Of a DNA stretch of 62,824 bases, positions 1-62,824 are shown one piece after another. This stretch comes from Candidatus Pacearchaeota archaeon (lineage in GTDB: Archaea > Nanobdellota > Nanobdellia > Pacearchaeales > GW2011-AR1): assembly GCA_018303925.1 (NCBI GenBank), contig JAGVXF010000010.1, positions 1-62,824 on the forward strand. The letters are read 5' to 3'. A program made the position numbers and the translations under genes. Position 1 is the stretch's first letter. The number at the start of each line of letters is the position of its first letter. The notes beneath the pieces were generated by a model. It had not been told where the DNA came from. It did no database searches and was given only the letters and a program-made list of their open reading frames with translations.

Positions 1-65
1 AGCAGTTTTTGATTATATAAAAAATCAAGAGTTGCACCATTCATTTCATTGAAGACGAAAGGACG

Positions 66-85
66 CCGTGCCCTTTAGGGCACGG
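66..85. other. Isolated GC-rich hairpin CCGTGCCC-TTTA-GGGCACGG 3' of the nuclease gene. It may be a terminator or the edge of a structured repeat cut by the window start.
   Basis: Perfect 8-bp stem and 4-nt loop read directly. It is a GC island in AT-rich DNA. GTTGCAC at 31-37 is the reverse complement of the GTGCAAC motif recurring in the 44.9-53.5 kb repeat blocks. Confidence 0.4.
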
Positions 86-169
86 AGGATGTCACATTAT
101 AAATTGTTAATGATAAATTTTATTCCCCAAATATTTTGTGGCAACAGGAAAATTTTTTTCTGTATTTTT

Positions 170-1006
170 TTAATGTTTTTCGTTAATTTTTTCTTTTGAA
201 TTAACATCTGGTTTTATCCGCATTTCCAGAATTTCTTTTGGAATTGAATTACCCCATGCCTTGCAGTACTGTTTGTATTCGCACCAGTTGCAAAGAACCG
301 ATTTATTCGGCGGAAATTCTTTTGCTGATTCAATCTCATTTATCTGTCTTACAATTTCTTTTTTTAAATTTTCAAGCTGTTCATTTGTTCTCTTTGATAT
401 AATTTTTAGATTGTAATTTAAATAATGCCATACAAGAACAACTGGTTTTTCCTGCCCATAGGTCTCTTTAATTGCAATTGAGTATAGTGCAAGTTGCCTG
501 TCATTTTCGAATTTTTTGCGGTCCGGGAGAGTGTTTGCAGTCTTGTAATCATGAATTTCATATTCGTTTTTTTCTTTATTGTAAACTAATCTATCTATAT
601 AACCAATAACTTTGTGCGGAAAATTTTTTTCAAGATTTATCCATACTTTTTTTTCAGTTTCAAGGGTTCCGTCATCAAAAGGATGGTGTTTTGCATAGTA
701 ATCAACAAGAAATTTTATGCCTTTGTTAAAATAATCCTGTTTTGAGAGGTTATTTACAATTACAATTTCACCGGTATATTTCTCCTGCCAAACGAGAGAG
801 TATTTTTCAATCAATTCATCCATTTCAGGAACATGTTTTTGAAGAACATTCTTGTAAAGCCATTCAAGAGCATCGTGGACGCACTCGCCAAGATGGGCTT
901 CAACAGTTTTTTTGACAGGAGACGGAATTTTATCAAGATATTTAAGCTTGTATTGATATCTGCATTGTTCAAAAGCGGATATTCTTGAATGTGAATAAAG
1001 AGTCAT
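170..1006 (-). CDS. Cas4/RecB-like PD-(D/E)XK nuclease with a 4-Cys (Fe-S type) cluster; stand-alone, no cas genes nearby
   Basis: Motifs IDRLV, HDYKT (D/E-x-K) and RQLALY (QxxxY) are present. One N-terminal Cys (EQCRY) plus C-terminal CNWCEYKQYC gives the C...CxxCx5C pattern typical of Cas4/AddB nuclease domains. Confidence 0.7.
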   Translation of the reverse strand: MTLYSHSRISAFEQCRYQYKLKYLDKIPSPVKKTVEAHLGECVHDALEWLYKNVLQKHVPEMDELIEKYSLVWQEKYTGEIVIVNNLSKQDYFNKGIKFLVDYYAKHHPFDDGTLETEKKVWINLEKNFPHKVIGYIDRLVYNKEKNEYEIHDYKTANTLPDRKKFENDRQLALYSIAIKETYGQEKPVVLVWHYLNYNLKIISKRTNEQLENLKKEIVRQINEIESAKEFPPNKSVLCNWCEYKQYCKAWGNSIPKEILEMRIKPDVNSKEKINEKH

Positions 1007-1241
1007 GATTTGAAAAAAGAAAAAGGAGTTATAAAGTTTTCTTTTTAAAGTCGTTTTCTCGTCCCGTTTCGTCGTGTTCCAAACTCGTCCGTTCTTGTAA
1101 AGTGAAAATTTAATTGCATGTAACTATTTAGAGATTCCTCTATCTCTTAAATAACAAGAATCTTTATGAAATATCCCTTAGATCCTTTACTAATCTTTTC
1201 ATTCTTAATAAGATGGTCCAAAACTTTCCTGTCAAAATTGT

Positions 1242-1565
1242 TCATTTTTCTTTTAATAATCTTTCAAGTTTTCCTTTTATATTTCCCAGTTCCTCGCTTT
1301 TGAATTCTTTAAAAGTTCCGCTTTTTCCTCCGGGAATTTTTGAAGTAAGAATTAATTTTAAATTTTTATAGTCCGGAATCATTTTTTTAATTGTTTTACT
1401 TAAGGAATTTAATGCGGTTTTTTCCTCCAAAAATCCCCATGAGGTCCCGCCTCCTTCAAGATTGAAAGAATAGTTTAGTTTGTATCCTTTGTTATCTTCT
1501 TTACCTAAAAAGTCTTTTAATAAGTTAATGTAAAATTCTTGAGGAGAATTGCTGTAATTTTCCAT
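1242..1565 (-). CDS. Hypothetical protein
   Basis: Clean 107-codon ORF abutting the next gene; no recognisable motif. Confidence 0.4.
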   Translation of the reverse strand: MENYSNSPQEFYINLLKDFLGKEDNKGYKLNYSFNLEGGGTSWGFLEEKTALNSLSKTIKKMIPDYKNLKLILTSKIPGGKSGTFKEFKSEELGNIKGKLERLLKEK

Positions 1566-1567
1566 CC

Positions 1568-2503
1568 TTAATTGTCTTCACTTTCTTCAGGAGTGTCACG
1601 AGCCAAAAATTCCCACCAAGGACCTTTCATCCTTATTATTTCTCCCGTTTCAGCATCAATTTCCGACCTTATATCTTCCCAGGTTTTAAATAAAAAGAAT
1701 AACCTTGCCTTTTTTTTAACTTCAACAAGATATTTCCCGTCTTCGGTTAGATTAAGAGTTTCATTTTCAAGATGAGCTCTTATTTTTTCTTTAATTCTTT
1801 CCATTGCTTCATCGGGGAGAATTATTCTTTTTGTTTCATTGTTTTTGAAAACGCCATAAATCTCATCATTGTTTTTGTATAAAGTTACTTTTGTTGATGC
1901 ATTTACATCCTTTACCTGAACTATCACATTTCCTGAACTTCCGGCGTGAATTGTGAGAATTCTTGATCCGTTTTCAAACCAACATTTTATCGCCAAACCC
2001 CCTCTTTCACAATTTTCAGGAAGGGATTCAGATTCCATTCTTAGTCTGTGCTCAGCTTTTATAATCCTTGCTCTCTCGAATTCTGAAAGGTTTACTTTTT
2101 CTTTTAGTTCAAAATTTCTTTTAAGTTCTATCTTTGAAAGTTCTATTAATTTTCCAACCTGGCAGGTACTTGCCATGTCTGTTCTAAGGCGCCCTTCAAA
2201 TTCAACTCTTAAGCCATCTTTTTTGAATTCGGTTCTTAAGTCTATAGGTTCATAACCTTTTCCATCTTCAACTAAGATTACCCAGCATCCTCCCTCTATG
2301 TTGAGATGTTTTATTATTCCATGTCCTTCTATTTCTGTTTCATTTTCATCATTATTACTATTAATTGAACCATTAATGGAAGAACTTCCTGCTCCATTAT
2401 TTTCAGATTCATTGTCAGCAAGGATAAAAGAACTATAAATTAAGATTATCCCCAAGCTTAAGATAAACGATAAAATTATCATCTTTTTGTTCATATTTTC
2501 CAT
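1568..2503 (-). CDS. Secreted or membrane-anchored hypothetical protein
   Basis: N-terminal hydrophobic segment (MIILSFILSLGIILIYSSFIL) followed by a Ser/Asn-rich linker. Tightly packed with the downstream ORF. Confidence 0.5.
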   Translation of the reverse strand: MENMNKKMIILSFILSLGIILIYSSFILADNESENNGAGSSSINGSINSNNDENETEIEGHGIIKHLNIEGGCWVILVEDGKGYEPIDLRTEFKKDGLRVEFEGRLRTDMASTCQVGKLIELSKIELKRNFELKEKVNLSEFERARIIKAEHRLRMESESLPENCERGGLAIKCWFENGSRILTIHAGSSGNVIVQVKDVNASTKVTLYKNNDEIYGVFKNNETKRIILPDEAMERIKEKIRAHLENETLNLTEDGKYLVEVKKKARLFFLFKTWEDIRSEIDAETGEIIRMKGPWWEFLARDTPEESEDN

Positions 2504-2610
2504 TTTTATTATAAGGAAGGGGTTTTTTTAAAGGTGATGGATTTGACTTTGATTGCTTCAAAATATTTTTTTAATAAACCCAGAAAGTTGCATGATTGTG
2601 TATTCCTATT

Positions 2611-3813
2611 TTACCTGACAATTTCACCAAAACCAATAAGTCTCCAGTGTCCGTTTATGTTTCTTGCTATTCCGACATTGTCTTTGGTTATTCCGATTAT
2701 TGGGATATTAAGATTCATTTCAACAATGTCCCCTGAGATTTTTTCAACTGTTCCGACTGTGATTGTGGTGTTTACAGAAAGCATCAACATTTCTTTTGTT
2801 TTTAACTCGGTCACCTTATCTTTGGTTTCCTTTCCTAAAACTTCTTTGAAAAGTTCAGCCTTTATTTTTACTTTTGACATTATATCTGGAAGGTTTCCTT
2901 TTGTTGAGGCAACTGACCCAGTCAAGGAGTCGGTTTTTGTCATAAAGGGATCAAGTTCCGTTTCAATTGAGATGCTTGCTCCCGGGAATACTTCATTAAC
3001 CTTCAAATCTCCTTTTTGTATAGAAATTATTTTGGTTGTTACGGGTTCGTGAATGTACTGGTTGTTTCTTTTTATTGCAATACCCGGTTTTATTTCTATT
3101 TCTTCCCCGACTTTGAGATTTCCCTCTTTTAGAATCCCTCCAAGGATGCCACCGTGGATATTTTTGATTTCGGTTCCCGGTCTGTTAATGTCAAAACTTC
3201 TTGCGATAATGAAAATTGGTTTTTTTGTTTTGTCCCTTTCGGGAATCGGAATTTCCCAAAGTGCCTTTAAAAGTTTGCCGATGTTTACTCCCTGTTGTGC
3301 TGATATTGGGATTACTGGTGAATTTTCTGCTGTTGTTCCTTTCACAAATTCTTTTATTTCTTTGTAATTTTCAAGCGCTTTTTCTTTTGAAACAAGGTCA
3401 ATTTTGTTTTGGACTATTATAATGTTTTTTATTTTTTTTGCCTGAAGAGCCATAAAGTGCTCTTTTGTCTGGGGTTTTATTCCTTCATTAGCCGCGATAA
3501 CCAAAATTGCCGAGTCAATAATTGCTGCGCCCGAAAGCATTGTTGCCATGAGCATTTCATGTCCCGGTGAGTCTATAAAAGAAATGTACCTTACAGGTTT
3601 TCCTATTTTTTCGTTATTAAAGTTTCCGTTGTCGTCATAAATTATCATCTCGGCATAGCCGAGTTTTATTGTAATTCCTCGTTTAAGCTCTTCAGAATGT
3701 GTATCTGTGAACTTTCCCGTCAGCTTTGAAAGTAAGGTGGTCTTTCCGTGGTCAATATGTCCGACAACGCCAATGTTTAATTCAGGCAATTCTTTAACGC
3801 TTTCTTTGGTCAT
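2611..3813 (-). CDS. eif2g: Translation initiation factor aIF2 gamma subunit
   Basis: GTPase motifs GHIDHGKTTL, DSPGH and NKID. Full-length a/eIF2-gamma-like sequence of 400 aa. Confidence 0.95.
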   Translation of the reverse strand: MTKESVKELPELNIGVVGHIDHGKTTLLSKLTGKFTDTHSEELKRGITIKLGYAEMIIYDDNGNFNNEKIGKPVRYISFIDSPGHEMLMATMLSGAAIIDSAILVIAANEGIKPQTKEHFMALQAKKIKNIIIVQNKIDLVSKEKALENYKEIKEFVKGTTAENSPVIPISAQQGVNIGKLLKALWEIPIPERDKTKKPIFIIARSFDINRPGTEIKNIHGGILGGILKEGNLKVGEEIEIKPGIAIKRNNQYIHEPVTTKIISIQKGDLKVNEVFPGASISIETELDPFMTKTDSLTGSVASTKGNLPDIMSKVKIKAELFKEVLGKETKDKVTELKTKEMLMLSVNTTITVGTVEKISGDIVEMNLNIPIIGITKDNVGIARNINGHWRLIGFGEIVR

Positions 3814-3866
3814 AAAAAGTTTAGAAAAGAGGAGTTAAAAAAGGTTTCTGGGAAACTTTTTTTAAT

Positions 3867-4244
3867 TTAATCTGCACATCCATTTCCATTTGCATCTGGT
3901 GTGTATCGGATGTTGTTCAAATCTTCATTATTGAGCTCTTTTGTTCTTTTTATATATGCAGCCCAAGTCTCTTGATTATGGACAAATCCGTTCATCTCAC
4001 GTTCTTTTATGTAAGCATCCCAAAGCATTCCTGGGACTACATAATTTTCAATTCCTTTTGCATTCATAACCATATTGGGAGCTTTTTGATAATTTTCGTA
4101 AATTTTTTTTCCTCCGGAGTAAAGTGCCCCAATGGTGATTATTCCTATCGCTGTGATTCCTATTTTCCTCAAAAGTTCCGACATTTTAGGCTCTTTTGAA
4201 AGCGTGTAGCTTGGTTTTCCTACGTTATATTTTTTGCTTTTCAT
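3867..4244 (-). CDS. Hypothetical single-pass membrane protein
   Basis: One TM segment (ITAIGIITIGALY); no known motif. Confidence 0.45.
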   Translation of the reverse strand: MKSKKYNVGKPSYTLSKEPKMSELLRKIGITAIGIITIGALYSGGKKIYENYQKAPNMVMNAKGIENYVVPGMLWDAYIKEREMNGFVHNQETWAAYIKRTKELNNEDLNNIRYTPDANGNGCAD

Positions 4245-4534
4245 TTAGTTTTTTCCTCCTTTATTCTGAAGTTAGCGGGATGATACCCCCTTTTTAGTTG
4301 AAAGTAATACAAATCAGGGGTATATAAATCTTTTGATATGTTGTTTCTTTAAAAGGGTAACAAAATAATTTTATAAACTTCTGCTGTCATTTTCCGATAT
4401 GGGAAGACTATTTTTCCTTGATATCTGGGAGAAGGAGAATCGGGCCGAAATATTAATAAATTTATTTGGTTTGAAAGTTTTGCAGGAACAATTGATGAAT
4501 TCAAAAGTTTTGGATAATTCTTTATAAAAAGAAA

Positions 4535-4987
4535 TTATTGGGTTATGGTTTCTGTAGGTTTTTCAGCTGGTTTTTCGACCGGCGCAAAAATTTCAGCGAG
4601 AGGTCTTTTTCCTTCTTTAACAACTTTCAAATTAATTTGAACAATAGACTCGGAAATAACTTTTCCCCTTACTTTTTTCCTTAATCTCAATCCTTTTGGT
4701 TTTTTGTCTTTTGCGGGTTTTTTTCCCTCTCTTCGTGGTTTTTTGTGCATGCCTTTTCCGTATGTTAATAAAACTCCCCTGAGGACTTGACCCGGGACTT
4801 CTTTTAGGGATGGAAATCCCGCGTTGTCTGAAGTGCCAGTTATCTCAAATTCATATCCTTCAAGGTCGTTTTTGATTTCTTTTCCGTCTATTTTGTCGCC
4901 GAGTTCTTTGTCAATTAATCCCGGTGCATTTGCTTCAAGTTTGTAAGTTTTTCCTGATTTTTCTCCGATGTTAATTTTGAATGCCAT
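4535..4987 (-). CDS. rps6e: Ribosomal protein S6e
   Basis: MAFKINIG...GYEFEITGTSDNAGFP...RRKKVRG pattern typical of eS6, with a basic C-terminal half. Confidence 0.9.
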   Translation of the reverse strand: MAFKINIGEKSGKTYKLEANAPGLIDKELGDKIDGKEIKNDLEGYEFEITGTSDNAGFPSLKEVPGQVLRGVLLTYGKGMHKKPRREGKKPAKDKKPKGLRLRKKVRGKVISESIVQINLKVVKEGKRPLAEIFAPVEKPAEKPTETITQ

Positions 4988-5103
4988 GGAGTATTTTATA
5001 GAAGTTCATTTATAAAGATTTTGTTGAGGGTTGGTCAGAAATTAAATTTACCACATAGAAATTAATAAAATTGATTATAAATTATTTTTAACTTCTTTTT
5101 TTT

Positions 5104-5337
5104 ATGAATTTAGGAGATTTATTTAAAGGAGGGATAAAATTTTATTGTGGGGGCTGCAGAAATGAAATTGAAAATTTAGCAACTCTAAACAGGGTTCTTT
5201 ACAATTTAATTTATGATCCTGTAACCGGAAAAATATATCACAATTCCCTTTGCAGACTTATGGACAAAGAAAGCACTAAAGGAAAAGTAATTTATGTAAG
5301 ATATAAGTCACTTGAGAAGATGATTAAGAACAAATAA
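5104..5337 (+). CDS. Small Cys-motif (zinc-finger-like) protein, paralog of the next ORF
   Basis: CGGC...(about 25 aa)...GKIYHNSLC. The next ORF carries the same motif arrangement. Confidence 0.45.
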   Translation: MNLGDLFKGGIKFYCGGCRNEIENLATLNRVLYNLIYDPVTGKIYHNSLCRLMDKESTKGKVIYVRYKSLEKMIKNK

Positions 5338-5365
5338 ACTTCTTAATCACAATAATTTTTATAAA

Positions 5366-5704
5366 ATGAAGATTAATCCTCTTTTAATGGGATGGTATGA
5401 AATTTTTTCTTTTTTTAAGAAGGGCAAAAAAGATAAACTTTATTGCAATTATCCAGAATGTGGGCAGGAAATTACAACCCCTGAAGTTTTATACAACAAA
5501 ATGAAAGGGGAGATTTATCACAACAATTCTGCCTGTGAAGAGTTTTCTGAAGTAATGAGAGTTTCAAAATCCAAGGGAAAAATAAAAATCGGGGAAAATA
5601 GGGTAGCAGAAATAATCTCACGCGAAGAAGCTCTGAGTCTTTTAAGGAAAGGAAATCTTAAGCAGTCATCAGAACTTGAAAAAAAGGTTGAACAGTTGTT
5701 TTAA
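5366..5704 (+). CDS. Small Cys-motif (zinc-finger-like) protein, paralog of the previous ORF
   Basis: CNYPEC...GEIYHNNSAC; tandem duplicate architecture. Confidence 0.45.
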   Translation: MKINPLLMGWYEIFSFFKKGKKDKLYCNYPECGQEITTPEVLYNKMKGEIYHNNSACEEFSEVMRVSKSKGKIKIGENRVAEIISREEALSLLRKGNLKQSSELEKKVEQLF

Positions 5705-5851
5705 TTATGAAAAGATAACAAAATATAAAAATTTATAAAGTTCAGACAGATAAAATTTGTATGAAAGCAAAGTTTAAAGGAATTCCTTTAATAGAAATGC
5801 CAAAAAATATTCCTAGTTATAACTTTTTAACCGGAGATTTTTGGAGAAGAA

Positions 5852-6517
5852 GTGCTTAAAGAATATAACTCAATTGTAAAAGAAGACTATAAAAACAATT
5901 CTAATCTGAAAGTTTTGGATTTTATCGGGGGCGTTGTAAAAGGCTCAAACACTTATTCAGTTTTTCTCATGAATAAAATTCTATCTAAAGAAAATTTAAG
6001 GACAGCAACATTAACAGACATTCAAAAAATAATTGATAAAGATGAGACTTTTTTAAGGGGTTTTTATACTGATTTGGGAATGATTTTAAGAACAAAGGAG
6101 AATCCAAATCAATATTTAGCTAATAAACTTGGTAAAGAAGCAAAAGAAAGGGGATACAACTTTTCAAATGAATCTCCTTTAATTTTCAAGCTTTCTGACC
6201 TGGAATTGGTTGTTGACGGTGATTCCCCTTTCCGCGGATTAGGGTTTATTATAAAAGAGTCCGCTTCTCCTTTTAATGCTTCAGAATTAAGCAATAAAAA
6301 TGGGAATAAGAAATTTAAGACGGTTAATAAGAAGGGAATTCCAATTTTTGACAATGAAGGAAATAGACTTTTTTATACAAGAGATAATGGTTTGGCAGGG
6401 TGTTGCTTGACTAAGTACTCGAACGTGGACTCTTATTGTTTGGGCTTGTCCGACTCAAATGACTATGGTCGGGTGGTGATCGTTTATGACGCCGAAGGCG
6501 TTGCGCCGAAAAAATAA
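5852..6517 (+). CDS. Hypothetical protein
   Basis: 221-codon ORF with a GTG start in the track. A 33-codon ATG ORF (5761-5859) overlaps out of frame, so the 5' end is uncertain. Confidence 0.4.
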   Translation: MLKEYNSIVKEDYKNNSNLKVLDFIGGVVKGSNTYSVFLMNKILSKENLRTATLTDIQKIIDKDETFLRGFYTDLGMILRTKENPNQYLANKLGKEAKERGYNFSNESPLIFKLSDLELVVDGDSPFRGLGFIIKESASPFNASELSNKNGNKKFKTVNKKGIPIFDNEGNRLFYTRDNGLAGCCLTKYSNVDSYCLGLSDSNDYGRVVIVYDAEGVAPKK

Positions 6518-6603
6518 GGTTTTGCTCCTTGGTAGGGAATGAGAATAATCTTCTTTTAATTTATGCAAAGATTTTTAATTGAAGGTGTTTAATTTATATA
6601 ATA

Positions 6604-8217
6604 ATGAATAAAAAAAATTACGGCAAGGGAAATAAAAATTTCAACAAATCTGCCGGCAGAATTGAAGCAAAAAAAATTTTAATAGAAAATATTGATTTAA
6701 ATTCAAAGGGAAGTGTTTTTGTAACGGGAGTTGTGAACAGAGTTGTACAGACGGGGGGACCCACGATTTTTGTGGTAAATGACGGGACAGGAAGTTTGTC
6801 TCTTAAAGGTTTTATTGGTCCGGGTCTTCGTGCTTATCCGGAAATAAAGGAAGATGATGCAGTGAAGGCAGTTGTCTCAATAAATGAATATCAGGGTGAA
6901 CTTGAGGGGGAAATAAGTTCAATTAAAAAACTTCCTGAAAATGAAAAAAAAGAGTTTTTGAAAAGTTTGATGGAACTTGAAAAAGAAAGGGCAAAAGTAA
7001 CCCCCCCCGAATTTTTAGTAAAAAGCCATATTCTTGATAAACTTAGAAATAGATTTATAGAAGCTGCAACACAGGTTCGTCTTGCGATAATTCAGGACAG
7101 GCCAATAATTGTAAGGCACCACAACGATGCCGACGGATACTCTTCGGGTTTTTCACTTGAAAGGGCGATACTTCCTCTGATTGAAAAACAGCACAGTTCA
7201 GTTAAAGCACCTTGGGAATTTTTTTTAAGGGCTCCTTCGCAGGCACCTTTTTATGAGATTGATGATTCAATTAGAGACATGGCAAATTCATTAAGGAATG
7301 TTGCAAAATTTTCAAACAAAATGCCTTTAATTATAATTGCGGACAATGGTTCAACCCCCGAAGACCTTATGGGAATAAAACAGGGAAAAGTCCACGGTGC
7401 CGATTTTATTGTGGTTGACCATCATGCATATGACAAAGATGTTGTTAGTCCTGAAGTGATGGTTCATATAAACCCCTTTCTCGTTGGTGAAGACGGCTCA
7501 CATTTTTCAGCAGGAATGCTTTGTACGGAATTTGCGAGGTTTATAAATCCGGATGTAAAAAATATAAATCAAATACCTGCAATGGCCGGTTTTGCAGACA
7601 GAATTGACCTTGGAAACCCTGATGTTATGGAAAAGTATCTAAATATTGCACAAAAAGAGGGGTATTCGCGGGAACTTTTATCAGATATTGCCTTGGTGAT
7701 AGATTATGTTTCAGCAAAAGTAAGGTTTATGGAAGCAAGGGAATACATTGAAGTTTTGTTCGGGGAGCCAAGGGGGAGGCAAAGAGAGCTTGTTTCTTTG
7801 ATGGCCCCATATATAAAAGAGCTTGATAAAAAAGGGCTTTTTATAGGGAAAAGCAATGCAAAACAAGAAAAAATAGGAAAGGTCGTTTTGCAGACAATTA
7901 AAATTGAAGAAACTTTTCCGGGGTTTGGATTTTTCCCTAAACCTGGAAGAGCTGTCGGGCTTGTCCATGATGATTACCAGAGAGAGAAAAATGTGACTGC
8001 ACTTGTCACAGCAGGAATAATGGCTACAGCAATGACTATAAGGGCAACCAATGAAGCAAACTTTTCATTTCATGAACTTTTGAACTTTCTGAATGAAAAG
8101 CTTCCCGATGCATTTGTCTCGGGAGGTGGCCACAAAAATGCAGGTTCTCTTAATTTTCTTCCTTATAAAAAAGAGGAAGTTGTAAATCTATTGAAAGAAT
8201 TCTTGAAAAGCCGGTGA
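6604..8217 (+). CDS. RecJ/GAN (Cdc45-like) DHH-family nuclease with an N-terminal OB-fold-like domain
   Basis: DHH motifs HHNDADGYSSG and VVDHHAYD, plus the DHHA1 motif GGGHKNAG near the C-terminus. Confidence 0.8.
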   Translation: MNKKNYGKGNKNFNKSAGRIEAKKILIENIDLNSKGSVFVTGVVNRVVQTGGPTIFVVNDGTGSLSLKGFIGPGLRAYPEIKEDDAVKAVVSINEYQGELEGEISSIKKLPENEKKEFLKSLMELEKERAKVTPPEFLVKSHILDKLRNRFIEAATQVRLAIIQDRPIIVRHHNDADGYSSGFSLERAILPLIEKQHSSVKAPWEFFLRAPSQAPFYEIDDSIRDMANSLRNVAKFSNKMPLIIIADNGSTPEDLMGIKQGKVHGADFIVVDHHAYDKDVVSPEVMVHINPFLVGEDGSHFSAGMLCTEFARFINPDVKNINQIPAMAGFADRIDLGNPDVMEKYLNIAQKEGYSRELLSDIALVIDYVSAKVRFMEAREYIEVLFGEPRGRQRELVSLMAPYIKELDKKGLFIGKSNAKQEKIGKVVLQTIKIEETFPGFGFFPKPGRAVGLVHDDYQREKNVTALVTAGIMATAMTIRATNEANFSFHELLNFLNEKLPDAFVSGGGHKNAGSLNFLPYKKEEVVNLLKEFLKSR

Positions 8218-8284
8218 ACAATGAATTCAAAAGGTTAAATCAATTTTTAATATAATTTTTCTTTATACATTCTAAATTGGATTG

Positions 8285-9835
8285 TTAAGGATGATAAATT
8301 CTAATTTTTGGGTCTCCAATATAAACTCCTTTCCAATTAATATAATAGCTTCCCATATACATGCTTTCTCCGGCAGTATAGCCTGAAGCATATCTATCTA
8401 TTACTATTTCAGGGTGGCTTATGGAGTTACTACCTGGCTCATGGACATAACCTTTAACGAAAGACATTCCTCCAGTAACCAAATCTGAAACCAAGGACTG
8501 ATCTATGCCTACATCAGGCGAATAGTATGAAGCTACAGGATTAAAAGTTCTGCCCGAGGTTGAAACTGCAGTGTCTCCAATACTTCCGTGATTGAATGTT
8601 AAATTCCATTGAGAACTATTTGCCGTTGGTGCATTAGCATCATTGCTTCCAAAGGAATAGTATCCCATTAAGTTGTTGAGATTTATTTGGAAGGTCGTAG
8701 TATTATCCAATATGGTTGAGAAACCTTTTCCTTTAAGTATGCTATTTGCAAGTTCAAGATGGGCATCAAATGACACATAAAAAGGTGTTGCATTGTTCGA
8801 AATTTGTTTATCAAGAAGGAAATCTCCTTCTGTAGGGTAAAGCGATGATGGACCCATCGCATTGATAACATCTTGGGCAGTATAACCGTCAAGTCTTGCA
8901 ACCATATAAATATCGTAATGGGATTTATTTACAGGTCCCGTTTTTAAATATACGGGATTTGTTCTTCCCCAGAATGAGGAAGCACCGCATCCGCCCCACA
9001 ACTGCCCTTCTATGAAATAACTATATTTTGATAGGATGATTGTTAAAAGCGAGTCGACGGCCTTGCATGCTCCACTGCTATCCATTCTTAAAGGAATTCC
9101 CTTTGTAAGAACAATATAATTTGTTGAATTTGTTAAATTATTTTGTATGAGGTATTTTTCTATGGGCTGTCTTATTGTTGTGTTAAAAACTGTGTAAGAT
9201 ATTTTTTCATCAGTTGTAATTGAAAGGTTTAATTGTGGCATTGGTCCCCGAGTTTTAATGTAATAATTTGAAATTTCTATTGATTCTTGACTATTGAGAT
9301 TCGTGACCAATAGGACATCTGAGTAATTTAATTCTTTAGGTTTTTCCTTAGGTTTTTTTATAAGCGTTATGTTTTTTATTTGATACTCGGAGGAGGGAAT
9401 TGAAGAAGAAATCTCTTTTCCGTTGCTTTCGGTGTAAATGGGGATAATTGAAATTTTTTTTAGCAGATCCACATTTATTTGGTCTCTACTTAAATTCAAG
9501 GTGAATGTTTTTTCTCCAATTTCTGAAAATCCTTCTGGAATTTGGACTCTAATTAATTCGGAATGAAATTCATCTTCAAAAAGAAAATCAATTGAAGTTA
9601 TATTTATGTTTTCTGTTCCCACATTATTTCTTATTTTTATTGAGGCAGAATTTTCTGAAGAATCGACCATTACTGATTTTATAACCAGGTTTACTAAAAA
9701 ATCTTGAGTTGAAATGGAACTTTCGGAATTTTCAAGAAGCGTTTTTATAGGATTCCATAAAACTCCTGCTGCTGTCACGACCAATAAGACTATCACGATA
9801 CTTGAAACCACTGTGGATAAACCTCTCTTTTTCAT
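8285..9835 (-). CDS. Large surface protein with an archaeal class III (type IV pilin-like) signal peptide
   Basis: N-terminus MKKRGLSTVVSSIVIVLLVV matches the prepilin-type KGLS plus hydrophobic helix pattern. The rest has no recognised domain. Confidence 0.6.
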   Translation of the reverse strand: MKKRGLSTVVSSIVIVLLVVTAAGVLWNPIKTLLENSESSISTQDFLVNLVIKSVMVDSSENSASIKIRNNVGTENINITSIDFLFEDEFHSELIRVQIPEGFSEIGEKTFTLNLSRDQINVDLLKKISIIPIYTESNGKEISSSIPSSEYQIKNITLIKKPKEKPKELNYSDVLLVTNLNSQESIEISNYYIKTRGPMPQLNLSITTDEKISYTVFNTTIRQPIEKYLIQNNLTNSTNYIVLTKGIPLRMDSSGACKAVDSLLTIILSKYSYFIEGQLWGGCGASSFWGRTNPVYLKTGPVNKSHYDIYMVARLDGYTAQDVINAMGPSSLYPTEGDFLLDKQISNNATPFYVSFDAHLELANSILKGKGFSTILDNTTTFQINLNNLMGYYSFGSNDANAPTANSSQWNLTFNHGSIGDTAVSTSGRTFNPVASYYSPDVGIDQSLVSDLVTGGMSFVKGYVHEPGSNSISHPEIVIDRYASGYTAGESMYMGSYYINWKGVYIGDPKIRIYHP

Positions 9836-9936
9836 TTTCTCTTTAAGAGGAGTTTGTTTTTATATTTTATTGTGGTTTGGACTTTTTAATTATTGGGAAC
9901 CCTCATATTTAAATAAGATATTTTCTTTTTTGAATC

Positions 9937-10698
9937 ATGAAAAATAAAAAGGGAGATTCTTTTTTAATTGAACTAAAAGATGTTTTCAAACATTATTACA
10001 TGGGAGAAAATGTTGTAAAGGCAGTCGATGGAATTTCATTAAAAATTAATCAGGGAGAATTTGTTGCGATTATGGGGCCATCAGGTTCAGGAAAATCTAC
10101 TTCTATGAATCTTGTTGGAAGTTTAGATGTTCCGACCAAAGGCCACATTTTTTTAGATGGAGAGGATATTTCTACTTTTTCAGAGTCTGATCTTGCTCAA
10201 TTGAGGGGGCAAAAAATAGGTTTTATTTTCCAATCATTTAATCTAATTCCCAATTTGACAGCAAAGGAAAATGTGATGATTCCTATGACTTTTCAAGGAA
10301 TTTCCTTGGAAGAAAGAGAATTAAAAGCTGAGGAGCTTTTGGAGCTTGTGGAACTTGGAGATAGAATTAATCACTATCCGAATGAACTTTCAGGAGGTCA
10401 AAAACAAAGAGTTGCAATTGCACGTTCACTTGCAAATAATCCTGAAGTTATTTTGGCCGATGAACCGACAGGAAACCTTGATACAAAAACAGGGGATATT
10501 GTAATGCATTTTTTGGACAAACTTCACAGGGAAGGCAAAACCATAATAATGATTACTCATGAACCGGAATTGGCAGAACATCATGCCGAAGTTATTTATT
10601 GGCTTAGGGATGGAAAGCTTGAAAAAATCACAAAAAAAAAGAAAGGCAAAAAGTATGTTGACGGAGAATTCAAAAAGATGGCTCCGAAATGGAAGTGA
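9937..10698 (+). CDS. ABC transporter ATP-binding protein (MacB/LolD/FtsE type)
   Basis: Walker A GPSGSGKST, signature LSGGQKQR and Walker B ILADEPTG. Confidence 0.9.
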   Translation: MKNKKGDSFLIELKDVFKHYYMGENVVKAVDGISLKINQGEFVAIMGPSGSGKSTSMNLVGSLDVPTKGHIFLDGEDISTFSESDLAQLRGQKIGFIFQSFNLIPNLTAKENVMIPMTFQGISLEERELKAEELLELVELGDRINHYPNELSGGQKQRVAIARSLANNPEVILADEPTGNLDTKTGDIVMHFLDKLHREGKTIIMITHEPELAEHHAEVIYWLRDGKLEKITKKKKGKKYVDGEFKKMAPKWK

Positions 10699-10702
10699 AT
10701 AT

Positions 10703-11467
10703 ATGCCCCCCGAAATAAAATTTTGGTTAAATTTTGAAACAAACTTTTCAGCTTTTGTTTTATATTTATTTGAAGAATTTTCGGGATGTACAAAAGATGC
10801 ATTAATTAGAATTAATCAATTAAATCTCAAAAAAGAAATTGAAAAAGTGAAAGATAGAGAGACTTTTGAAAATAATGAGAAGTTTGTAAAAAAGCTTTCA
10901 GAAAATCCGTTTGTTTTAAAGAAGAGACTTCCTTTAAAATTATTTGAGCAGATTTATTTTAATTATAGAAAATATTATTTTAAAAATAAAAAATTATTTA
11001 AAAAAAGAGCAAAAGAAATCACTTCTAAAATAAATAGGTCTAAATTAAACCGAATACTAAAATCAATTGAAAATAAAACTAAGATTCCATTCAAACCGAA
11101 AAGGATTAATGTTTGGCTTGTGGATATTTATTATATAGACAAAGAAAAAAGTCTTGAGGGAACAGCAACAAAAGAAGGAATATATCTTGGGTTACCAAGC
11201 AGACCGGTAAATTTGTTTTATTCCACTTTAATTCATGAGTTAGTCCACCATAATCTTATAGGGAAATATTCGGAAGATAAAGAAGAAATTCTTGCTCAGT
11301 TAATAGGACTGGATGTTAGCAAAATCTTTTTAGGAAAAGTCCCTTTAGGATCTGTAAAGATTGCAAAAAGAAGGGTTGAAAGAATAACCAAAATGAATTT
11401 TAAAACAGTTCTTAAAATGTGGGAAAATAAAAACAGTACTTCCAAATTTATAAATTCAATTAATTAA
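10703..11467 (+). CDS. Hypothetical protein with an HExxH motif (possible metallopeptidase)
   Basis: HELVHH motif. Start moved to the ATG at 10703 because the longer track ORF overlaps the ABC ATPase gene. Confidence 0.45.
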   Translation: MPPEIKFWLNFETNFSAFVLYLFEEFSGCTKDALIRINQLNLKKEIEKVKDRETFENNEKFVKKLSENPFVLKKRLPLKLFEQIYFNYRKYYFKNKKLFKKRAKEITSKINRSKLNRILKSIENKTKIPFKPKRINVWLVDIYYIDKEKSLEGTATKEGIYLGLPSRPVNLFYSTLIHELVHHNLIGKYSEDKEEILAQLIGLDVSKIFLGKVPLGSVKIAKRRVERITKMNFKTVLKMWENKNSTSKFINSIN

Positions 11468-11520
11468 ACAAACAAATTTATAACTTAACTTTTATTTTAA
11501 TTTATAAGGAGAACATAAAA

Positions 11521-12656
11521 ATGATATTAGACATGTTTGTTTTGTCAATAAAAAATTTGAAGCACAGAGGCCTGCGTTCGTGGCTCACGCTTCTTGGAAT
11601 TTTTATAGGAGTTGCAGCGGTTGTTTCATTGATTTCCTTAGGAAACGGGCTTCAGACTGCCGTTGCAAGCCAGTTTGGAATAAGCTTAACAGAAGTTTTA
11701 ACTGTCCAGGCCGGGGGTGTTTCCGGGCTTGGTCCTCCGGGAACAGGGGCGGTTAATCCTTTGACAACAAAAGACCTTGATGAAATAAAAAAGTTAAGCA
11801 GTGTAAAGCGTGCAGTTGGAAGGAATATTGTTTCAGGAAAACTTGAATATAATAAAAGGGCTGTTTTTGGATACGCGACAAATATTCCGTCGGGAGATGA
11901 CAGAAAGTTTGTTTATGAGCAAATAGAAGCAAAAACAATTGCAGGAAGGCTCCTTAAAGAGGAAGATTCCGGAAAAATAAAAGTTTTCAGGTTGTAGGAA
12001 TTCTTGAAAAGAAAGGAAGTTTTATTTTTGATAATGTTGTATACATGAATCAAAATGACCTTGAATCAATAAGTGATTTTGGCGACAAAGTCGATATTAT
12101 TGCAGTTCAGCCCACCAATAAAGAGGAAATGGACAGAACAAAAAATGACATTGAAAAACTTTTAAGAAAATTAAGAGATGTGAAAGAAGGTGAAGAAGAC
12201 TTTGTTGTTTCAACTCCGGAATCTTCACTAGATACTGTGAATCAGATTATAGGGGGGGTTCAGATTTTTATTGCAATGGTTGCTTCAATTTCAATTTTTA
12301 TAGGGTCTCTTGGAATTGTGAACACAATGACAACTTCAGTCCTTGAGAGAAAAAAAGATATAGGAATAATGAAATCTGTTGGCGCAAAAAACTCGCACAT
12401 TTTTATGCAGTTTTTTATTGAGTCAAGTCTTTTAGGTCTTGTTGGGGGTTTTATTGGGGCTGTTGTCGGTGAAATAATAGGAATAGTTGGAACAATTTCA
12501 ATAAACAGTTTCGTAAATGCAAACGTTCCCCTGTCTTTTGACATTGGGCTTCTTGCAGTTACCCTTCTTGGGAGTTTTCTTATAGGGGGAGTTGCCGGAA
12601 TTGTTCCGGCTATGCATGCAGCAAAGCAAAGCCCCGTGGAGGCTTTGAGAGAATGA
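11521..12656 (+). pseudogene. MacB/FtsX-type ABC permease disrupted by a frameshift or deletion
   Basis: The N-terminal part (11521-11997, frame 1) ends at a TAG. The FtsX C-terminal part continues in another frame (FQVVGILEKKG... then 12045-12656). An intact paralog lies at 13093-14298. Confidence 0.6.
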
Positions 12657-13096
12657 AAATAAAATTGGAAAGGTATAACAAAAGAAAAGATTTGATAAAA
12701 GTCCTTCCTGAATTTATAAATTATAAAATAATCAGCAATTTGGGGTATTTTAAATTTAATACCTGGAAAAGAATATTAAAAAACAGGAAGTCTAAACAAA
12801 TTATTTTTGATATATTTACTGAATCTAATTTTGTTGGATTGGTGGCACTTGTTTATGAAAAACAATATAGGTCTTGGAGTATTACTTATTTTATCTTCAA
12901 GAAATATTGGAATAAAGGAATTGCAACATTAGCAACAAAAGAGGTTTTAAAATATGCTTTCAAAAACAAAATAAAAAAAATTCATGCAGAGACGAGAACA
13001 GATAATTTTGGTTCAATAAGAGTTCTTGAAAAAAACAAATTTAAAAAAATAAAGGAAAATAAAAGAGAAATTTTTTGGGAGAAAAAATTAAAATGA
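12653..13096 (+). CDS. GNAT-family N-acetyltransferase
   Basis: WNKGIATLATKEVLKYAF...ETRTDNFGSIRVLEKNKFKK resembles the acetyl-CoA binding core of RimJ/RimL-type GNATs. Confidence 0.7.
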   Translation: MKIKLERYNKRKDLIKVLPEFINYKIISNLGYFKFNTWKRILKNRKSKQIIFDIFTESNFVGLVALVYEKQYRSWSITYFIFKKYWNKGIATLATKEVLKYAFKNKIKKIHAETRTDNFGSIRVLEKNKFKKIKENKREIFWEKKLK

Positions 13097-14298
13097 TAAA
13101 CACAGAATCAGTCAGGTATTCCCTTCGAAACCTGAGACACAGGAAAGGAAGAAGTTTTTTAACGGTTTTTTCAATTCTTGTCGGAATCGTAACAATTTTT
13201 ATTTTTATAAGTTTCGGGCTTGGGCTTTACAATTACACCCAGGAATTGACAAGTGGCTCTTCTGCAAATAAAGTTTTGATTCTTGCAAAAGGAGTTTCAG
13301 CGCCCGGAATTGATGATACTTTTAAGCTCACAGAGGACGACCTTAAAGTTGTCAAAAGATCTGGGGGTGTCTATAAAGCAACGGCGCTTTATTATCAGAT
13401 TGTTCAGGCTGAAAAAAGGGATGAAAAAAAATATATTTTTTTAACATCATATGACCCGAGCGAGCCTATGATTCTTGATGTTTTTGGCGCTAAACTAGAG
13501 AAAGGGAGATTTTTACAAGTGGGAGATACAAAAAGGGCTTTGTTTGGTTACAATTATCTAATCGACGGCAAAATATTTGAAAAAAGAATTGATATAAATG
13601 AAGAAGTGGTCATAAACGGGACAAAATTAAAGGCGGTTGGATTTTTGGAATCCGTTGGGAATCCGGCAGATGACTCCAATATTTATGTAACTAATGATTA
13701 CTTTGAAGAACTTTTTCAGGATAAGGAATCTTATGCAGAGATTATTGCTGAAGTGGATATTGAAAATATAGGCTGGGTTGTTGGAAATATTGAACGGGAT
13801 TTAAGAAATGAAAGAAATCAGGAAAAGGGAAACGAAGATTTTTATGTCCAGTCATTTGAAGATTTGATTGAGGCTTATACAGGAGTGCTTAACATCATAG
13901 TTAGTTTTGTTATTTTGATTGCATTAATTTCGGTTTTCGTCTCGGGAATAAATACGGCAAATACCATGATAACTTCTGTTCTTGAGAGATATAAAGAAAT
14001 AGGAGTATTAAAATCGATAGGGGCAAGAAACAGGGAAATTTTTGGCATATTTTTGTTTGAATCGGCTTTTCTTGGTTTTATTGCTGGAGTTATGGGGGTT
14101 CTTTTAGGGTTTATTTTAACCAGCATCGCCGGAAGCCTTCTTGCAGGACTGGGGTTGTCATTTTTAGCACCATATTATTCGCCGTGGCTTTTTATAGGCT
14201 GCATTTTATTTGCAGTTTTCACAGGGGCAATTTCAGGAGTTATTCCAGCAATACGGGCATCAAAGATAAATCCAGTGGACAGTTTAAGGTATGAATGA
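13093..14298 (+). CDS. MacB/FtsX-type ABC transporter permease (intact)
   Basis: N-terminal TM segment, a large periplasmic-type domain and a C-terminal FtsX region (ITSVLERYKEIGVLKSIGARNREI). Start set at the ATG at 13093. Confidence 0.85.
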   Translation: MINTESVRYSLRNLRHRKGRSFLTVFSILVGIVTIFIFISFGLGLYNYTQELTSGSSANKVLILAKGVSAPGIDDTFKLTEDDLKVVKRSGGVYKATALYYQIVQAEKRDEKKYIFLTSYDPSEPMILDVFGAKLEKGRFLQVGDTKRALFGYNYLIDGKIFEKRIDINEEVVINGTKLKAVGFLESVGNPADDSNIYVTNDYFEELFQDKESYAEIIAEVDIENIGWVVGNIERDLRNERNQEKGNEDFYVQSFEDLIEAYTGVLNIIVSFVILIALISVFVSGINTANTMITSVLERYKEIGVLKSIGARNREIFGIFLFESAFLGFIAGVMGVLLGFILTSIAGSLLAGLGLSFLAPYYSPWLFIGCILFAVFTGAISGVIPAIRASKINPVDSLRYE

Positions 14299-14344
14299 GG
14301 GTTCACAAGAAAACATTTAAAAACAAATTTTCATTAATTTTCAT

Positions 14345-15232
14345 ATGAAAAGAAATTACATATTTTTATTCATTGGGGCAATTCTTTTATTGAGTTTAGC
14401 CGGGGTTTTTGCCGCTTCGTGCAACCTTCAGGTTTCATTGGTTAATCAGGACCCAGATACTGCGGTCCAGGGGGATTCTGTTAAATTGCTATTTCAGGTT
14501 AGCGGAGTAGAGAATCCCGAGTGCAAGGGGGTTGTTTTTAAGCTTGATCCAGAGTATTCATTTTCTTTTGCTGACAGGTCTGACAGTAATTTTAAAGTTT
14601 TGTCTGGAAGCACTTACTTTCAGGATTACAAAAATACATGGATAATTCCATATACTCTTAAAGTAAATAAAGAAGCTTTAGACGGCGACGCTGAAGTGCA
14701 GGTTTTCTATGCTCCTGGAACATCCACTCTGAATCAGTCTTATCTTTCTAAAAAATTTAGTGTGAGAATCCAGGATTCACGCGCGGATTTTGAAGTTTAT
14801 GTGCGAAATTATAATCCAACAACAAAAATAATTACTTTTGAAATTTTGAATACTGCAAAAGTAGATATCAAAGCGTTGACTATGGAGGTTCCAAAGCAGG
14901 AAAGTATAAAAATTAAAGGCTCAAACGTGAATATTGTCGGGGACTTGGACTCAAATGAATATACAACTGCCGACTTTGAGGGCACTCCTTCAAATGGGGA
15001 GATAACCTTAAAAGTTTCATACACTGACCAGGCCGAAGTGAGGAGAATTGTTGAGGAAGTTGTCAATTATGATTCAAGTTATTTTGAGGATAGAGTATCG
15101 GATAAAAAAGGAAGCCCTGTTACAACGTGGATAATTGTTATCGTGGTTGTCCTTTTGATTGTATACTGGCTTTACAGAAGGCAGAAGAAGAAAAAAAGAC
15201 TCGAAGAACACAGAAGGAACAGGATTAAATAA
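14345..15232 (+). CDS. Secreted beta-rich surface protein with a C-terminal TM anchor and basic tail
   Basis: Signal-like N-terminus and C-terminal WIIVIVVVLLIVYWLYRRQKKKKR. Located in the ABC exporter cluster. Confidence 0.55.
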   Translation: MKRNYIFLFIGAILLLSLAGVFAASCNLQVSLVNQDPDTAVQGDSVKLLFQVSGVENPECKGVVFKLDPEYSFSFADRSDSNFKVLSGSTYFQDYKNTWIIPYTLKVNKEALDGDAEVQVFYAPGTSTLNQSYLSKKFSVRIQDSRADFEVYVRNYNPTTKIITFEILNTAKVDIKALTMEVPKQESIKIKGSNVNIVGDLDSNEYTTADFEGTPSNGEITLKVSYTDQAEVRRIVEEVVNYDSSYFEDRVSDKKGSPVTTWIIVIVVVLLIVYWLYRRQKKKKRLEEHRRNRIK

Positions 15233-15268
15233 TTCTTCTTTGGAAAATTTTTATTGAGTTAAAAATTA

Positions 15269-15598
15269 TTATTTACAGTACTTTGTCAGTTTTTTAGAAA
15301 TCTTGCTTATGCTCTCACTTAATATTCCGCCGTATAAATATGTGGTTTTGGTCTTATCGTGAAAATAATGACCTTTTCTTGTTGAGTATTCTATATTCAG
15401 GTTTTTATATGAATCAGGTTTTATAGATTCTATTTCCTTTTCAATTAACTTAACTAGTCCGTCGGTATTTTTTGCCTCATCAATAAATGTGTTGTTTTTC
15501 TCTATTGCTTCTTCAAAAGCAATGTAACATGTATTATCTTTCCCTTTTTCTGCGGGATTAAGAATTATTGCGCTGAAAATCTGAATTGTTTTTGTCAT
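15269..15598 (-). CDS. Hypothetical protein
   Basis: 109-codon ORF directly downstream of infB; no motif. Confidence 0.4.
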   Translation of the reverse strand: MTKTIQIFSAIILNPAEKGKDNTCYIAFEEAIEKNNTFIDEAKNTDGLVKLIEKEIESIKPDSYKNLNIEYSTRKGHYFHDKTKTTYLYGGILSESISKISKKLTKYCK

Positions 15599-15611
15599 TT
15601 TTTATTTTTAA

Positions 15612-17354
15612 TTAATTTCCCCAGTCCTCTTTTGTTTTGCGTTTTATATCGGCAATTTCTTTTAAGATTTTCATTTCACTTCCTGTAAGGAGGTCTTTAT
15701 TCTTTTTAAAATCTTTGAACTGGGATTCTCCTAGGTTGGAATAAAGGAACTTTTTTCCCTTAAGTTCTCTTTCATAATTTACGTTCGGTATTGAAACTGC
15801 AACTTCCATCCCTTCTGTTGCTTCTTCAACCGATTTTTTTTCAGACTGGATATTTTTTATGTTTCCCACTTTTTCGTCATCTTCGTCAATAATTGGAAGG
15901 TTTTTTATCAACTTTCCCCCGGCAATTCTTACCCCGAAAATTGCGGGTTTTGTATTCCTGAAAACATACTGGGAAAGCAATTCTATCTTGCATATTGTAG
16001 AGAGCCCCATCATTCTCTTTTTTTCTATTTCCATTTGTTTTTCTTTTCTAAAAATAACCAGGTCTTCAATAATCTTATAAACAATGTCACTTGTAATAAT
16101 CTTTATTTTTGAGGAGATTTCATTTGCATCATCAGTCACTCCGACGTTAAAACCCACAATCACAGCATCAAGCTCGTTAATGTCAAGATTTGCTTTTGCA
16201 GATATTGCATCTGCCTTGTTTATCCCCCCAATTCCGGCTTTAACAACAGAAACATTGTTTTGTTTTAACAAGACGAGCAAAGCCTCAAGGCTTCCAAGTG
16301 AATCTGCTTTTGCGATTATCCCGTGCTTTTCAGTCTTTATTGACTCGCTTATTTCTTTTTTGAACAGTTTTTTTATCTCTTCAAAATTATTTTTGAATTT
16401 CAAAAAAGGCATTCCCGGAAGAATTTCTGTTTTTTCAACTAATTGCATCCTTATTCCGGTAGAAGCTTTTACTTCTTCAACAGCCTTAAATTTTGAAGAA
16501 ACCGGAAGTATTTCCTCAAGTATCCTTATTTTTGTGATGATGGGTTCACCCGAAAGGCTTGCAACAGCAATTTCATCTGTTCTTTTTAATTCTCCGTCGT
16601 AAAGTATTGCTTCAATTGCAGAAACCGATTTTTCTTTTTTTACTTCAAGCATGACCCCTTTTGGTTCGCTGTGAAGCTCAAGCCTTTTAGTTAAAAACTT
16701 TTCACTTAATCCGGAAAGAACTAAAATTAATTCAGGAATTCCTTCTTTAGTGTAAGCTGAGCATGGGACAAGCGCGATTTTTTTTGTGAAGTCAGTTATA
16801 TTGTAAAACAAGTCTGTTTCAAGTTCATATGACTGGAGTGCTCCCTGAAGGGTATAATATTTTTCAAGGAAGTCTTCTTTTACCCTTTCTCCCTGATTCT
16901 CGACTGAAGTTTTCAGGTCATCGCTTAATTTTTTCCATCCTGTAATTTTGTCAATTTTGTTAAGTGCGACTACAAAAGGGGTTTTGTTCATCTTTAAGAT
17001 TTGTATTACTTCTGCGGTCTGGGGTTTTATTCCTTCATTAATATCTATAACAAGAACAGCAAGGTCAGCAAGGGAGCCTCCTCTCTTTCTGAGGTTTGTA
17101 AACGCTGCGTGACCGGGGGTGTCAATTAAAAGGAATCCCGGAATATTTAATTTTATTTTGGATTTTTCAATTAAAGGGCAGGCTTTTCTTAGATTTTCTA
17201 CCGGAAAAGTTGTAAAAGAAATCTTCTGGGTTATTCCCCCCGCTTCACCTTCCTGGACAGATGAACTTCTAAGAGCATCAAGAATCGAGGTTTTTCCATG
17301 GTCAACGTGTCCTGCAACTGTTACAATTGGCTGGCGAATCTTTATCTTTTCCAT
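15612..17354 (-). CDS. infB: Translation initiation factor aIF5B (IF-2)
   Basis: GHVDHGKTSILD, DTPGH and NKID GTPase motifs. 580 aa with a/eIF5B layout. Confidence 0.95.
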   Translation of the reverse strand: MEKIKIRQPIVTVAGHVDHGKTSILDALRSSSVQEGEAGGITQKISFTTFPVENLRKACPLIEKSKIKLNIPGFLLIDTPGHAAFTNLRKRGGSLADLAVLVIDINEGIKPQTAEVIQILKMNKTPFVVALNKIDKITGWKKLSDDLKTSVENQGERVKEDFLEKYYTLQGALQSYELETDLFYNITDFTKKIALVPCSAYTKEGIPELILVLSGLSEKFLTKRLELHSEPKGVMLEVKKEKSVSAIEAILYDGELKRTDEIAVASLSGEPIITKIRILEEILPVSSKFKAVEEVKASTGIRMQLVEKTEILPGMPFLKFKNNFEEIKKLFKKEISESIKTEKHGIIAKADSLGSLEALLVLLKQNNVSVVKAGIGGINKADAISAKANLDINELDAVIVGFNVGVTDDANEISSKIKIITSDIVYKIIEDLVIFRKEKQMEIEKKRMMGLSTICKIELLSQYVFRNTKPAIFGVRIAGGKLIKNLPIIDEDDEKVGNIKNIQSEKKSVEEATEGMEVAVSIPNVNYERELKGKKFLYSNLGESQFKDFKKNKDLLTGSEMKILKEIADIKRKTKEDWGN

Positions 17355-17431
17355 TTAAAATTGATTGCAGGAGTATTTTTAAATATTAATAAAATGATTA
17401 AGTTTATAATTTCTTATTTTCTTGAAAAATC

Positions 17432-17764
17432 ATGATAAAAGAAAGGACAATTAAGGACCTGAATGAAGAGTATAATCTTGATTTAGGCGGGGCTGTTCAA
17501 TCTATAAAAAAAGTGAAAGCGAAGCTTGTTTTGGTCCAGTTTCCTGATGGCTTAAAACCATATGCAACAGCAATAGTGGATTATCTCAAAGAAAAAACAG
17601 GGGCTGACTTTTTGATTTATCTTGGTAGCTGTTTTGGAGCATGCGATTATCCTGTCGGAATGGAAAATCTCGGAATTGATCTGACGATTCAGTTTGGCCA
17701 CAGTTCTTTAATGCCAAGTTACTTGAATGACGGAAAAGAGTTTAAAGCTAGTATTAATAAATAA
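17432..17764 (+). pseudogene. dph2: N-terminal third of diphthamide synthase Dph2 (truncated remnant)
   Basis: LVLVQFPDGLK...GSCFGACD...IQFGHSS matches the first about 100 aa of archaeal Dph2, which is normally about 330 aa. The ORF stops and no continuation exists in any frame before mgtC. Confidence 0.55.
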
Positions 17765-17904
17765 TTAGATTTCATAACCCCGATTTATTTTTCCAGATAA
17801 ATTTTCATCTTCTTCCACATGAAAAAATTTATTATTTTTGGCTTTTTAATTATCTTGCTTTTATTTACCTTTAAATTTAAATAGGAGAACTTTCTAGGAT
17901 TTTT

Positions 17905-18531
17905 ATGGAATCAGAGCTTATCATTTTCAGAATGTTTATCACATTCATTTTTGCAATGCTTTTTGGTTTTCAAAGACAGCATGCGCATAAGCCCATAGGT
18001 TTTGGAACTTTTACTTTTGTTGCAATCGGCTCATGCGGGCTTGCTATAATTGGCATGGAATTTGGGGAAGGAAATCCCCTTCCTATACTTGGGGCGATTG
18101 TGACAGGAATTGGTTTTTTGGGAGCCGGGGCTTTAATAAAAACAACTGACAAAATATATGGTATAACGACTGCTGCCGGAATATGGGTATTTGCGATTTT
18201 TGGGCTTTTAATCGGTGTTGGTGATTACTTGGTAGGAGGAGCAGTTTACTTTTTTGTATGGATAATTATTTTAATAGACCTCTATTTTGAAAAGCATGGG
18301 GTTGGTTCTTACCAGAAAAGAATATTTTTTGAAATTAAAATGAAAGACATTGAAAAATTCAACCACCTTCTGAAAACTTTTAATAAAGTGAAAATGATTT
18401 CAATGGAATCTGAAAAAGAAAATGAACTCGAAAAATATGAATACCTTGTTGAATGTAACGGAAAAAAGTTAAGAAAAGTGATTGAACTTCTTAATAAATT
18501 AAAATGGATTGTGGGTTACAGAGTGGAGTAA
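17905..18531 (+). CDS. mgtC: MgtC/SapB-family membrane protein
   Basis: FGFQRQ...GIGFLGAGALIK...ITTAAGIWVFAIFGLLIGVG is the typical MgtC membrane core, followed by a C-terminal soluble domain. Confidence 0.8.
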   Translation: MESELIIFRMFITFIFAMLFGFQRQHAHKPIGFGTFTFVAIGSCGLAIIGMEFGEGNPLPILGAIVTGIGFLGAGALIKTTDKIYGITTAAGIWVFAIFGLLIGVGDYLVGGAVYFFVWIIILIDLYFEKHGVGSYQKRIFFEIKMKDIEKFNHLLKTFNKVKMISMESEKENELEKYEYLVECNGKKLRKVIELLNKLKWIVGYRVE

Positions 18532-18533
18532 AT

Positions 18534-18899
18534 CTATTTTTCAATTTCGTCCTGGTTATATCTTGGAACATGTGAACCCAATAAATGTTCATGAGATATC
18601 TTGAATATTGGCTCACCTGAGAAAATGCTGGGGTAAAAATCATAAAGCTCGTTTATTGCATCTTCAATTTGTGTCATTTGAAAATATTCCCTTATTAAAT
18701 AACCCTGCCTTTTTGAGAGTCTAAATTCTTCATTATAGTCGCTAAATAAGTGAAGTCCCGCAAGGTCTGCTGTTTCGTAAACTGAAATTTCGATAGGGCT
18801 TTTTTTATAAGACGGTGAAAAGTTTTCTTTTAAAAAATTCTTTTTTTCCTCAATATTTGAAAGCAAAATGTCAAAAGCTTCTTTTGTTTCTTTTTCCAT
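18534..18899 (-). CDS. Hypothetical protein
   Basis: 121-codon ORF, no motif. Confidence 0.4.
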   Translation of the reverse strand: MEKETKEAFDILLSNIEEKKNFLKENFSPSYKKSPIEISVYETADLAGLHLFSDYNEEFRLSKRQGYLIREYFQMTQIEDAINELYDFYPSIFSGEPIFKISHEHLLGSHVPRYNQDEIEK

Positions 18900-18913
18900 A
18901 TTAATAATTATAA

Positions 18914-19213
18914 TTAATAATCCGGCAGTTCTTCCTGGTTTTTTGGCTGTTTTTTTGCGGGCTTTGTTTTTGGTTCTTCTTCAGAATCTCCTTCGTCAGT
19001 CATGTCTTCTTTGGAAACAGAGTTTACCATTTCCTTGAACTTTGGAAAGTCCTTTGCAAGGATCCTCACCCCGGATTTTGTGAAACCGGTGTATCTTTCA
19101 GAAGTCACATATTCACGAATTGTGAACCCACGCTTCCCGCCAAAGTCGTCAATTCTAAGAACAATGTCAGACTGGTCATTCCTTGAAATTTTCCCGATGT
19201 CTTTTTCCATCAT
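18914..19213 (-). CDS. PC4/YdbC-like ssDNA-binding protein with an acidic/basic tail
   Basis: DIVLRIDDFGGKRGFTIREYV...FTKSGVRIL resembles the PC4-fold pattern (x.v.v..f.g...vdiReyy...ptkkGi.l). Confidence 0.55.
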   Translation of the reverse strand: MMEKDIGKISRNDQSDIVLRIDDFGGKRGFTIREYVTSERYTGFTKSGVRILAKDFPKFKEMVNSVSKEDMTDEGDSEEEPKTKPAKKQPKNQEELPDY

Positions 19214-19259
19214 TAGTCAAAAAGGGTTTCTTATTTAAATCTTTTGATGGCCCTTTTTA

Positions 19260-19994
19260 TTATAAAAATATTCTTTCAAAATTCTTTTCAATTAACTTTT
19301 CAGTTTCTTCTTTTGGGGTTTTCCATATTTCACTTATTTTTTTTATTGATTCAGTAATAAAAGCAGGTTCATTTTTCTTTTCAGGAAAAGGAGATAAATA
19401 AGGTGAATCTGTTTCAGTGAGGATTTTTTCTTTAGGAACAACAGTCAGCATCTTCTGAAAATGCTCGCTTTTAACAACGTTTGTCGGAATTGAAAAATAA
19501 CACCCAAGTTCAATTCCTTCTTTTACAAATTTAAAATTTCCTGAAAAACAATGGAGGACAATTTTTAATTCAGGAAATTTTTCAAGGATTTCCAAAACTT
19601 CTTTTTCAGTTTTTCTTGTGTGAATAATTACAGGCAGATTTAAATTTCTTGCAAAGTCAAGTTGCTTTACAAAAATTTCTTTTTGAAATTCAAAATCAAG
19701 TTTTTCCGTTTTGTCAAGTCCAATTTCTCCTATTGCAACAATTTCCTTTTTATTTTTCAAAAGAAATTCCTCAAACTCTTTATACTTATCAAGAGTCAAA
19801 CTTTCTTCAGGATAAAGTCCTGCGGCAAATTTTATTTTCGGATATTTTTTTGAAATTTCAAGGTTCTTTTTGCATGACCCCAGATTAACCGAATTTGACA
19901 CAACGATTTTAATCTTTTTATCTTCCTGAATTTCTTTTGCTTTTTTTTCAGGTAAGAGGTCAATATGAGCATGGACATCAATTATCATAATCAA
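19260..19994 (-). CDS. tatD: TatD-family metal-dependent hydrolase/DNase
   Basis: IDVHAHID, AIGEIGLD, IIHTR, LHCFSG and TDSPYL motifs. Confidence 0.9.
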   Translation of the reverse strand: MIMIIDVHAHIDLLPEKKAKEIQEDKKIKIVVSNSVNLGSCKKNLEISKKYPKIKFAAGLYPEESLTLDKYKEFEEFLLKNKKEIVAIGEIGLDKTEKLDFEFQKEIFVKQLDFARNLNLPVIIHTRKTEKEVLEILEKFPELKIVLHCFSGNFKFVKEGIELGCYFSIPTNVVKSEHFQKMLTVVPKEKILTETDSPYLSPFPEKKNEPAFITESIKKISEIWKTPKEETEKLIEKNFERIFL

Positions 19995-20012
19995 GAGAGT
20001 TATAGACTCTTT

Positions 20013-20369
20013 TTAAAGAAATCCTCTTCCGTAAATCAAAGCTCCAATTACAACAAGAAGATGAACCATTATCCAGAGAAGATTAGTTATAATTATTGGT
20101 TTTTCTTTGTGAACAATTCCGTAAAACAGCCATATAATTGAAAGGAACGCAAAAGAAGCATAAGAAATCATAGAAACTCCGTCTGCGTTTTTTTCTATAA
20201 AGATTTTTAAGACCTGCGGAAGCATCATTATTGGTCCAATAATACTCACAATGTAAATTATTTTATCAAGAACTCGTATTTTTTTGTCTGGATTTGGAAA
20301 CTTTTCCCGTTTTAAGTTAATCCTCTTTCTTATGTGGAAATGTTGAAGTCCGTGTCCTTCAAATGTCAT
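20013..20369 (-). CDS. PQ-loop / SemiSWEET-like small membrane protein
   Basis: LPQVLKIFIEKNADGVS PQ-loop motif and three TM segments. Confidence 0.55.
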   Translation of the reverse strand: MTFEGHGLQHFHIRKRINLKREKFPNPDKKIRVLDKIIYIVSIIGPIMMLPQVLKIFIEKNADGVSMISYASFAFLSIIWLFYGIVHKEKPIIITNLLWIMVHLLVVIGALIYGRGFL

Positions 20370-20456
20370 AATTAATATAACAAAAAATTTAATATAAATC
20401 TTACTATATTTTTAAAATAATTAATCTTTTAAACAAATATCACTAAACAATTTTAA

Positions 20457-20527
20457 GCGGAAGTAGTTAAGTGGTAGAATGCAACCTTGCCAAGGTTGTG
20501 ACCCGGGTCCGATTCCCGGTTTCCGCA
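20457..20527 (+). tRNA. tRNA-Gly (GCC)
   Basis: Acceptor GCGGAAG/TTTCCGC, anticodon stem CAACC/GGTTG with loop TTGCCAA, T arm CCGGG-TCCGATT-CCCGG and discriminator A. No encoded CCA. Confidence 0.9.
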
Positions 20528-20583
20528 CTCTTTTTTGAGATGCAAAAGGTAACATTTTTATAAAAGCCTTTTCAATTATTTTA

Positions 20584-21096
20584 ATGGAAGATTTACATAA
20601 AAAATGGTCTCATCGATGGACGAATCCAAAATTAAAAGTATATAACTCCAAAATCCACGGGATTGGACTTGTTGCTATAAATAAAATAAAAAAAGATGAA
20701 ATGGTTTGCATTGTTGGGGGGATTATAGTTCCTGTTTCCGATATTGAGAATTATTGGAAAAGAGTTGGACACTTTGGAACACAAGTAAATGATAATTTTT
20801 ATATTGTGCCATCCACAAAAAAAGAGATTGAAATAGGGGGTGCATTTAACCATTCTTGTGATCCAAATGTTGGATGGGAAGGAGATATTAGGGCGGTAGC
20901 GATGAGAGAGATCAATGAAGGAGAAGAACTAACTATGGATTACGCCATGTATGATTCCAATATTGAAAAATTTAAGTGTTCTTGCGGATCTAAGAACTGT
21001 AGGGGTTTTATACAAGCGGGCGACTGGCAAAATAAAGAATTGCAGAAGAAATTTGGGAAGTATTTTTCTCCTTATTTAAAAAAGAAATTTATGTAG
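20584..21096 (+). CDS. SET-domain protein lysine methyltransferase
   Basis: NHSCDPN, ELTMDYA and a post-SET Cys cluster CSCGSKNCRG. Confidence 0.85.
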   Translation: MEDLHKKWSHRWTNPKLKVYNSKIHGIGLVAINKIKKDEMVCIVGGIIVPVSDIENYWKRVGHFGTQVNDNFYIVPSTKKEIEIGGAFNHSCDPNVGWEGDIRAVAMREINEGEELTMDYAMYDSNIEKFKCSCGSKNCRGFIQAGDWQNKELQKKFGKYFSPYLKKKFM

Positions 21097-21207
21097 ACGG
21101 TTTCCAGAGAATAAAAAGTGAAGAAATTCCCCTTTGAAATGAACACTTTTATTCTGTTATCGGTTTCCGCATATAGAAATTAACAGGATTATCTTTATGA
21201 TGTTTAT

Positions 21208-21612
21208 ATGCTTTGCTCGGTGAGAAATGCAACAGATGAAGAAAAAACATACTTATTGGATTGCAAAAGAAGGATTAAAGAAAAAGGGTTTAAAGTTCAT
21301 TACTTTGCCGAAACTCCTCCTGGAGATGAAATTGGTGGTTTTAGAATTGTGATGGACCATTGTAATGAAATTTTAAATTCAAGAACGGTTCATGCATATT
21401 TTAATCCATCTTCCAAAGGAAGTAAGTATGATTTCAGGAGCAGTTTAATTTAACATAGAAGAAAAGGATTAGATATTTTACTTATGAAACGGGAGCCTGT
21501 CCTAAAAATTGTTGAAGAGCAGAAGAAAAAAGGCATGACTAAAAGCTATGAAAGGGTTTTGATATATCTAAATTCAATTGCTGATAATACCGCTAGGATT
21601 GAACTTGATTAA
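21208..21612 (+). pseudogene. Hypothetical ORF interrupted by an in-frame TAA (21451-21453)
   Basis: The frame stays open for 8 codons upstream of the annotated ATG without a start codon. It also continues in frame after the TAA for 52 more codons (HRRKGLDILLMKREP...IELD). Confidence 0.3.
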
Positions 21613-21652
21613 GAAACCTTTTTAAAATAGTTAAGCAATTTATTTATTATCA

Positions 21653-21723
21653 GGTCCATTAGTCTAATGGCAGAACATCTCGTTTACACCGAGAAAACGG
21701 AGGTCCGATTCCTCCATGGACCA
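21653..21723 (+). tRNA. tRNA-Val (TAC)
   Basis: Acceptor GGTCCAT/ATGGACC, anticodon stem TCTCG/CGAGA with loop TTTACAC, T arm GGAGG-TCCGATT-CCTCC and discriminator A. The D stem is weak. Confidence 0.85.
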
Positions 21724-21757
21724 TTTCTCAGACCTATCATCCTCATTACATTCGATG

Positions 21758-21785
21758 GGAGGTCCGATTCCTCCATGGACCATTT
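21758..21785 (+). repeat. 28-nt exact duplicate of the tRNA-Val 3' end (T arm plus acceptor plus 3 nt)
   Basis: GGAGGTCCGATTCCTCCATGGACCATTT occurs at 21699-21726 and again at 21758-21785. Confidence 0.9.
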
Positions 21786-21858
21786 TATTTTTGTTTTTAT
21801 GCTCCAGCATAACCATTAAAAACTCACTTTGCTTTTGTTTATAAAGAGGGGACCATTT

Positions 21859-22407
21859 ATGGAAAAGGAAAGAAATTCTGAGAATCTCGGAAAGCTTTCT
21901 GATGTGGGGCTTTTTATTGAAAATTACGATTATATTTTTTCAGATTTTGATTCGAGATCTTATTCACAAAAACTTCTTTCAGAAGATCTGCTTAATGAAA
22001 TGAATAGGGCGAGTAAAGAAAAAAAATTCGGAGATATTGATTTAAAATTTCTTGTCCCAAAAAACAAAAGAGACTTCCGTAAAGAAAAGATAATCAAAGA
22101 AAGACTTAAAGAGCAGTTTAAAATTAATCTAAAAAATCTGGAACTAACACAAAAAAAGATATTAAAACAGGGAAGCCTGTTTCTTTTTTTTGGGGTAGTT
22201 TTTATGCTTATTGCAACTTTCTTTTTAACTCGCGGAAGTACAGATTATCTTCTCACTTTTTTATCTGTCTTGTCTGAACCAGCGGGATGGTTTTTATTCT
22301 GGGAAGGATTGAATTTGATCATTTTTCAATCCAAGAAAAAAGTTCCGGAGCTCGATTTTTATAAAAAAATGTCAAAGGCAAAAATAATTTTTGTGGATTT
22401 TGATTGA
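21859..22407 (+). CDS. Hypothetical membrane protein
   Basis: Start moved to MEKERN. Two C-terminal TM segments. Confidence 0.45.
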   Translation: MEKERNSENLGKLSDVGLFIENYDYIFSDFDSRSYSQKLLSEDLLNEMNRASKEKKFGDIDLKFLVPKNKRDFRKEKIIKERLKEQFKINLKNLELTQKKILKQGSLFLFFGVVFMLIATFFLTRGSTDYLLTFLSVLSEPAGWFLFWEGLNLIIFQSKKKVPELDFYKKMSKAKIIFVDFD

Positions 22408-22883
22408 AAATGAGAATTCTATTTGTTTGTAAGTATAATATAAGCAGAAGCCGGATGGCAGAATTCTTTTTTAATAAGCTTACAAAAAATAATTATGCAG
22501 AAAGCTGTGGAGTTTATCCTTATTATTATCTGAAAAAATATCATGCAAGAGTTCCAAAATGGGAGCCTGTTATAAGGGTTATGAAGGAGCAGGGAATTGA
22601 CGTTTCTAAATCCCTAATTAAAAAAGCCGACAAATCAAAAGTAAAAGATGCAGATATTATAATTGTAATAATGGAAAAATCGATGGCGGACAAAGATTTG
22701 CCGAATTATATTAAAAAGAGTAAAAAATTTAAACTTTGGGAAATAAGAGATATCCGCGGAACATCAAAATTTGATTACCAATATAATAAATATAAAGAGA
22801 ATAGAGATAAAATTTTCAGTTTAGTGGTAAATTTAATTAAATCTTTGGATGGCAAATCCAGATTTTCCCCCAAACTTTTATAA
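22404..22883 (+). CDS. Low-molecular-weight phosphotyrosine phosphatase / ArsC-like protein
   Basis: N-terminal VCKYNISRS fits the Cx5R(S/T) P-loop of LMW-PTP. Confidence 0.7.
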   Translation: MKMRILFVCKYNISRSRMAEFFFNKLTKNNYAESCGVYPYYYLKKYHARVPKWEPVIRVMKEQGIDVSKSLIKKADKSKVKDADIIIVIMEKSMADKDLPNYIKKSKKFKLWEIRDIRGTSKFDYQYNKYKENRDKIFSLVVNLIKSLDGKSRFSPKLL

Positions 22884-22905
22884 ACAACTCCTTTGTTTTT
22901 AATTC

Positions 22906-24672
22906 ATGGTTTCAAATACTGACTCTATTCCGGGAATGGATTTAAATTATTCCAAACCAAGCATCCCCAAAGTTAATCCAGAAGAAGAGAAAAAAAAATT
23001 TGAAAAAACAAAAAAAGAAATTGAAAAACTGAAAACTTTTGTACTTAAGAAATTCAGATATGTTCTTGCTTTTGGAATTCTACCTCCCCAGTCAATACCA
23101 AAGTTTATTGAAGAAGAAGAAGCCAGCCCCGAATCAAAGGATTCTGTTCATGTTGTAATTATTGTTCCCGATGAGAAAGCAAAAGAAGTTCCTAAAATAA
23201 AACAGGAAATAATAAAAGAAATTCAAAAATCAAAGGAAAAAGTCTGGCTGCACCTCATGACCCCATCCGAAATATGGGAAATCTGCATGGATCAAAAGTT
23301 TGAACTTTCAGGCGCGATTGCGATGAGTTACCCGATTTATGATAAAGGGATTCTGGGAGCCTTAAGAGTTTCAGAGATTCACAAATCTTTAGTTCTTCAG
23401 AAATTTGAAAAATATGTAGTAAGTTATGTTATTGGCGGGAGCCTGATAAGGGGCGATGCTGTGAAGACAAGTGATGTTGATGTGTTTGTTATAATTAATG
23501 ACACTGACGTTAAAAGAATGCCACGCCGTGAGCTTCTTGAAAGATTAAGAGGGATAATTTATCAGTATGTTGCAGAAGCAACCCAAATTGCAGGAGTTAA
23601 AAACCGTCTTGAACCCCAGATTTATCTTTTGACTGATTTTTGGGATGCAGTTAAAGATGCTCATCCGGTCATGTTCACTTTTATTCGTGACGGTGTTCCG
23701 CTTTATGACCGGGGAACCTTCATGCCTTGGAAATCTTTACTGAGAATGGGAAAACTTAAACCTTCTCCTGAGGCAATTGATATGTTTATGAGCATGGGTG
23801 ACGGGATAATTCAAAGAAGCAAAAGAACCCTTTTGTCTGATATTTTTACAAATATTTTCTGGGGTGTAACAACCCCCGCCCAGGCAATCTTAATGCTTGG
23901 GGGATATCCTCCGCCGGCTTCAAAGGAGCTTGTCAATGCATTCAAAAAAGCATTTTTTGACACAAAAATGATTGAAAAGACATATGTTGACTTTCTTGAA
24001 AAGGTTGTTAAAACGTGGAAGGATTACGAGCACGAGAAAATAAAAGAGATTTCCGGAAAAGAAATTGATTCACTTTTAAAGGAAACCGAAGAATATTTGA
24101 AAAGGCTTAAAGAACTAAGAAAAGAGATTGAAGCCAAATTCCAGGAAAAAACAATCCATCAGATATACGGGGATGTTATTGAACTCCTAAAGAACATTAT
24201 GGGGGAAAAATCCCAGAAGAATCTAGTTAAAGAATTTGAAAAAGAATACATTAAAAAAGCCAAATTTACAAACCAGCACTTAAGGATTTTAAAAGATGTT
24301 GTTAAAACTAAAAAAGAATTTAATAAGAAAATTTCTGACTCCCATAAAATTGATAGAGTAAGAAAAGACGCCGAAATTCTTGTTAAAGATTTGATTGAAT
24401 ACATACAAAGAAAAGACTTAATTTCCATTAATAAGGGGAAAATGATTCTTAATTTTAAAGACAAAAAAATTGAAATTGTAAATGCGGACGGGAAAACTTT
24501 CCTTTTTGAAGGAAATTCCATTAAAAAGGTCAGGGAGAAAATTGAGGAATCAAGTCTTGAAGAGCTTGAAAAAGCGCTTGCGAATCAAAAAGACAAAACC
24601 CAGTTTGAAATTAATTCAAAAGTATTTGATGTGCTGAAAAAAGCCTATGGGGATTTTGAGATTGTGTTTTAA
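22906..24672 (+). CDS. Pol-beta-superfamily nucleotidyltransferase domain protein with a long helical C-terminal region
   Basis: GGSLIRGDAVKTSDVDVFVII is the GS...DxD nucleotidyltransferase motif. Region-level similarity to the 30474-31346 product. Confidence 0.6.
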   Translation: MVSNTDSIPGMDLNYSKPSIPKVNPEEEKKKFEKTKKEIEKLKTFVLKKFRYVLAFGILPPQSIPKFIEEEEASPESKDSVHVVIIVPDEKAKEVPKIKQEIIKEIQKSKEKVWLHLMTPSEIWEICMDQKFELSGAIAMSYPIYDKGILGALRVSEIHKSLVLQKFEKYVVSYVIGGSLIRGDAVKTSDVDVFVIINDTDVKRMPRRELLERLRGIIYQYVAEATQIAGVKNRLEPQIYLLTDFWDAVKDAHPVMFTFIRDGVPLYDRGTFMPWKSLLRMGKLKPSPEAIDMFMSMGDGIIQRSKRTLLSDIFTNIFWGVTTPAQAILMLGGYPPPASKELVNAFKKAFFDTKMIEKTYVDFLEKVVKTWKDYEHEKIKEISGKEIDSLLKETEEYLKRLKELRKEIEAKFQEKTIHQIYGDVIELLKNIMGEKSQKNLVKEFEKEYIKKAKFTNQHLRILKDVVKTKKEFNKKISDSHKIDRVRKDAEILVKDLIEYIQRKDLISINKGKMILNFKDKKIEIVNADGKTFLFEGNSIKKVREKIEESSLEELEKALANQKDKTQFEINSKVFDVLKKAYGDFEIVF

Positions 24673-24724
24673 GGAATTCTCATTGATAAAAGAAATGAAG
24701 AAATTGTGTAACCTTGCCTGAAGC

Positions 24725-25915
24725 CTAACTTTTAAGGTGTTTTCTCTCCTTTATCAAAATAAAAAGTGAAACGAGAGTTATTGCGGTTATTACAATATAA
24801 GCATTTGTTATATTTATTGAGTCAATTAAAAGCCCAAAAAGTATCGGACCGATTATTATTCCAAGTGCAGCAATTCCGATCAAGGAACCGTCGACTTCTC
24901 CGATATGAGACCTATTTGCAATCCTTGTTATCATTCCTTTGTTTGTCAAAGAGATTAATTCAAAAACAACACTTGAAAAGAACATTACAGCAAGAAGAAC
25001 AATATAATTTTTGAAAAAGATAAGGCACAACAAGATTAAAATCAGAGCGATAATTCCAAAAAAATATATTTTTCCTTTTTTTCTGTCGGCAATTTTTCCA
25101 AGATTTTTTCCAAACATTAGGGGGACTGAATAAACCAGGGCAAGGAGCGCAGCACCAATCAGTCCATTTCCCCCAAGATAAGCTGAAATAGGAACAAAAA
25201 AGTAAATGATTGAATTCAGAATTCCGAATACAAAAGCAAGAATGGCAATCAGTTTTAACCTTTTGTTAAAGTGTTTAATTTCCTTAAACATTTTTAAATA
25301 TGCCTTTTCAACTGAAAACCTGACTTTTTTCTTTTTCTTGTTTTTTTCTTTTAACTTTAAAACAACCAAGAATGAAATAAGAGATGTCGGGGCTATAAAA
25401 AATAGAAGTTCATGAATTTTGACATTGAAGAACTGAACCATTGCAAAACCAAGCAGAACAGCAAAAATCCACCAAAGGATTGTTATAAGGTCAAACCTGC
25501 CAAACACGCGTGAAGTTTCTCCTTTTGATGAATGCCTCATGAAATAAGATTCTCTTCCGATTTGGTCCAGAGAATATGATACTCCATTAAGGCCTCTTGA
25601 AATTACTATAAAAATTACGAGGCCTGCAAGTCCTGCCAAAAAATATCCCAACCCTATAAAAATGTAAATTATCATTGCTGCAAGAATCATCCTTTTTGCC
25701 TTGAAATTGTCTGCAAGATATGCTGAAATTGGAAGGGATAAAAAGAAAACGATATTGAAAACAGATGCTAAAAATCCAGTTTCCAAAAAATTTGTAGAGA
25801 ACAAAAGGAGGAAAATAGGGATAAATGCTTCTCCTAACCCCCATCCAAACCATCTTATTGAGGTGCTCAAAGTCAAAAGGTTTATTCCTTTTGGAATATT
25901 TTTTCTTTTTAGCAT
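24725..25915 (-). CDS. MFS-type transporter
   Basis: About 12 hydrophobic segments with a central basic loop (KEKNKKKKKVR), 396 aa. Confidence 0.75.
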   Translation of the reverse strand: MLKRKNIPKGINLLTLSTSIRWFGWGLGEAFIPIFLLLFSTNFLETGFLASVFNIVFFLSLPISAYLADNFKAKRMILAAMIIYIFIGLGYFLAGLAGLVIFIVISRGLNGVSYSLDQIGRESYFMRHSSKGETSRVFGRFDLITILWWIFAVLLGFAMVQFFNVKIHELLFFIAPTSLISFLVVLKLKEKNKKKKKVRFSVEKAYLKMFKEIKHFNKRLKLIAILAFVFGILNSIIYFFVPISAYLGGNGLIGAALLALVYSVPLMFGKNLGKIADRKKGKIYFFGIIALILILLCLIFFKNYIVLLAVMFFSSVVFELISLTNKGMITRIANRSHIGEVDGSLIGIAALGIIIGPILFGLLIDSINITNAYIVITAITLVSLFILIKERKHLKS

Positions 25916-25987
25916 TAATAATTTAGGGGATGCGAGTTTAAAATCTTATTTTTTAATTAATTTTTCAAGATATCTATTAGGGCATTC

Positions 25988-26368
25988 TCACTTCTTTTTA
26001 AAAATAAAAAATCCAAGCCACGAAAACAAAGCTCCTATTGCTGCATATATCAGCGGGAGAATAATTATATTCAGGTAAATTCCTATTTGAATTATTGTCA
26101 TTGAAGCATTTGTGTCAATTCCCTGTTGTGCTGCAGCCTGTAGAATTTCAGCAATTCTTTCAGGGAAAAGGTAAAATGATAAAATTCCCAGAACTGCCGA
26201 TATAAGTCCTGCAATAATTCCTGCCCAGGCTCCGGCTTTTCCAGATTTAACAACCGTCTTTTTTTTGCGGGAAATTTTGTATCCAATGAAGCCGAAAACA
26301 AAAAGAGTCACGGCAATTGAAAGTATTGACGACAAAGTTACTTCGATTAAATTAGTCAAGGGAAGCAT
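25988..26368 (-). CDS. Hypothetical 4-TM membrane protein
   Basis: Hydrophobic throughout; no motif. Confidence 0.5.
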   Translation of the reverse strand: MLPLTNLIEVTLSSILSIAVTLFVFGFIGYKISRKKKTVVKSGKAGAWAGIIAGLISAVLGILSFYLFPERIAEILQAAAQQGIDTNASMTIIQIGIYLNIIILPLIYAAIGALFSWLGFFIFKKK

Positions 26369-26505
26369 TAAAGTGATTAGTGAATATACAAGTAAACAAT
26401 TATCGAAGTTTCGATGAATTCCCGATATTGTGCAAGACCTTTTTTATTTTCCACAAGTTTATCGAGAGAAGGAGGTTATTTAAATTTAACTTTTCTTTTT
26501 ATTTT

Positions 26506-27615
26506 ATGAAATCCCTTTTTATATTGGGCAGAAATATTGAACTTTCAAAAGCAGAAGTTTTTTCGCATTTTGAGAAAGAAGGAAATAAAATAACTGAATC
26601 AAGTCTCATTGAAAATGGGCTTTTAATTGATTCAAAAAATCTTCTCAATAATAATATTGTGGATAATTTTGGGGGGATTATTTCAATCGGGGAAGTTTTG
26701 GCATCAGGGAGTTTTAAAGAAGTATCTGATAAGATTGAAAGTTTAAATTTGTATATGGGAGCCGAAAATAAACTGAATTATGCAATTTGGGATTTTTCTC
26801 CTAGTTATGATTTAATTGCTGAAACTTTAAAAGAAAAATTCAGGCGTGAAAAATTAAAAGCAACTCTTAAACATTTGGCCGGAAACATAAAACTTCAGGG
26901 AGGGGGCAGAATGAAAATTCCTTCTTCAAAATTGATTGGCGAGGAGTTTTTTGTATATGATTATAAAGATAAAATTTTATTTGGAAGAATCGTTGAAAAT
27001 TGCGATTATGAAAAAATTGAAAAACGGGACATGAATAAGCCTGTGAGGCGCGAATCTCTTGCTATTTCCCCGCGTCTTGCAAAAATTTTGATTAATTTAT
27101 CCTGTGTAAAAAAAGGAGAAACATTGCTTGACCCATTTTGCGGAGTGGGGACGGTTTTATCTGAGGCGCTTCTTCAAAAAGTTAAAGTAATTGGTATTGA
27201 CCGGGACAAAAATGCTATTAATAATGCTCAGAAAAATATGGAATGGTTCAGATTTAACAAAAACGATTATGACCTAATTAATGCGGATTCTTCAAATGAA
27301 ACAATAAAAGGAGCGGACGCAATTGCAACCGAACCTGATTTGGGAGAGACATTAAAAAAAACCCCTCAAAAAAAAGAGGCAAAAAAAACCCTTGAAAGAT
27401 TTGAAAATTTAATAATTCGTGTTATTAATAATTTTAAGAATGAACTTTCAGGCAGAATTGTCTTTACTTCGCCTTACATAAGAGTCGGCAAAAAGAGAAG
27501 CAAATGCGACATAGAAAAAATTCTAAAAGCCACAGGATATCATGCGATTTATGAAATTCCCGAGTTTCGGGAAAACCAGATTGTCGGAAGAATGATTTAT
27601 GTTTTGGAAAAGTGA
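26506..27615 (+). CDS. SAM-dependent RNA (tRNA m2G-type, Trm11/Trm14-like) methyltransferase
   Basis: LLDPFCGVGTVLSEA (motif I) and IGIDRD. Start set at the ATG at 26506, downstream of the TATA-like TTTAAATTT. Confidence 0.65.
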   Translation: MKSLFILGRNIELSKAEVFSHFEKEGNKITESSLIENGLLIDSKNLLNNNIVDNFGGIISIGEVLASGSFKEVSDKIESLNLYMGAENKLNYAIWDFSPSYDLIAETLKEKFRREKLKATLKHLAGNIKLQGGGRMKIPSSKLIGEEFFVYDYKDKILFGRIVENCDYEKIEKRDMNKPVRRESLAISPRLAKILINLSCVKKGETLLDPFCGVGTVLSEALLQKVKVIGIDRDKNAINNAQKNMEWFRFNKNDYDLINADSSNETIKGADAIATEPDLGETLKKTPQKKEAKKTLERFENLIIRVINNFKNELSGRIVFTSPYIRVGKKRSKCDIEKILKATGYHAIYEIPEFRENQIVGRMIYVLEK

Positions 27616-27619
27616 AAAT

Positions 27620-27928
27620 TTAACCCGAAATTAAATCCAAGGGAATTCTGGACACATCTGCCTTGTATTCAAAATCTCCTATGTCTGTTTCAAATTTGCG
27701 CGTTAGGTTTTTTTCAAATGATTTGATTTTTCTTGGAAGTTTGTCTTTAATCACTTTTCCATTAAAAAAAGGATTTTTTAAGGTTTCTTCTATATGTTCT
27801 TCATTATTTAGGACAGCTCCCACTTTAAAATTTCCAAAAAGATTAGTGCAATAGATTATATAAAATGAGATTGGTTTTGTCTCTTTTAAATTTCTATTTT
27901 GCGTTTCCTTAAATATATATACTGCCAT
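27620..27928 (-). CDS. Hypothetical protein
   Basis: 102-codon ORF; no motif. Confidence 0.35.
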   Translation of the reverse strand: MAVYIFKETQNRNLKETKPISFYIIYCTNLFGNFKVGAVLNNEEHIEETLKNPFFNGKVIKDKLPRKIKSFEKNLTRKFETDIGDFEYKADVSRIPLDLISG

Positions 27929-28086
27929 AAGTTTTTTTAGTTTTCATCATATATAAAGTTTTATTTTCAAAAAAGTATAAAAGAAAATTTTATGTAAAAA
28001 GTTTTATAAACCAATTTCTCAATAATCTAACATGACAAGAGTAAATCCAAGAGGATTTTCACTCATTCACTTACGGGAGTAATCAA

Positions 28087-28344
28087 ATGAAAGGAAGAGT
28101 AATTCAGTTTAGAAGAGGAAGGCACATTATCCATGAAAAGCATATGTTAATTGAAGTAGAAGGCGTTGACTCAAAGGAAAAAGCGGAAAAATTAGTCGGA
28201 AAATCAGTTGAATGGAAGTCTCCTGCCGGAAAAGTCATATCTGGTAAAATTGTTGCCCCCCATGGATCTAAAGGAGTTTTGCGGGCAATTTTTGAGAAAG
28301 GTTTGCCGGGACAGGCTGTCACAACGGAGGTTAAAATAAAATGA
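28087..28344 (+). CDS. rpl35ae: Ribosomal protein L35Ae
   Basis: 85 aa; the GRVIQFRRGRH...GKSVEWKSPAGKVISGKIVAPHG pattern is typical of eL33/L35Ae. Confidence 0.9.
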   Translation: MKGRVIQFRRGRHIIHEKHMLIEVEGVDSKEKAEKLVGKSVEWKSPAGKVISGKIVAPHGSKGVLRAIFEKGLPGQAVTTEVKIK

Positions 28345-28661
28345 AAGAAGTAGAAATTCAAAAAGAGAATGAATTTTTTGTTAATTTTTTTCTTAGAAAA
28401 CTTTATGGAGCTCCTTACGGATACTCAGGAAACGATAAAGGTTTTTTGACTAAATACTACCCCTGTCTTGAAATACAAGATGTGAAGGCTTTAGGTGGCG
28501 ATGAGTCAAGACAAAAAATAATCTTTTTAGATTCGGTTAATAATGAAATTAAAAAAGAATTGACAAAACTTGCGGGTGCTTCTGAATTATCTCCCTATGC
28601 AACTTTGCCTAAAATAGAAAAAATTGTTAAAAACTTTAAATTTTTTTGGGGACGGGATTAA
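28341..28661 (+). CDS. Hypothetical protein
   Basis: Overlaps the neighbouring ribosomal-protein genes by a few nt (operon-like). Confidence 0.4.
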   Translation: MKEVEIQKENEFFVNFFLRKLYGAPYGYSGNDKGFLTKYYPCLEIQDVKALGGDESRQKIIFLDSVNNEIKKELTKLAGASELSPYATLPKIEKIVKNFKFFWGRD

Positions 28662-29206
28662 TGGCATCACTCCGAAAAGCAAATGCATATTCAAAAAGAC
28701 GTGTTACACCCTTTACAAGAGTCAGCAGAAAGAGACAAAAGTCTTTTATTAAAGTTGTACCCCCTCAAAGTATTGTTAAGTTTGAAATGGGAAAAGCATC
28801 TCTTGTAAATGAAGGAAAACTTCCTCATGTTTTGAGGGTAGTTGCAACGGAACAAGTTCAGGTCAGGCATAATGCTCTTGAATCATGCAGGCAGTACATA
28901 AATAAAAAACTTGACAGTGAGCTTAACGGGCAATACCTGTTTAAGGTTGTTCCTTTTCCCCATCACATTCAAAGAGAAAACAAAATGCTTACTGGTGCGG
29001 GAGCTGACCGTATGCAAACTGGAATGCAGCTTTCCTTTGGAAAATCCATCGGAAAAGCCGCGATTTTAAAATCCGGAAAAGAGCTTTTCATTTTCCGTTT
29101 GCCTAACGAAAAAGCGGTTCAAATTGCAAGAATTTTGATAAAACAAATTGATCCCAAGCTTCCCGGGGGAATAAGAACCGATTACGAATTTCTTGGAAGC
29201 AAATAA
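28661..29206 (+). CDS. rpl10e: Ribosomal protein L10e (uL16)
   Basis: MASLRKANAYSKR...FPHHIQRENKMLTGAGADRMQTGM is typical of archaeal L10e. Start set at the internal ATG. Confidence 0.9.
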   Translation: MASLRKANAYSKRRVTPFTRVSRKRQKSFIKVVPPQSIVKFEMGKASLVNEGKLPHVLRVVATEQVQVRHNALESCRQYINKKLDSELNGQYLFKVVPFPHHIQRENKMLTGAGADRMQTGMQLSFGKSIGKAAILKSGKELFIFRLPNEKAVQIARILIKQIDPKLPGGIRTDYEFLGSK

Positions 29207-29270
29207 TTGTTACTATTTCTAAGATACGACATACCAAAAGATTTATAAAGTTTGGAATTGTGGATTTTTT

Positions 29271-29606
29271 ATGATAAACATTCATCAAGGTGATTCTGAT
29301 TTGAACGCCCAGAAAAGAAAGTACAAAATTCATGATAAAAGGAACCCCATTATAGAAAATTCGAATGAAAACAATAAAGTGGAATCAAAAATTGAGAAGA
29401 TGATTGAAAACAATCAAGGAGATTTGAAGGTTTTATCAAAAGGTTCAATGAATACTGTAGATCTTGGTTTGTATAATAGTTTTAACTTTAAACCTACTTT
29501 TGGCACCCTTGCAGAGGGAAAAGATATGCTTATTTATGTAAAATACTCGCCAGAAGATGAAACATACAGTTTTACCATGTATAAAGATAAGGAGAAAAAG
29601 CAATAA
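29271..29606 (+). CDS. Hypothetical protein
   Basis: 111-codon ORF; no motif. Confidence 0.35.
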   Translation: MINIHQGDSDLNAQKRKYKIHDKRNPIIENSNENNKVESKIEKMIENNQGDLKVLSKGSMNTVDLGLYNSFNFKPTFGTLAEGKDMLIYVKYSPEDETYSFTMYKDKEKKQ

Positions 29607-29607
29607 A

Positions 29608-30324
29608 ATGACAGAGAAAAAACAAAATCATGGGGTAAGTCCTGAGGAGAAAGCAAAAAAAGAAATCGAAGCGACTGAAAAATTAAGAAAAGACAGACTC
29701 AATAATCTTGAAAGTCTTTTAAATTATGCCGGAGCAAATTACCTTAAGACTGAAGTTCCATACGGAAAAAAAGGTGCTGACGCAGGAAGTTACGCATTTA
29801 ATAATTTCTTGACAAGTGAAAAAGCTTATGAAATGAGAAATGGCATTTATAATCAAAAAGTCAAACAAGGACAGGAAATGCAACAGACTACAGGCTATAA
29901 TACCATCTCCGCTCCTGAATACCATGTAACAAATCATGAACTTGAAATGGCCGCTCTTGGATTAATTCAGGATGCACAAATACACTTAACATTAAGAGAC
30001 CTTGGAGAAGTTGTTAAAAAAGTTGCTCCCGGAACTAAAGAAAAAATTGATAGCCTCCCGGGAGAATTGCAAAAAATCTCTTATGCTTCAATTGGGGAAA
30101 AAGCACACAAAGCAAAAGAATCAGGAAAAGAATATTCTCCATCTAAAGAAGAAGGAGCATTTTTACAGGCTTACACTCATTTGACAAACGATTACAAAGA
30201 ATTTGCTGGACTTTCTCTTCTTAACCAATCGGTAACACAAAACTCTAACAATTTTTATGATTCTTTTTTGGAAGGCTACAAAAAAATGAAAGAAGAATCT
30301 GCTAAAGAAAAAGGGAAAAAGTAA
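29608..30324 (+). CDS. Hypothetical protein
   Basis: Start set at MTEKKQNHG, right after the stop of the previous ORF. Confidence 0.4.
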   Translation: MTEKKQNHGVSPEEKAKKEIEATEKLRKDRLNNLESLLNYAGANYLKTEVPYGKKGADAGSYAFNNFLTSEKAYEMRNGIYNQKVKQGQEMQQTTGYNTISAPEYHVTNHELEMAALGLIQDAQIHLTLRDLGEVVKKVAPGTKEKIDSLPGELQKISYASIGEKAHKAKESGKEYSPSKEEGAFLQAYTHLTNDYKEFAGLSLLNQSVTQNSNNFYDSFLEGYKKMKEESAKEKGKK

Positions 30325-30473
30325 GTTTCTTTATTTTTAACTGATAATGGACTAAAACCCATTTCAAAAGAAGCTGTTGCGGAATGTGTCAAAATTATAG
30401 ATAAAAATCTTGCAGGATTAGTTAAGTTGTTTAATAGATAAGATGATTATCCTAATGGTATAAAAATTAATAT

Positions 30474-31346
30474 TTATCCTTTTTTCTCTCTTACGATTTT
30501 TTCAACAAGCGAAATCATTTCTTTCATGAATTCTTCAGTTCTTTGTTGCCACATATCTATCTCTACACCTTTTAAATCAGAAATTTCTCTGTGATCTATT
30601 TTTTTGTGAAGATGATATAGGTCTTTGTACCACTCAACATATTTCAGTTTTAAAAATCCCCTGTCGACAAATGCTTCCTTTAAGTCAACCATAACATGTT
30701 CAGGAGAAGGTGGAAAATATCCTGATGCAATTAGCGCCCCATGCGCTGAGTCAACCATTGACCAGTAAAGCCCGTCAATTGCAGTCAGTTCCGCAGCCTT
30801 GCTTCTTGCTAAATGCATGGGAGCTCTTTGAATGCACTGGTAAATTGACTCGGGAGTCCCTTTAATTTTTCCTTTGAGCATAAGATATTTTAAAGGTTCA
30901 ATAAACCCGGCGTAATCAAGAATTGGAAAACCACTTCTTATTATGTTCAAAACAACAGGGTCTCCCTTTAGAAGGTCGTCCCACCAAGTAGATAATCTTA
31001 TTGTGTTTATATGAAGTTTTGCGTTATATGGGTTAGATTGAAGAATTTTATCAAGTTCTTCACGGTACCATGCAATTAATTCCTGATCCCAGTTAATTGA
31101 AACATCGTCGACAATTATTATTATGTCAATATCCGAACCCAAAGTCGCTTTTTCTTTTTCAACCGAACCAAAAAGAACAACTGATTTTATTATTTTATTA
31201 AATTTTTCATAAGATTTGAGCGCGAAATCAGTTGCAATTTCATGGTCTGTTTTAAGGTTCAGGCTTGGAATATTTTTTGGATTCTTCTTTGAACCTTTTT
31301 TTAAAACTTTTTTCACGACTGCTTTAGGATGCTTTTTTTTCACCAT
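30474..31346 (-). CDS. Nucleotidyltransferase-domain protein (shorter paralog of 22906-24672)
   Basis: FGSVEKEKATLGSDIDIIIIVDD is the GS...DxD motif. The downstream helical region resembles the larger paralog. Confidence 0.6.
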   Translation of the reverse strand: MVKKKHPKAVVKKVLKKGSKKNPKNIPSLNLKTDHEIATDFALKSYEKFNKIIKSVVLFGSVEKEKATLGSDIDIIIIVDDVSINWDQELIAWYREELDKILQSNPYNAKLHINTIRLSTWWDDLLKGDPVVLNIIRSGFPILDYAGFIEPLKYLMLKGKIKGTPESIYQCIQRAPMHLARSKAAELTAIDGLYWSMVDSAHGALIASGYFPPSPEHVMVDLKEAFVDRGFLKLKYVEWYKDLYHLHKKIDHREISDLKGVEIDMWQQRTEEFMKEMISLVEKIVREKKG

Positions 31347-31456
31347 CTTATTCTTTAATATATATTTTCGGGTATTTAAATTTTCTTTATTTTCTTAATT
31401 AATGAATTTATGAATTTCAAAACCTCTTTAGCAAATTTTTGAAATAGTCTTTGGGC

Positions 31457-33304
31457 TTAAAATCCTCCACCACCCATTCTTCCGCCGCTTTCCCGGCCCT
31501 GACTTTGCTGACCTCCAAGGCTTTGGGGAAGCTGTGAAAATCCTGCTCCAAAAAGCTGGTAATTTGTCGATGGAAGCATTTGACCGTAACCTTCCATATA
31601 ACTTTGCTGAAAACCTCCGGCCTGCGACCAGTAAGGACCCATTGCCGCCGAATAAATAGGAGAGCCATATGCTTCTAAAATTTGGGGAAAAGGTGAAGTC
31701 TTGAAATGCTCAAACCATCCTCCGACTTCATTTATTTTTATTGCCTTTGCGCCTTCTTCACCCAATGCTTCTAAAAGCGCCTGAAAAGGAACATTTCCCA
31801 TTCCGGGGGGAAGATGGCTGTCATTAAAGCCAAAATTGTCTGTTAAATGAACTTTGTTTACATATTTTGAAACTTTTTTTGCCTCTTCAACAAGGTCTTT
31901 GTCAGTATATCCGAATTTTTTTGACATGTTCATGTGTCCAACGTCAAAAGTAACTCCTATTAACTTTGAAGCAATTTTCTCCGCTTCCCCATTTGAAACC
32001 CCTTTTTCTTTCACAAGTTTATCAGCAAATTTCTTTCTTGAAGCTTCAACCAAATTCTTTAAATCTTCCCCCTGGGAAAAACCAATATCCTGATACAAAT
32101 TTTCAATTGAAAGGGAAGGTGCCTTATCACCCTTTACTTCATACGCATGCATTGCAACATTTGAAAAAGTGTCTGAAGCCTTATTTATTGAAAAGGATTC
32201 TATCCCTTCAAGTATTTGAGGATTCACTTTTTTTAGTTTTTCAGCAAAAACCTGCATCGCATTTGCCTGATTTTGAAAGTCATGATAAACATAACTCATT
32301 CTCGCTTTTTCTTCTTCGGTCAATTTTCCGCTTTTAACTTTTTCAGGGTCAACACCATACAAATCTCTTGCAAATTCGTTGGACATTATTTCAAGTTCTT
32401 TTTTTTGGCCATCAGTTCCAAGTTCATAAGCTTTTGAAAAAGTGCCGTTCAAAGAACGATGAATGTCATCAAGATAAGCCCTTGCCGAATTTGTTTTTAA
32501 AACCAAATTTTTTTCATTGGGACCAAGCTGTCTGAAATATTCCTCATCCTCTCCTGACTTGATAGCCATTATCTGGGCTTCTTTAGGAATTTTTGAAATA
32601 ATATTATCAAAATTTACTTTTTGAAATTCTATTTTCTCAATCTGGTCTTCCCACATTGTTTTGTTTGCAATTTCGAGTTGTTTTTCAGGGGAGTATTTTT
32701 CTTTTCTTACCCCAAAATCAGGGTAAAATTTAGTATCCTCTTTAATTGGCCTTAATTGTCCCGTTTCCCTGTCAACAGCAACAAGCATATCAGTAACTTT
32801 TTTTCTTTCTCCGTTTTCATCATTTATATATTTAAAATTTGAACCTGCAGCGTTTGAGCCATGAATAGTTATAGGCATATTGCCTTTTTCGTCAATTATT
32901 GAGGCTTTGTCAATCATATCTTTAAGTTGCCTTTCCACAAGGAGCCTGTTTGATTCGTCCCAGCCCTGCTGTCCAAATCCCGACGGGTCTGTTCCCTGTA
33001 TCGGCGCATGAAGAGTGAGTTCAGCGCCGGCAAGTTTTGCTTTTCGCCTCATCTCTGCAAAATGCTGTTTCGGAATTTGTTCAAAAATTTGGGGAGAAAG
33101 AGTTCCAATTTCCATAATGGAAATTCCCTGGTTTAATGACTGGCTTAATGCAGCAATCTGATTTGCAACTCTTGGGTCAGTAGTCAATCCCAGTTGGCGG
33201 GCCGGAATCATTCCCTGCTTTCCCAGATAGGGGGAATCTTCACTTGGCATGAAAGAATCATAGCCCGGTTCATAAATGTTTTCAATAGTATAATCTTTTG
33301 CCAT
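31457..33304 (-). CDS. Xylose-isomerase-like (AP endonuclease 2 family) TIM-barrel protein with a large internal insertion and a Gly/Gln-rich tail
   Basis: ELTLHAP early, then FDVGHMN and VHLTDNFGFNDSHLPPGMGNVPF late. About 250 aa of helical insert lie between them. The C-terminus is GGFQQSY...QSQGRESGGRMGGGGF. Confidence 0.55.
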   Translation of the reverse strand: MAKDYTIENIYEPGYDSFMPSEDSPYLGKQGMIPARQLGLTTDPRVANQIAALSQSLNQGISIMEIGTLSPQIFEQIPKQHFAEMRRKAKLAGAELTLHAPIQGTDPSGFGQQGWDESNRLLVERQLKDMIDKASIIDEKGNMPITIHGSNAAGSNFKYINDENGERKKVTDMLVAVDRETGQLRPIKEDTKFYPDFGVRKEKYSPEKQLEIANKTMWEDQIEKIEFQKVNFDNIISKIPKEAQIMAIKSGEDEEYFRQLGPNEKNLVLKTNSARAYLDDIHRSLNGTFSKAYELGTDGQKKELEIMSNEFARDLYGVDPEKVKSGKLTEEEKARMSYVYHDFQNQANAMQVFAEKLKKVNPQILEGIESFSINKASDTFSNVAMHAYEVKGDKAPSLSIENLYQDIGFSQGEDLKNLVEASRKKFADKLVKEKGVSNGEAEKIASKLIGVTFDVGHMNMSKKFGYTDKDLVEEAKKVSKYVNKVHLTDNFGFNDSHLPPGMGNVPFQALLEALGEEGAKAIKINEVGGWFEHFKTSPFPQILEAYGSPIYSAAMGPYWSQAGGFQQSYMEGYGQMLPSTNYQLFGAGFSQLPQSLGGQQSQGRESGGRMGGGGF

Positions 33305-33371
33305 AATTGATATTTCTCACCCCGAGATTATTAAGAAAAAGATGTTTATTAAATTATTGAATTTTTTTAAA

Positions 33372-33788
33372 TTAGTAATCCACTTTTTTACTTCCAAATT
33401 CAATATAAAACATATCATAACCCGTTCTTTCTGTGGGAACATGAGAATCATCTCTACAAGCAAATTCACCTTTTTTTCTTCCTGTTTTTTCCTCATCAAT
33501 TACAATCTGTAATGTTTCAAGGTCATCGTGATTATGATTTTTCCTGTAAACATGCCTTTCAAATGAGATTCCGTTTTTGTCAACAGAAATTGAATAGTCT
33601 GCAGTTGAATGGTCGGCAGACTTTTCTTCAGGGTTAAATAAAAAAGAAATAAATTCTTTTTTTTATAAGAATACTGGACCATTGACAAGACTCAACGTAT
33701 ACTCTTTATTCCCTATTCTTAAATTTTCAAAATGGAACATATTTTTTTTGATTTCAGTTTTAACAACTTTTTCATCAATAAATTTCAT
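33372..33788 (-). pseudogene. 138-codon ORF interrupted by one in-frame TAA (33663-33665) inside an A8 run
   Basis: MKFIDEKVV...GPVFL-TAA-KKEFISFLFNPEEKSADHS...FGSKKVDY. The 96-codon distal part has no start codon of its own. Confidence 0.45.
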
Positions 33789-33842
33789 GATAAACCCGTA
33801 GGAGTTTGGTTTAAATATATTTATGTGTAAAAATAAATAAGT

Positions 33843-34418
33843 TCAAATCTTTCTTTTTTTAAGGTAATCCTTTTTCATAGTGTCTTCGGGGGTTATGGGA
33901 TTCCATTCGGATTTTTCGTTTCCAACCATCTCTTCTCCGACTGTTTTAAGATGCTTGTAGAGTTGCTTTTGCTCTTCCAAAATTCTTTCAGTGGAAGACA
34001 TGTTGGGTCTTGAAAAATTAGTCTCCGGTTCAAAAGCCTGATATTTCATAAGTTCAGCCTTGGGTTTGGGTATATAATCAAAATTGTCCTCCTTACGAGT
34101 GTCATCATCTTTTATATTTTTGGTTGGTTCATCAATATCGCTTTCAGGAATTTCAAGCATATTTTCAAGAGAAACGTCTCTTTTTTGGCTCGTCAAAAAG
34201 TGCATCATACGGTTTTTAAATTCTGCTTCATCTTCAAGAGAAGTTTCAAGTTCTTCAAGCTCATCTTCGGAAAGCTCTTCTTCTTTATAAGGCTCATGGT
34301 CTTCAAACCAGTCCTGAGACTCATTATCTGCCCCATTTTCTTTTTTTTCTGCTTTACCTTTCTCTTTTTCTTTTCTGTTTTTTTCTTTATTCTCTTTTGA
34401 ACTTTCTTTTTTTGCCAT
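33843..34418 (-). CDS. Highly charged (acidic) hypothetical protein
   Basis: Lys/Glu-rich N-terminus and an acidic middle (EELSEDELEELETSLEDE). Confidence 0.45.
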   Translation of the reverse strand: MAKKESSKENKEKNRKEKEKGKAEKKENGADNESQDWFEDHEPYKEEELSEDELEELETSLEDEAEFKNRMMHFLTSQKRDVSLENMLEIPESDIDEPTKNIKDDDTRKEDNFDYIPKPKAELMKYQAFEPETNFSRPNMSSTERILEEQKQLYKHLKTVGEEMVGNEKSEWNPITPEDTMKKDYLKKRKI

Positions 34419-34478
34419 GTATGTGAAAAGAAAAAAGGATATTTAATTATTTGGGATATTGTTATTTGCTGCTAAAAC

Positions 34479-35861
34479 TTAGCTTGGAAAAGCAGACATT
34501 CCGTGGGCCCTTTTGTAAGTTTCAAAAAGTGCTTTTGTCAGAGTGGCTGTTTTTTCCTCAATTGAAGGGATAAAATATTCTTTTTCATACCACTTTAGGT
34601 GTCTTTTGTAAGGGCCAGTTTTTTTCTTTTCTTTTTTCTCTTTTTCTTGGGGGTCTTTTTTATTATAAACCCCAAACAATGCAAAGAAAGGATTGTCTCC
34701 GGGATGTTTCTTTTCTTTTTTTGTTTCTTCCTCTTTGTCATTTATATATTCATCAATATCCTCTTTAAGTACCTCAAGACTTTCTGTTGTTGCACCCTGA
34801 ATCAACCCAAGTGCATCATTAAGGTCAGATTTATCTATTTCTTCATAAATTTTTTTTATTTCACTGTCCATGAGAGCATAACCTTTGAAGTGAATTTCTG
34901 CTCTTCCCCCAACTACAAAACCAGCCTGGGTTCTTGACGGAATTCCCCTGAAGCTAAAATCCACTAGAATGCATGCATTGTATTTTTCCTCAACTGAATT
35001 AAGGAATTTTTCTGTTGCAAAAAAAGGGGGTAAATTTCCGGATTTTGCCTCCCCCTTAACGTCAAGCGTTTGTTTTCCAAATAAAGTAAGTTCTAACAAT
35101 AAAGAATTAAACATGTTTACAAGGTTTGGATTTCTCTTTCCTTCAGACATTTCAAGTTCCTGCGCTGCGCGTAGATACGGCTTTGCCCAGCGCGAATAAA
35201 TTTTAAGCGAATTAACCTGGCTTTTTAGGTAAGTTTTTTCAATATGAAATCTTTTTCTTAGTTCACCTTCCGACTCCTTAACCCATATATTAAATTCATG
35301 GAGTCTTGGCTTCAAAATTCTTTTAACAATCTGGTTTAAATCAAGTTTTTCAACTCCTTCTTCATCATCCACAACCAAAAAAGCATCTATTAGAGTATTA
35401 AATCCGGACTGCCCGAGAGCCATTGCTTTTATTGAAGAATTCCCTTTTTGAATATCCACTTTGTCCATCCATATCTGCTTTAAACTTAAAAGCGCCGATG
35501 CCTTTTCCTTAGAGTTTTTTAAATCGTCATAAGACTTAAGGCGGATTTTAAATTCCCTTAAGTCATAAATAAGATTAAGGATGCTTCTTAAAACGGTGTT
35601 TATGTCTCCTAAAAGTTTTGACCCTTGGTTTTGCATATAAGTCTTTCTCTGACCCATATCCCCAAAGTGCTGTGAGCCCGGGCTTGAAACAAAATTATCA
35701 ACTAATTTTTCGGTATTTAATCCCATGTCATTCATTAAGTCAAGAATAAAAAAATAAAGTGGTTCAAGGGTTTCGGTGGGTGAATCATAAACCAATTTGT
35801 GCTCCATCTTTGGCTTTTTTCCAATTACCTCTTCTATTATCTCTGAAATGGTTTTAACCAT
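34479..35861 (-). CDS. Hypothetical 460-aa protein
   Basis: Long clean ORF with a Lys/Glu-rich segment near the C-terminus; no motif recognised. Confidence 0.5.
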   Translation of the reverse strand: MVKTISEIIEEVIGKKPKMEHKLVYDSPTETLEPLYFFILDLMNDMGLNTEKLVDNFVSSPGSQHFGDMGQRKTYMQNQGSKLLGDINTVLRSILNLIYDLREFKIRLKSYDDLKNSKEKASALLSLKQIWMDKVDIQKGNSSIKAMALGQSGFNTLIDAFLVVDDEEGVEKLDLNQIVKRILKPRLHEFNIWVKESEGELRKRFHIEKTYLKSQVNSLKIYSRWAKPYLRAAQELEMSEGKRNPNLVNMFNSLLLELTLFGKQTLDVKGEAKSGNLPPFFATEKFLNSVEEKYNACILVDFSFRGIPSRTQAGFVVGGRAEIHFKGYALMDSEIKKIYEEIDKSDLNDALGLIQGATTESLEVLKEDIDEYINDKEEETKKEKKHPGDNPFFALFGVYNKKDPQEKEKKEKKKTGPYKRHLKWYEKEYFIPSIEEKTATLTKALFETYKRAHGMSAFPS

Positions 35862-35936
35862 GTTTACTATTGGAAGAACATCTTTAAAAAATATTCTAAT
35901 GGGTAAATTTAAATAATTAAGAAAATTTAATACTTT

Positions 35937-36278
35937 ATGCCAATGTTCAAAAAAAAAGAGAAATATATTGATCTTTCTGAAAGAATGAGAAAACAGCAGG
36001 AAAGGGTCGAGGATTTTAAATCAAACATAAAAACCGAAAATAAAACGGAAAGTTCCATTTCTTCCGGAGGGGGATTTTTTAGCTTTTTTGGAGGGGGGGG
36101 TTCTGCTGCTTCGACAGCTTCAGCGGACTCTTCGTCTGACAGCCCTGAAGAGAGAAGAAAAAAACTTTCAAAAAAACTTTCAGACATGACAACAAAAATG
36201 GAAGACCTTGAAAACCAAATTTACCATTTGAAACAAAGGGTTGAAGTTCTTGAAAGAAAGCAAAAAATAGGATACTGA
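35937..36278 (+). CDS. Small Gly/Ser-rich protein with a C-terminal coiled coil
   Basis: GGGFFSFFGGGGSAAS low-complexity region, then LSDMTTKMEDLENQIYHLKQRVEVLERKQ. Confidence 0.45.
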   Translation: MPMFKKKEKYIDLSERMRKQQERVEDFKSNIKTENKTESSISSGGGFFSFFGGGGSAASTASADSSSDSPEERRKKLSKKLSDMTTKMEDLENQIYHLKQRVEVLERKQKIGY

Positions 36279-36660
36279 TTAAAAAGTTTCCCCATTTTTT
36301 TAAAACAATAAATTAATAAAACTAAAAATTATCCTATTCAAATGAATGCAACTTTTGCGAAAGATTCACTTAGATTTTTTCATATATTTACTTCTGTTGT
36401 CTTCGTTTTCTGTATGGGATTTTTAGTTTATGCGATTTTTTCAAATTATAGAGGTGAAATATGACGGAAAGTGCCCCTTAAGGAACCTTCACAAAAAACA
36501 TGAAAAGGATGAAAGGCTTATGAATGCATTTTTCCCTGAAAAAGTCGGAAATTTTTTGATAAGGGCTTTTGTTGTGGTCACAACAATAGTCTTTCTTTCC
36601 TGGAATATTATGGAATTTCTAATTAATTAAATTAATAAACTTCCCAGACTAATTTTTGGT

Positions 36661-37863
36661 ATGATAAAGAATATTGATAAAAAGATTCGCGGATATGCGT
36701 TAAAAAATGCAATTGCCTACGGCGGAAAAGCAAATCCCGGCTCAGTTGTTTCGGCGCTTTTTAATGAAGGGCTTAAAAAGTCCGATGTGAAAGAAGTTAT
36801 GCCTAAAATTCAGAAAGTGATTAAAGAAATTTCTAAATTTAATCTCGATGAGCAAAAGAAAGAATATGAAAAATTTAAAGAAATTTTGTCCGAAAGAGAA
36901 TCGCGCGAGGGGATGCCAGAATTACCAAATGCAGAAAAAGGTGTTGTCATGAGATTTAGACCGGCGCCATCAGGTCCGCTTCACATTGGAAATATGATTG
37001 GGGCGGGTCTTCCGACTTATTTGTATATAAAAAAATACTCGGGAAAATTTTATGTAATTATTGATGACACTAATCCGGAAAAGACACTTTTTGAAAGCTA
37101 TGAAAATATAAAAAGGGACTGCGACTGGATGTTTGGAAATGTTACAAAATATGTCGTTTCTTCTGACAGGATAGATTTATATTATGCTTATGCTGTCGGG
37201 TTGATTGAAAAAAACAAAGCATATATTTGTGAATGTGAACCGGAAAAATTTAAAGAATTTTCAATGAAAAAAACCAATTGCCCATGCAGAAAAAAAAGCA
37301 TAAAAGAGAATATAAAAAACTGGGAAAAAATGCTGGATAAAAAAGGGTACAAAGAAGGCGAGGCCGTTTTAAGATTCAAATCTGACATGAAAGACCCTAA
37401 TCCATCTATGAGGGATTTTCCACTTGCAAGGATTAATACAACTAAACATCCAATGCAGGGGGATAAATATAGAGTTTGGCCTTTGATGAATTTGGTGGTT
37501 GCAGTGGACGATATGGATTTTGAAATGACCCATATTATAAGAGGGAAAGACCATAAAGACAATGCCGAAAGGCAAAAAATGATTTTTGATGTTTTTAAAA
37601 AAAAGTTTCCCTGGACTTTTTTTATCGGGAGAATAAAGTTTAAGGATTTGGTGCTTTCAAAAAGAAAATTAACCGAGGGAATAAAATCCGGTGAATTTTC
37701 CGGGGAAGATGATCCTCGGCTTGCAACGGTCATTTCTTTAAAAAAGAGGGGTTACAAACCCGAAGCTTTTTACAAATTTGCGGAGGAGAGAGGTTTAACC
37801 GAAGTTGACAAAGTCATAAGCTCCGGGGATTTTTTTAAGATTATCGACCAATTCAATAAATAG
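36661..37863 (+). CDS. gltX: Glutamyl-tRNA synthetase catalytic core lacking the C-terminal anticodon-binding domain
   Basis: The N-terminal YALKNAIAYGGKANPGSV domain is normal for archaeal GluRS. HIGH = PSGPLHIGN and KMSKS-like = LVLSKRK. The protein ends at 400 aa where full-length archaeal GluRS continues for about 150-190 aa. Confidence 0.8.
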   Translation: MIKNIDKKIRGYALKNAIAYGGKANPGSVVSALFNEGLKKSDVKEVMPKIQKVIKEISKFNLDEQKKEYEKFKEILSERESREGMPELPNAEKGVVMRFRPAPSGPLHIGNMIGAGLPTYLYIKKYSGKFYVIIDDTNPEKTLFESYENIKRDCDWMFGNVTKYVVSSDRIDLYYAYAVGLIEKNKAYICECEPEKFKEFSMKKTNCPCRKKSIKENIKNWEKMLDKKGYKEGEAVLRFKSDMKDPNPSMRDFPLARINTTKHPMQGDKYRVWPLMNLVVAVDDMDFEMTHIIRGKDHKDNAERQKMIFDVFKKKFPWTFFIGRIKFKDLVLSKRKLTEGIKSGEFSGEDDPRLATVISLKKRGYKPEAFYKFAEERGLTEVDKVISSGDFFKIIDQFNK

Positions 37864-37961
37864 CAAAAAAGAAAAAATCATCAACGAAAACCTTTTTATA
37901 GTAGTTTTTATTATTAGTTAAAGCAGTAATGCTACGAGAAAATTTACAAAGGGGGTGAAAA

Positions 37962-39221
37962 ATGATAACGGGAAAAAAAGGATTGTCAACTGTTGTAACA
38001 ACATTGATAATGGTGCTTTTGGTTCTTGCAGCTGTAGGAATCATTTGGGTTCCAGTAAAAAATCTTTTGTCAACAAACACAAATTCACTTGACCAGACAA
38101 AGTGCTTTAGTGTAAATTATCAGGTTTTGAAAGTGAATGCTACATCAGGTAATATGTATAATGTTACTTTAAAGAGGTATGATACTGGAGGCAGCATTGG
38201 GGAGGTTGGAGCAAAAGTAATCTTTTATAATGATGCGGGAAGCAGTAGGACTCTTGATTTTGGCAAAATGTTTGGCGCACTCGAAGTACAAACATCTTCG
38301 CTTGATGCTGGATTTTCAGATGCAAATAGCGTAGAAGTTGCACCTTATTACATTGACCAAGCAACCGGGGAAGAAAAGATCTGCACAAACTCAGCAACGT
38401 TAGATTTTCGAAGGATTGAGGGGAGAGGAGGTCCGGGGGTTGTTTGCGGCAATGGAATTTTAGAAAGTGGAGAGCAGTGTGATTATGGCGCAAATAATGG
38501 GGTTGCATGTACTCCTCTTTATGGTGAGGAATGTGATTATTGCAGTACTAGCTGTCAGTTTGTAAATGTTCCGGGGGGAAATTGCGGAGATGGAACATGC
38601 GAGCCTCCAGTAGAAACGGAACTAAATTGTCCTTCGGATTGCGGAACTGTTTCTTCAGGGTTAGTTATAGAGTTAAGTTTTGAAAATAATGTCCAGGATA
38701 GTTCCGGAAATAATAACCATGGAACTTTGGTCGGAGCAACATATGTGACAGGAGTTTCAGGACAGGCAATTTCTTTTGATGGAGCTGGAGACTATGTGAG
38801 AATTCCTTATGCGGGGAATCTTCCTCAGGGAAGTGTTGCTTTCTGGCTGAAATCTTCCGGAAGTACAGGGAATACTCAAATATTTTTTGAGGGAGATGGA
38901 GCAGCTTATGCTTCAAGTCCGGGATTTGAAGGAAACGGCACCAAGTTTTATTTTCACCTTAACGGGGGTATATATACAATTCCAACAACATATAGTTCTG
39001 GAACCTGGATCCATTTTGTTGGAACATGGGATGGAAGTGTATGCAAATTATATAAAAATGGAGAGCTTGTTTCGTCGTTATCATGTGGAGCAGGAGAAAA
39101 TGGAATTACTCATTTTTATGTTGGAGGAAGGCTCTCAAGTTATAGCTATTATGGATTGATGGATGAGTTGAAGGTTTATAATCGTGCTTTGTCTCTTTCT
39201 GAAGTTGAGAGTTTGATGTAA
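37962..39221 (+). CDS. Pilin-signal surface protein with Cys-rich repeats and a LamG (concanavalin-like) domain
   Basis: N-terminus GKKGLSTVVTTLIMVLLVL, CGNGILESGEQCDYG-type repeats, and a C-terminal GLMDELKVYNRALS LamG signature. Confidence 0.7.
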   Translation: MITGKKGLSTVVTTLIMVLLVLAAVGIIWVPVKNLLSTNTNSLDQTKCFSVNYQVLKVNATSGNMYNVTLKRYDTGGSIGEVGAKVIFYNDAGSSRTLDFGKMFGALEVQTSSLDAGFSDANSVEVAPYYIDQATGEEKICTNSATLDFRRIEGRGGPGVVCGNGILESGEQCDYGANNGVACTPLYGEECDYCSTSCQFVNVPGGNCGDGTCEPPVETELNCPSDCGTVSSGLVIELSFENNVQDSSGNNNHGTLVGATYVTGVSGQAISFDGAGDYVRIPYAGNLPQGSVAFWLKSSGSTGNTQIFFEGDGAAYASSPGFEGNGTKFYFHLNGGIYTIPTTYSSGTWIHFVGTWDGSVCKLYKNGELVSSLSCGAGENGITHFYVGGRLSSYSYYGLMDELKVYNRALSLSEVESLM

Positions 39222-39235
39222 GCATAAGAGGTCCG

Positions 39236-39804
39236 ATGGGGACTTTTGACAACACTTACTATAATTCTGCAGTTTATGATTTGTCGGCGGGTTTTCATAC
39301 ATTCACTTTTTATGGAATAGAAAGGGGAACTCTTCTTGATAATATACAATTACTTCCTTATTCAGAGAGTGCACCGACGGTGCCCGATAATTTTACTTTT
39401 CAATCTCAGATTTTGAGGAGACGGAGTTTGTAATGGTGCTGAAACATCGACGACATGCGCAAGTGACTGTGGAAATCTCCCTTTAAATTATTATGCTGTG
39501 ACTTTTAAAAAGGGGAGATTCAGGAAGCGATACTGAACAGGCTGGAGCTAAGTTAATCTTTTACAGCGACTCTGGAAACAGTCGGACACTTGATTTTATG
39601 GCTGATACACAAAACCCTCTTGACTTTATACCTGATGCACAAAGCACTCTGCCACCAACTTTATTCAAGGCGCTTGATATTCAAAAAGCAATTTTCAATG
39701 CAGGGATAGTCGCAAACAAGGTGGAGGTTATGCCATATTACCTTAATGAAAATGGTGAAGAGATGATACGCACAACTTCAACATCGTTAGATTTTGATTT
39801 ATAA
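39236..39804 (+). pseudogene. Decayed multi-frame remnant paralogous to the 5' part of 37962-39221
   Basis: Pieces in three frames: GVCNGAETSTTCASDCG, then AGAKLIFYSDSGNSRTLDF (compare VGAKVIFYNDAGSSRTLDF), then VEVMPYYLNENGEEMIRTTSTSLDF (compare VEVAPYYIDQATGEEKICTNSATLDF). Confidence 0.55.
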
Positions 39805-39894
39805 ATTTATTTTTTTATAAATTTTGTTGGAAAAGAAGGCTTGAGGAAACAATGAAAGCTAAAATATAGGGAAAAGAGTTATTTGGGAAATCTG

Positions 39895-41079
39895 TTAATT
39901 ATTTTTTTCTTTTATAATATAAACTTCGTCGTTAACCCTTACTTTTGGAAGTTTTATTCCGACTTCTTCTCCCTTGGATGCCTTTTCTACCGAACTATTT
40001 TTTATCTCTAAACTTTCAATTTTTATTTTTTCAATCCCAGTCGTATTTCCTATAATTGCGATATTATCTCCAACTTTTAATTCTCCGGTTGAAAGAAGGA
40101 TTGCCCCTGCTTTTGCTTGTGGGTAATAGTGCGTGACTTTTCCTATAAATTGTTTTGTTGTTGTTGCCGATGAATTTTCAACAGTTGAAAAGTCGTCAGA
40201 TGTTGGAGTGCCAAGGTAAAAGCCTGACGAAAAGCCCCTATTGTAAACTTTCTTAAGTTCATCCAGCCCTTCTTTAATTTCCTCTTTTGTTAATTTTTTG
40301 TCAAGGGCTTTTCTGTAGATTCTGACGACACTATCCACATATCTTGCATCCCTATTTCTTCCTTCAATTTTGAAGGAGGTAATTCCGGCATCTTTTAGTT
40401 TTTCTATGAAGGGAAGGGAGCAGAGGTCCTTTGCTGACATCACAGTATTTCTGTTTATTTTTAATTTTCTTCCTTCATCGTCTGTTAGGATGTAACTTCT
40501 CCTGCAAACCTGCGCGCACATTCCCCTGTTTGCGCTTCTTTTGAAAAGGTGCTCCGACATAAAACATCTTCCTGAAACTGCAACACACATTGCACCATGA
40601 ACAAAGCATTCAACAGGAATTATTTTTGAAATTTCTTTTATCTGCTCTAAATTCAATTCTCTTGCTAAGACTATTCTTTCTGCACCGAGGTTTTTATAGA
40701 ACTTTGCCGATTCTGAGTTTGAAACAGAAGCCTGCGTTGAAATATGAAAAGGAATTTTTAATTTACGGCATAAGTTTATTACAGATAAATCCCAGCAGAT
40801 TACAGCATCGACCCTTCCCTTAACTTTTTTTAGAATCTCTTCAATTTTTTTTGTCTCTTCATCGTAAATAATCACATTTATAGTAAGATATTTTTTTATC
40901 TTTGCTCCGCAAATTTTATTTATTTTATCAAGTTCTTCAATTGCAAAATTTTTTGCGTTGTTTCTCATTGAGAATTCTTTTATGCCAAAATAAACCGCGT
41001 CGGCTCCCGCTTTAACTGCTGAAGAGAGCATTGAAAAATTTCCCGCCGGGGCCATAATTTCATATTTTTTATTTTTCAT
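39895..41079 (-). CDS. Peptidase U32-family protein
   Basis: N-terminal EIMAPAGNFSMLSSAVKAGADAVYFG and overall U32 layout, 394 aa. Confidence 0.85.
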   Translation of the reverse strand: MKNKKYEIMAPAGNFSMLSSAVKAGADAVYFGIKEFSMRNNAKNFAIEELDKINKICGAKIKKYLTINVIIYDEETKKIEEILKKVKGRVDAVICWDLSVINLCRKLKIPFHISTQASVSNSESAKFYKNLGAERIVLARELNLEQIKEISKIIPVECFVHGAMCVAVSGRCFMSEHLFKRSANRGMCAQVCRRSYILTDDEGRKLKINRNTVMSAKDLCSLPFIEKLKDAGITSFKIEGRNRDARYVDSVVRIYRKALDKKLTKEEIKEGLDELKKVYNRGFSSGFYLGTPTSDDFSTVENSSATTTKQFIGKVTHYYPQAKAGAILLSTGELKVGDNIAIIGNTTGIEKIKIESLEIKNSSVEKASKGEEVGIKLPKVRVNDEVYIIKEKNN

Positions 41080-41448
41080 AAAAAAGAGAAAGACGGAGAG
41101 TTTTTAAGATTTCTTAATCCTGCAAAATGAAACATTTTTAGAAAGTCTTGAAGTTATGATTGCTGATATGTATGAGGGATTCAGGATAAATATCAATTCC
41201 CATAAAAACATTTTATAATCTCCTAAATTGTGGATGGCTACAAAAATAAATTTTTTATTGAAAAACCTTGATTCGATGGTCTTTAAGTTTTAAGTGAAAA
41301 GAAAAAAATATAAATAAAATAATAATTTCGGGAGTTAGTAACAATATTTGTGTTAAAAAATGGTTACGAAACTTTTACTTCAAAAGATTTTAATGGGTGA
41401 TATCAAGGAAGGTGCACGAAATATTAATTACTTTAGCATTTAATCCCA

Positions 41449-41757
41449 TCATTTCTTCTTTGCATCCTTTTTCTTGTTTTTATTTTTCCATGTTTCAAAA
41501 ATGAGTTTGTTTTTCTCAAATTTGAATCTTGAGAAAACGAAAAAGTATAAAATTGCAACGGCTCCGAATGTTCCAGCAATTGTGAAAGGAAGCGAGATAT
41601 AACTAAACAGCCCCACTAAAAATAGAAGAATAAACCATGGCCAGTGACTCTTTTTTGCTGCTTTCCACATTGCAAGAAGCTCCCAGGTAATTCCCCAGAC
41701 TAATACCAAGATGCTTATTACCTCTTGTCCAATTGGAGTAGCCAAAAATTCAAACAT
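41449..41757 (-). CDS. Small 3-TM membrane protein
   Basis: Start moved to MFEFLATPIG; the upstream extension looks like promoter DNA. Confidence 0.45.
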   Translation of the reverse strand: MFEFLATPIGQEVISILVLVWGITWELLAMWKAAKKSHWPWFILLFLVGLFSYISLPFTIAGTFGAVAILYFFVFSRFKFEKNKLIFETWKNKNKKKDAKKK

Positions 41758-41896
41758 AGAATAAACAAGATATTTTCTTTTAAAAAGATTGTGAATTTTT
41801 AGTATGCCAGCTAAACTTGCAAACCTCCTAAAATTTTTCATTTCAAAATAGTCAAGAAACTTTAAATACATCCAATTTTATTTTCAACCTGTTAAA

Positions 41897-41945
41897 TACC
41901 ACTTGTGGTAACAAAAAGAGGTTATAAGTGCAATAGGTTGCACTT
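41897..41945. promoter_or_regulatory. Two palindromes spaced 32 bp centre to centre over the nrdR-nrdJ promoter; candidate NrdR boxes
   Basis: TACCAC-TT-GTGGTA (41897-41910) and AAGTGCAA-TAGG-TTGCACTT (41926-41945). TATA-like TTAAATA lies at 41892-41898 and TTATAAG at 41922-41928. Confidence 0.45.
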
Positions 41946-41955
41946 GAAAAAAATT

Positions 41956-42393
41956 ATGAATTGCCCGTTTTGCCATAGTACAACATTAAAGGTAACCAAT
42001 AAAAGAAATTCTATTGAAGGGATAAGGAGAAGAAGAGAATGCTTGAAATGCAAAAAACGTTTTACTACGTATGAAAAAATTGCCGAATACGACATTTATG
42101 TCATTAAAAAGGACTCTTCAAGGGAAAAATTTGACCCAGACAAACTGAAAATGGGGCTTGACAAAGCTTTTGAAAAAAGGCCGGTCTCAAAAGATAAAAT
42201 AAATTCAATAGTTTCGGAGATTGAAGAACTGATAAGAAAAAAAGGGAAAACGGAAATAAGGAGCAAATTAATAGGGGAGATTATGATGAAGAAAATAAAA
42301 AAACTTGACAAGGTGGCTTACGTCAGATTTGCATCAGTTTACAGGGATTTTAAGGATATAGAAGATTTTAAAGAGGAATTGAAGGAGTTATAA
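41956..42393 (+). CDS. nrdR: NrdR transcriptional repressor (zinc ribbon plus ATP-cone)
   Basis: MNCPFCHS...CLKCKKRFTTYE zinc ribbon followed by an ATP-cone (VIKKDSSREKFDPDKL...). The stop overlaps the nrdJ start. Confidence 0.9.
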   Translation: MNCPFCHSTTLKVTNKRNSIEGIRRRRECLKCKKRFTTYEKIAEYDIYVIKKDSSREKFDPDKLKMGLDKAFEKRPVSKDKINSIVSEIEELIRKKGKTEIRSKLIGEIMMKKIKKLDKVAYVRFASVYRDFKDIEDFKEELKEL

Positions 42394-44894
42394 TGACGGA
42401 TGAAAATTTAAATAAACCGCTGAAAAAATTAACAAACCTTAATATGAATATTAATCAATTGAAAGTCATTAAGGACAAATACCTTAAAGATTCTCCTACA
42501 GTGGAAGACTGGATAAGAGCAATTTGCCACAGCATTGCACTCTCTGAGATTCTTCATTCTGGAAAAGTAAGCGATGAAGAAATCTTTCGCGGAATTAACC
42601 ATGAAATCATTTCATATGATTCAATGGGAAAAACGGGAAAAATGTATTTACTTCATAAGGGGCTTGAGGATCATAATGAAAGAAAGAAAAATTTTAATAA
42701 ATTCATACAAAACCTGGAAGGAATAAATAAAAAATATCCCGAACTAATAAAAGAAACAGAAGAGAAATTTTACAATCTTTTATCAAGTTTTAATTTTTTG
42801 CCGAATTCCCCCACCTTAATGAATGCGGGAAGGGAACTTCAGCAGTTGTCGGCATGCTTTGTTTTACCTGTGGGTGATTCAATTGAAGAAATTTATGAAT
42901 CTTTGAAAAATATGGCTTTAGTTCACAAGAGCGGAGGAGGAACCGGGTTCTCATTTTCAAATTTGAGGCCCGCAAAAGATGTTGTGATTTCAACAAAAGG
43001 AATTTCTTCAGGCCCTCTTTCATTCATGCAGATTTTTGATAAGTCTACGGAAGTTGTCAAGCAGGGAGGTACAAGAAGAGGAGCAAATATGGGTATTCTT
43101 CATTACACGCATCCCGATATACTCAAGTTTATTGACATGAAAAAAACGCCGGGGGTTATGGAGAATTTTAATGTTTCTGTTACAATAGATGAAAGGTTCA
43201 TGAATGCAGTTAAAAATAACAAGGAATATGAATTAATTAATCCAAGAAGCCATGAGATTGCTGGAAAAATTAATGCAAAAGATGTCTGGGATAAACTCGT
43301 CAGAGGAGCCTGGGAGACAGGAGACCCCGGGATAATAATTATTGACAGAATAAACAATACAGGAAGTAATGCGACACCTCACCTTGGGCAAATTGAATCA
43401 ACGAATCCATGCGGTGAACAGCCTCTTTTGCCGTATGAGCCCTGTAATCTTGGCTCAATAAATCTTTCAAATTTTGTTGATGAGAACAAAAAAAATTTTG
43501 ACTATGAAAAACTAATTGAGACTGTAAAACTTTCGACAAGATTTCTTGATGATGTTATAGATGTAAATTGCTATCCTATCCCGAAAATTGAAGAAATCGC
43601 AAAAAAAACAAGAAGAATTGGTCTTGGGGTTATGGGATGGGCGGAAGCACTTGTTAAATTGAAAATTCCATACAATTCTCCTGAAGCCCTTCTTAAAGCT
43701 GAAGAATTAATGAAAGTGATAAATGAAACGTGCCTTGAGTATTCAAACGAGCTTGCAAAAACCCGGGGAGTTTTTCCTGCTTTTAAAGGAAGTGTTTATG
43801 ACAAAGAAGGTCCTTACTTTAGGAATTACGAAACTTATCCCAGACATTCAGCAAGAACAACAATTGCACCAACGGGGACAATTGCAATTACTGCGGGTCT
43901 GCAAGGGTCGGGAATTGAGCCGTTTTTTGCAGTTGCTTATGTGAGATATAATGCTGCCGGAATCGACGCTTTAAAAAAAGGAGAAACTCCTTCTGGGAAA
44001 GATACCTTTTTTGAAGTAAATCCACTTTTTGAAAAAATCGCCAGAGAAAACAATTATTTTGGTCTTAAAAAAGAAGACCTTTATATAAAAGTTAATGACA
44101 ATCACAAATCCTTATTGGGAATAAAAGAAATTCCTGAAAAAATTCAAAAATTGTTTTTAACTTCACACGATCTAAACCCAAGGGAGCACGTTTTGATGCA
44201 GTGCTCCTTTCAAAAATATACAGACAATGCAGTATCAAAGACTGTCAATTTAAGAAATGAAGCAACTGTTGAAGATGTTGACGAAGTTTACAGGCTTGCT
44301 TACGAAAACGGCGCGAAAGGTGTTACGATCTACAGGGATGGGAGTAAGCAATTTCAGATTCTAAACATTAATGAAAAGGGTAAAAAAGAAGTAAAAAAAG
44401 ATTTGCCCGAGTTTGCTGACTATTACCCGCTCGAAACAGGCCAGGGTCCGATTCATATACATATAAATTACAATGAAGAAAGAATTTCAAAGATTTTTGC
44501 AAATTTGTCCCCTATCGGAACTGAAATTTCAGGAATGGCAACGTCCCTCGCAATTGTTCTTTCAAAATATTTTGAGCTTGGCGGAGACCCTGTGAGAATT
44601 TTAAAGCATCTTAATTCTATAAAGTCAGAAAAGCCTTACGGCTTTGGAAAAAACAGAGTTGATTCAGTTCCACATGCTTTTTCAATAGCAATAAGAAATC
44701 ACCTGATAAAAACAGGAAAATTAAAATCCATAGACAATGGAAATGGTTTTTTATATGCCAACGGAGAAGTTGCAGAAATTGATAAAAATGTGAAGACTCT
44801 TTATTGCTCTAAATGTTTTAGCTCCAACGTCGGAATGATTTCAGGATGCACAGAGCCAACATGCTTTGACTGCGGGTATAGTAAATGCAGTTGA
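42393..44894 (+). CDS. nrdJ: Class II (adenosylcobalamin-dependent) ribonucleotide reductase
   Basis: NPCGEQPLLPYEPCNLGSINL active-site region, 833 aa, C-terminal Cys-rich tail CSKC...CTEPTCFDCGYSKC. Confidence 0.95.
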   Translation: MTDENLNKPLKKLTNLNMNINQLKVIKDKYLKDSPTVEDWIRAICHSIALSEILHSGKVSDEEIFRGINHEIISYDSMGKTGKMYLLHKGLEDHNERKKNFNKFIQNLEGINKKYPELIKETEEKFYNLLSSFNFLPNSPTLMNAGRELQQLSACFVLPVGDSIEEIYESLKNMALVHKSGGGTGFSFSNLRPAKDVVISTKGISSGPLSFMQIFDKSTEVVKQGGTRRGANMGILHYTHPDILKFIDMKKTPGVMENFNVSVTIDERFMNAVKNNKEYELINPRSHEIAGKINAKDVWDKLVRGAWETGDPGIIIIDRINNTGSNATPHLGQIESTNPCGEQPLLPYEPCNLGSINLSNFVDENKKNFDYEKLIETVKLSTRFLDDVIDVNCYPIPKIEEIAKKTRRIGLGVMGWAEALVKLKIPYNSPEALLKAEELMKVINETCLEYSNELAKTRGVFPAFKGSVYDKEGPYFRNYETYPRHSARTTIAPTGTIAITAGLQGSGIEPFFAVAYVRYNAAGIDALKKGETPSGKDTFFEVNPLFEKIARENNYFGLKKEDLYIKVNDNHKSLLGIKEIPEKIQKLFLTSHDLNPREHVLMQCSFQKYTDNAVSKTVNLRNEATVEDVDEVYRLAYENGAKGVTIYRDGSKQFQILNINEKGKKEVKKDLPEFADYYPLETGQGPIHIHINYNEERISKIFANLSPIGTEISGMATSLAIVLSKYFELGGDPVRILKHLNSIKSEKPYGFGKNRVDSVPHAFSIAIRNHLIKTGKLKSIDNGNGFLYANGEVAEIDKNVKTLYCSKCFSSNVGMISGCTEPTCFDCGYSKCS

Positions 44895-45008
44895 ACATCG
44901 CAATTAAGAGACCTGAAAGGCACAAGGCGAAGCACTCGTGAGTTTTTTCTGCAAGAAAAAATACTGAAGCGAAGCGTAGGTATAGTATGACGCAGGAATT
45001 TGTTTAGG
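44890..45008 (+). repeat. Degenerate attC-like site A (good left arm, poor right arm)
   Basis: GTTGAAC-ATCGCAATTAAGAG overlaps the nrdJ TGA and matches the left arms of sites D and F. The only candidate right end is GGAATTT-GTTTAGG. The interior holds two GCGAAGC motifs and a TTTTTTCT-GCA-AGAAAAAA hairpin. Confidence 0.35.
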
Positions 45009-45037
45009 TTTTTACTTATCAAGAAAGATATTTCACA

Positions 45038-45358
45038 CTATCTACTAACTTTTTTATCGATAAATATAGCAATGATATAGATAATAACTAAATTGATAAG
45101 AAACAATAATATTGAGAAATTAGCTCCGAATACCATATCATCTATTATATAAGTTGGTGTAAAGAAAGCGGGAAATCCAATTCCTAATTGTGAATTAAAA
45201 CAATTTGCAGAACTGGTTACACACCTTAGCATTATTGCAAAAGGTAATCCACTTAAGAATTATTCAAGAATGAAATTAATTATTGTTAATGCTAATAGAC
45301 TTAGGAATGAGTATGTAATCTTATTTTTATTCGGTTTAATTAATTCTTTCCAGTTCAT
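45038..45358 (-). pseudogene. Small membrane-protein ORF interrupted by an in-frame TAA (45260-45262)
   Basis: MNWKELIKPNKNKITYSFLSLLALTIINFILE-TAA-FLSGLPFAIMLRCV... is in one frame. The track only lists the distal 64 codons. Confidence 0.35.
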
Positions 45359-45450
45359 CTATACAAAAATATCCAATTACTTATTAATATTGATCGGTAA
45401 TTTCAATCTAAGTAAAAAAACCGTTAAGAATAAATTCTGAGTAATATTGT

Positions 45451-45554
45451 TTATAACGTCAGGGATATACGAAGTTTTTCTGGAGCGAAGCGGAAGAAAA
45501 ATTTGAGCGAAGCTCGAGTGGCAGAGCGAAGCGAAAGTCTGCAAGACGTTCCCA
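45451..45554 (+). repeat. Weak attC-like site B
   Basis: TTATAACGTCAGG...CTGCAAGACGTTCCC, where AACGTC and GACGTT are complementary. The interior carries three GCGAAGC motifs. The core boxes fit the RYYYAAC/GTTRRRY consensus poorly. Confidence 0.3.
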
Positions 45555-45597
45555 AAATCAGAATGATTTTGAGTTCAAAAAAGTGCGATACAATAAA

Positions 45598-45605
45598 TTT
45601 ATATA
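45598..45605 (+). promoter_or_regulatory. TATA box for ORF 45628
   Basis: TTTATATA lies 23 nt upstream of the ATG (leaderless-type spacing). Confidence 0.5.
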
Positions 45606-45627
45606 ATTCTTTAGAATTATCCTTTTT

Positions 45628-46137
45628 ATGGTAGAAATTGTTTTTCAAAGAAAGTATAAAGTAGATAGAGATTCTTTTTCCGAAGAAATAAGAACAAAAT
45701 TTAGTTTTGCTAATGAATATTTTGAAGTTTTGTTAAGTGAAACAGAAGGAGAATCGAAAAATACAGACAGTTTCATTCTAAAAATAATAAAAAGACAAAA
45801 CTTCAAAGAAGAATATACTAAGTTAAATGAAAAAGAAAAGGAATTTGCAAGAGATTTAATTTATACAATTATACAATTAAATCCAAAATTAATTGAAAAG
45901 AAATTTGTCCTGAATGCTCTTTCTAATGAAGAAGCAAAAGGGAAGAAAGCAATTATGAGTTCATTAGAATTGATTGACAAATTTCTTGAAGAAAAAGAAA
46001 AAAATAAAAATAATAAACAAATTCCTTTTCTTGAATCTCAAAACAAATTTTTTTGGATAATAACTGCGGTTGGAAAAAGAATCGTTTCAGCAAATTCTGA
46101 TTATATAGAAAAAAACAATTTCGTAAAAATACTCTAA
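45628..46137 (+). CDS. Hypothetical cassette protein
   Basis: 169-codon ORF, followed 20 nt later by attC-like site C. Confidence 0.45.
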   Translation: MVEIVFQRKYKVDRDSFSEEIRTKFSFANEYFEVLLSETEGESKNTDSFILKIIKRQNFKEEYTKLNEKEKEFARDLIYTIIQLNPKLIEKKFVLNALSNEEAKGKKAIMSSLELIDKFLEEKEKNKNNKQIPFLESQNKFFWIITAVGKRIVSANSDYIEKNNFVKIL

Positions 46138-46156
46138 GAGCACTTTTTTGAATTTC

Positions 46157-46246
46157 ATTTAACATCAGGATTATGAGAAGTTCGCCGTAGGCGAATTTAG
46201 GTGTAGCGAGGTGCAACCGAGCGAAACCGTTAAATCGCTGTTAGTT
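46157..46246 (+). repeat. attC-like site C
   Basis: ATTTAAC-ATCAGGATTATGAG...CCGTTAAATCGCT-GTTAGTT. The arms pair over about 10 bp with bulges on the left arm. Central TTCGCC-GTA-GGCGAA hairpin. Confidence 0.6.
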
Positions 46247-46251
46247 GCCCA

Positions 46252-46300
46252 CGAATACTTGGAGTGGTTGATTTTTAGTGCAACGATGCCGAAGGCAAAA
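46252..46300 (+). repeat. 49-nt conserved block, copy 1 (direct repeat of 50199-50247)
   Basis: CGAATACTTGGAGTGGTTGATTTTTAGTGCAACGATGCCGAAGGCAAAA; 47 of 49 positions are identical to copy 2. Confidence 0.9.
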
Positions 46301-46405
46301 TTTTAGAGTTAAAGCGAACTCTGGGATGGTGGGAACGCCAGAAATTTTTATAATATTTCAGATTGTCGCCGTCGTTTTCGTAAGTTGGGGGGCAGTAGTT
46401 TTTTG

Positions 46406-46428
46406 CTTCTTTTTTTCTAAAAAAGAAG
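46406..46428. repeat. T/A palindrome CTTCTTTTTT-TCT-AAAAAAGAAG followed by a G-run (block 2, copy 1)
   Basis: Perfect 10-bp arms. Related copies lie at 50303-50323 and 52289-52310, and an inverted degenerate copy at about 49817-49845. Confidence 0.85.
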
Positions 46429-46474
46429 AATTTTTGAGGGGGTTTCGGTCGTCACTATATAATGGGCCAAAAGA

Positions 46475-46482
46475 TTTAAATA
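46475..46482 (+). promoter_or_regulatory. TATA box for the RHH-methyltransferase operon
   Basis: The context CCAAAAGATTTAAATA is conserved with 50347-50363. Confidence 0.5.
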
Positions 46483-46526
46483 TAATGCTCATTTATTTAC
46501 ATTTGTATTCAAATGAGGGAAATAAA

Positions 46527-46667
46527 ATGGTTCAAAAAAATGTGACTCTAAGTCTTGATGAAGACACTTACGAAAAATATAGAGAATTTTGTAAGAAAAA
46601 TGCTGTTGCCTTATCAAGAAGTATAGAAGTATTCATGGAAGAAAAAACAAAAAGGGGGGAAAAATGA
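46527..46667 (+). CDS. Ribbon-helix-helix (CopG/controller-like) protein
   Basis: MVQKNVTLSLDEDTYEKYREFCKKNAVALSRSIEVFMEE fits a beta-strand plus two-helix RHH pattern. It overlaps the methyltransferase start. The upstream part of track ORF 46278-46667 is repeat DNA. Confidence 0.55.
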   Translation: MVQKNVTLSLDEDTYEKYREFCKKNAVALSRSIEVFMEEKTKRGEK

Positions 46668-48265
46668 GCCAAGAACTTTTATCAGTAGGTCAGGCATCTC
46701 AATGGGCGAGTGATTATTTAGACAGACCCGTGACTACTTCCAATATTAGTTATTTAATCCAGTACGCAAAAATTAAGAAATATCTTGATGAAGAAAAGAA
46801 AATAAAAGTCAATCTAAATGAATTAAAAGAATATTATGATGAAAATTTAGTAAAAAAACAAGAGTCATGGAAAAGCCAATTAGGGAAAGATTTAAACTGG
46901 GCATTATCTTTCTCGCATTTAAGAGAATCTGATACGACAAAACACGTTCATAGACTACACCCCTATAAAGGAAAGTTTATACCTCAACTTGTAGAATATT
47001 TCTTGGATTCTCATCTAAACACTTTTAAGAAAAAGGTCTTTTTTAAAGAAGGTAATATAATTCTTGACCCATTTATGGGAAGCGGAACAACGCTCGTTCA
47101 ATCATCCGAGATAGGTTTACATTCCATTGGGATAGATGTTTCTGATTTTAATTGTTTAATTTCCAAAGTTAAAATTGAAAAATATGATTTAGTTAGATTG
47201 GATAGAAAAGCAAGAGACATTTGTTTTAAAACAAGAGAATTTAGCCAAAAAGTATTTGATGATTCATTTGATGAACAATTAAAAGAAAAATTAAACGAAT
47301 TTAATAAAAAATATTTTCCTAATCCTGAGTTTAAGAGTAATGTTTGGAAAGGTATAATTAGAAACGAAGAACAATATGGGGAAGAAAAGTTAAAGCAGTT
47401 TCTAAAGGAAAATGAAGAATTTTTTAAAAAGAATGGAACAAAAGACAAATCTAACTTATTAAGTGAAAAAGAGATGAATAATTTTCTCAATAAGTGGTTT
47501 TCAAGAAGAGTAAGACAAGAATTATTTTATTATATAAAACTTTTAAGGGAAATTGGGGATGAAGACTTAAAAAATGTTCTAAGAATTATTTTAAGTAGAA
47601 CTGCTCGTTCGTGTAGGGCTACAACCCACTCGGATTTAGCGACATTAACAGAACCTCAAAATGGACCATATTATTGTAGAAAACACAAGAAATTATGCAC
47701 CCCGATAAACTCTATTGTTAAACACTTAATAAGATACACTTATGACACAATAAACAGATTAAATGAGTTTTCTAAATTAAAAAAAAGTGTATTTAGTAAT
47801 GTTATTCATGGAGATTCAAGAGAAGTAGATATTTTTGGAGAAATCAAAACGCAAAATCCTGAATTTTACAAGTTTTTAGTAAATAAAAAAATAGATGGAG
47901 TTTTTACTTCTCCGCCTTATGTTGGTCAAATAGATTACCATGAACAACACGCTTATGCTTATGAGCTTTTTGATATTGCAAGAAAAGATGATAAAGAAAT
48001 AGGCCCTTTATTCAACGGACAAGGACAGAAAGCAAGGGAGGAATATGTTAAAGGGATAAGCAAAGTTTTCATAAATATAAGTAAATTTGTAAAAGATGAT
48101 GGAGACTTTTTTGTTGTTGCAAATGATAAATATAATCTTTATCCTATAATTGCTGAAAAAAGCGGATTAAAAATAGTAGAACAATTTAAAAGACCTGTTC
48201 TAAACCGAACAGAGCGAGATAGACAACCTTATGCAGAGATTATATTTCATATGAGAAAAAAGTAA
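46664..48265 (+). CDS. Type II DNA methyltransferase (N4-C or N6-A, SPPY type; motif I precedes motif IV)
   Basis: HRLHPYKGKFIPQL and LDPFMGSGTT (motif I) lie near aa 95-155. VFTSPPYVGQIDY (motif IV) lies near aa 415. Confidence 0.85.
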   Translation: MSQELLSVGQASQWASDYLDRPVTTSNISYLIQYAKIKKYLDEEKKIKVNLNELKEYYDENLVKKQESWKSQLGKDLNWALSFSHLRESDTTKHVHRLHPYKGKFIPQLVEYFLDSHLNTFKKKVFFKEGNIILDPFMGSGTTLVQSSEIGLHSIGIDVSDFNCLISKVKIEKYDLVRLDRKARDICFKTREFSQKVFDDSFDEQLKEKLNEFNKKYFPNPEFKSNVWKGIIRNEEQYGEEKLKQFLKENEEFFKKNGTKDKSNLLSEKEMNNFLNKWFSRRVRQELFYYIKLLREIGDEDLKNVLRIILSRTARSCRATTHSDLATLTEPQNGPYYCRKHKKLCTPINSIVKHLIRYTYDTINRLNEFSKLKKSVFSNVIHGDSREVDIFGEIKTQNPEFYKFLVNKKIDGVFTSPPYVGQIDYHEQHAYAYELFDIARKDDKEIGPLFNGQGQKAREEYVKGISKVFINISKFVKDDGDFFVVANDKYNLYPIIAEKSGLKIVEQFKRPVLNRTERDRQPYAEIIFHMRKK

Positions 48266-48266
48266 T

Positions 48267-48980
48267 TTATTTTTCCATCCTTTCTAGTGTTATTTCTGGG
48301 AGTCCAAATTTATCAGCTAATAAAATATAAAATCCTTCTGTTAAAACATTTAATTCATTTATTTCCATCATGAATTTGACTAAGGGCATCTCTCTAGGGT
48401 TTGTATCGAATATATCGGAACACAACTTTAACTTTCCACCTTGACCATGTTCCCAAAAGAAAGTATAATGTGTAAGGGAATTCCTTGTTCCAGAATCAAA
48501 ATAATTTAGATATTTGTTTGTAGAATATTTTTGTTTTAGGAAATTGATAGCGTTTCCAATACCATGGATTTCTTTATGATTCTTCCCAAATTTTTTCCAA
48601 TCAATAAAGAATAAAAAATAAATTTTTAATCTCTCTAAAAAAGTAACATATGTGTTTACCAAGATAGAATGATAATGTTCTCCCAATCTAAAAGTGTCTC
48701 CAATATTAAATGCTTTTTTTAAGCATTCTAATTTTTCTTCAGTTTCTTTTTTATTGCTTGAATTAAATACTGAACCAAAATCTTTAGATAATTTTAAAGC
48801 CATATTACAACTTTTTGTAATATTCTGTAATCTTGTTACCTGTTCTTCTGAGAAATTTCTTAACAAAAGTCCATCTGAATCAAGATTATTAATTAGTTCC
48901 TTAATTGAGATTTCATAATCTTCAAAAAATTTTCTTAATCCGCTTCCCATCCCAGATTTAAAATTTTCGATGCTTGTCAT
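48267..48980 (-). CDS. Hypothetical helical protein in the R-M module with an Rx4H motif (possible HEPN-like)
   Basis: GTRNSLTHYTFFW contains R-x4-H. It is co-oriented and contiguous with the putative endonuclease gene. Confidence 0.35.
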   Translation of the reverse strand: MTSIENFKSGMGSGLRKFFEDYEISIKELINNLDSDGLLLRNFSEEQVTRLQNITKSCNMALKLSKDFGSVFNSSNKKETEEKLECLKKAFNIGDTFRLGEHYHSILVNTYVTFLERLKIYFLFFIDWKKFGKNHKEIHGIGNAINFLKQKYSTNKYLNYFDSGTRNSLTHYTFFWEHGQGGKLKLCSDIFDTNPREMPLVKFMMEINELNVLTEGFYILLADKFGLPEITLERMEK

Positions 48981-49754
48981 TTAAACATCCATTTTCTTTT
49001 CAGCAACTTCTTTTATCTTATTCTGTATTTTTTCCTTAAACTCTTTACCAACTTCATCAAAGATTTCTAAAACTTCTTCATAAGTTCCTTTTCCACCAAG
49101 AAGTTCCCAGAATTTTTCAGCAACATAAAGCTCTTTTTCTTCATCCAAAAATCCTTGCATTGTAAATCTGTTATATGGTTCTGGATGATAAGGATTATAA
49201 GGAATAGCCAAAATTGTATTTACTTTCTTTTTTCTGAGTGCAACCCATTCCAATAACTTCTGCTTTGATTTAACAAAAACATCTATATTGGGTTTTGCTG
49301 TTTTTATCTCAATATAATATTCATCATTGCCTTTCTTTAAGAATAAATCGGCTCTGACTTTTATTTTTCTTCCACCATTTTTGTTACATTGCAAAATATC
49401 TTTTATTTCTTTTTCTTTATTTGCAGTTCTTGTTCCATTCTTTATTTCTTGAAGAATCTGGGAAATTACAGAGTTCTCTTCATTTGTAATTTCTCCCTCA
49501 ACATCATAACCAGTTTTTACTTCATCGTAATGAGCTAATGCGACAATTTCAGAAATTTTCTCATAAACTGACATTCCCAATGTTGTAGCTAATGAATGTA
49601 TGAAAGAATAAGAAGCTACTTTTTCGGAATCTTGCATAAGTTTAACCAAAAAAGGCATAGAGGTTGTTTCTCTTACATATTTGGACAACTTGTCATTTAG
49701 TTTTGACCTTAGCAAATTCTTGATTTCGTTAATTTGATTTTCATTGAGTGTCAT
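48981..49754 (-). CDS. Putative type II restriction endonuclease (PD-(D/E)XK; possibly TdeIII-like)
   Basis: VRADLFLKKGNDEYYIEIKTAKPN gives a D...E-x-K catalytic pattern. It is convergent with the methyltransferase. Confidence 0.5.
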   Translation of the reverse strand: MTLNENQINEIKNLLRSKLNDKLSKYVRETTSMPFLVKLMQDSEKVASYSFIHSLATTLGMSVYEKISEIVALAHYDEVKTGYDVEGEITNEENSVISQILQEIKNGTRTANKEKEIKDILQCNKNGGRKIKVRADLFLKKGNDEYYIEIKTAKPNIDVFVKSKQKLLEWVALRKKKVNTILAIPYNPYHPEPYNRFTMQGFLDEEKELYVAEKFWELLGGKGTYEEVLEIFDEVGKEFKEKIQNKIKEVAEKKMDV

Positions 49755-49865
49755 CTTAATAAGAAAGATTGCCTTTTATTTATAAATGCTATTATTTACG
49801 TAACCGAAACCCCCTCTTTCTTTAATAAAAAACAAGAAAAATATTTGGGTGCAACGAAGTGAAAC

Positions 49866-49926
49866 CTCTTATCGTTTGTTAGGCGAAATTTTAATTTCGT
49901 GAGTTCTCTCGTTGGTTCGATAAGAG
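49866..49926 (+). repeat. Family-2 hairpin, copy a (GTTAGGC in the loop)
   Basis: CTCTTATCG-ttt-GTTAGGC...(33 nt)...CGATAAGAG with a perfect 9-bp stem and an inner GAAAT/ATTTC hairpin. Confidence 0.6.
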
Positions 49927-50065
49927 AAGTATTTTTCTGTTTTTACAATCGAGCAAACCACAGTTTGCGAGACTATCTGTCGCGTGAGCGACTTCGAGCC
50001 GATCCCCTAATTTTTCTGAAAGAAAAATATTCGTAATCGTTTTCGAGCCCACCGAGTAATATGTC

Positions 50066-50193
50066 GCCTAACATCGCGATTAAGCGACCCGTAGGGCTCG
50101 GGCGGAGTGAAACGACCCCGAGTGTTTTTGCGAAGCAAAAATATGGGTGGAAAAACCTGCAAGGTTTTGGAACCGCTTAATCTGCTGTTAGTT
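50066..50193 (+). repeat. attC-like site D
   Basis: GCCTAAC-ATCGCG-ATTAAGCG...CGCTTAAT-CTGCT-GTTAGTT. The centre holds four small hairpins, including TTTTTGCGAAGCAAAAA and AAAACC-TGCA-AGGTTTT. Confidence 0.7.
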
Positions 50194-50198
50194 TCTCC

Positions 50199-50247
50199 CG
50201 AATACTTGGAGGGATTGATTTTTAGTGCAACGATGCCGAAGGCAAAA
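50199..50247 (+). repeat. 49-nt conserved block, copy 2
   Basis: CGAATACTTGGAGGGATTGATTTTTAGTGCAACGATGCCGAAGGCAAAA. Confidence 0.9.
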
Positions 50248-50302
50248 AATCAAAGTCGTCGTGTCTATTGTTTTTTATGGGGGTTTACGCCGCCGTTTTT
50301 TG

Positions 50303-50323
50303 CTTCTTTTTTTAAAAAAGAAG
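50303..50323. repeat. T/A palindrome CTTCTTTTTT-T-AAAAAAGAAG plus G-run (block 2, copy 2)
   Basis: Perfect 10-bp arms, followed by GTGGGG. Confidence 0.85.
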
Positions 50324-50355
50324 AGTGGGGATTTCCGTTTAATGACCAAAAGATA

Positions 50356-50363
50356 TTTAAATA
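50356..50363 (+). promoter_or_regulatory. TATA box for the ArsR operon
   Basis: TTTAAATA lies 24 nt upstream of the ATG at 50387. Confidence 0.5.
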
Positions 50364-50386
50364 TTAGCTTATTCTAATACAAGAAT

Positions 50387-50701
50387 ATGAAAGAACTATA
50401 TGAAATTCATGCTGAAATGTGCAAAGTATTTTCAAATTCAACAAGGTTGGAAATATTGAATTTATTGAGAGATAAAGAATTATCAGTAACAGAATTGATA
50501 AAAAAGACAAGATTAAGTCAAGCCAATATCTCCCAGCATTTGTCAATTATGAAATCCAAAGGAATTGTTGTCTCAAATAGAAAGGGCAAGAATATCTATT
50601 ACAGACTCACAAATCCAAAAATAATCAAAGCATTTGATATAATAAGAGATGTTTTGGCTGAAAAATTAAAGAAAAATGGGAAATATGTTAAAAACTTATG
50701 A
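50387..50701 (+). CDS. ArsR/SmtB-family HTH regulator
   Basis: FSNSTRLEILNLL...ELSVTELIKKTRLSQANISQHLSIMKSKGIV winged-HTH pattern. Confidence 0.85.
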   Translation: MKELYEIHAEMCKVFSNSTRLEILNLLRDKELSVTELIKKTRLSQANISQHLSIMKSKGIVVSNRKGKNIYYRLTNPKIIKAFDIIRDVLAEKLKKNGKYVKNL

Positions 50702-50710
50702 GGTGCTAGA

Positions 50711-51274
50711 ATGAAAAAGATATTTACAATCTTGATTTTCGGTATGTTGTTATTAAGTGTAAGTTTAGTTTTTGCTCACGAACATGATTTTAATGAAACA
50801 AAACAAATTATAAATTCTGGAATTAGTTGCGATAAACTCACAGATGAACAGCTTGAATCCATTGGTGATTATTATATGGAGCAAATGCACCCTGGCGAAG
50901 CCCATAAGATGATGGATCAAATGATGGGTGGAGAAGGTTCTGAAAGTTTAAGACAAGTACAGATTAACATGGCAAAACGGCTTTATTGTAATGAAGATAT
51001 CGGAGGAATGATGGGTGGTGGCATGATGAATATGATGATGGGAAATAATATGATGGGAAACTATCCAGCATATTATGGTTATAATAATTTTTGGAATGTA
51101 CTTTGGATGGTTTTTTTAATAGGAGCAATTGCGCTGATAGTTTGGCTGATTTATAAATTTACAAAAAAAGGGAAAGAATCTGAAACTCCAATTAATATTT
51201 TACAGAAAAGATATGCTAAAGGAGAAATAAACAAAAAACAATTTGAGGAAATGAAAAAGGGGTTAAGGAAGTGA
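50711..51274 (+). CDS. Secreted Met/Gly-rich protein with a TM anchor and a C-terminal SHOCT domain
   Basis: Signal-like N-terminus, MMGGGMMNMMMGNNMMG tract, one TM segment, then ILQKRYAKGEINKKQFEEMKKGL (SHOCT-like). Confidence 0.6.
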   Translation: MKKIFTILIFGMLLLSVSLVFAHEHDFNETKQIINSGISCDKLTDEQLESIGDYYMEQMHPGEAHKMMDQMMGGEGSESLRQVQINMAKRLYCNEDIGGMMGGGMMNMMMGNNMMGNYPAYYGYNNFWNVLWMVFLIGAIALIVWLIYKFTKKGKESETPINILQKRYAKGEINKKQFEEMKKGLRK

Positions 51275-51582
51275 GGCTCATGGAAAAAGATAAAAGCACA
51301 TTGGTATGGATTTTCATTGCTGTAATTGTTGTTCTTTTTTTCATAGGAAGTTTTGGAATGGGCAGTTATGGTATGATAGGTTTCGGAATGGGATTTGGAT
51401 TTATTTTCATGTTGCTTTTCTGGGGTCTTATTATATGGCTTATAGTCACTTTAATCAATACGAGCCAATCCAATAAAAGTGAGCCAGATTCATTAACAAT
51501 CCTAAAAAGAAGATATGCTTCTGGAGAAATCACAAAGAGGCAATATGAAGAAATGAGGAAGGAATTAAACATCGGAATTTAA
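51271..51582 (+). CDS. Small membrane protein with a C-terminal SHOCT domain
   Basis: Two TM segments and ILKRRYASGEITKRQYEEMRKEL. The last codons lie inside attC-like site E. Confidence 0.6.
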   Translation: MRLMEKDKSTLVWIFIAVIVVLFFIGSFGMGSYGMIGFGMGFGFIFMLLFWGLIIWLIVTLINTSQSNKSEPDSLTILKRRYASGEITKRQYEEMRKELNIGI

Positions 51583-51652
51583 CGAAGTCGCCAAAGGCGA
51601 TTTGGGTGGAGAAGCCTGCAAGGTTTCGGAACCGTTAAATTTCCTGTTAGTT
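51564..51652 (+). repeat. attC-like site E
   Basis: ATTAAAC-ATCGG-AATTTAACG...CGTTAAATT-TCCT-GTTAGTT with a 9-bp perfect inner stem. The centre has TCGCC-AAA-GGCGA and the CCTGCAAGG hairpin shared with site D. Confidence 0.7.
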
Positions 51653-51719
51653 GCGTCTTTTCGTAGAAAAGACCTAGGGATAGTGCAACGATTTTTGCGA
51701 AGCAAAAAATCCCGAAGAG

Positions 51720-51734
51720 TTTAGAATTACCACA
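51720..51734. repeat. Left copy of a 15-bp perfect inverted repeat bracketing ORF 51735-52010
   Basis: TTTAGAATTACCACA. The reverse complement lies at 52046-52060. Confidence 0.9.
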
Positions 51735-52010
51735 CTATCGTTTTTTATATTTCAATTTTAATGCTAAAATTAGAATTATTGCACAAGATACAAAATTTAA
51801 TCCTGTAACAATTTCCAACAATAAATCAGAGATTACTAAAAGTGCATAAAGAAAAGTAATAAGACTACAAAAAGTCCAAATGATGTAAGAATTGATATTT
51901 GCACTTGCTATTTTTTTCATTAAATCTCTTATTGTTGGAAAGTATCCTATCGTTGCAATAATTCCTGTACTCGCATAAAGAAAGGCAATAATTGTTAATA
52001 TGAATTCCAT
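51735..52010 (-). CDS. SemiSWEET/PQ-loop-like 3-TM protein
   Basis: 91 aa with three hydrophobic helices. GYFPTIRDLMKK sits at the position of the PQ motif. Resembles the 20013-20369 product in layout. Confidence 0.5.
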   Translation of the reverse strand: MEFILTIIAFLYASTGIIATIGYFPTIRDLMKKIASANINSYIIWTFCSLITFLYALLVISDLLLEIVTGLNFVSCAIILILALKLKYKKR

Positions 52011-52045
52011 AATACATTTATTAAAATTGAAATGAATATAAAGTT

Positions 52046-52060
52046 TGTGGTAATTCTAAA
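52046..52060. repeat. Right copy of the 15-bp perfect inverted repeat
   Basis: TGTGGTAATTCTAAA is the reverse complement of 51720-51734. Confidence 0.9.
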
Positions 52061-52064
52061 TTGC

Positions 52065-52201
52065 AACTAACATCGCGATTAAGAGAAGTTGTTTGCAGTA
52101 ACTTTAATCTATAAATAGGCAAACAATTTGGGCTAATTTCTGGTTTTCACTAAGAAAATTTGCGAAGCAAAAAGAAATTACCTCTTAATCTGCTGTTGCT
52201 T
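52065..52201 (+). repeat. attC-like site F
   Basis: AACTAAC-ATCGCG-ATTAAGAG...CTCTTAAT-CTGCT-GTTGCTT. The arms are as in site D, with a compensatory C:G to A:T change. The centre differs (TTGTTTGC/GCAAACAA hairpin and TTTGCGAAGCAAA). Confidence 0.7.
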
Positions 52202-52288
52202 GACCGAACGAAGTGAGGCACGAGTGGAGCAAGAAGCGACCTCGTGAGTTTTAATTTTTCTTTCAGGGTGGGGCCCGCCCGCTTTTTG

Positions 52289-52310
52289 TTTCTTTTTTTC
52301 TAAAAAGAAA
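52289..52310. repeat. T/A palindrome TTTCTTTTT-TTCT-AAAAAGAAA plus G-run (block 2, copy 3)
   Basis: Perfect 9-bp arms, followed by ATGGGGGAG. Confidence 0.8.
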
Positions 52311-52323
52311 ATGGGGGAGTTTT

Positions 52324-53007
52324 TTATCTTCCAATTTTTTGTAAAAATTCTTCTCTTGTAATTTCTTTAAGAGTCTTCAAATCAAGATAATAATTCTTTG
52401 GTTCAACTTCAACTTGCATTGACAAAGAATTTATTTTACCGCAATCACATTCTATAACATAAAAATTAGGTGTGTCAGAAGTGTAGCTCATTAAGTTACC
52501 CCCACATTTAAGAGAACATATTTCGTTTGATTCTGAATTAGTAAGAACACTTGTCTTAGGATAACCTTTTTGATTAGCCAATTCTATAAATGAATTTTCT
52601 GCCTTAATGGTTTGAGAATTTTCAACAATACCATTAATCTTATTTGAAATTGAGGGATAGAATTGTAAGGATAGAACGATAATAATTAATAATACTATGA
52701 AAGATAACCAAAAGAATCCTTTTCTATTCTGTATTTTATATTTGTTTTTATGATAATCATCTTGAGATAAGGATTTAATTGACCAATAAATTTTCTTTCC
52801 ATTAAACATACAGATTAGCAAAATAAGAGGAATTGATATCATCAAAGCAGTAGCAGAATTATGATTAAATCCCAATGTCCTAATGTAATTATATGATAAA
52901 TATAATAAAAAGATTAAAAATCCAACAACGAAAAGATAAACAATCATCTTGTATTTTTCTTCTTGTTCTTCCCTTGTAATAAGTCTAACTTTAATAGGTT
53001 CTGCCAT
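52324..53007 (-). CDS. Hypothetical multi-TM protein with a Cys-containing extracytoplasmic C-terminal domain
   Basis: Four hydrophobic segments, then a soluble domain with CSLKCGG...CDCG. Confidence 0.5.
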   Translation of the reverse strand: MAEPIKVRLITREEQEEKYKMIVYLFVVGFLIFLLYLSYNYIRTLGFNHNSATALMISIPLILLICMFNGKKIYWSIKSLSQDDYHKNKYKIQNRKGFFWLSFIVLLIIIVLSLQFYPSISNKINGIVENSQTIKAENSFIELANQKGYPKTSVLTNSESNEICSLKCGGNLMSYTSDTPNFYVIECDCGKINSLSMQVEVEPKNYYLDLKTLKEITREEFLQKIGR

Positions 53008-53059
53008 AAAATAAATAGAAAAGCCAAACTTAATAAATATATGCTTCTAATTTGATTTT

Positions 53060-53269
53060 ATGGAACTAAAAAAACAAAAAGAAATTAGACAACACAAAGC
53101 AAATTTAGGCATAGGTGTTGCTGGAGGATTTGTCGCTGGTGGGAGTTTGCTTGCTTATCAAATATTAATACCATATGGTTTGGGTTATGCTCTTCTGGGA
53201 GCGGTTTTTGTTGCTTTAGTTATCTATAAAATGTCAGTTAAGATGATAGAGAAAAATGTTAATCGCTAA
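53060..53269 (+). CDS. Small 2-TM membrane protein
   Basis: 69 codons, Gly/Ala-rich helices. Confidence 0.4.
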   Translation: MELKKQKEIRQHKANLGIGVAGGFVAGGSLLAYQILIPYGLGYALLGAVFVALVIYKMSVKMIEKNVNR

Positions 53270-53315
53270 AACTCCCCCTAAATAAATAGAAAAATTTGGG
53301 AGAGCGACAGCGAAC

Positions 53316-53379
53316 CTTTTATCCATTGTTATGCAAAGTGCAAAGCATTTTGTTGTTTTTCTCGTCGGTCGGATAAAAG
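53316..53379 (+). repeat. Family-2 hairpin, copy b (GTTATGC in the loop)
   Basis: CTTTTATCC-att-GTTATGC...GGATAAAAG with a 9-bp stem. Two positions differ from copy a and both are compensated. Confidence 0.6.
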
Positions 53380-53496
53380 AAGTTTTTCTCTGAAACGAAG
53401 TTTCAGCTATCTGTCCGAAGGACTGCGGGCAATCTCTCACTATCTTTGGGCGGGAAAGAAAGAAAAATTAAAATTTGGGCGAAGCCAAGCAACATA

Positions 53497-53526
53497 AGAT
53501 TATCAATAGTTTATTATTGATAATCT
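53497..53526. other. Perfect 12-6-12 palindrome; candidate recombinase core site (dif/attI-like) or operator
   Basis: AGATTATCAATA-GTTTAT-TATTGATAATCT. It ends 25 nt upstream of the recombinase TATA box. Confidence 0.55.
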
Positions 53527-53551
53527 CCTAATTGGGCATGGAAACAATAAA

Positions 53552-53559
53552 TTTAAATA
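53552..53559 (+). promoter_or_regulatory. TATA box for the recombinase gene
   Basis: TTTAAATA lies 23 nt upstream of the ATG at 53582. Confidence 0.5.
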
Positions 53560-53581
53560 ATCGTCTTTCAATCGAATTTTA

Positions 53582-54397
53582 ATGAATGGACTGAGATTAA
53601 AATTAAAAAGAGAACTTGAAATAAGAAATTTTTCTAATCAGACTGTTAAAGCGTATCTTTATTCGGTTGATAAATTTGTGGAATTTTCTAAAGGAAAAGG
53701 ACTAAATGAAGATTCAATTAAAGACTATATTCAAAAAGGTCTTGAAAACAAAAATCCAACGAGTGTTAGAAGGGATTTATTTGCAATTAAATTTTTCTTT
53801 GAAAAGGTATTAAAGCAAAAGGTAAACATCCCAAACCCAAAGAAAAATAAGACTCTCCCGGAGATTCTCACAATTGAAGAAATAAAAAAATTAATCGAAT
53901 CTGCAAATAATATCAAACACCGATTAATAATCAAACTTCTTTATGGATGCGGATTAAGAGTTTCTGAGATTGTAAACCTTAAAGTAAATGATTTGAACTT
54001 TGTTGAAGAATTAATTAAAATAAATCTTGCAAAAGGAAAAAAAGACAGATTTGTTAAGATACCTTCATCAATAAAAGATGAACTTGAAAGTTATTTAAAA
54101 TTAAATAAGCATAATACTTTATTTCCTTCAAATAGAGGTGGAAAATTAACAAAAGATACTATTCAAAAAATTGTTCAAAACTCTGCTAAAAGAGCAGGAA
54201 TTAAAAAAAGAGTTTATCCACATTTATTGAGGCATAGTTTTGCAACGCATCTTCTTGAACAGGGGACGGATTTAAGAATGATTCAAAAATTGCTTGGTCA
54301 TTCTGATATAAAAACCACTCAAATTTATACTCAAATTTCCCAAGCTTCAATAAAAAATATAAAAAGTCCGCTTGATAATTTACAATATGGCAAGTAA
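53582..54397 (+). CDS. xerA: Xer-type tyrosine recombinase (XerA/XerC/XerD-like; no IntI-specific insertion)
   Basis: N-terminal SAM-like core-binding domain, GLRVSEI (box I Arg), KGKKDR, HLLRHSFATHLL and LLGHSDIKTTQIYTQ (His and Tyr). Only about 40 aa lie between KGKKDR and HLLRH. Confidence 0.9.
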   Translation: MNGLRLKLKRELEIRNFSNQTVKAYLYSVDKFVEFSKGKGLNEDSIKDYIQKGLENKNPTSVRRDLFAIKFFFEKVLKQKVNIPNPKKNKTLPEILTIEEIKKLIESANNIKHRLIIKLLYGCGLRVSEIVNLKVNDLNFVEELIKINLAKGKKDRFVKIPSSIKDELESYLKLNKHNTLFPSNRGGKLTKDTIQKIVQNSAKRAGIKKRVYPHLLRHSFATHLLEQGTDLRMIQKLLGHSDIKTTQIYTQISQASIKNIKSPLDNLQYGK

Positions 54398-54722
54398 AAA
54401 CAAATTATTGTGGGAGATTCTGATCCCAAAGTTTTCAAATGATGGAAAAGAATTTGAAATCGAATTTCACAAAAAATGGGACAAAAAAATCGGGAAAATT
54501 TCGGGGGGGCTGACTATCCTTAGGACTGCAAAAGGGCACTGGATAAATCCTGATAAAAAACTTTTTTCCGAAGAAATGATTCCTGTCAGAATATACTGTT
54601 CTGAAAAGGAAATTGGAAAGATTATGAAATTCACACTTGAACATTATACTCAGGATGCAGTATTTTGCTATCTGGTGAGTAATAAAATTAAAATACTAAA
54701 TAAAAACAAGAATTTGACTTAA
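54387..54722 (+). CDS. Hypothetical protein overlapping the recombinase stop (operon partner)
   Basis: Start set at MASKNK; 112 codons. Confidence 0.4.
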   Translation: MASKNKLLWEILIPKFSNDGKEFEIEFHKKWDKKIGKISGGLTILRTAKGHWINPDKKLFSEEMIPVRIYCSEKEIGKIMKFTLEHYTQDAVFCYLVSNKIKILNKNKNLT

Positions 54723-54781
54723 AAACGTTTGCGTGGCGAAAGGCTTAAATAAGTCTCTTAATTTGATATAATAAGGTAACA

Positions 54782-54846
54782 GGTATTGCCTTAAGTCTTC
54801 GGACATACCGCAAGCGTGTTCCCGGTTATTACTTCGGTAATACCGG
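54782..54846 (+). ncRNA. Candidate small structured RNA or leader: two UUCG-tetraloop hairpins
   Basis: GGTAT...GTC-TTCG-GAC-ATACC (54782-54809) and CCGGT(T)ATTAC-TTCG-GTAATACCGG (54822-54846). TATA-like TTAAATA lies at 54745-54751 and a T-rich tract ATTTTATT follows. Confidence 0.35.
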
Positions 54847-54857
54847 ATTTTATTAAA

Positions 54858-55421
54858 ATGGTAAAAAGAGTTTCTATTTATATTGATGGTGTGAATTTTG
54901 TTTATGGTTTGAAATCTTTAAACCCAAAATATTCAGATTATCATTTTGACTTTGAAAATTTTATTAAAAAGATTGTTGGAGAAAATGATTTAATTAATAT
55001 TTTCTACTATAATGCTTCCTTGAAACAATCAGTTAATCCGAGAAGATTTAAGGAACAGCAAAAACTTCTCGCAAGACTAAAGAAGATAACAAAATGTAAA
55101 GTCATTTTATGTAAAAGACAAAAGAGATTTAACAAAGATGACGAAGAATATTATACAATTAAAGGTGATGACATTAATTTAGCTTTAGATGTGTTAAATG
55201 ATGCGTGGGAAAATAAATATGATAAAGCAGTTCTATTTTCAGGAGATAGAGATTTTGCTCCCTTGTTGAAATATGTTAAGAATAAAAATAAGAAGGTGGA
55301 GGTTCTTTCTTTTGATGAATTATCTTCAAGAAATTTGCTTAACGAAGCCGACAAATTCACATTCATTGATAAGAAAACAGTTAATAAGTTCTTTTGGAGA
55401 GGAATTGTAGATAAAAAATAA
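54858..55421 (+). CDS. NYN-domain (LabA/DUF88-like) putative RNase
   Basis: VSIYIDGVNFVYGL at the N-terminus and SGDRDFAPLL. Start moved to the ATG at 54858. Confidence 0.7.
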   Translation: MVKRVSIYIDGVNFVYGLKSLNPKYSDYHFDFENFIKKIVGENDLINIFYYNASLKQSVNPRRFKEQQKLLARLKKITKCKVILCKRQKRFNKDDEEYYTIKGDDINLALDVLNDAWENKYDKAVLFSGDRDFAPLLKYVKNKNKKVEVLSFDELSSRNLLNEADKFTFIDKKTVNKFFWRGIVDKK

Positions 55422-55424
55422 AAA

Positions 55425-55955
55425 ATGACAACAGATAAATCACAACTTGGGCTTGTTCATATTTACACTGGAGAGGGAAAAGGAAAAACTTCCGCTGGCA
55501 TGGGTTTAATTGTCCGTGCTCTTGGAAGGGGACTTCGTGTGAAGATAATTCAGCTATTCAAAAGAAACACAGGAGAGCAGTTCTTCTTTGAAAATTCTGG
55601 AATAAAATATTTACAATTCAAACCCCTACATCCTTATTTTAAAAACTATGACGAGAAAGAACTTGAAAACCTTAAAAGAGAATTTTTGGAATTTTGGAAT
55701 GATGCGATTAGAGATATTGAAGAATATGATTTATTGCTAATTGATGAGGTTGGTCCCGGATTAAATTGGGAGGTTATTCCAGAGAAGCTTATTTTTGACC
55801 TCATTGAAAATAAGCCAAAAAATATGGAATTGATTTTAACTGGGAGAGACTTTCCAAACTCAATTAAAGAAAAGGCAAATTATGTTTCAGAAGTTAAAAA
55901 AATTAAACATCCTTATGACAAAGGAACTTTGGCAAGAGAAGGGGTTGAATATTAA
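55425..55955 (+). CDS. cobO: Cob(I)alamin adenosyltransferase (CobA/CobO/BtuR type)
   Basis: HIYTGEGKGKTSAGMGL P-loop, LLIDE, LILTGR and HPYDKG. Confidence 0.85.
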   Translation: MTTDKSQLGLVHIYTGEGKGKTSAGMGLIVRALGRGLRVKIIQLFKRNTGEQFFFENSGIKYLQFKPLHPYFKNYDEKELENLKREFLEFWNDAIRDIEEYDLLLIDEVGPGLNWEVIPEKLIFDLIENKPKNMELILTGRDFPNSIKEKANYVSEVKKIKHPYDKGTLAREGVEY

Positions 55956-56068
55956 TTAATTTGTAATATCATAATAACGTAATCTAATTTATTAATTATG
56001 ATTCTTAATACACTTAAAATATATTTAATCATAACAATTATTAAAAAGGCAGAGTGAGATTTTGTTTC

Positions 56069-56560
56069 ATGATAAGTTGGGATGAGTCTTTTATGTCAAT
56101 GGTTTACCTTGTTGCAATGAAAAGCAAAGATGAATCGACCCATGTCGGGGCCGTGGTTGTTGGTCCTGACAATGAGATTAAATCGACAGGTTATAATAGT
56201 TTTGTAAGAAAGTTGAATGATCATCTTACGATGAGGCAGGAAAGGCCGGAAAAATATTATTGGTTTGAGCACGCTGAAAGGAATGCAATTTATAATGCAA
56301 CCTTGAACGGAGTCTCGCTTAAAGGATGCAAGATATACACAAATGGTGTTCCATGCATGGATTGCGCAAGAGGAGTTGTGCAATCAGGAATTCTGGAGGT
56401 CATCATTGACAAGGGATGGGAAAAAAATAATCCGGAAGATTGGGCAAAACATGCAGAAAAAAGCATTGAAATGTTTAAAGAAGTGGGGGTTAAAATAAGG
56501 TATTGGGAAGGAAAGCTTTTAATTCCTGAAAAGTTCATGAGGGGGAAAATATTAAAATGA
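56069..56560 (+). CDS. dCMP deaminase (ComEB-like)
   Basis: HAERNAI and PCMDCA zinc-binding motifs. Start set at the internal ATG (MISWDESF). Confidence 0.85.
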   Translation: MISWDESFMSMVYLVAMKSKDESTHVGAVVVGPDNEIKSTGYNSFVRKLNDHLTMRQERPEKYYWFEHAERNAIYNATLNGVSLKGCKIYTNGVPCMDCARGVVQSGILEVIIDKGWEKNNPEDWAKHAEKSIEMFKEVGVKIRYWEGKLLIPEKFMRGKILK

Positions 56561-56847
56561 TTCCAATAATCTTAATGATTCTTGACCTTCTTGCTTTAAC
56601 CGCTTTAACTCTTATTCAGTTTGAAATAAATTTTGGATTTCAGCTTGCAGTTATGTCTTCGATTTACCTTATTGCAAAAGGATTTATGTTCCGGGATGTT
56701 ATGAGTATAATTGACCTTCTTTGCGGGGTTTACATTTTAATTGCCTTACTCTTCAGCATAACCTCATTTATTTACTGGATAATCCTTGCATGGTTTGTGT
56801 ATAAATTATTTTTTGTTGTAATATTTAACGCAATAAAATTTTCGTGA
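56557..56847 (+). CDS. Small 3-TM membrane protein
   Basis: Hydrophobic 96-codon ORF overlapping the previous stop. Confidence 0.45.
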   Translation: MIPIILMILDLLALTALTLIQFEINFGFQLAVMSSIYLIAKGFMFRDVMSIIDLLCGVYILIALLFSITSFIYWIILAWFVYKLFFVVIFNAIKFS

Positions 56848-56866
56848 AAAACAATAAAAAAGTAAA

Positions 56867-57427
56867 ATGATAATAGGAATAACCGGAACACTTGGTGCAG
56901 GTAAGGGGACAATTGTTGAAATCTTAAAGAAAAAATGGTTCGGGCATTATTCAGTTAGAGAATTTCTAGTTGAAGAACTAAAAAAAAGAGGGCTCCCCGT
57001 AAACCGAGATTCTATGGTTTACCTTGGCAATGACTTAAGGGAAAAAAATTCGCCAAGTTATATTGCTGAAAAACTTTATGAAAGAGCAGAAAAAAACGGG
57101 GGAAATTCTATTATTGAAAGTATAAGAGCAATTGGAGAAGTTGAATCTTTAAGGAAGAAAAGAAGTTTTTATCTTTTTAGTGTTGATGCTCCAATTAATA
57201 TCCGTTACAAAAGAATTTTAGATAGGGGGGTGGAATCGGACTTTGTTTCTTATGAAAAATTTGTTGAAGATGAAAAAAGGGAAATGAAAAGCACTGACCC
57301 TAATAAGCAGAATCTTTCAGCCTGCATAAAACTTGCTGATTTCAGTTTTATAAATGATGGGACTATTGAAGAACTTAGAGGGAAAGTCGAGGAAGTTTTG
57401 AAGAGGATTAAAAATTTACAGGATTAA
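56867..57427 (+). CDS. P-loop nucleoside/nucleotide kinase (CoaE/dNMP-kinase-like)
   Basis: MIIGITGTLGAGKGT Walker A at the extreme N-terminus; about 186 aa. Confidence 0.6.
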   Translation: MIIGITGTLGAGKGTIVEILKKKWFGHYSVREFLVEELKKRGLPVNRDSMVYLGNDLREKNSPSYIAEKLYERAEKNGGNSIIESIRAIGEVESLRKKRSFYLFSVDAPINIRYKRILDRGVESDFVSYEKFVEDEKREMKSTDPNKQNLSACIKLADFSFINDGTIEELRGKVEEVLKRIKNLQD

Positions 57428-58345
57428 AGATATTTTCTTTGCCATTTTTTGGTCAATTTCTTCTGGAGTGTCATAAATATTAAACCTCGTTATTTCGGGC
57501 ATTTTTCCCCCATACATCTTGGTTCCTTTTTTATAAAGATTTTCGAGCCAATCAGTAGCGTATCTTTGATTAACCAAGAGTTGATAATCAACTTTTTTTT
57601 CATGGTCGTCTAATCTTCTTCCCCTGCTTCTTTTTTCTTTTAATTTAATATATTCTTCCTTCTTCCAATTTTTTGGACCACAAACAACAAAGATATTTGT
57701 CGGGGGAGATTTAAATGCAATTTTGTGGCCAGGAAGAGATAAGTAGTTTTCAAGACTTATCCCAGAACGAAAAAAATTATTATTATAAATCTGGTAACAT
57801 GCTGACTCTTCACTTCTGCTTCTTATTATTATTCTGTTGTTTTCTCTGAAAGGCTTTCTAAATCTTAAAAATTCATCAATTCTATAAACCGAGTGTGTTA
57901 TTGCCGCAGAAACACCATCCAATTCTTCGCCATATTCAGAACGATTTTGTTCTATTGCCCTGTTAACCTGTCCGGAACCTCTCTTGGTTGGTTCTTCCAA
58001 TATCCAAACATCCGCCAAAGCCGGATTAATATAAGTTGAAACATTATTTTTTACGCAGGACGCAACCATCAAGTCAGATTCTCTTTTAAAACCAGACATT
58101 AAACTGTATGCTTCAAACAAAAATTCTTTCTTTTTGTTCTCAGAAATTTTGGAAAGATTTGAATAACCTTCATTAAATTCCTTGAATTTTTCCGCATGAA
58201 AAAGAGCTTCAAGTTCAGTTCCTCTCAAATCCCTCACTTTATAATTTATTGAGTTGAAAAAACTTATTATCCCTTTAATCTGCGTACTTGTTCCACTCAT
58301 ATCCGGTCCACAAATAACAACATCCAAATATTTCCCCCTCATCAC
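57416..58345 (-). CDS. Divergent thymidylate-kinase-like protein with an atypical P-loop
   Basis: VVICGPDMSGTSTQ resembles GxDGxGK(S/T)T, but the Lys is replaced by Thr. 309 aa, longer than a typical dTMP kinase. Confidence 0.4.
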   Translation of the reverse strand: MMRGKYLDVVICGPDMSGTSTQIKGIISFFNSINYKVRDLRGTELEALFHAEKFKEFNEGYSNLSKISENKKKEFLFEAYSLMSGFKRESDLMVASCVKNNVSTYINPALADVWILEEPTKRGSGQVNRAIEQNRSEYGEELDGVSAAITHSVYRIDEFLRFRKPFRENNRIIIRSRSEESACYQIYNNNFFRSGISLENYLSLPGHKIAFKSPPTNIFVVCGPKNWKKEEYIKLKEKRSRGRRLDDHEKKVDYQLLVNQRYATDWLENLYKKGTKMYGGKMPEITRFNIYDTPEEIDQKMAKKISLIL

Positions 58346-58431
58346 GATTAAACCTCTTTTTTCCTTTTAAATTAATCTTTGTTTTATAATATACATGAGA
58401 GTTGCATTTTTAATAAAGATTATTGACAAAA

Positions 58432-59520
58432 TTATGCCGCCATTACTGCTTTTGAATCCCATTTATAGGGGTTGTATCCGTTTATGCCGATAATTTCTAA
58501 GGGGGGCATATGAATTGCTTTCATTAAAGGAACATTTTTTTCAAACTTTAATGTTGGAATTTCTCTTGGTTCTTTTGATAACTGTTCTAAAATAAAAGGT
58601 ATGTGGTCTTTTCTTTCATTTCCTTCGGATTCTCTTGGTGCAGTTTTAAGATACCATTCTCTTAAATCGAGGTAGTCTTTTCTATTTCTTATTTTTATTT
58701 TATTAAATTTTTTCTGGAATTCTTTCAAATTATCTGAATCAATCCAGAAGTTTGCTCTTGGAGGGACACCAAGGTAAGAATGAGTGTTTATTGTGGTATA
58801 AATAAAATTTCTTGGCTCATATCCTGTTTCTTTTGCAACCATATGGAGTAAAAGAGAATCCTGAGATTGATTGAAAGGATTTCCTAAAAAAACATCATTA
58901 CTTCTCTGGACCATGTGCAAATCAATAAAATCTCCCCAAACACTAAATTGATGCCAAAAGGGGCAAGGACCAAGAGCCATTTCATTTAATCTTGAAACAT
59001 TCCATGCAGAAAGAACATGATATCTTGAGCCAGGTTTTTCTTTAATCTCCCTTAAAAGATTTTCAAGCTGGTCAATTCTATTTCCCTTGGAATCTTTGTC
59101 ATACCTCCAATTATATCCGTAGACAGGACCCAAATCACCAGCCTCTTTTGCAAATTTAAAATCCTCTTTTATTTTTTTTGAATAATTTTCAAATTCTCTA
59201 TTCCATTCTTTAGAATGCTTTGGAATTTTATCTTTTAATCCATTTGTTTCAAGGTATCTGTCAAAAGCATTTGCTGTCCAGATGTTTACGTTTCTGTCAA
59301 CTAAACTTTTTACATTTCTTTCTCCTCTGAGTTTCCAGAATAATTCTTCAAAAGGAAGCCTTCGTGGAACATTTTTTGTTGTAAGAAGAGGGAATCCTTT
59401 TCTTAAATCAAAAGTAGTAGACCATCCCGAAATTCCAAGAATATATTCTTTAGTCCTTGGTTCATAATTAACACCTCCCCTTCCAAGAATTTCTTTTAAA
59501 AGTGTGTGATACTCATCCAT
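58432..59520 (-). CDS. thyA: Thymidylate synthase ThyA (long form)
   Basis: LPFEELFWKLRG, GPVYGYNWR, LSAWNV...LGPCPFWHQF (catalytic Cys) and VQRSNDVFLGNPFN. Start set at MDEYHTLL. Confidence 0.9.
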   Translation of the reverse strand: MDEYHTLLKEILGRGGVNYEPRTKEYILGISGWSTTFDLRKGFPLLTTKNVPRRLPFEELFWKLRGERNVKSLVDRNVNIWTANAFDRYLETNGLKDKIPKHSKEWNREFENYSKKIKEDFKFAKEAGDLGPVYGYNWRYDKDSKGNRIDQLENLLREIKEKPGSRYHVLSAWNVSRLNEMALGPCPFWHQFSVWGDFIDLHMVQRSNDVFLGNPFNQSQDSLLLHMVAKETGYEPRNFIYTTINTHSYLGVPPRANFWIDSDNLKEFQKKFNKIKIRNRKDYLDLREWYLKTAPRESEGNERKDHIPFILEQLSKEPREIPTLKFEKNVPLMKAIHMPPLEIIGINGYNPYKWDSKAVMAA

Positions 59521-59606
59521 TTTTTTATTAAGAGTTGCGTTATTTATATATGTTATTGACAATTTTAAACATAAAATTTTATAAATTAATTTTTCTTCTG
59601 GGTTTG

Positions 59607-59933
59607 ATGGTGAATAATGATGTGGTCCCTGAACTGACAAACGGAGAATTTGAGAAATTTGCAAAAGAAGGTCTTGCTTTTGTTGATTTTTTTGCAGACT
59701 GGTGTATGCCCTGCACAATGATGAGCCCAATAATTGATGATTTAAGCGAGGAATTCAGGGGGAAAATAAAGTTTGGAAAAATTAACGTTGATGAAAATCA
59801 AAAAATAGCCCAGAAGTTTGAAATAACTTCAATTCCAACTTTTGTCCTTATAAAAGGCTCAGAAATTCTTGAGAGGATTTCCGGAATAGTTACTCAGGAT
59901 GAACTTGAGGAAGTTTTGAAAAAACATTTGTAA
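59607..59933 (+). CDS. trx: Thioredoxin
   Basis: FFADWCMPCTM active site (CxxC) and IPTFVLIK. Start set at MVNNDV. Confidence 0.85.
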   Translation: MVNNDVVPELTNGEFEKFAKEGLAFVDFFADWCMPCTMMSPIIDDLSEEFRGKIKFGKINVDENQKIAQKFEITSIPTFVLIKGSEILERISGIVTQDELEEVLKKHL

Positions 59934-59990
59934 GTCTTAAACCTTCAAGAAACTTTTATAAACTAATTTCCTTAGTTAATCTTAAGCGAC

Positions 59991-60107
59991 GGCTCCGTAG
60001 CTCAGCCTGGTTAGAGCACCGGACTTTTAAGCGAAACAAGTTTTGCATACTTCGCAAAAATTCGCAAAGAGATCCGGGTGTCGAGGGTTCAAATCCCTTC
60101 GGGGCCA
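59991..60107 (+). tRNA. tRNA-Lys (TTT) with a 42-nt intron in the anticodon loop
   Basis: Acceptor GGCTCCG/CGGGGCC, D arm GCTC-AGCCTGGTT-AGAGC, anticodon stem CCGGA/TCCGG with loop CTTTTAA. The intron spans about 60031-60072. T arm GAGGG-TTCAAAT-CCCTT. Confidence 0.85.
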
Positions 60108-60147
60108 TAACTTCAAATATATGGACACGCAAAATCTTGGATTTTCC

Positions 60148-60159
60148 TCGGGGCCATAA
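60148..60159 (+). repeat. 12-nt exact duplicate of the tRNA-Lys 3' end
   Basis: TCGGGGCCATAA occurs at 60099-60110 and again at 60148-60159. Confidence 0.8.
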
Positions 60160-60484
60160 AAGATTAATAAGGTTTGAACCACTTAGGGATTATGTTTTTT
60201 GTCTGCAAAAAATATTCAATGAAATCGGGAGCGTAGCGATTTGTTCACGAAGTCAAACATATTTACCTTTTATTGAAAGATTAACAACCCCGCAATCGTA
60301 AAAAAAGTTTAAATAGAGATAAAAATCCAAATTCTTCATTTTATGGTACATTGGTGCATTAAAGGTTGGTGAGATACCTGAAAATTAGCTGTTAAGTTAA
60401 CGACACCTAAAATACAGAAACTTATAGTTTGAATATCAATAATCCTAATAAATAGTAAAAACCTACTTTTGAATAGTATTGAAA

Positions 60485-60910
60485 ATGTTAGATAAAATGA
60501 GAGATTTTTACAAGGGGGACGAGATTACTAAAATAGATGTAATTAGAAAATTAAGGACTCCTATTATTAACCTTTTTGGAACATATCCTTTATATTATTC
60601 TTTTGGAATTATTGAAACTTACTTTGAAGGAAAATGGAAAGATATTGTAGTAGATATGCTATCTAAAGAGGGGGTTATTGAGATAAAACCAAATACAAGT
60701 CCAAAACAATATCGTCTTACTCCTAAGGGAGTAGATTTAGCTTTTTATTTTATTAATTGGAAAAATTCTGAAGAAACACAAATTTTGAATTTGAGAATGT
60801 ATAGATTAACAAGAGTTATGGTTACTTTAACAATAGGTTTATTTATCTTAGGAATAATCCCTTTAATCTTCAAACTCCCTTTGCTTGAAATAATCTCTTT
60901 TTTTAAATAA
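60485..60910 (+). CDS. Hypothetical protein with a C-terminal TM segment
   Basis: ATG at 60485 (the track starts at a TTG 6 nt upstream). No motif. Confidence 0.4.
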   Translation: MLDKMRDFYKGDEITKIDVIRKLRTPIINLFGTYPLYYSFGIIETYFEGKWKDIVVDMLSKEGVIEIKPNTSPKQYRLTPKGVDLAFYFINWKNSEETQILNLRMYRLTRVMVTLTIGLFILGIIPLIFKLPLLEIISFFK

Positions 60911-60970
60911 AACCATTCAGTAGAAAATGTTAAAAGTAGAATTTAAATAAGTGTTTTCTTTAAAATATTT

Positions 60971-62824
60971 ATGAATGAGATTCAAGTAAAGAGGGACTTG
61001 CAGGAATTAGTTAATGATTTTAAGTCAAGGCACTCTTATTATAAATCCCTATTAGAGTCAGATATAGAAACAAAATTGATTTATGATTTATTTGTAAAAA
61101 TACTTGGTTGGGATAAAAATGATTTTAAACAACAAGGAAAAGTTATGAGGGGTGAAAAGAGAGGGAGAGCTGATTATGGTTTTTATATAGGCGATAAATT
61201 AGTATTCTTTTTAGAGGTTAAAAGGGTGGGGATTCCATTAGATAAAGAAGCAGATAAACAAGTTATCTCTTATGCCTTATCTAAAAGAGTTCCATTTGCT
61301 ATATCTACAAATTTTGAACAAATGAAGATATTTTGTGTTGAAGAAGCAGACGAGGGAAAAAAGATATTTAGAGTTTTTTCTAAACCAGAAGATTATATTG
61401 AGAAATTTCAAGATTTACTTTTATTATCTAAGGAAAGTTTTGAGCAAGATAAATTATTAAAAGAGGCAATAAAAGAAGAAAGATTAAAGAAAAGGATGTC
61501 TATTGATAAGATACTTCTTGAAGACTTAATGCAAGTAAGGAAACTTATTGTAGATGATATAGAAAAAACCTACCCACAAAAATATGAAATTAATGATAGA
61601 GAGGAAATTGTGCAGAGAATAATTGATAGATTAATTTTCATAAGAAGATGTGAAGATGTTGGTATAAATCCTGAAAGTTTTTATTTAGAAGAAGTAAAAC
61701 ATCTCCCAGACAATAAAGCACATCCTAAACTTAAAGAAATATTTGAGAAATATAATCAAGTCTATAATAGTGGTTTATTTGCTATTGGTGTAGATAATGA
61801 TTGCGATAATATAAAAATAGATGGATTAATAATAAAAAAGTTAATTAGTTATCTTTATGAATCTAAAAATAAAGAATATATATATAATTTTGATTGGATA
61901 GATGCAGATGTTTTAGGACAAGTTTATGAACAATATTTAGGTAAAATTTTGTTACAAAGTAAGTCTGGAAAATCAAAGTTAACAGATAGTCAAGCACATA
62001 GAAAAGAACAAGGTATTTTTTATACACCAACTCCTGTAGTAGATTATGTTGTTAAGAATACTCTTGGAGAACTATTAAAAAATAAGAAAATAAAGCCAAA
62101 AGATATAAAGATTTTAGATTGTGCTTGTGGCTCTGGTTCATTTTTAATTAAAGCATTTGATTATTTATATAGGGAGTTATCAAATGGAAAAGAAGCAAGT
62201 CAAATGAAATTTGATGGGCAAGGAATATACTCTCTTAAAACAGAAATATTAAAGAATAATTTATTTGGAGTTGATTTGGATAATAAAGCAGTTGAAATTA
62301 CTAAACTTAATCTTCTATTAAAAGCATCTGAAAAAAACAGAAGATTACCTGAAGAAGTTGATTTACATATAAGACACGGAAATAGTTTAGTAGATAGCGA
62401 TAAAATAGCACCTAAAGATTATTTTAAATGGGAGAGAGATTTTCAAGAAGGGAGTTTTGATATTGTAATGGGAAATCCACCTTGGGGAGCAGATATTTTA
62501 CAAGATGTAGATTATTTTGTTTCAAGATATGGGGTTTCAAAGAAAAATCTTAATTCTTTTGATTTATTTGTAAGAAAGGCAATATCCTTATTAAAGGAGG
62601 GTGGATTTTTTGGTTTTGTAATTCCAAAGAATTCAATAAAATCAAATGATTATACTAATTTAAGAAAATATATTTTAGAGAATACTTTAATAAAAAAATT
62701 AACTCTATTTGGAATTTTTGAGGGAGTTACACAAGAATTTATAGTATTAATATTTGTAAAGAATAACGATAAATTAGATATAAAAAATAAAAATAAGATT
62801 GTATTGAACAATAAAGATATAATA
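60971..62824 (+). CDS. Type IIG-like restriction-modification enzyme (N-terminal PD-(D/E)XK nuclease plus N6-adenine methyltransferase); 3' end outside the window
   Basis: My own translation from the ATG at 60971 is open to the window end (618 codons). It contains RADYGFY...FFLEVKR (D...E-x-K), GIFYTPTPVVDYV, LDCACGSGSFL (motif I) and IVMGNPPWG (motif IV). It is not in the supplied ORF track. Confidence 0.75.
   Translation, partial: MNEIQVKRDLQELVNDFKSRHSYYKSLLESDIETKLIYDLFVKILGWDKNDFKQQGKVMRGEKRGRADYGFYIGDKLVFFLEVKRVGIPLDKEADKQVISYALSKRVPFAISTNFEQMKIFCVEEADEGKKIFRVFSKPEDYIEKFQDLLLLSKESFEQDKLLKEAIKEERLKKRMSIDKILLEDLMQVRKLIVDDIEKTYPQKYEINDREEIVQRIIDRLIFIRRCEDVGINPESFYLEEVKHLPDNKAHPKLKEIFEKYNQVYNSGLFAIGVDNDCDNIKIDGLIIKKLISYLYESKNKEYIYNFDWIDADVLGQVYEQYLGKILLQSKSGKSKLTDSQAHRKEQGIFYTPTPVVDYVVKNTLGELLKNKKIKPKDIKILDCACGSGSFLIKAFDYLYRELSNGKEASQMKFDGQGIYSLKTEILKNNLFGVDLDNKAVEITKLNLLLKASEKNRRLPEEVDLHIRHGNSLVDSDKIAPKDYFKWERDFQEGSFDIVMGNPPWGADILQDVDYFVSRYGVSKKNLNSFDLFVRKAISLLKEGGFFGFVIPKNSIKSNDYTNLRKYILENTLIKKLTLFGIFEGVTQEFIVLIFVKNNDKLDIKNKNKIVLNNKDII

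Follow-up and report, generated by a model that had tools for sequence, protein, structure and literature searches.

The window that we analysed, 62,824 nucleotides of the genome of a Candidatus Pacearchaeota archaeon, carries a cassette array that ends beside a tyrosine recombinase gene. It contains attC-like sites of a first family (F1) and two copies, a and b, of a second hairpin family (F2), with which we are mainly concerned here. The features are the following:

44890..44911, + strand: half-site GTTGAAC-ATCGCAATTAAGAGA at the distal end of the array, overlapping the stop codon of the ribonucleotide reductase gene
46157..46246, + strand: F1-A, a hybrid site whose two L arms mismatch each other
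46437-46450: G box GAGGGGGTTTCGGT, inverted partner of the C box ACCGAAACCCCCTC
49803..49816, + strand: C box ACCGAAACCCCCTC, 5' of copy a
49829..49944, + strand: F2 copy a, whole fold (from sequence, inverted repeat I12, DNA fold and covariance model)
49829-49846 / 49927-49944: copy a outer helix P0, AAAACAAGAAAAATATTT / AAGTATTTTTCTGTTTTT
49843-49851: copy a U box ATTTGGGTG
49863-49865: copy a AAC, after an ACGAAGT mini-hairpin
49866-49874 / 49918-49926: copy a 9-bp stem P1, CTCTTATCG / CGATAAGAG
49875-49884: copy a unpaired core TTT-GTTAGGC (GTTAGGC at 49878-49884)
49884-49899: copy a inner hairpin hp3, CGAAAT/ATTTCG
49905-49917: copy a conserved TTCTCTCGTTGGT before the P1 3' arm, with TCTCTCGTTGGTT directly 5' of that arm
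49927..50072, + strand: alpha-type spacer after copy a, with several small hairpins and CTATCTGTC (49973-49981), ending in GTCGCCTAAC; crossover AA|C at 50070-50072
50066..50193, + strand: F1-B, GCCTAAC-AT-CGCGATTAAGCG ... ATATGGGTG ... AAC-CGCTTAATC-TGCT-GTTAGTT
51564..51652, + strand: F1-C, its 5' half overlapping the end of the ORF 51271-51582
52063..52201, + strand: F1-D
52313-52323: G box GGGGGAGTTTT, inverted partner of the C box AAAACTCCCCC
53268..53278, + strand: C box AAAACTCCCCC, 5' of copy b
53288..53390, + strand: F2 copy b (from sequence, covariance model and centroid fold)
53288-53294 / 53384-53390: copy b P0, AGAAAAA / TTTTTCT
53294-53302: copy b U box ATTTGGGAG
53313-53315: copy b AAC, directly before the 5' arm
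53316-53324 / 53371-53379: copy b 9-bp stem P1, CTTTTATCC / GGATAAAAG, with TTCTCGTCGGTC directly 5' of the 3' arm
53325-53334: copy b core ATT-GTTATGC (GTTATGC at 53328-53334)
53334-53352: copy b inner hairpin hp3, CAAAGTGC/GCATTTTG
53380..53493, + strand: beta-type spacer after copy b, with CTATCTGTC (53407-53415), the hairpins TGAAAC-GAA-GTTTCA and GTCC-GAA-GGAC and a second U box AATTTGGGCGAAGCC, ending in AAGCAAC; crossover AA|C at 53491-53493
53494..53526, + strand: T, the recombinase-proximal hairpin, AT + AGATTATCAAT (53497-53507) / ATTGATAATCT (53516-53526)
53582..54397, + strand: XerA-type tyrosine recombinase gene, 271 aa

The two F2 copies lie exactly where a sequence-only reading had placed them (49866-49926 and 53316-53379) and are homologous, as it had proposed; they are 75% identical and the only two in the window. 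The ATTTGGG(T/A)G-type motif that it described ahead of each copy is the U box, which also occurs inside family-1 sites (ATTTGGGTG at 51600, ATATGGGTG at 50141), and the AAGT(A)TTTTTCT tract 3' of the 3' arm and the CTATCTGTC block that follows both copies are likewise present. The hairpin is bigger than first noted, copy a having the extra outer helix P0. For this copy, the DNA fold recovers P0, P1 and hp3 with z values of -3.1 to -3.5. The centroid fold of copy b also consists of P0, P1 and hp3, with an energy no better than that of shuffles (z ~0); its A/T-rich stem is thermodynamically marginal alone, and the minimum-energy fold in a 273-nt context skips it. The case for the structure therefore rests on covariation rather than on folding energy.

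A stem-agnostic pattern, in which all nine stem positions were left free, gave at least 131 matches, with at least 120 stretches from metagenome contigs; a perfect 9-bp stem occurs in 113 of the matches listed, in at least eight stem variants, and a few of those listed carry mismatched arms. In a set of 123 distinct copies, 97.9% of the outer-stem cells are paired and six of the nine pairs show double changes; for hp3 the figures are 97% and three of six pairs. None of 500 shuffles reached these pairing and double-change values, and slid controls pair at 43-52%. The type of the 5' arm shares a normalised mutual information (NMI) of 0.80 with the 3' arm 50 nt away, against 0.41-0.50 with the adjacent loop. 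The stem differences first seen between the two copies are, on this larger set, truly compensatory. In a syntenic pair formed by the window and locus L213, which have their last gene and T in common, the F2 stem, hp3, hp4 and hp5 all differ, and each of them still pairs.

The family covariance model scores copy a at 96 bits and copy b at 101.8 bits, the next best match in the window reaching 17.8 bits. Its 12 matches over 80 genome loci fall exclusively in DPANN loci, on the recombinase strand, and the bacterial IntI loci of the set yielded no match; in viral contigs, the stem-agnostic pattern returned nothing but stem-less false positives. Two copies in one window might by themselves suggest chance similarity or a local segmental duplication, an explanation refuted by the presence of more than 120 other, distinct copies in the genomes of DPANN archaea and in metagenomes from many environments, and by the fact that the closest relatives of a and b sit in other genomes (copies 1 and 3 of L022). 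The sequence-only reading had named a simple duplication of about 150 bp without further copies as what would speak against it; F2 is instead the distinct site class that it had envisaged, whose more than 120 copies share loop and flank features.

The F2 copies have a definite strand and orientation. Mini-hairpins with GNA triloops outnumber those with TNC triloops by 433 to 25 around F2 and by 21 to 2 in the intergenic DNA of the window's array, against 65 to 53 in the rest of the window, and this bias, read from sequence, points to the recombinase-sense strand as the one that folds. A recombinase homologue lies downstream on the same strand in 25 of the 26 contigs that carry one, 18 copies are located 170-340 nt before the start of the recombinase gene, and in the genome loci and contigs examined F2 was never found in the opposite orientation to F1, T or the recombinase. 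Among the genes that lie upstream of F2, 48 share its orientation and 53 are divergent, and on these counts a 3'-UTR or terminator element was rejected. Copy b adjoins the recombinase gene, as had been noted, ending at 53390. The protein matches NF040815 (recomb_XerA_Arch) with 249.7 bits (cutoff 220), matches the IntI model TIGR02249 in two pieces and below cutoff, has the XerA structures 4a8e and 5hxy as best solved relatives, and lacks two insertions of true IntIs (alignment A4). Since this XerA-type recombinase has no IntI-specific domain, the array is not a classical integron.

The R-M gene payload is bracketed by inverted boxes: the C box and G box on either side of it (49803..49816 and 46437-46450) form a 14-nt inverted match 3.3 kb apart, with the G box upstream. 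F2 is missing from three of the five cassettes of the window and from about two thirds of the junctions in recombinase-selected genome loci, and it therefore cannot be required for recombination. An array can hold several copies (four in L022), and only about a quarter of all copies are recombinase-proximal.

The crossover maps to the end of the spacer that follows F2. The AA|C follows F2 at a distance of about 95-145 nt and joins one left flank to various partners: beyond the AAC, identical spacers are followed by differing F1 sites, by T hairpins or by other DNA. Near-identical alpha spacers occur in L016, L022, L110, L114, L143, L216, L225 and L226, with partners that differ right after the AAC, and the beta spacer is joined to differing T hairpins or F1 sites in L007, L022, L130, L140, L141, L193, L213, L215, L222 and L228. 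Blocks of at least 90% identity end preferentially at +95, +115-120 and +140 nt from the 3' arm, on its 3' side, as well as some 40 nt ahead of the 5' arm (about -40), directly behind the C box; no such accumulation of ends is seen at the F2 stem or core. No complementary partner accompanies the unpaired GTTA core consistently, the matching GCCTAAC ending alpha-type spacers only. The architecture of T (nnnAAC-AT and an 11-16-bp inverted repeat with a 5-8-nt spacer) is found in about 20 relatives, directly 5' of their recombinase gene, with arm sequences that vary from genome to genome. Judged by this placement, the attI equivalent would be T and not F2. The suggestion that F2 is an attI-like class thus fails, both because of its several copies per array, mostly away from the recombinase, and because the constant site next to that gene is a different hairpin.

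The 3' half of F1 reads ATTTGGGNG - mini-hairpin - AAC - arm - N3-4 - GTTAnnn, as does the 5' part of F2, and the 5' half of most F1 sites is an arm followed by AAGT, as is the 3' arm of F2; F1-B displays both homologies. The proposed likeness of the 5' stem and GTTAGGC to an L-R arm of F1 and the inside-out arrangement are both borne out, and F2 is a circularly permuted copy of the F1 attC-like site. F1 sites have junctions at both ends, and hybrids with mismatched arms exist (F1-A in the window, another in L140).

We propose, with a probability of roughly 40%, that F2 acts by analogy as a non-cleaved accessory hairpin that docks the recombinase in a composite single-stranded recombination region. 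F2 would fold once the recombinase-sense (+) strand is single-stranded, into a circularly permuted attC type of structure whose L-box duplex is closed by a loop where the unpaired GTTA(G/T)nn core is accompanied by a small hairpin that covaries, and in which a presumably non-cleavable T(T/C)GGT occupies the position of the R' (nnTAAC) box. F2 is part of a conserved non-coding block, which starts just after a cassette-specific C-rich box, proceeds through an A-rich stretch, the ATTTGGGNG box, F2 itself and a spacer with two to three more small hairpins, and ends at the AA|C about 95-145 nt downstream, abutting an F1 attC-like site or a T hairpin. A monomer of the XerA-type recombinase may dock on the L-box-like duplex and, F2 itself probably staying uncut, help to assemble the recombination at the AA|C nearby, or to direct it, in the manner of the attI accessory DR sites or the cer/psi accessory sequences.

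An unlikely alternative, if the best of those we considered, makes F2 the recombination site itself: a folded "AAC + hairpin" of T topology heading a gene-less mobile cassette, which would span the DNA between the AA|C preceding the 5' arm and the AA|C of the spacer end, with cleavage at that AAC or at the core G|TT. The left flank of F2 (A-rich - ATTTGGGNG - mini-hairpin - AAC) is indeed a module of the same type as the beta/delta spacer ends, which are proven crossover left flanks; U-box types mix freely with stem types while stem types are tightly tied to the following spacer; and the left breakpoint of the window/L213 pair falls between the U box and the 5' arm. This shuffling and the few mismatched arms imply that some exchange at or inside F2 happens. 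Moreover, TGTTAGGCGA in the core of copy a (49877-49886) is complementary to the spacer end TCGCCTAACA (50064-50073; repeat I13), a classical signature of cassette ends, and Vibrio superintegrons have gene-less cassettes (bioRxiv 10.1101/2023.11.21.568050). However, this complementarity is limited to alpha-type modules, high-identity block ends do not accumulate at the AAC that precedes the 5' arm and do so only weakly in the loop, the left boundary falls at the C box, about 40 nt farther 5', and frequent core crossover would destroy the matching of arms found in 113 of the 131 copies listed.

Less probable still is a role for F2 at the RNA level, either as a small non-coding RNA or as an RNA processing or termination element, transcribed in the recombinase sense. 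Its strand-specific structure, the G.U-compatible wobble (G.T in DNA) conserved in hp3 (67 of 123 copies), and an A/T-rich box (for example TAAATAAATAG) some 25 nt 5' of the U-box GGG with a T5 run after the 3' arm, which would suit an archaeal promoter and terminator, are also compatible with RNA. But no Rfam match appears even at E<=1, orientation tracks the recombinase and the crossover sites rather than the neighbouring gene, the U box also stands in F1 sites without a preceding promoter-like box, the halves of a DNA recombination site have homologues among the parts of F2, and C-GNA-G triloops are a hallmark of DNA mini-hairpins, as in d(GCGAAGC). That F2 is a functionless scar carried with the cassettes, either the 3' half of one attC-like site joined to the 5' half of the next in a tandem pair or the inversion hybrid evoked by the sequence-only reading, seems improbable. 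Its composition of F1 halves in permuted order, the hybrid F1 sites and its dispensability at most junctions would fit, but an F1 x F1 inversion would give head-to-head R or L junctions and not L''-R''-loop-L', F2 is co-oriented with F1 sites, T and the recombinase throughout, and all four changed hairpins of the L213 pair have kept their pairing. The loop and flank features conserved across more than 120 copies from many environments, together with the double changes in the stem and hp3, thus indicate one lineage selected for pairing rather than repeated scars.

The accessory hairpin that we favour has relatives among known systems. Like integron attC sites, especially the long homogeneous chromosomal ones such as the Vibrio cholerae repeats (VCRs), F2 has R-type (GTTRRRY) and L-type boxes, conserves structure rather than sequence, carries a strand-specific signal, shares homology with the attC-like sites of its own array and belongs to a system with crossover at an AA|C / G|TT triplet. 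Unlike them, its parts are circularly permuted, its L boxes pair while the GTTA core stays unpaired in the loop without an RYYYAAC partner, crossovers map to the spacer-end AA|C, and its recombinase lacks the IntI-specific domain. F2 would share with the attI1 direct repeats DR1/DR2 the role of an additional, uncut binding element for the recombinase near the crossover, with a GTTA motif and, for copy b, a position adjoining the recombinase gene; yet it is a hairpin and not a direct repeat, occurs many times per array and lies on the cassette side of the crossover rather than the integrase side, the true recombinase-proximal site being T. Xer sites with accessory sequences (cer, psi) share the Xer-type recombinase and about 100-300 nt conserved on one side of the core, the CTX phage attP(+) is a precedent for a folded single strand used by Xer recombinases, and the pdif modules of Acinetobacter plasmids are gene modules between Xer-type sites. 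Those systems are bacterial, with XerC/D, dif-like 11-6-11 cores and protein-bound double-stranded accessory DNA, whereas the present system is archaeal, has a XerA-type recombinase and combines attC-like hairpins with a flank of several hairpins.

Arrays of attC sites, mostly without detectable IntI, were reported in Nanoarchaeota (DPANN) genomes by Ghaly et al. 2022 (PMC9668308), whose account covers IntIs that carry the IntI-specific domain, together with canonical attC and attI, and describes no array-adjacent XerA-type recombinase, T hairpin or F2; the family-1 sites are probably of the kind of their archaeal attC clusters. The gene-less cassettes of Vibrionaceae superintegrons (bioRxiv 10.1101/2023.11.21.568050) resemble the F2 block as non-coding units travelling in arrays, but they end in a normal attC, whereas the F2 block has a permuted hairpin and conserved boundaries, the C-rich box and the AA|C. 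F2 is a large structure-conserved DNA hairpin family, new to the literature, whose members stand just 5' of the crossover points of integron-like gene-cassette arrays in tiny DPANN archaea, and these arrays run on a XerA-type recombinase, without a classical integron integrase.

Two hairpins of a family that we term F2 are carried by the window, close to several attC-like sites (F1, found between cassette modules) and to a further hairpin adjacent to the recombinase gene (T). The positions of these elements are as follows.

Sites, hairpins and boxes of the array in the window
44890-44911, F1 half-site
46157-46246, F1 site (F1-A)
46437-46450 / 49803-49816, G box / C box pair around a payload, inverted match
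49866-49874 / 49918-49926, 9-bp stem of F2 copy a, CTCTTATCG / CGATAAGAG, read from the sequence
50066-50193, F1 site (F1-B)
51564-51652, F1 site (F1-C)
52063-52201, F1 site
52313-52323 / 53268-53278, G box / C box pair around a payload, inverted match
53316-53324 / 53371-53379, 9-bp stem of F2 copy b, CTTTTATCC / GGATAAAAG, read from the sequence
53494-53526, T, 11-bp arms and 8-nt spacer
53582-54397, recombinase gene (271 aa; XerA model, 249.7 bits for a cutoff of 220)

Both hairpins are present in the sequence as they had been described from the sequence alone, and so are the flanks claimed for them, ATTTGGG(T/A)G before and AAGT(A)TTTTTC after. In each copy the 5' arm is followed by 3 nt, a GTTAGGC or GTTATGC core, a small hairpin and a T-rich stretch ending in T(T/C)GGT. 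The fold of copy a exceeds the size first reported, as an outer helix pairs 49829-49846 with 49927-49944; in this F2 outer helix, the A-rich stretch that precedes ATTTGGG meets the T-run that lies beyond the 3' arm. For copy a, the fold calculated for single-stranded DNA is a good one (z about -3.1). The A/T-rich stem of copy b has an energy no better than shuffles and is unused in the minimum-energy fold of a longer context, so that folding energy alone is not sufficient to claim a structure. The pair is also too short and too diverged for a self-BLAST of the window, which did not report it at E<1e-3, and family-level evidence was therefore needed.

This evidence is found in related genomes and in metagenomes. 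A crude stem search retrieved eight further F2 copies in DPANN genome loci; four of these belong to a single array (locus L022), at intervals of 2.1-2.6 kb. With a looser pattern, IMG/VR viral contigs gave 28 matches, all of them stem-less, and no F2, which called for a tighter pattern for the metagenome scan. The family search pattern is composed of the flanks and the loop only, and leaves all nine stem positions free. Among the matches listed in metagenome contigs, 113 out of 131 have a perfect 9-bp stem, and at least 8 stem variants are represented (for example CTTTTACCC/GGGTAAAAG, CTCTTAACC/GGTTAAGAG and CGCTTATCG/CGATAAGCG). Over 123 distinct sequences, the outer stem is 97.9% paired, and the compensatory changes proposed from copies a and b are borne out by double changes at 6 of its 9 pairs; in the inner hairpin, pairing reaches 97%, and 3 of the 6 pairs show double changes. 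Such values were reached in none of 500 shuffles, and pairing falls to 43-52% when the partner is shifted by 1-3 columns. Moreover, the type of the 5' arm is bound more tightly to the 3' arm 50 nt away (normalised mutual information, 0.80) than to the adjacent loop (0.41-0.50). A simple segmental duplication lacking further copies, the account that the sequence-only reading had set against its own proposal, is thus contradicted by more than 120 distinct further copies and by the covariation of the stem.

A covariance model of the family recognizes only copies a and b in the window (96 and 101.8 bits, the next best match being at 17.8), and over 1.15 Mb of genome loci it yields 12 matches, each of them in a DPANN locus and on the recombinase strand; no F2 was found with this model in the bacterial integron loci. 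Variants devoid of the ATTTGGG box were observed in L007 (618-683), L013 (6497-6564) and L226 (about 8308-8380), and their stems differ again (CGTTAAAGC/GCTTTAACG, CGTTAAAAT/ATTTTAACG), which means that the family is broader than the search pattern. The window and L213 form a syntenic pair that shares the same last gene, the same T and nearly identical flanks, and in which the F2 stem, the inner hairpin and two spacer hairpins all differ in sequence and all still pair. The difference comes either from the replacement of a segment or from fast compensatory change, and under either account pairing is what is kept.

The F1 sites are built on the attC type, as nnTAAC-AT-arm ... ATTTGGGNG ... AAC-arm'-N4-GTTAGnn. 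The 5' part of F2 (ATTTGGGNG - mini-hairpin - AAC - arm - N3 - GTTAnnn) is homologous to the 3' half of F1, and its 3' arm with AAGT is homologous to the 5' half of F1, where arm and AAGT come after nnTAAC-AT. Judging from these homologies, F2 is thus a circularly permuted attC-like site. The inside-out arrangement perceived in the sequence-only reading stands accordingly in the fold: the L boxes pair, and the R'' box is single-stranded in the loop. Like an attC site, F2 has paired L'/L'' arms whose structure is conserved and whose sequence is free, and these arms are homologous to the F1 L boxes through their flanks (AAC ... N3-GTTA; ... AAGT). The complementary outer boxes of an attC (RYYYAAC / GTTRRRY) are missing, as no complementary RYYYAAC lies within F2: the GTTA(G/T)nn box stands 3 nt inside the 5' arm, in the loop, and at the R' position, that of its partner, TAAC is replaced by T(T/C)GGT. 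Nor does F2 behave like the crossover point (G|TT of R') that delimits cassettes, the ends of high-identity blocks falling at the spacer-end AAC and at the C box. F2 is not a Xer/dif core either, its arms being of 9 bp and 43-52 nt apart, versus about 11 bp and 6-8 bp. In the window, its stem is unrelated to the L boxes of the F1 in its own cassette, and equally to those of the neighbouring F1 or T.

The closest loci to the window belong to Woesearchaeota, Pacearchaeota and Nanoarchaeota MAGs, and its source is a DPANN archaeon. The array spans 8.6 kb and five modules between a ribonucleotide reductase gene (stop codon 44892-44894) and the recombinase gene, with payloads that include a TdeIII-type restriction enzyme and its methylase, an ArsR-type regulator and SHOCT-domain proteins. 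The integron-integrase model matches the recombinase in two pieces, below cutoff, and its best solved relatives are archaeal XerA proteins. In alignment, it lacks both IntI-specific insertions of the Aliivibrio, Photobacterium and Cellvibrio IntIs and keeps the catalytic residues; the enzyme beside the array is therefore not the IntI with the additional domain that is expected of an attC system. IntegronFinder-style criteria would consequently call such arrays integrase-less. The T hairpin precedes the recombinase gene in about 20 relatives (within L002-L025); it consists of nnnAAC-AT and then an inverted repeat of 11-16 bp whose arms are 5-8 nt apart. The arms, which differ from genome to genome, pair in every case. 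The outline of T is that of a dif- or loxP-like core, and the cassette junction lies just outside, at AAC|AT.

Several other observations were made along the array. Its distal junction, GTTGAAC (44890-44896), overlaps the stop codon of the ribonucleotide reductase gene, which is of the B12-dependent type, and L121 has a homologue of this gene and an F2 on one contig. F1-A and a site of L140 are hybrid attC-like sites in which the two L arms are mismatched. The restriction-modification payload (46664-49754, N6/N4 methylase and TdeIII-type endonuclease) recurs in the metagenome contig L226 (1437-7144) at 92-95% nucleotide identity, with 3.3 kb between the methylase and endonuclease genes in place of the 237-aa ORF of the window, and with a different upstream side. 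The SHOCT-domain membrane proteins (50711-51274 and 51271-51582) are adjacent paralogues, and the stop codon of the second gene is inside the 5' half of the F1 site F1-C. In L206 (F2 at 5581-5679), a T-like hairpin is directly followed by a homologue of the NYN-domain gene (54816-55421 in the window) with no recombinase gene between, and L206 and the window are homologous again from about 54778 (AACAGGTATTGCC...) onward; together with the ORF 54372-54722, the recombinase gene may form an insertable or deletable unit. The contigs of L001, L002, L005, L009-L011 and L020 end within about 100-200 nt upstream of the recombinase gene, as would happen if assemblies broke at the repeated spacer and F2 sequences. 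Many contigs of relatives stop at T itself, a behaviour to be expected of repeats. Farther away, a tRNA (59991-60107, anticodon TTT, Lys) is interrupted just past its anticodon loop by about 46 additional nt, as is typical of an archaeal tRNA intron; it is matched by Rfam and not called by ARAGORN.

F2 is strongly oriented within these loci. A recombinase homologue (40-80% identical to that of the window) lies downstream of F2 on the same strand in 25 of the 26 contigs having one, and eighteen F2 copies are located 170-340 nt before the recombinase start. As the simple F1 finder matches both strands of near-palindromic sites, with false positives, only sites oriented by their U box (the ATTTGGG-type box that precedes F2 and is also found inside F1) were counted: F1 and F2 are co-oriented in 93 cases and opposed in 21, the latter including false calls. 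The sequence-only reading had considered that the hairpins could be hybrid scars left by inversion. Junction geometry and this strict co-orientation rule that out, since an inversion between two F1 sites would yield head-to-head junctions and F2 was never found inverted. The attI-like class proposed in its place does not fare better, with up to four F2 per array in L022, T holding the recombinase-proximal position, and recombinase-proximal F2 accounting for only 18 of the about 74 copies with enough flank. The gene upstream of F2 is co-oriented in 48 cases and divergent in 53, which speaks against a terminator or 3'-UTR role; copy a itself sits upstream of the divergent restriction-enzyme gene. 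Mini-hairpins with GNA triloops outnumber those with TNC triloops by 21 to 2 in the intergenic DNA of the array (44895-53581) and by 433 to 25 around F2 (L109-L228), versus 65 to 53 elsewhere in the window. Since C-GNA-G triloops form well-known, stable mini-hairpins in DNA (d(GCGAAGC)), this bias designates the recombinase-sense strand as the one selected to fold. G-runs such as GGGGCGGGTGGTCGGGGG are found on this same strand in related spacers.

The 3' arm of F2 is followed by a spacer of one of a few discrete types (alpha, beta, gamma, delta), each with small hairpins and a CTATCTGTCC-GAAGGAC-like motif, and all ending in AAC. Beyond this AAC the sequence diverges into an F1 site, T and the recombinase gene, a short R'-N6-R'' site or unrelated DNA. 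The alpha spacer of copy a is nearly identical to the one abutting T in L016 and L225, and in about ten other loci the beta spacer of copy b runs into various T hairpins or F1 sites. Since the same spacers are joined to different partners after AAC, AA|C is a crossover point, as in integrons. In an all-against-all comparison, the right ends of blocks of at least 90% identity cluster 95, 115-120 and 140 nt after the 3' arm, that is at the spacer ends; the left ends cluster about 40 nt before the 5' arm, just past a C-rich box, and the F2 loop gives a minor peak only. An inverted match of at least 10 nt to this C-rich box is found beyond the payload for 61 of 110 F2 copies, versus 31 of 110 for the control region, and several distinct G/C box types recur across loci. 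From the block ends and the position of the C box across the payload, the conserved unit is [A-rich - U box - F2 - spacer], bounded by the C box of the payload and the crossover, and two of the five modules of the window have it. The payloads of F2 modules are bracketed by these cassette-specific inverted repeats of 10-15 nt (G-rich box ... C-rich box), and the genes inside are in either orientation about equally, so that the repeats might allow the payload to invert, or might close the non-coding region in the circular form. 'Core-only' sites, in which the spacer-end ...TAA is followed by about 6 nt and GTTAnnn (for example CCTAA-GCCCTG-TTAGG), were seen in L144, L223, L198, L207, L220 and L125; their layout is that of a classical double-stranded recombinase core, and they lack any L hairpin. 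The rebuilding of a complete attC from the F2 core and the spacer-end R' was considered and is not general, as it holds for alpha only (10/10 in copy a) and not for beta, gamma or delta.

By analogy with attI direct repeats and with the accessory DNA of cer/psi, F2 may act as a docking hairpin that is not itself cleaved. A monomer of the recombinase could be held on its L-box-like duplex, close to the AA|C crossover and inside a single-stranded region of several hairpins; in a circular cassette, this region would be ordered C box - F2 - spacer - AAC - F1 - leader - G box. What suggests such an accessory element is its position, 95-145 nt from the crossover, its orientation and its L-box-like duplex, and a docking role would also fit the strand bias, block ends that do not pile up at F2, and an R' position that no longer has its cleavable AAC. 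It is less at ease with the absence of F2 from most junctions, with an unpaired core that has no general partner, and with F1 sites having junctions at both ends, a situation deduced from the window and L226, which share the left flank and body of the F1 site F1-B and diverge at its right-hand GTT box.

In the main competing explanation, F2 stands at the head of a gene-less cassette and would serve as a recombination site itself. The left flank of F2 does resemble proven crossover flanks, U-box types (explicitly typed) shuffle relative to stem types, and the core of copy a matches its own spacer end. Frequent cutting at F2 is nonetheless at odds with the block-end histogram and with arms that are matched in the 113 perfect stems of the 131 matches listed. 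Less probably, F2 might act as RNA, an idea favored by the A/T-rich box and T-run that flank it and by one conserved G.T wobble, and countered by Rfam 15, in which nothing matches over F2 at the gathering score or at E<=1. Should F2 be the accessory docking hairpin that we favor, no element of this kind would have been known before on the cassette side of an integron-like crossover; should it instead be a recombination site itself, the attC fold would be able to work in permuted form.

F2 is an attC-type fold in permuted form, and the system that surrounds it is the more far-reaching lead. We consider it about an even bet (probability of roughly 0.5) that these Woese-, Pace- and Nanoarchaeota-type DPANN archaea possess an integron-like gene-capture platform. 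It would combine a recombinase of the XerA type, devoid of the IntI domain, with three classes of sites that fold as single strands (T by the gene, the attC-like F1 and the permuted F2) and with composite recombination regions of several hundred nt, rich in DNA mini-hairpins with GNA triloops and closed by cassette-specific G-box/C-box inverted repeats. Published work already covers archaeal attC arrays, most of which have no detectable integrase (PMC9668308). In the literature searched, we found neither F2 nor T described, and no report of a XerA-type recombinase next to arrays of this kind. The covariance model and the crossover position offer a handle for finding such arrays, for re-examining the 'integrase-less' archaeal attC clusters and for testing XerA-type enzymes on folded single strands. 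Integron biology is that of one enzyme clade (IntI) and two site types (attI and attC). Here, archaea whose genomes are among the smallest known in their domain have a Xer-type enzyme next to attC-like arrays, together with a third site type kept by compensatory evolution in more than 100 environmental copies. If the platform reading is true, it would explain the apparent absence of an integrase from archaeal attC clusters, and it would place the origin, or the persistence, of structure-specific single-strand recombination outside the IntI clade.

Follow-up and report, generated by a model that had tools for sequence, protein, structure and literature searches.

A covarying palindrome upstream of xerA in a Pacearchaeota archaeon as a candidate attI-like site beside an integron-like cassette array

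Integrons are defined by a specialised integrase, IntI. Their tyrosine recombinase gene turns its 5' side toward an array of cassettes, which are parted by imperfect hairpins of 70–150 nt that share one polarity, have AAC...GTT cores and contain unpaired bases, and a special site beside the gene marks where the array meets fixed DNA, with the junction in an AAC/GTT triplet (PMC9668308). In archaea, Nanoarchaeota included, attC arrays are mostly CALINs, that is groups of attC sites that lack an integron integrase gene in their vicinity, and nearly all are without IntI, six IntIs having been reported for 539 attC sites; the putative archaeal attI lies immediately downstream of intI (Ghaly et al. 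2022; PMC9668308). Three Xer systems also bear on the locus described here: 1) archaeal XerA and its site dif, described in P. abyssi, Sulfolobus and T. acidophilum, where dif is highly conserved in sequence and lies apart from xerA (PMC2958812, PMC8371274), and where the P. abyssi enzyme binds dif strongly but also binds stem-loops of unrelated att sites (PMC8371274); 2) XerS of streptococci and lactococci, a single Xer encoded directly beside its presumed site difSL, with gene and site as one module (PMC2958812); and, 3) integrative elements (IMEX) of the CTX-phi type, in which a folded single-stranded hairpin on mobile DNA and a double-stranded site are served by the host Xer, and successive integrations build an array beside the site (PMC5357621).

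The locus lies in a contig of a Candidatus Pacearchaeota archaeon, of which a stretch of 62,824 nucleotides (the window) was analysed. Its recombinase gene is as follows.

53582 to 54397, forward strand: xerA, encoding a tyrosine recombinase of 271 amino acids that belongs to the archaeal XerA family and lacks the insertion specific to IntI.

The protein reaches 249.7 bits with NCBIfam model NF040815 (recomb_XerA_Arch), above the cut-off of 220, and is thus a XerA equivalog. With the integron integrase model TIGR02249 it scores 213 bits, below the cut-off of 265 and in a match split into two stretches, and its 100 bits with NF003462, where the cut-off is 267, show that it is not XerS, to which it is only distantly related. 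The best match in the PDB is P. abyssi XerA (4a8e); 5hxy is also a XerA, and IntI4 comes next, so that family score and closest structures both place the protein among Xer recombinases. When the protein is aligned to V. cholerae IntI4 (2a3v), residues 200–241 of that chain, about 42 in all, have no counterpart in it, and the additional domain around patch III that is specific to IntI is missing. Since the recombinase is a XerA equivalog without this insertion, the locus is not a canonical integron. Ordinary chromosomal genes occupy the 3' side of xerA, where no partner gene is conserved beyond the closest relative; XerA is the only conserved neighbouring protein of the site considered below, and it is this conserved adjacency that points to a possible part for XerA in recombination there.

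The intergenic element at issue is the following.

53497 to 53526, unstranded: a perfect 12-6-12 palindrome, the fixed element on the xerA side; in about 50 of the 58 distinct regions compared upstream of xerA orthologues, an equivalent inverted repeat with covarying arms is present.

It consists of AGATTATCAATA (53497–53508), GTTTAT (53509–53514) and TATTGATAATCT (53515–53526), and its sequence, position and perfect arm complementarity agree with a preliminary description of this DNA. No other perfect inverted repeat in the window reaches 12 nt when the spacer is held to 12 nt or less; the runners-up are 10-nt low-complexity repeats. Random sequences from a Markov-1 model, matched in length and composition, hold 0.52 comparable repeats on average, with at least one in 32% of them; judged from the window alone the palindrome is not significant and no more than chance would provide, and it is only because of the comparison with orthologous loci that we count it as real. 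Half-sites, which the preliminary description proposed to seek at module boundaries, are not enriched in the window (23 matches with up to two mismatches, 18.1 ± 4.2 expected), and such boundaries do not carry them. Rfam searches, with gathering thresholds over the whole window and permissive ones over 53200–54900, returned tRNAs and noise only, and neither the palindrome nor the GC-richer element upstream of it matches an Rfam family. Two simple identities were ruled out: a terminator, as the T-run after the hairpin is missing on both strands, and a short complete attC, as there is no mirror-image GTT to the right of the palindrome.

The comparison covered 58 distinct xerA upstream regions from Pacearchaeota-type DPANN archaea whose XerA proteins are 60–85% identical. 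About 50 of these carry an inverted repeat some 70 nt upstream of the start codon, of the same geometry and in the same place as that of the window, in keeping with the earlier suggestion that palindrome and recombinase gene form a pair, here found to be conserved. In 41 of the 58 regions, 11 or more of the 13 positions around the best symmetry centre are complementary, as against 2% of shuffles; this centre lies 59–84 nt, and mostly 69–75 nt, upstream of the ATG. Among 40 distinct 30-mers, 91.3% of arm cells are paired, compared with 62.7 ± 1.5% in shuffles; the observed pairing is somewhat inflated because the sites were placed by maximising symmetry, and the shuffle statistics overstate independence because the sequences are related by descent; five long-stem sites misaligned by MAFFT were left out of this pair count. 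The same 30-mers have double-sided changes in 11 of 12 pairs. The covariation score of the arms is 0.665 against 0.148, slid controls are 22–53% paired, and with arm partners permuted 272 ± 14 cells pair where 479 of 540 were observed. A single clean double change, A-T to G-C, separates the palindrome of the window from that of locus L013. A few positions are conserved in sequence, the A that adjoins the spacer and, 5–8 positions away from it, TATC, but overall the arms vary widely (45 distinct 30-mers). The palindrome arms are shown by this comparison to differ between lineages and yet to change together. The spacer behaves otherwise: with identical arms it reads GTTTAT in the window, L013, L035 and L128 and the reverse complement, ATAAAC, in L091, L092, L093 and L119. 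The initial GTT to which the preliminary description drew attention is therefore not conserved, and as a crossover point it is ruled out, since the spacer flips between close relatives and varies.

To the left of the palindrome is a variable region, in which four attC-like sites were recognised.

44894 to 53493, unstranded: the whole variable array, from the ribonucleotide reductase gene to the palindrome, with a restriction-modification system, ArsR and two SHOCT genes, small membrane ORFs and ORF-less elements.
52067 to 52199, forward strand: attC-like hairpin CTAACA-TC-GCGATTAAGAG ... CTCTTAATC-TGC-TGTT; single-stranded DNA fold with z = -5.4.
51566 to 51650, forward strand: attC-like hairpin AAACA-TCGG-AATTTAACG ... 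CGTTAAATT-TCC-TGTTAG; single-stranded DNA fold with z = -1.9.
50068 to 50191, forward strand: attC-like hairpin CTAACA-TC-GCGATTAAGCG ... CGCTTAATC-T-GC-TGTTAG; single-stranded DNA fold of -30.1 kcal/mol, z = -4.7.
46161 to 46242, forward strand: degenerate attC-like site TTAACATCAGGATTATGAG ... CGTTAAATCGCTGTTAG; weak fold, z = -1.8.

Across the orthologous loci, 35 such hairpins were found in 94 kb upstream of xerA and two dubious ones in 159 kb downstream, by an ad hoc search for a stem plus TGTT rather than with the attC model of IntegronFinder (earlier scans by global alignment were insensitive), and at least one is present in 19 of the 30 loci with 1 kb or more of upstream sequence. All 35 have extra unpaired bases on the AAC side and their polarity is uniform, so that the locus has what an integron array has, namely imperfect hairpins with AAC/GTT cores, unpaired bases and one polarity. 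Unlike in integrons, the unpaired bases adjoin the R box, on the side facing the junction, and the L box has no extrahelical bases; because they stand on the unexpected arm when compared with bacterial attC, the polarity rules of integrons are not simply transferable. Where the body of a site is duplicated (L024 at 3461 and 3674, L091 at 114 and 2533), the right flank is kept and the left flanks differ, which places the junction on the AAC side. The attC-like sites and the palindrome site open alike, with AACA, then 2–3 unpaired nucleotides, then the stem. A further departure from integrons is that cassette ORFs lie on both strands and point both ways; many cassettes also have long conserved non-coding leaders. 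The motifs TTGGG and ATTG-N5-AAC are only about two-fold enriched in the array.

A sequence link between palindrome and hairpins had been seen in AGATTA, which opens the palindrome arm and recurs in attC-like arms, and in GATTA, which recurs in them as well. The motifs are indeed present in the window, with CAGCAGATTAAG found as its reverse complement CTTAATCTGCTG at 50176 and 52184 and GCGATTAAG at 50076 and 52075, but the link to the palindrome is probably coincidence. As a general rule it fails in other genomes, where L-boxes remain GCGATTAAGAG-like beside palindrome arms such as GGATAT or TGGTATC. To judge from these genomes, one protein cannot be recognising L-boxes and palindrome arms by sequence in the same way, because the two do not covary.

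Array and palindrome meet at a short conserved core, which two further features define.

53491 to 53496, forward strand: AACATA, the conserved AAC(AT) core (AAC at 53491–53493), the junction and presumed crossover, with cassette DNA to the left and the palindrome to the right.
53290 to 53493, forward strand: a structured element without ORFs, about 205 nt long and bounded on the right by the AAC junction; it is the cassette end now joined to the palindrome.

In 43 of 45 sites AAC precedes the stem by 2–5 nt, typically as AAC(AT) at a distance of 2–3 nt; in the window it is 3 nt outside the left arm. To its left, flanks are exchanged. The flank gccaagcAAC precedes six different palindromes (window/L119, L017, L099, L103, L114 and L126) and tgaaactAAC precedes four, and conversely the exact palindrome of the window follows at least four different left flanks (window, L035 and L128, and, with the spacer flipped, L091 and L092). 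Left-flank types and palindrome types thus combine freely, switching at AAC, and the 100 nt to the left of AAC are 89–96% identical in pairs of loci whose xerA DNA is only 69–79% identical. The element at 53290–53493, whose stems show compensatory changes, is 89–96% identical in L099, L119 and L126, where it adjoins different palindromes, and stands beside an attC body in L092. Likewise, the cassette end at 50045–50072, the left flank of the hairpin at 50068–50191, is attached to that attC body in the window and directly to the palindrome in L026. Contig ends fall in the same place: three contigs begin exactly at AAC (L012, L015, L021) and one 3 nt before it (L100), and of about 62 contigs 15 end less than 300 nt upstream of xerA, against three within xerA or just after it. 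In this comparison AAC is shown to be the boundary between interchangeable and fixed DNA. Comparison lends good support to a junction at AAC beside xerA, which may be the counterpart of the conserved G/TT (AA/C) triplet at which cassettes enter integron attI. The cassette junction is not in the spacer but at 53491–53493; all inferred junctions are at AAC, 15 nt to the left of the spacer, and none of the visible events shows exchange at the borders of the central region, although dimer resolution leaves no footprint and exchange in the spacer may occur as well. In more distant homologues (42–48% identity; Woesearchaeota, Bacteroidota, Nitrospirota) the combination of AAC and palindrome is missing.

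On the other side, two elements separate the palindrome from xerA. BRE denotes the element just upstream of an archaeal TATA box.

53542 to 53549, forward strand: AAACAATA, a third arm-like copy (compare arm TATCAATA) in direct orientation at the BRE position; a possible operator half-site.
53552 to 53559, forward strand: TTTAAATA, the putative TATA box of xerA, read from the sequence; orthologues carry TTTATATA or TTTAAATA boxes.

The palindrome ends 25 nt before this box, as described previously, and 55 nt before the ATG at 53582, a gene-plus-site adjacency repeated in about 50 orthologous loci. As the ATG is 22 nt downstream of the TATA box, the xerA mRNA is probably leaderless. From the cassette side toward xerA the composite site reads: 1) a cassette end, usually ATTG-N5; 2) AAC-AT-N, with the junction; 3) an arm of 12–16 bp; 4) an AT-rich centre of 4–6 nt (TTTA or TAAA); 5) the complementary arm; 6) about 15 nt with GGG; and, 7) the third arm-like copy at the BRE, the TATA box and xerA.

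We propose that the palindrome is the constant, recombinase-proximal part of an attI-like composite site that links xerA to an integron-like cassette array, a reading to which we give a probability of roughly 0.55. The preliminary description offered three identities, a dif, an attI-equivalent that recruits modules and an autoregulatory operator, and the second fits best, with the site at the border between conserved DNA and a variable attC-like array. The roles are not mutually exclusive, and the palindrome may also serve as dif, as an operator together with the third copy at the BRE, or as both. We suggest further, as a tentative step to which we would give rather less than even odds, that the housekeeping XerA itself runs this integron-like gene capture, with the promoter-proximal palindrome, perhaps extruded as a hairpin or cruciform mimicking an attC stem, as the docking site and the exchange in the AACAT core. 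Already in the attI-like reading, XerA would bind both arms as a dimer, or else the extruded hairpin or cruciform, and the stem that starts 2–3 nt after AAC would mimic the L-stem of the attC-like hairpins; a folded attC-like site would then be the partner with which XerA exchanges strands in the AACAT core, and cassettes would be inserted or removed beside its own gene. Against an attI-like site stands the position of the crossover, outside the spacer of the palindrome, unlike a simple Xer or Cre-type core site, and the need for both arms is left unexplained. The site also differs from integron attI, a simple L/R site with DR1 and DR2, in being a hairpin-forming, perfect or near-perfect palindrome 2–3 nt from the junction, and from the putative archaeal attI in lying upstream and not downstream of the recombinase gene. 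With CTX-phi-type elements the locus shares hairpin partners and a growing array; there, attP mimics dif and crossover takes place at the dif spacer, whereas here the hairpins are unlike the palindrome, the junction is outside the spacer, and the cargo is small cassettes rather than phages.

The strongest competitor is that the palindrome is primarily the chromosomal dif, with a XerA dimer on the arms that would resolve chromosome dimers by crossover in the 6-bp spacer, the array merely accumulating beside it as IMEX do at bacterial dif. The geometry is indeed that of a tyrosine recombinase core site, as had been suggested (about 28–30 bp, inverted arms of about 11 bp, a centre of 6–8 bp): the 12-6-12 arrangement, shared in type by most orthologues, corresponds to the 11-6-11 found in the dif of bacteria and archaea (PMC2958812, PMC8371274) and suits a XerA equivalog amid ordinary chromosomal genes on its 3' side. 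The inner arms are A-rich (ATAA/TTAT) and in many orthologues read TCATAA-N6-TTATGA, or at least CATAA-N6-TTATG, as in dif; a long-stem clade carries ATTGGATAT, with which the P. abyssi dif arm ATTGGATATAA begins; the palindrome has one copy in the window, where no other dif-like site was found; and XerS provides a precedent for gene and site side by side. Apart from the conserved TATC and inner A and the common inner ends, the arms are diverse, and for recombinases 60–85% identical their divergence is much greater than that of known dif, the dif of Thermococcales being nearly invariant (PMC2958812) and not beside xerA. The conserved outer motifs are 14–18 bp apart, compared with 10 bp in P. 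abyssi dif. The difSL precedent is itself an asymmetric 31-bp site at the replication terminus, FtsK-dependent, with neither cassette array nor hairpin partners. The preliminary description proposed to look for a GC-skew switch near the site; the cumulative skew has no extremum at 53.5 kb, a weak negative for a terminus in a window of only 63 kb and not decisive. Every visible recombination footprint, finally, is at AAC and none is in the spacer. We consider it unlikely that dif is the primary identity of the palindrome, though not to be set aside lightly.

A regulatory site is more doubtful still. The palindrome would control the transcription of xerA, either by binding a dimeric regulator, as its operator or activator site, or as a promoter-like mimic of BRE and TATA box, and the AAC junction would be a separate neighbour. 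Its fixed position, about -55 to -85 from the probably leaderless start and just upstream of BRE and TATA box, would be consistent with this, as would the TATC conserved within the arms, which is expected of a protein-binding site. Inner arm and spacer moreover resemble the xerA promoter itself, and L016 has TATCATAAATTTT twice. The third arm-like copy tracks the arm type between lineages (ACAATA, TATCATAA, GTAACC, AACGAAG) and matches at 8 of 8 positions in L016, L102 and L109, and ACAATA-N-TTTAWAT occurs only twice in the window, but overall support for this copy is modest (a mean of 5.94 of 8 for a locus's own arm against its own promoter, 5.69 ± 0.09 with arms permuted), and several lineages lack it. 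The spacer, the would-be TATA-like centre, is found in both orientations among close relatives, which sits badly with a directional promoter; there is no conserved candidate for a regulator gene in the neighbourhood, and the constant gap of 2–3 nt to the AAC junction and the parallel with the attC-like stems are left unexplained. That the palindrome is a functionless chance repeat in AT-rich intergenic DNA, as the expectation for random windows of this composition would allow, is refuted by the equivalent repeat, in the same place and with covarying arms, in about 50 independent orthologous loci, and has a negligible probability.

In this locus and about 50 orthologous ones, arrays of the kind known from archaeal CALINs thus lie directly against the gene of the universal archaeal XerA, parted from it by a covarying hairpin site and a precise AAC junction; in the literature searched, no paper connecting XerA to attC arrays was found. 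Should XerA be the enzyme, these minimal-genome archaea would capture genes with the machinery of chromosome resolution, the missing integrase of archaeal CALINs would be identified for this clade, and one small protein with a handful of short oligonucleotides would suffice to test the evolutionary link between Xer/dif, IMEX and integrons. Capture run by XerA would account for archaeal attC arrays being CALINs without IntI in nearly every case, and would mark out a route from Xer/dif to the integron that needs no IntI-specific domain. The comparative evidence suggests that XerA, the ordinary chromosome-resolving enzyme of a tiny groundwater archaeon of the Pacearchaeota, may also capture genes.

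The palindrome lies upstream of xerA on a groundwater metagenome contig from a Pacearchaeota-type DPANN archaeon. Both the 12-6-12 arrangement with perfect arms and the TATA box previously described agree with the sequence at the positions listed here, together with the other features considered:

46664-48265, + strand, N6_N4 methyltransferase, one half of a restriction-modification (R-M) pair in one cassette-like segment (46664-49754)
48981-49754, - strand, HinfI-like endonuclease, the other half of that pair
53491-53493, AAC, to the left of the palindrome (the side away from xerA)
53497-53526, palindrome AGATTATCAATA-GTTTAT-TATTGATAATCT, with perfectly complementary arms of 12 nt, read from sequence
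53552-53559, TATA-like TTTAAATA, upstream of xerA
53582, ATG of the 271-aa ORF (xerA)

A scan of the whole 62.8-kb window found no other perfect inverted repeat with arms of at least 12 nt and a spacer of up to 12 nt. However, Markov-1 random sequences of the same length and composition contain a mean of 0.52 such repeats, with at least one in 32%, so the observation, while accurate, is not significant on its own. Nor are half-sites, a search for which had been suggested, enriched elsewhere in the window (23 matches to the 12-mer against 18 expected).

It is the comparison of orthologous loci (XerA identity 60-85%, from species-representative genomes and metagenomes, giving 58 distinct upstream regions) that excludes a chance palindrome. 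An equivalent site does accompany these orthologues, since nearly all 58 regions carry an inverted repeat at the matching position, its symmetry centre 59-84 nt and mostly 69-75 nt upstream of the ATG. The arm types are specific to lineages, for example AGATTATCAATA, ATGGTATCATAA/ATGGTATCATGA, ATCATATCATAA/ATCATATCGCAA, ACGGCATATCTA, GCGGAAAACGAA and GTAATCCCAA, with a long-stem type of the form ATTGGATATGGAAATT. Scored at the best symmetry centre, 41 of the 58 regions show complementarity at 11 or more of 13 positions, compared with 2% of shuffles; among 45 distinct 30-mers, Watson-Crick pairing holds for 479 of 540 arm cells (272 +/- 14 with permuted partners); and in 40 ungapped sites 91.3% are paired against 62.7 +/- 1.5% in shuffles (slid controls, 22-53%), although these shuffle statistics overstate independence because the sites were located by maximising symmetry and the sequences share descent. 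In the same 40 sites, 11 of 12 pairs have changed on both sides and the covariation score is 0.665 versus 0.148. The window and L013 palindromes differ by one clean A-T to G-C double change. Judged at the level of sequence, the arms covary and the architecture is conserved across orthologous loci. The palindrome is not structure alone, because conservation extends to the A adjoining the spacer (40 of 45 sites) and to TATC in positions 5-8 (31-35 of 45), and it has the look of a recognition site for a symmetric protein. More distant homologues (42-48% identity), from other archaea, Bacteroidota and Nitrospirota, lack the AAC-plus-palindrome architecture.

The leading GTT of the spacer, regarded as a key feature in the preliminary description, is not conserved, because identical arms enclose GTTTAT in the window, L013, L035 and L128 and its exact reverse complement, ATAAAC, in L091, L092, L093 and L119. 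In L091 XerA is 84% identical and the flanks are nearly identical to those of the window, yet the spacer is flipped. The centre is mostly N-TTTA-N or its complement N-TAAA-N, with TTAAAC in L125 and GTAAAC in L012. The flip of the 6-nt centre (L091:2916-2945, L092:1640-1669, L093 and L119 against window 53509-53514) is clean and equals inverting the 30-mer as a whole; flipping loops are a known property of hairpin-forming palindromes.

AAC, mostly as AACAT, is found 2-5 nt and usually 2-3 nt to the left of the stem in 43 of 45 sites, and the DNA to its left is interchangeable among loci. One flank (...tttgggcgaagccaagcAAC) is paired with six different palindromes (window/L119, L017, L099, L103, L114 and L126), another (...aaaattgaaactAAC) with four (L035, L028, L106 and L117), and the window's own palindrome follows four or more distinct left flanks. 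There are pairs of loci with only 69-79% identity in xerA coding DNA, and with up to 17 mismatches among the 30 palindrome positions, that share 89-96% identity over the 100 nt to the left of AAC. Moreover, the cassette end at 50045-50072 (...gtcgcctAACAT) is followed in the window by an attC-like body, but in L026 immediately by the palindrome. Contigs also break here: L012, L015 and L021 have AAC as their first base, L100 starts 3 nt before it, and of about 62 orthologue contigs, 15 terminate within 300 nt on the upstream side of xerA, compared with 3 inside the gene or just past it. Besides the four at AAC, those ending near it are L011, L019, L020, L030, L097, L098, L101, L105, L116, L120 and L124. 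Assemblers are expected to break contigs at polymorphic or repeated junctions, and these ends suggest population-level heterogeneity or repeats at the junction. We place the putative recombination junction in AACAT, which is not part of the palindrome and is 15 nt away from its spacer, because left flanks and palindromes interchange at AAC and contigs break there. Cassette ends also conserve ATTG five nt before AAC (AAATTG-N5-AAC; e.g. window 52055-52071), and the DNA beyond the closing GTT of attC-like sites tends to be N5-6-CCCG/CCTG, without complementarity between these two flanks.

The ribonucleotide reductase gene ends at 44894, and the 8.6 kb from there to the palindrome hold a varied cargo. 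It includes the HinfI-like R-M pair, which fits defence cargo, ArsR with two SHOCT proteins, ORFs for small membrane proteins and GC-richer stretches that contain no ORF. Imperfect hairpins with the pattern CTAACA-TC-GCGATTAAGCG...CGCTTAATC-T-GC-TGTTAG stand between these items. As single-stranded DNA the best of the hairpins fold far better than shuffles (z = -4.7 and -5.4). Over the 94 kb that precede orthologous xerA genes, a pattern scan recovered 35 such attC-like sites, and the 159 kb that follow the genes yielded only 2, both doubtful. Of the 30 loci whose upstream sequence reaches 1 kb or more, 19 have one or more of these sites, and the extra unpaired bases are always on the AAC side (xerA-sense strand). 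They open like the xerA-proximal site, with AACA, 2-3 unpaired nt and a stem. Duplicated bodies keep their right flank and differ in their left flanks (L024 3461/3674, L091 114/2533), and therefore the body travels with the xerA-proximal segment and the junction is on the AAC side. The segments nearest xerA have complementary ends (GTTGCTTGAC at 52195 with GCCAAGCAAC at 53484; GTTAGTTGC at 51646 with GCAACTAAC at 52063), as a circular cassette closing an extended R-box would be expected to produce. CAGCAGATTAAG and GCGATTAAG were correctly reported at 50.1 and 52.1 kb. The GATTA resemblance thought to link the palindrome to the attC arms is most likely coincidence, because the L-boxes (GCGATTAAGAG-like) are unchanged in genomes with wholly different palindrome arms.

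Several non-coding elements accompany the array. An ORF-less element of about 205 nt (53290-53493) ends exactly at AAC, with a diverged second copy at about 49830-50067, and recurs in L099:2706-2917, L103, L114, L119, L126, L017 and L092:770-981 at 89-96% identity across genomes whose xerA DNA shares only about 70-79%. It is the commonest cassette end beside the palindrome (7 of 58 loci), has predicted stems with compensatory changes (CTTTTATCC/GGATAAAAG and a GAAG-loop hairpin), and has no Rfam match. Conserved 'leaders' follow attC-like sites (46223-46309 and 50170-50256; also 46396-46433, 50293-50330 and 52279-52316). One is an 87-nt segment of 83% identity (GAATACTTGGAG..TTGATTTTTAGTGCAACGATGCCGAAGGCAAAA), with a repeated GC-rich stretch and a CTTCTTTTTT/AAAAAAGAAG hairpin about 80-150 nt beyond it. 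The leader repeats form two families, D1 and D2, and also include the 10-nt perfect inverted repeats; they are possibly cassette promoters, terminators or small RNAs.

The xerA ORF exceeds the cut-off of the archaeal XerA equivalog model NF040815 (249.7 bits; cut-off 220), and falls below that of the integron-integrase model TIGR02249 (213; cut-off 265), with the match split in two pieces. Its nearest solved structures are P. abyssi XerA (4a8e, 4e-48), T. acidophilum XerA and then V. cholerae IntI4; the query lacks an equivalent of about 42 IntI4 residues, which are the IntI-specific domain. No protein of the neighbourhood other than XerA is conserved; the genes 3' of xerA are ordinary and vary among lineages with only patchy synteny, and the orthologous loci have no site-like motif there. 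In the window a 111-aa ORF (54387-54722), conserved in the closest relative L091 only, overlaps the xerA 3' end by 11 nt and matches the S-AdoMet lyase family only weakly and below threshold (E = 0.002). Further on, a 117-nt Rfam tRNA match (57 bits, 59991-60107), which ARAGORN does not report, is probably an intron-containing archaeal tRNA.

The original interpretation as a whole is partly supported. Its best-fitting reading of the palindrome is an attI-equivalent, where conserved DNA meets interchangeable cassettes; the junction at AAC lies outside the palindrome itself. We infer that XerA binds the arms, whether these form a duplex or are extruded as a hairpin or cruciform, and would exchange strands within the AACAT core with folded cassette sites; the extruded stem would begin 2-3 nt from AAC, parallel to the attC-like sites. 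Structure-assisted recognition is plausible because P. abyssi XerA, in an account citing earlier work, shows strong binding to dif and weaker binding to stem-loops of unrelated att sites (PMC8371274, citing PMC2958812). A structure-anchored geometry is mildly favoured by a long-stem clade of 3-5 related sequences, where AAC-to-stem stays 2-3 nt as AAC-to-centre rises from 18 to 20-21 nt. The model leaves unexplained the need for both arms, given exchange outside them, and the unpaired bases on the junction side, unlike bacterial attC.

A chromosomal dif is a possible role too, compatible with an attI-like one, because dimer resolution would leave no footprint. The geometry and enzyme family fit, many orthologues have dif-like inner ends (CATAA-N6-TTATG), and adjacency to the recombinase gene is as for XerS (PMC2958812). 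However, the arms vary far beyond known dif sites, the motif spacing is unlike P. abyssi dif (ATTGGATATAA-TCGGCC-TTATATCTAAA), Thermococcales dif does not adjoin xerA, and the window has no GC-skew extremum at the palindrome, where a switch had been proposed as a check. An operator or promoter element of xerA is likewise possible, with modest support from a third, direct arm-like copy at the BRE position (just upstream of the TATA box; 53542-49) that follows arm type between lineages (score 5.94 versus 5.69 +/- 0.09). ACAATA-N-TTTAWAT occurs only twice in the window. ACAATAAATTTATATAA at 45585-45610, upstream of cassette ORF 45628-46137, is almost identical in its BRE/TATA string to the promoter of xerA (ACAATAAATTTAAATAA at 53544), and the window has no third such match.

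Archaeal integrons have been described in 75 genomes, with only six IntIs, all having the IntI-specific domain, putative attI sites downstream of intI, and 539 attC sites, mostly in clusters without a nearby integrase gene (CALINs), Nanoarchaeota included (Ghaly et al., 2022; PMC9668308). The xerA system, as known here from sequence, resembles an integron in its working mode, but fails the defining IntI test and has an attI-like site of a different kind. It also resembles CTX-type IMEX, mobile elements using host Xer whose hairpin recombines with a site served by the host enzyme (PMC5357621), and the gene-plus-site module XerS/difSL. No paper connecting XerA with attC arrays was found in the literature collection searched. 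The palindrome leads to a conserved XerA-linked cassette platform at xerA loci, which deserves experimental follow-up.
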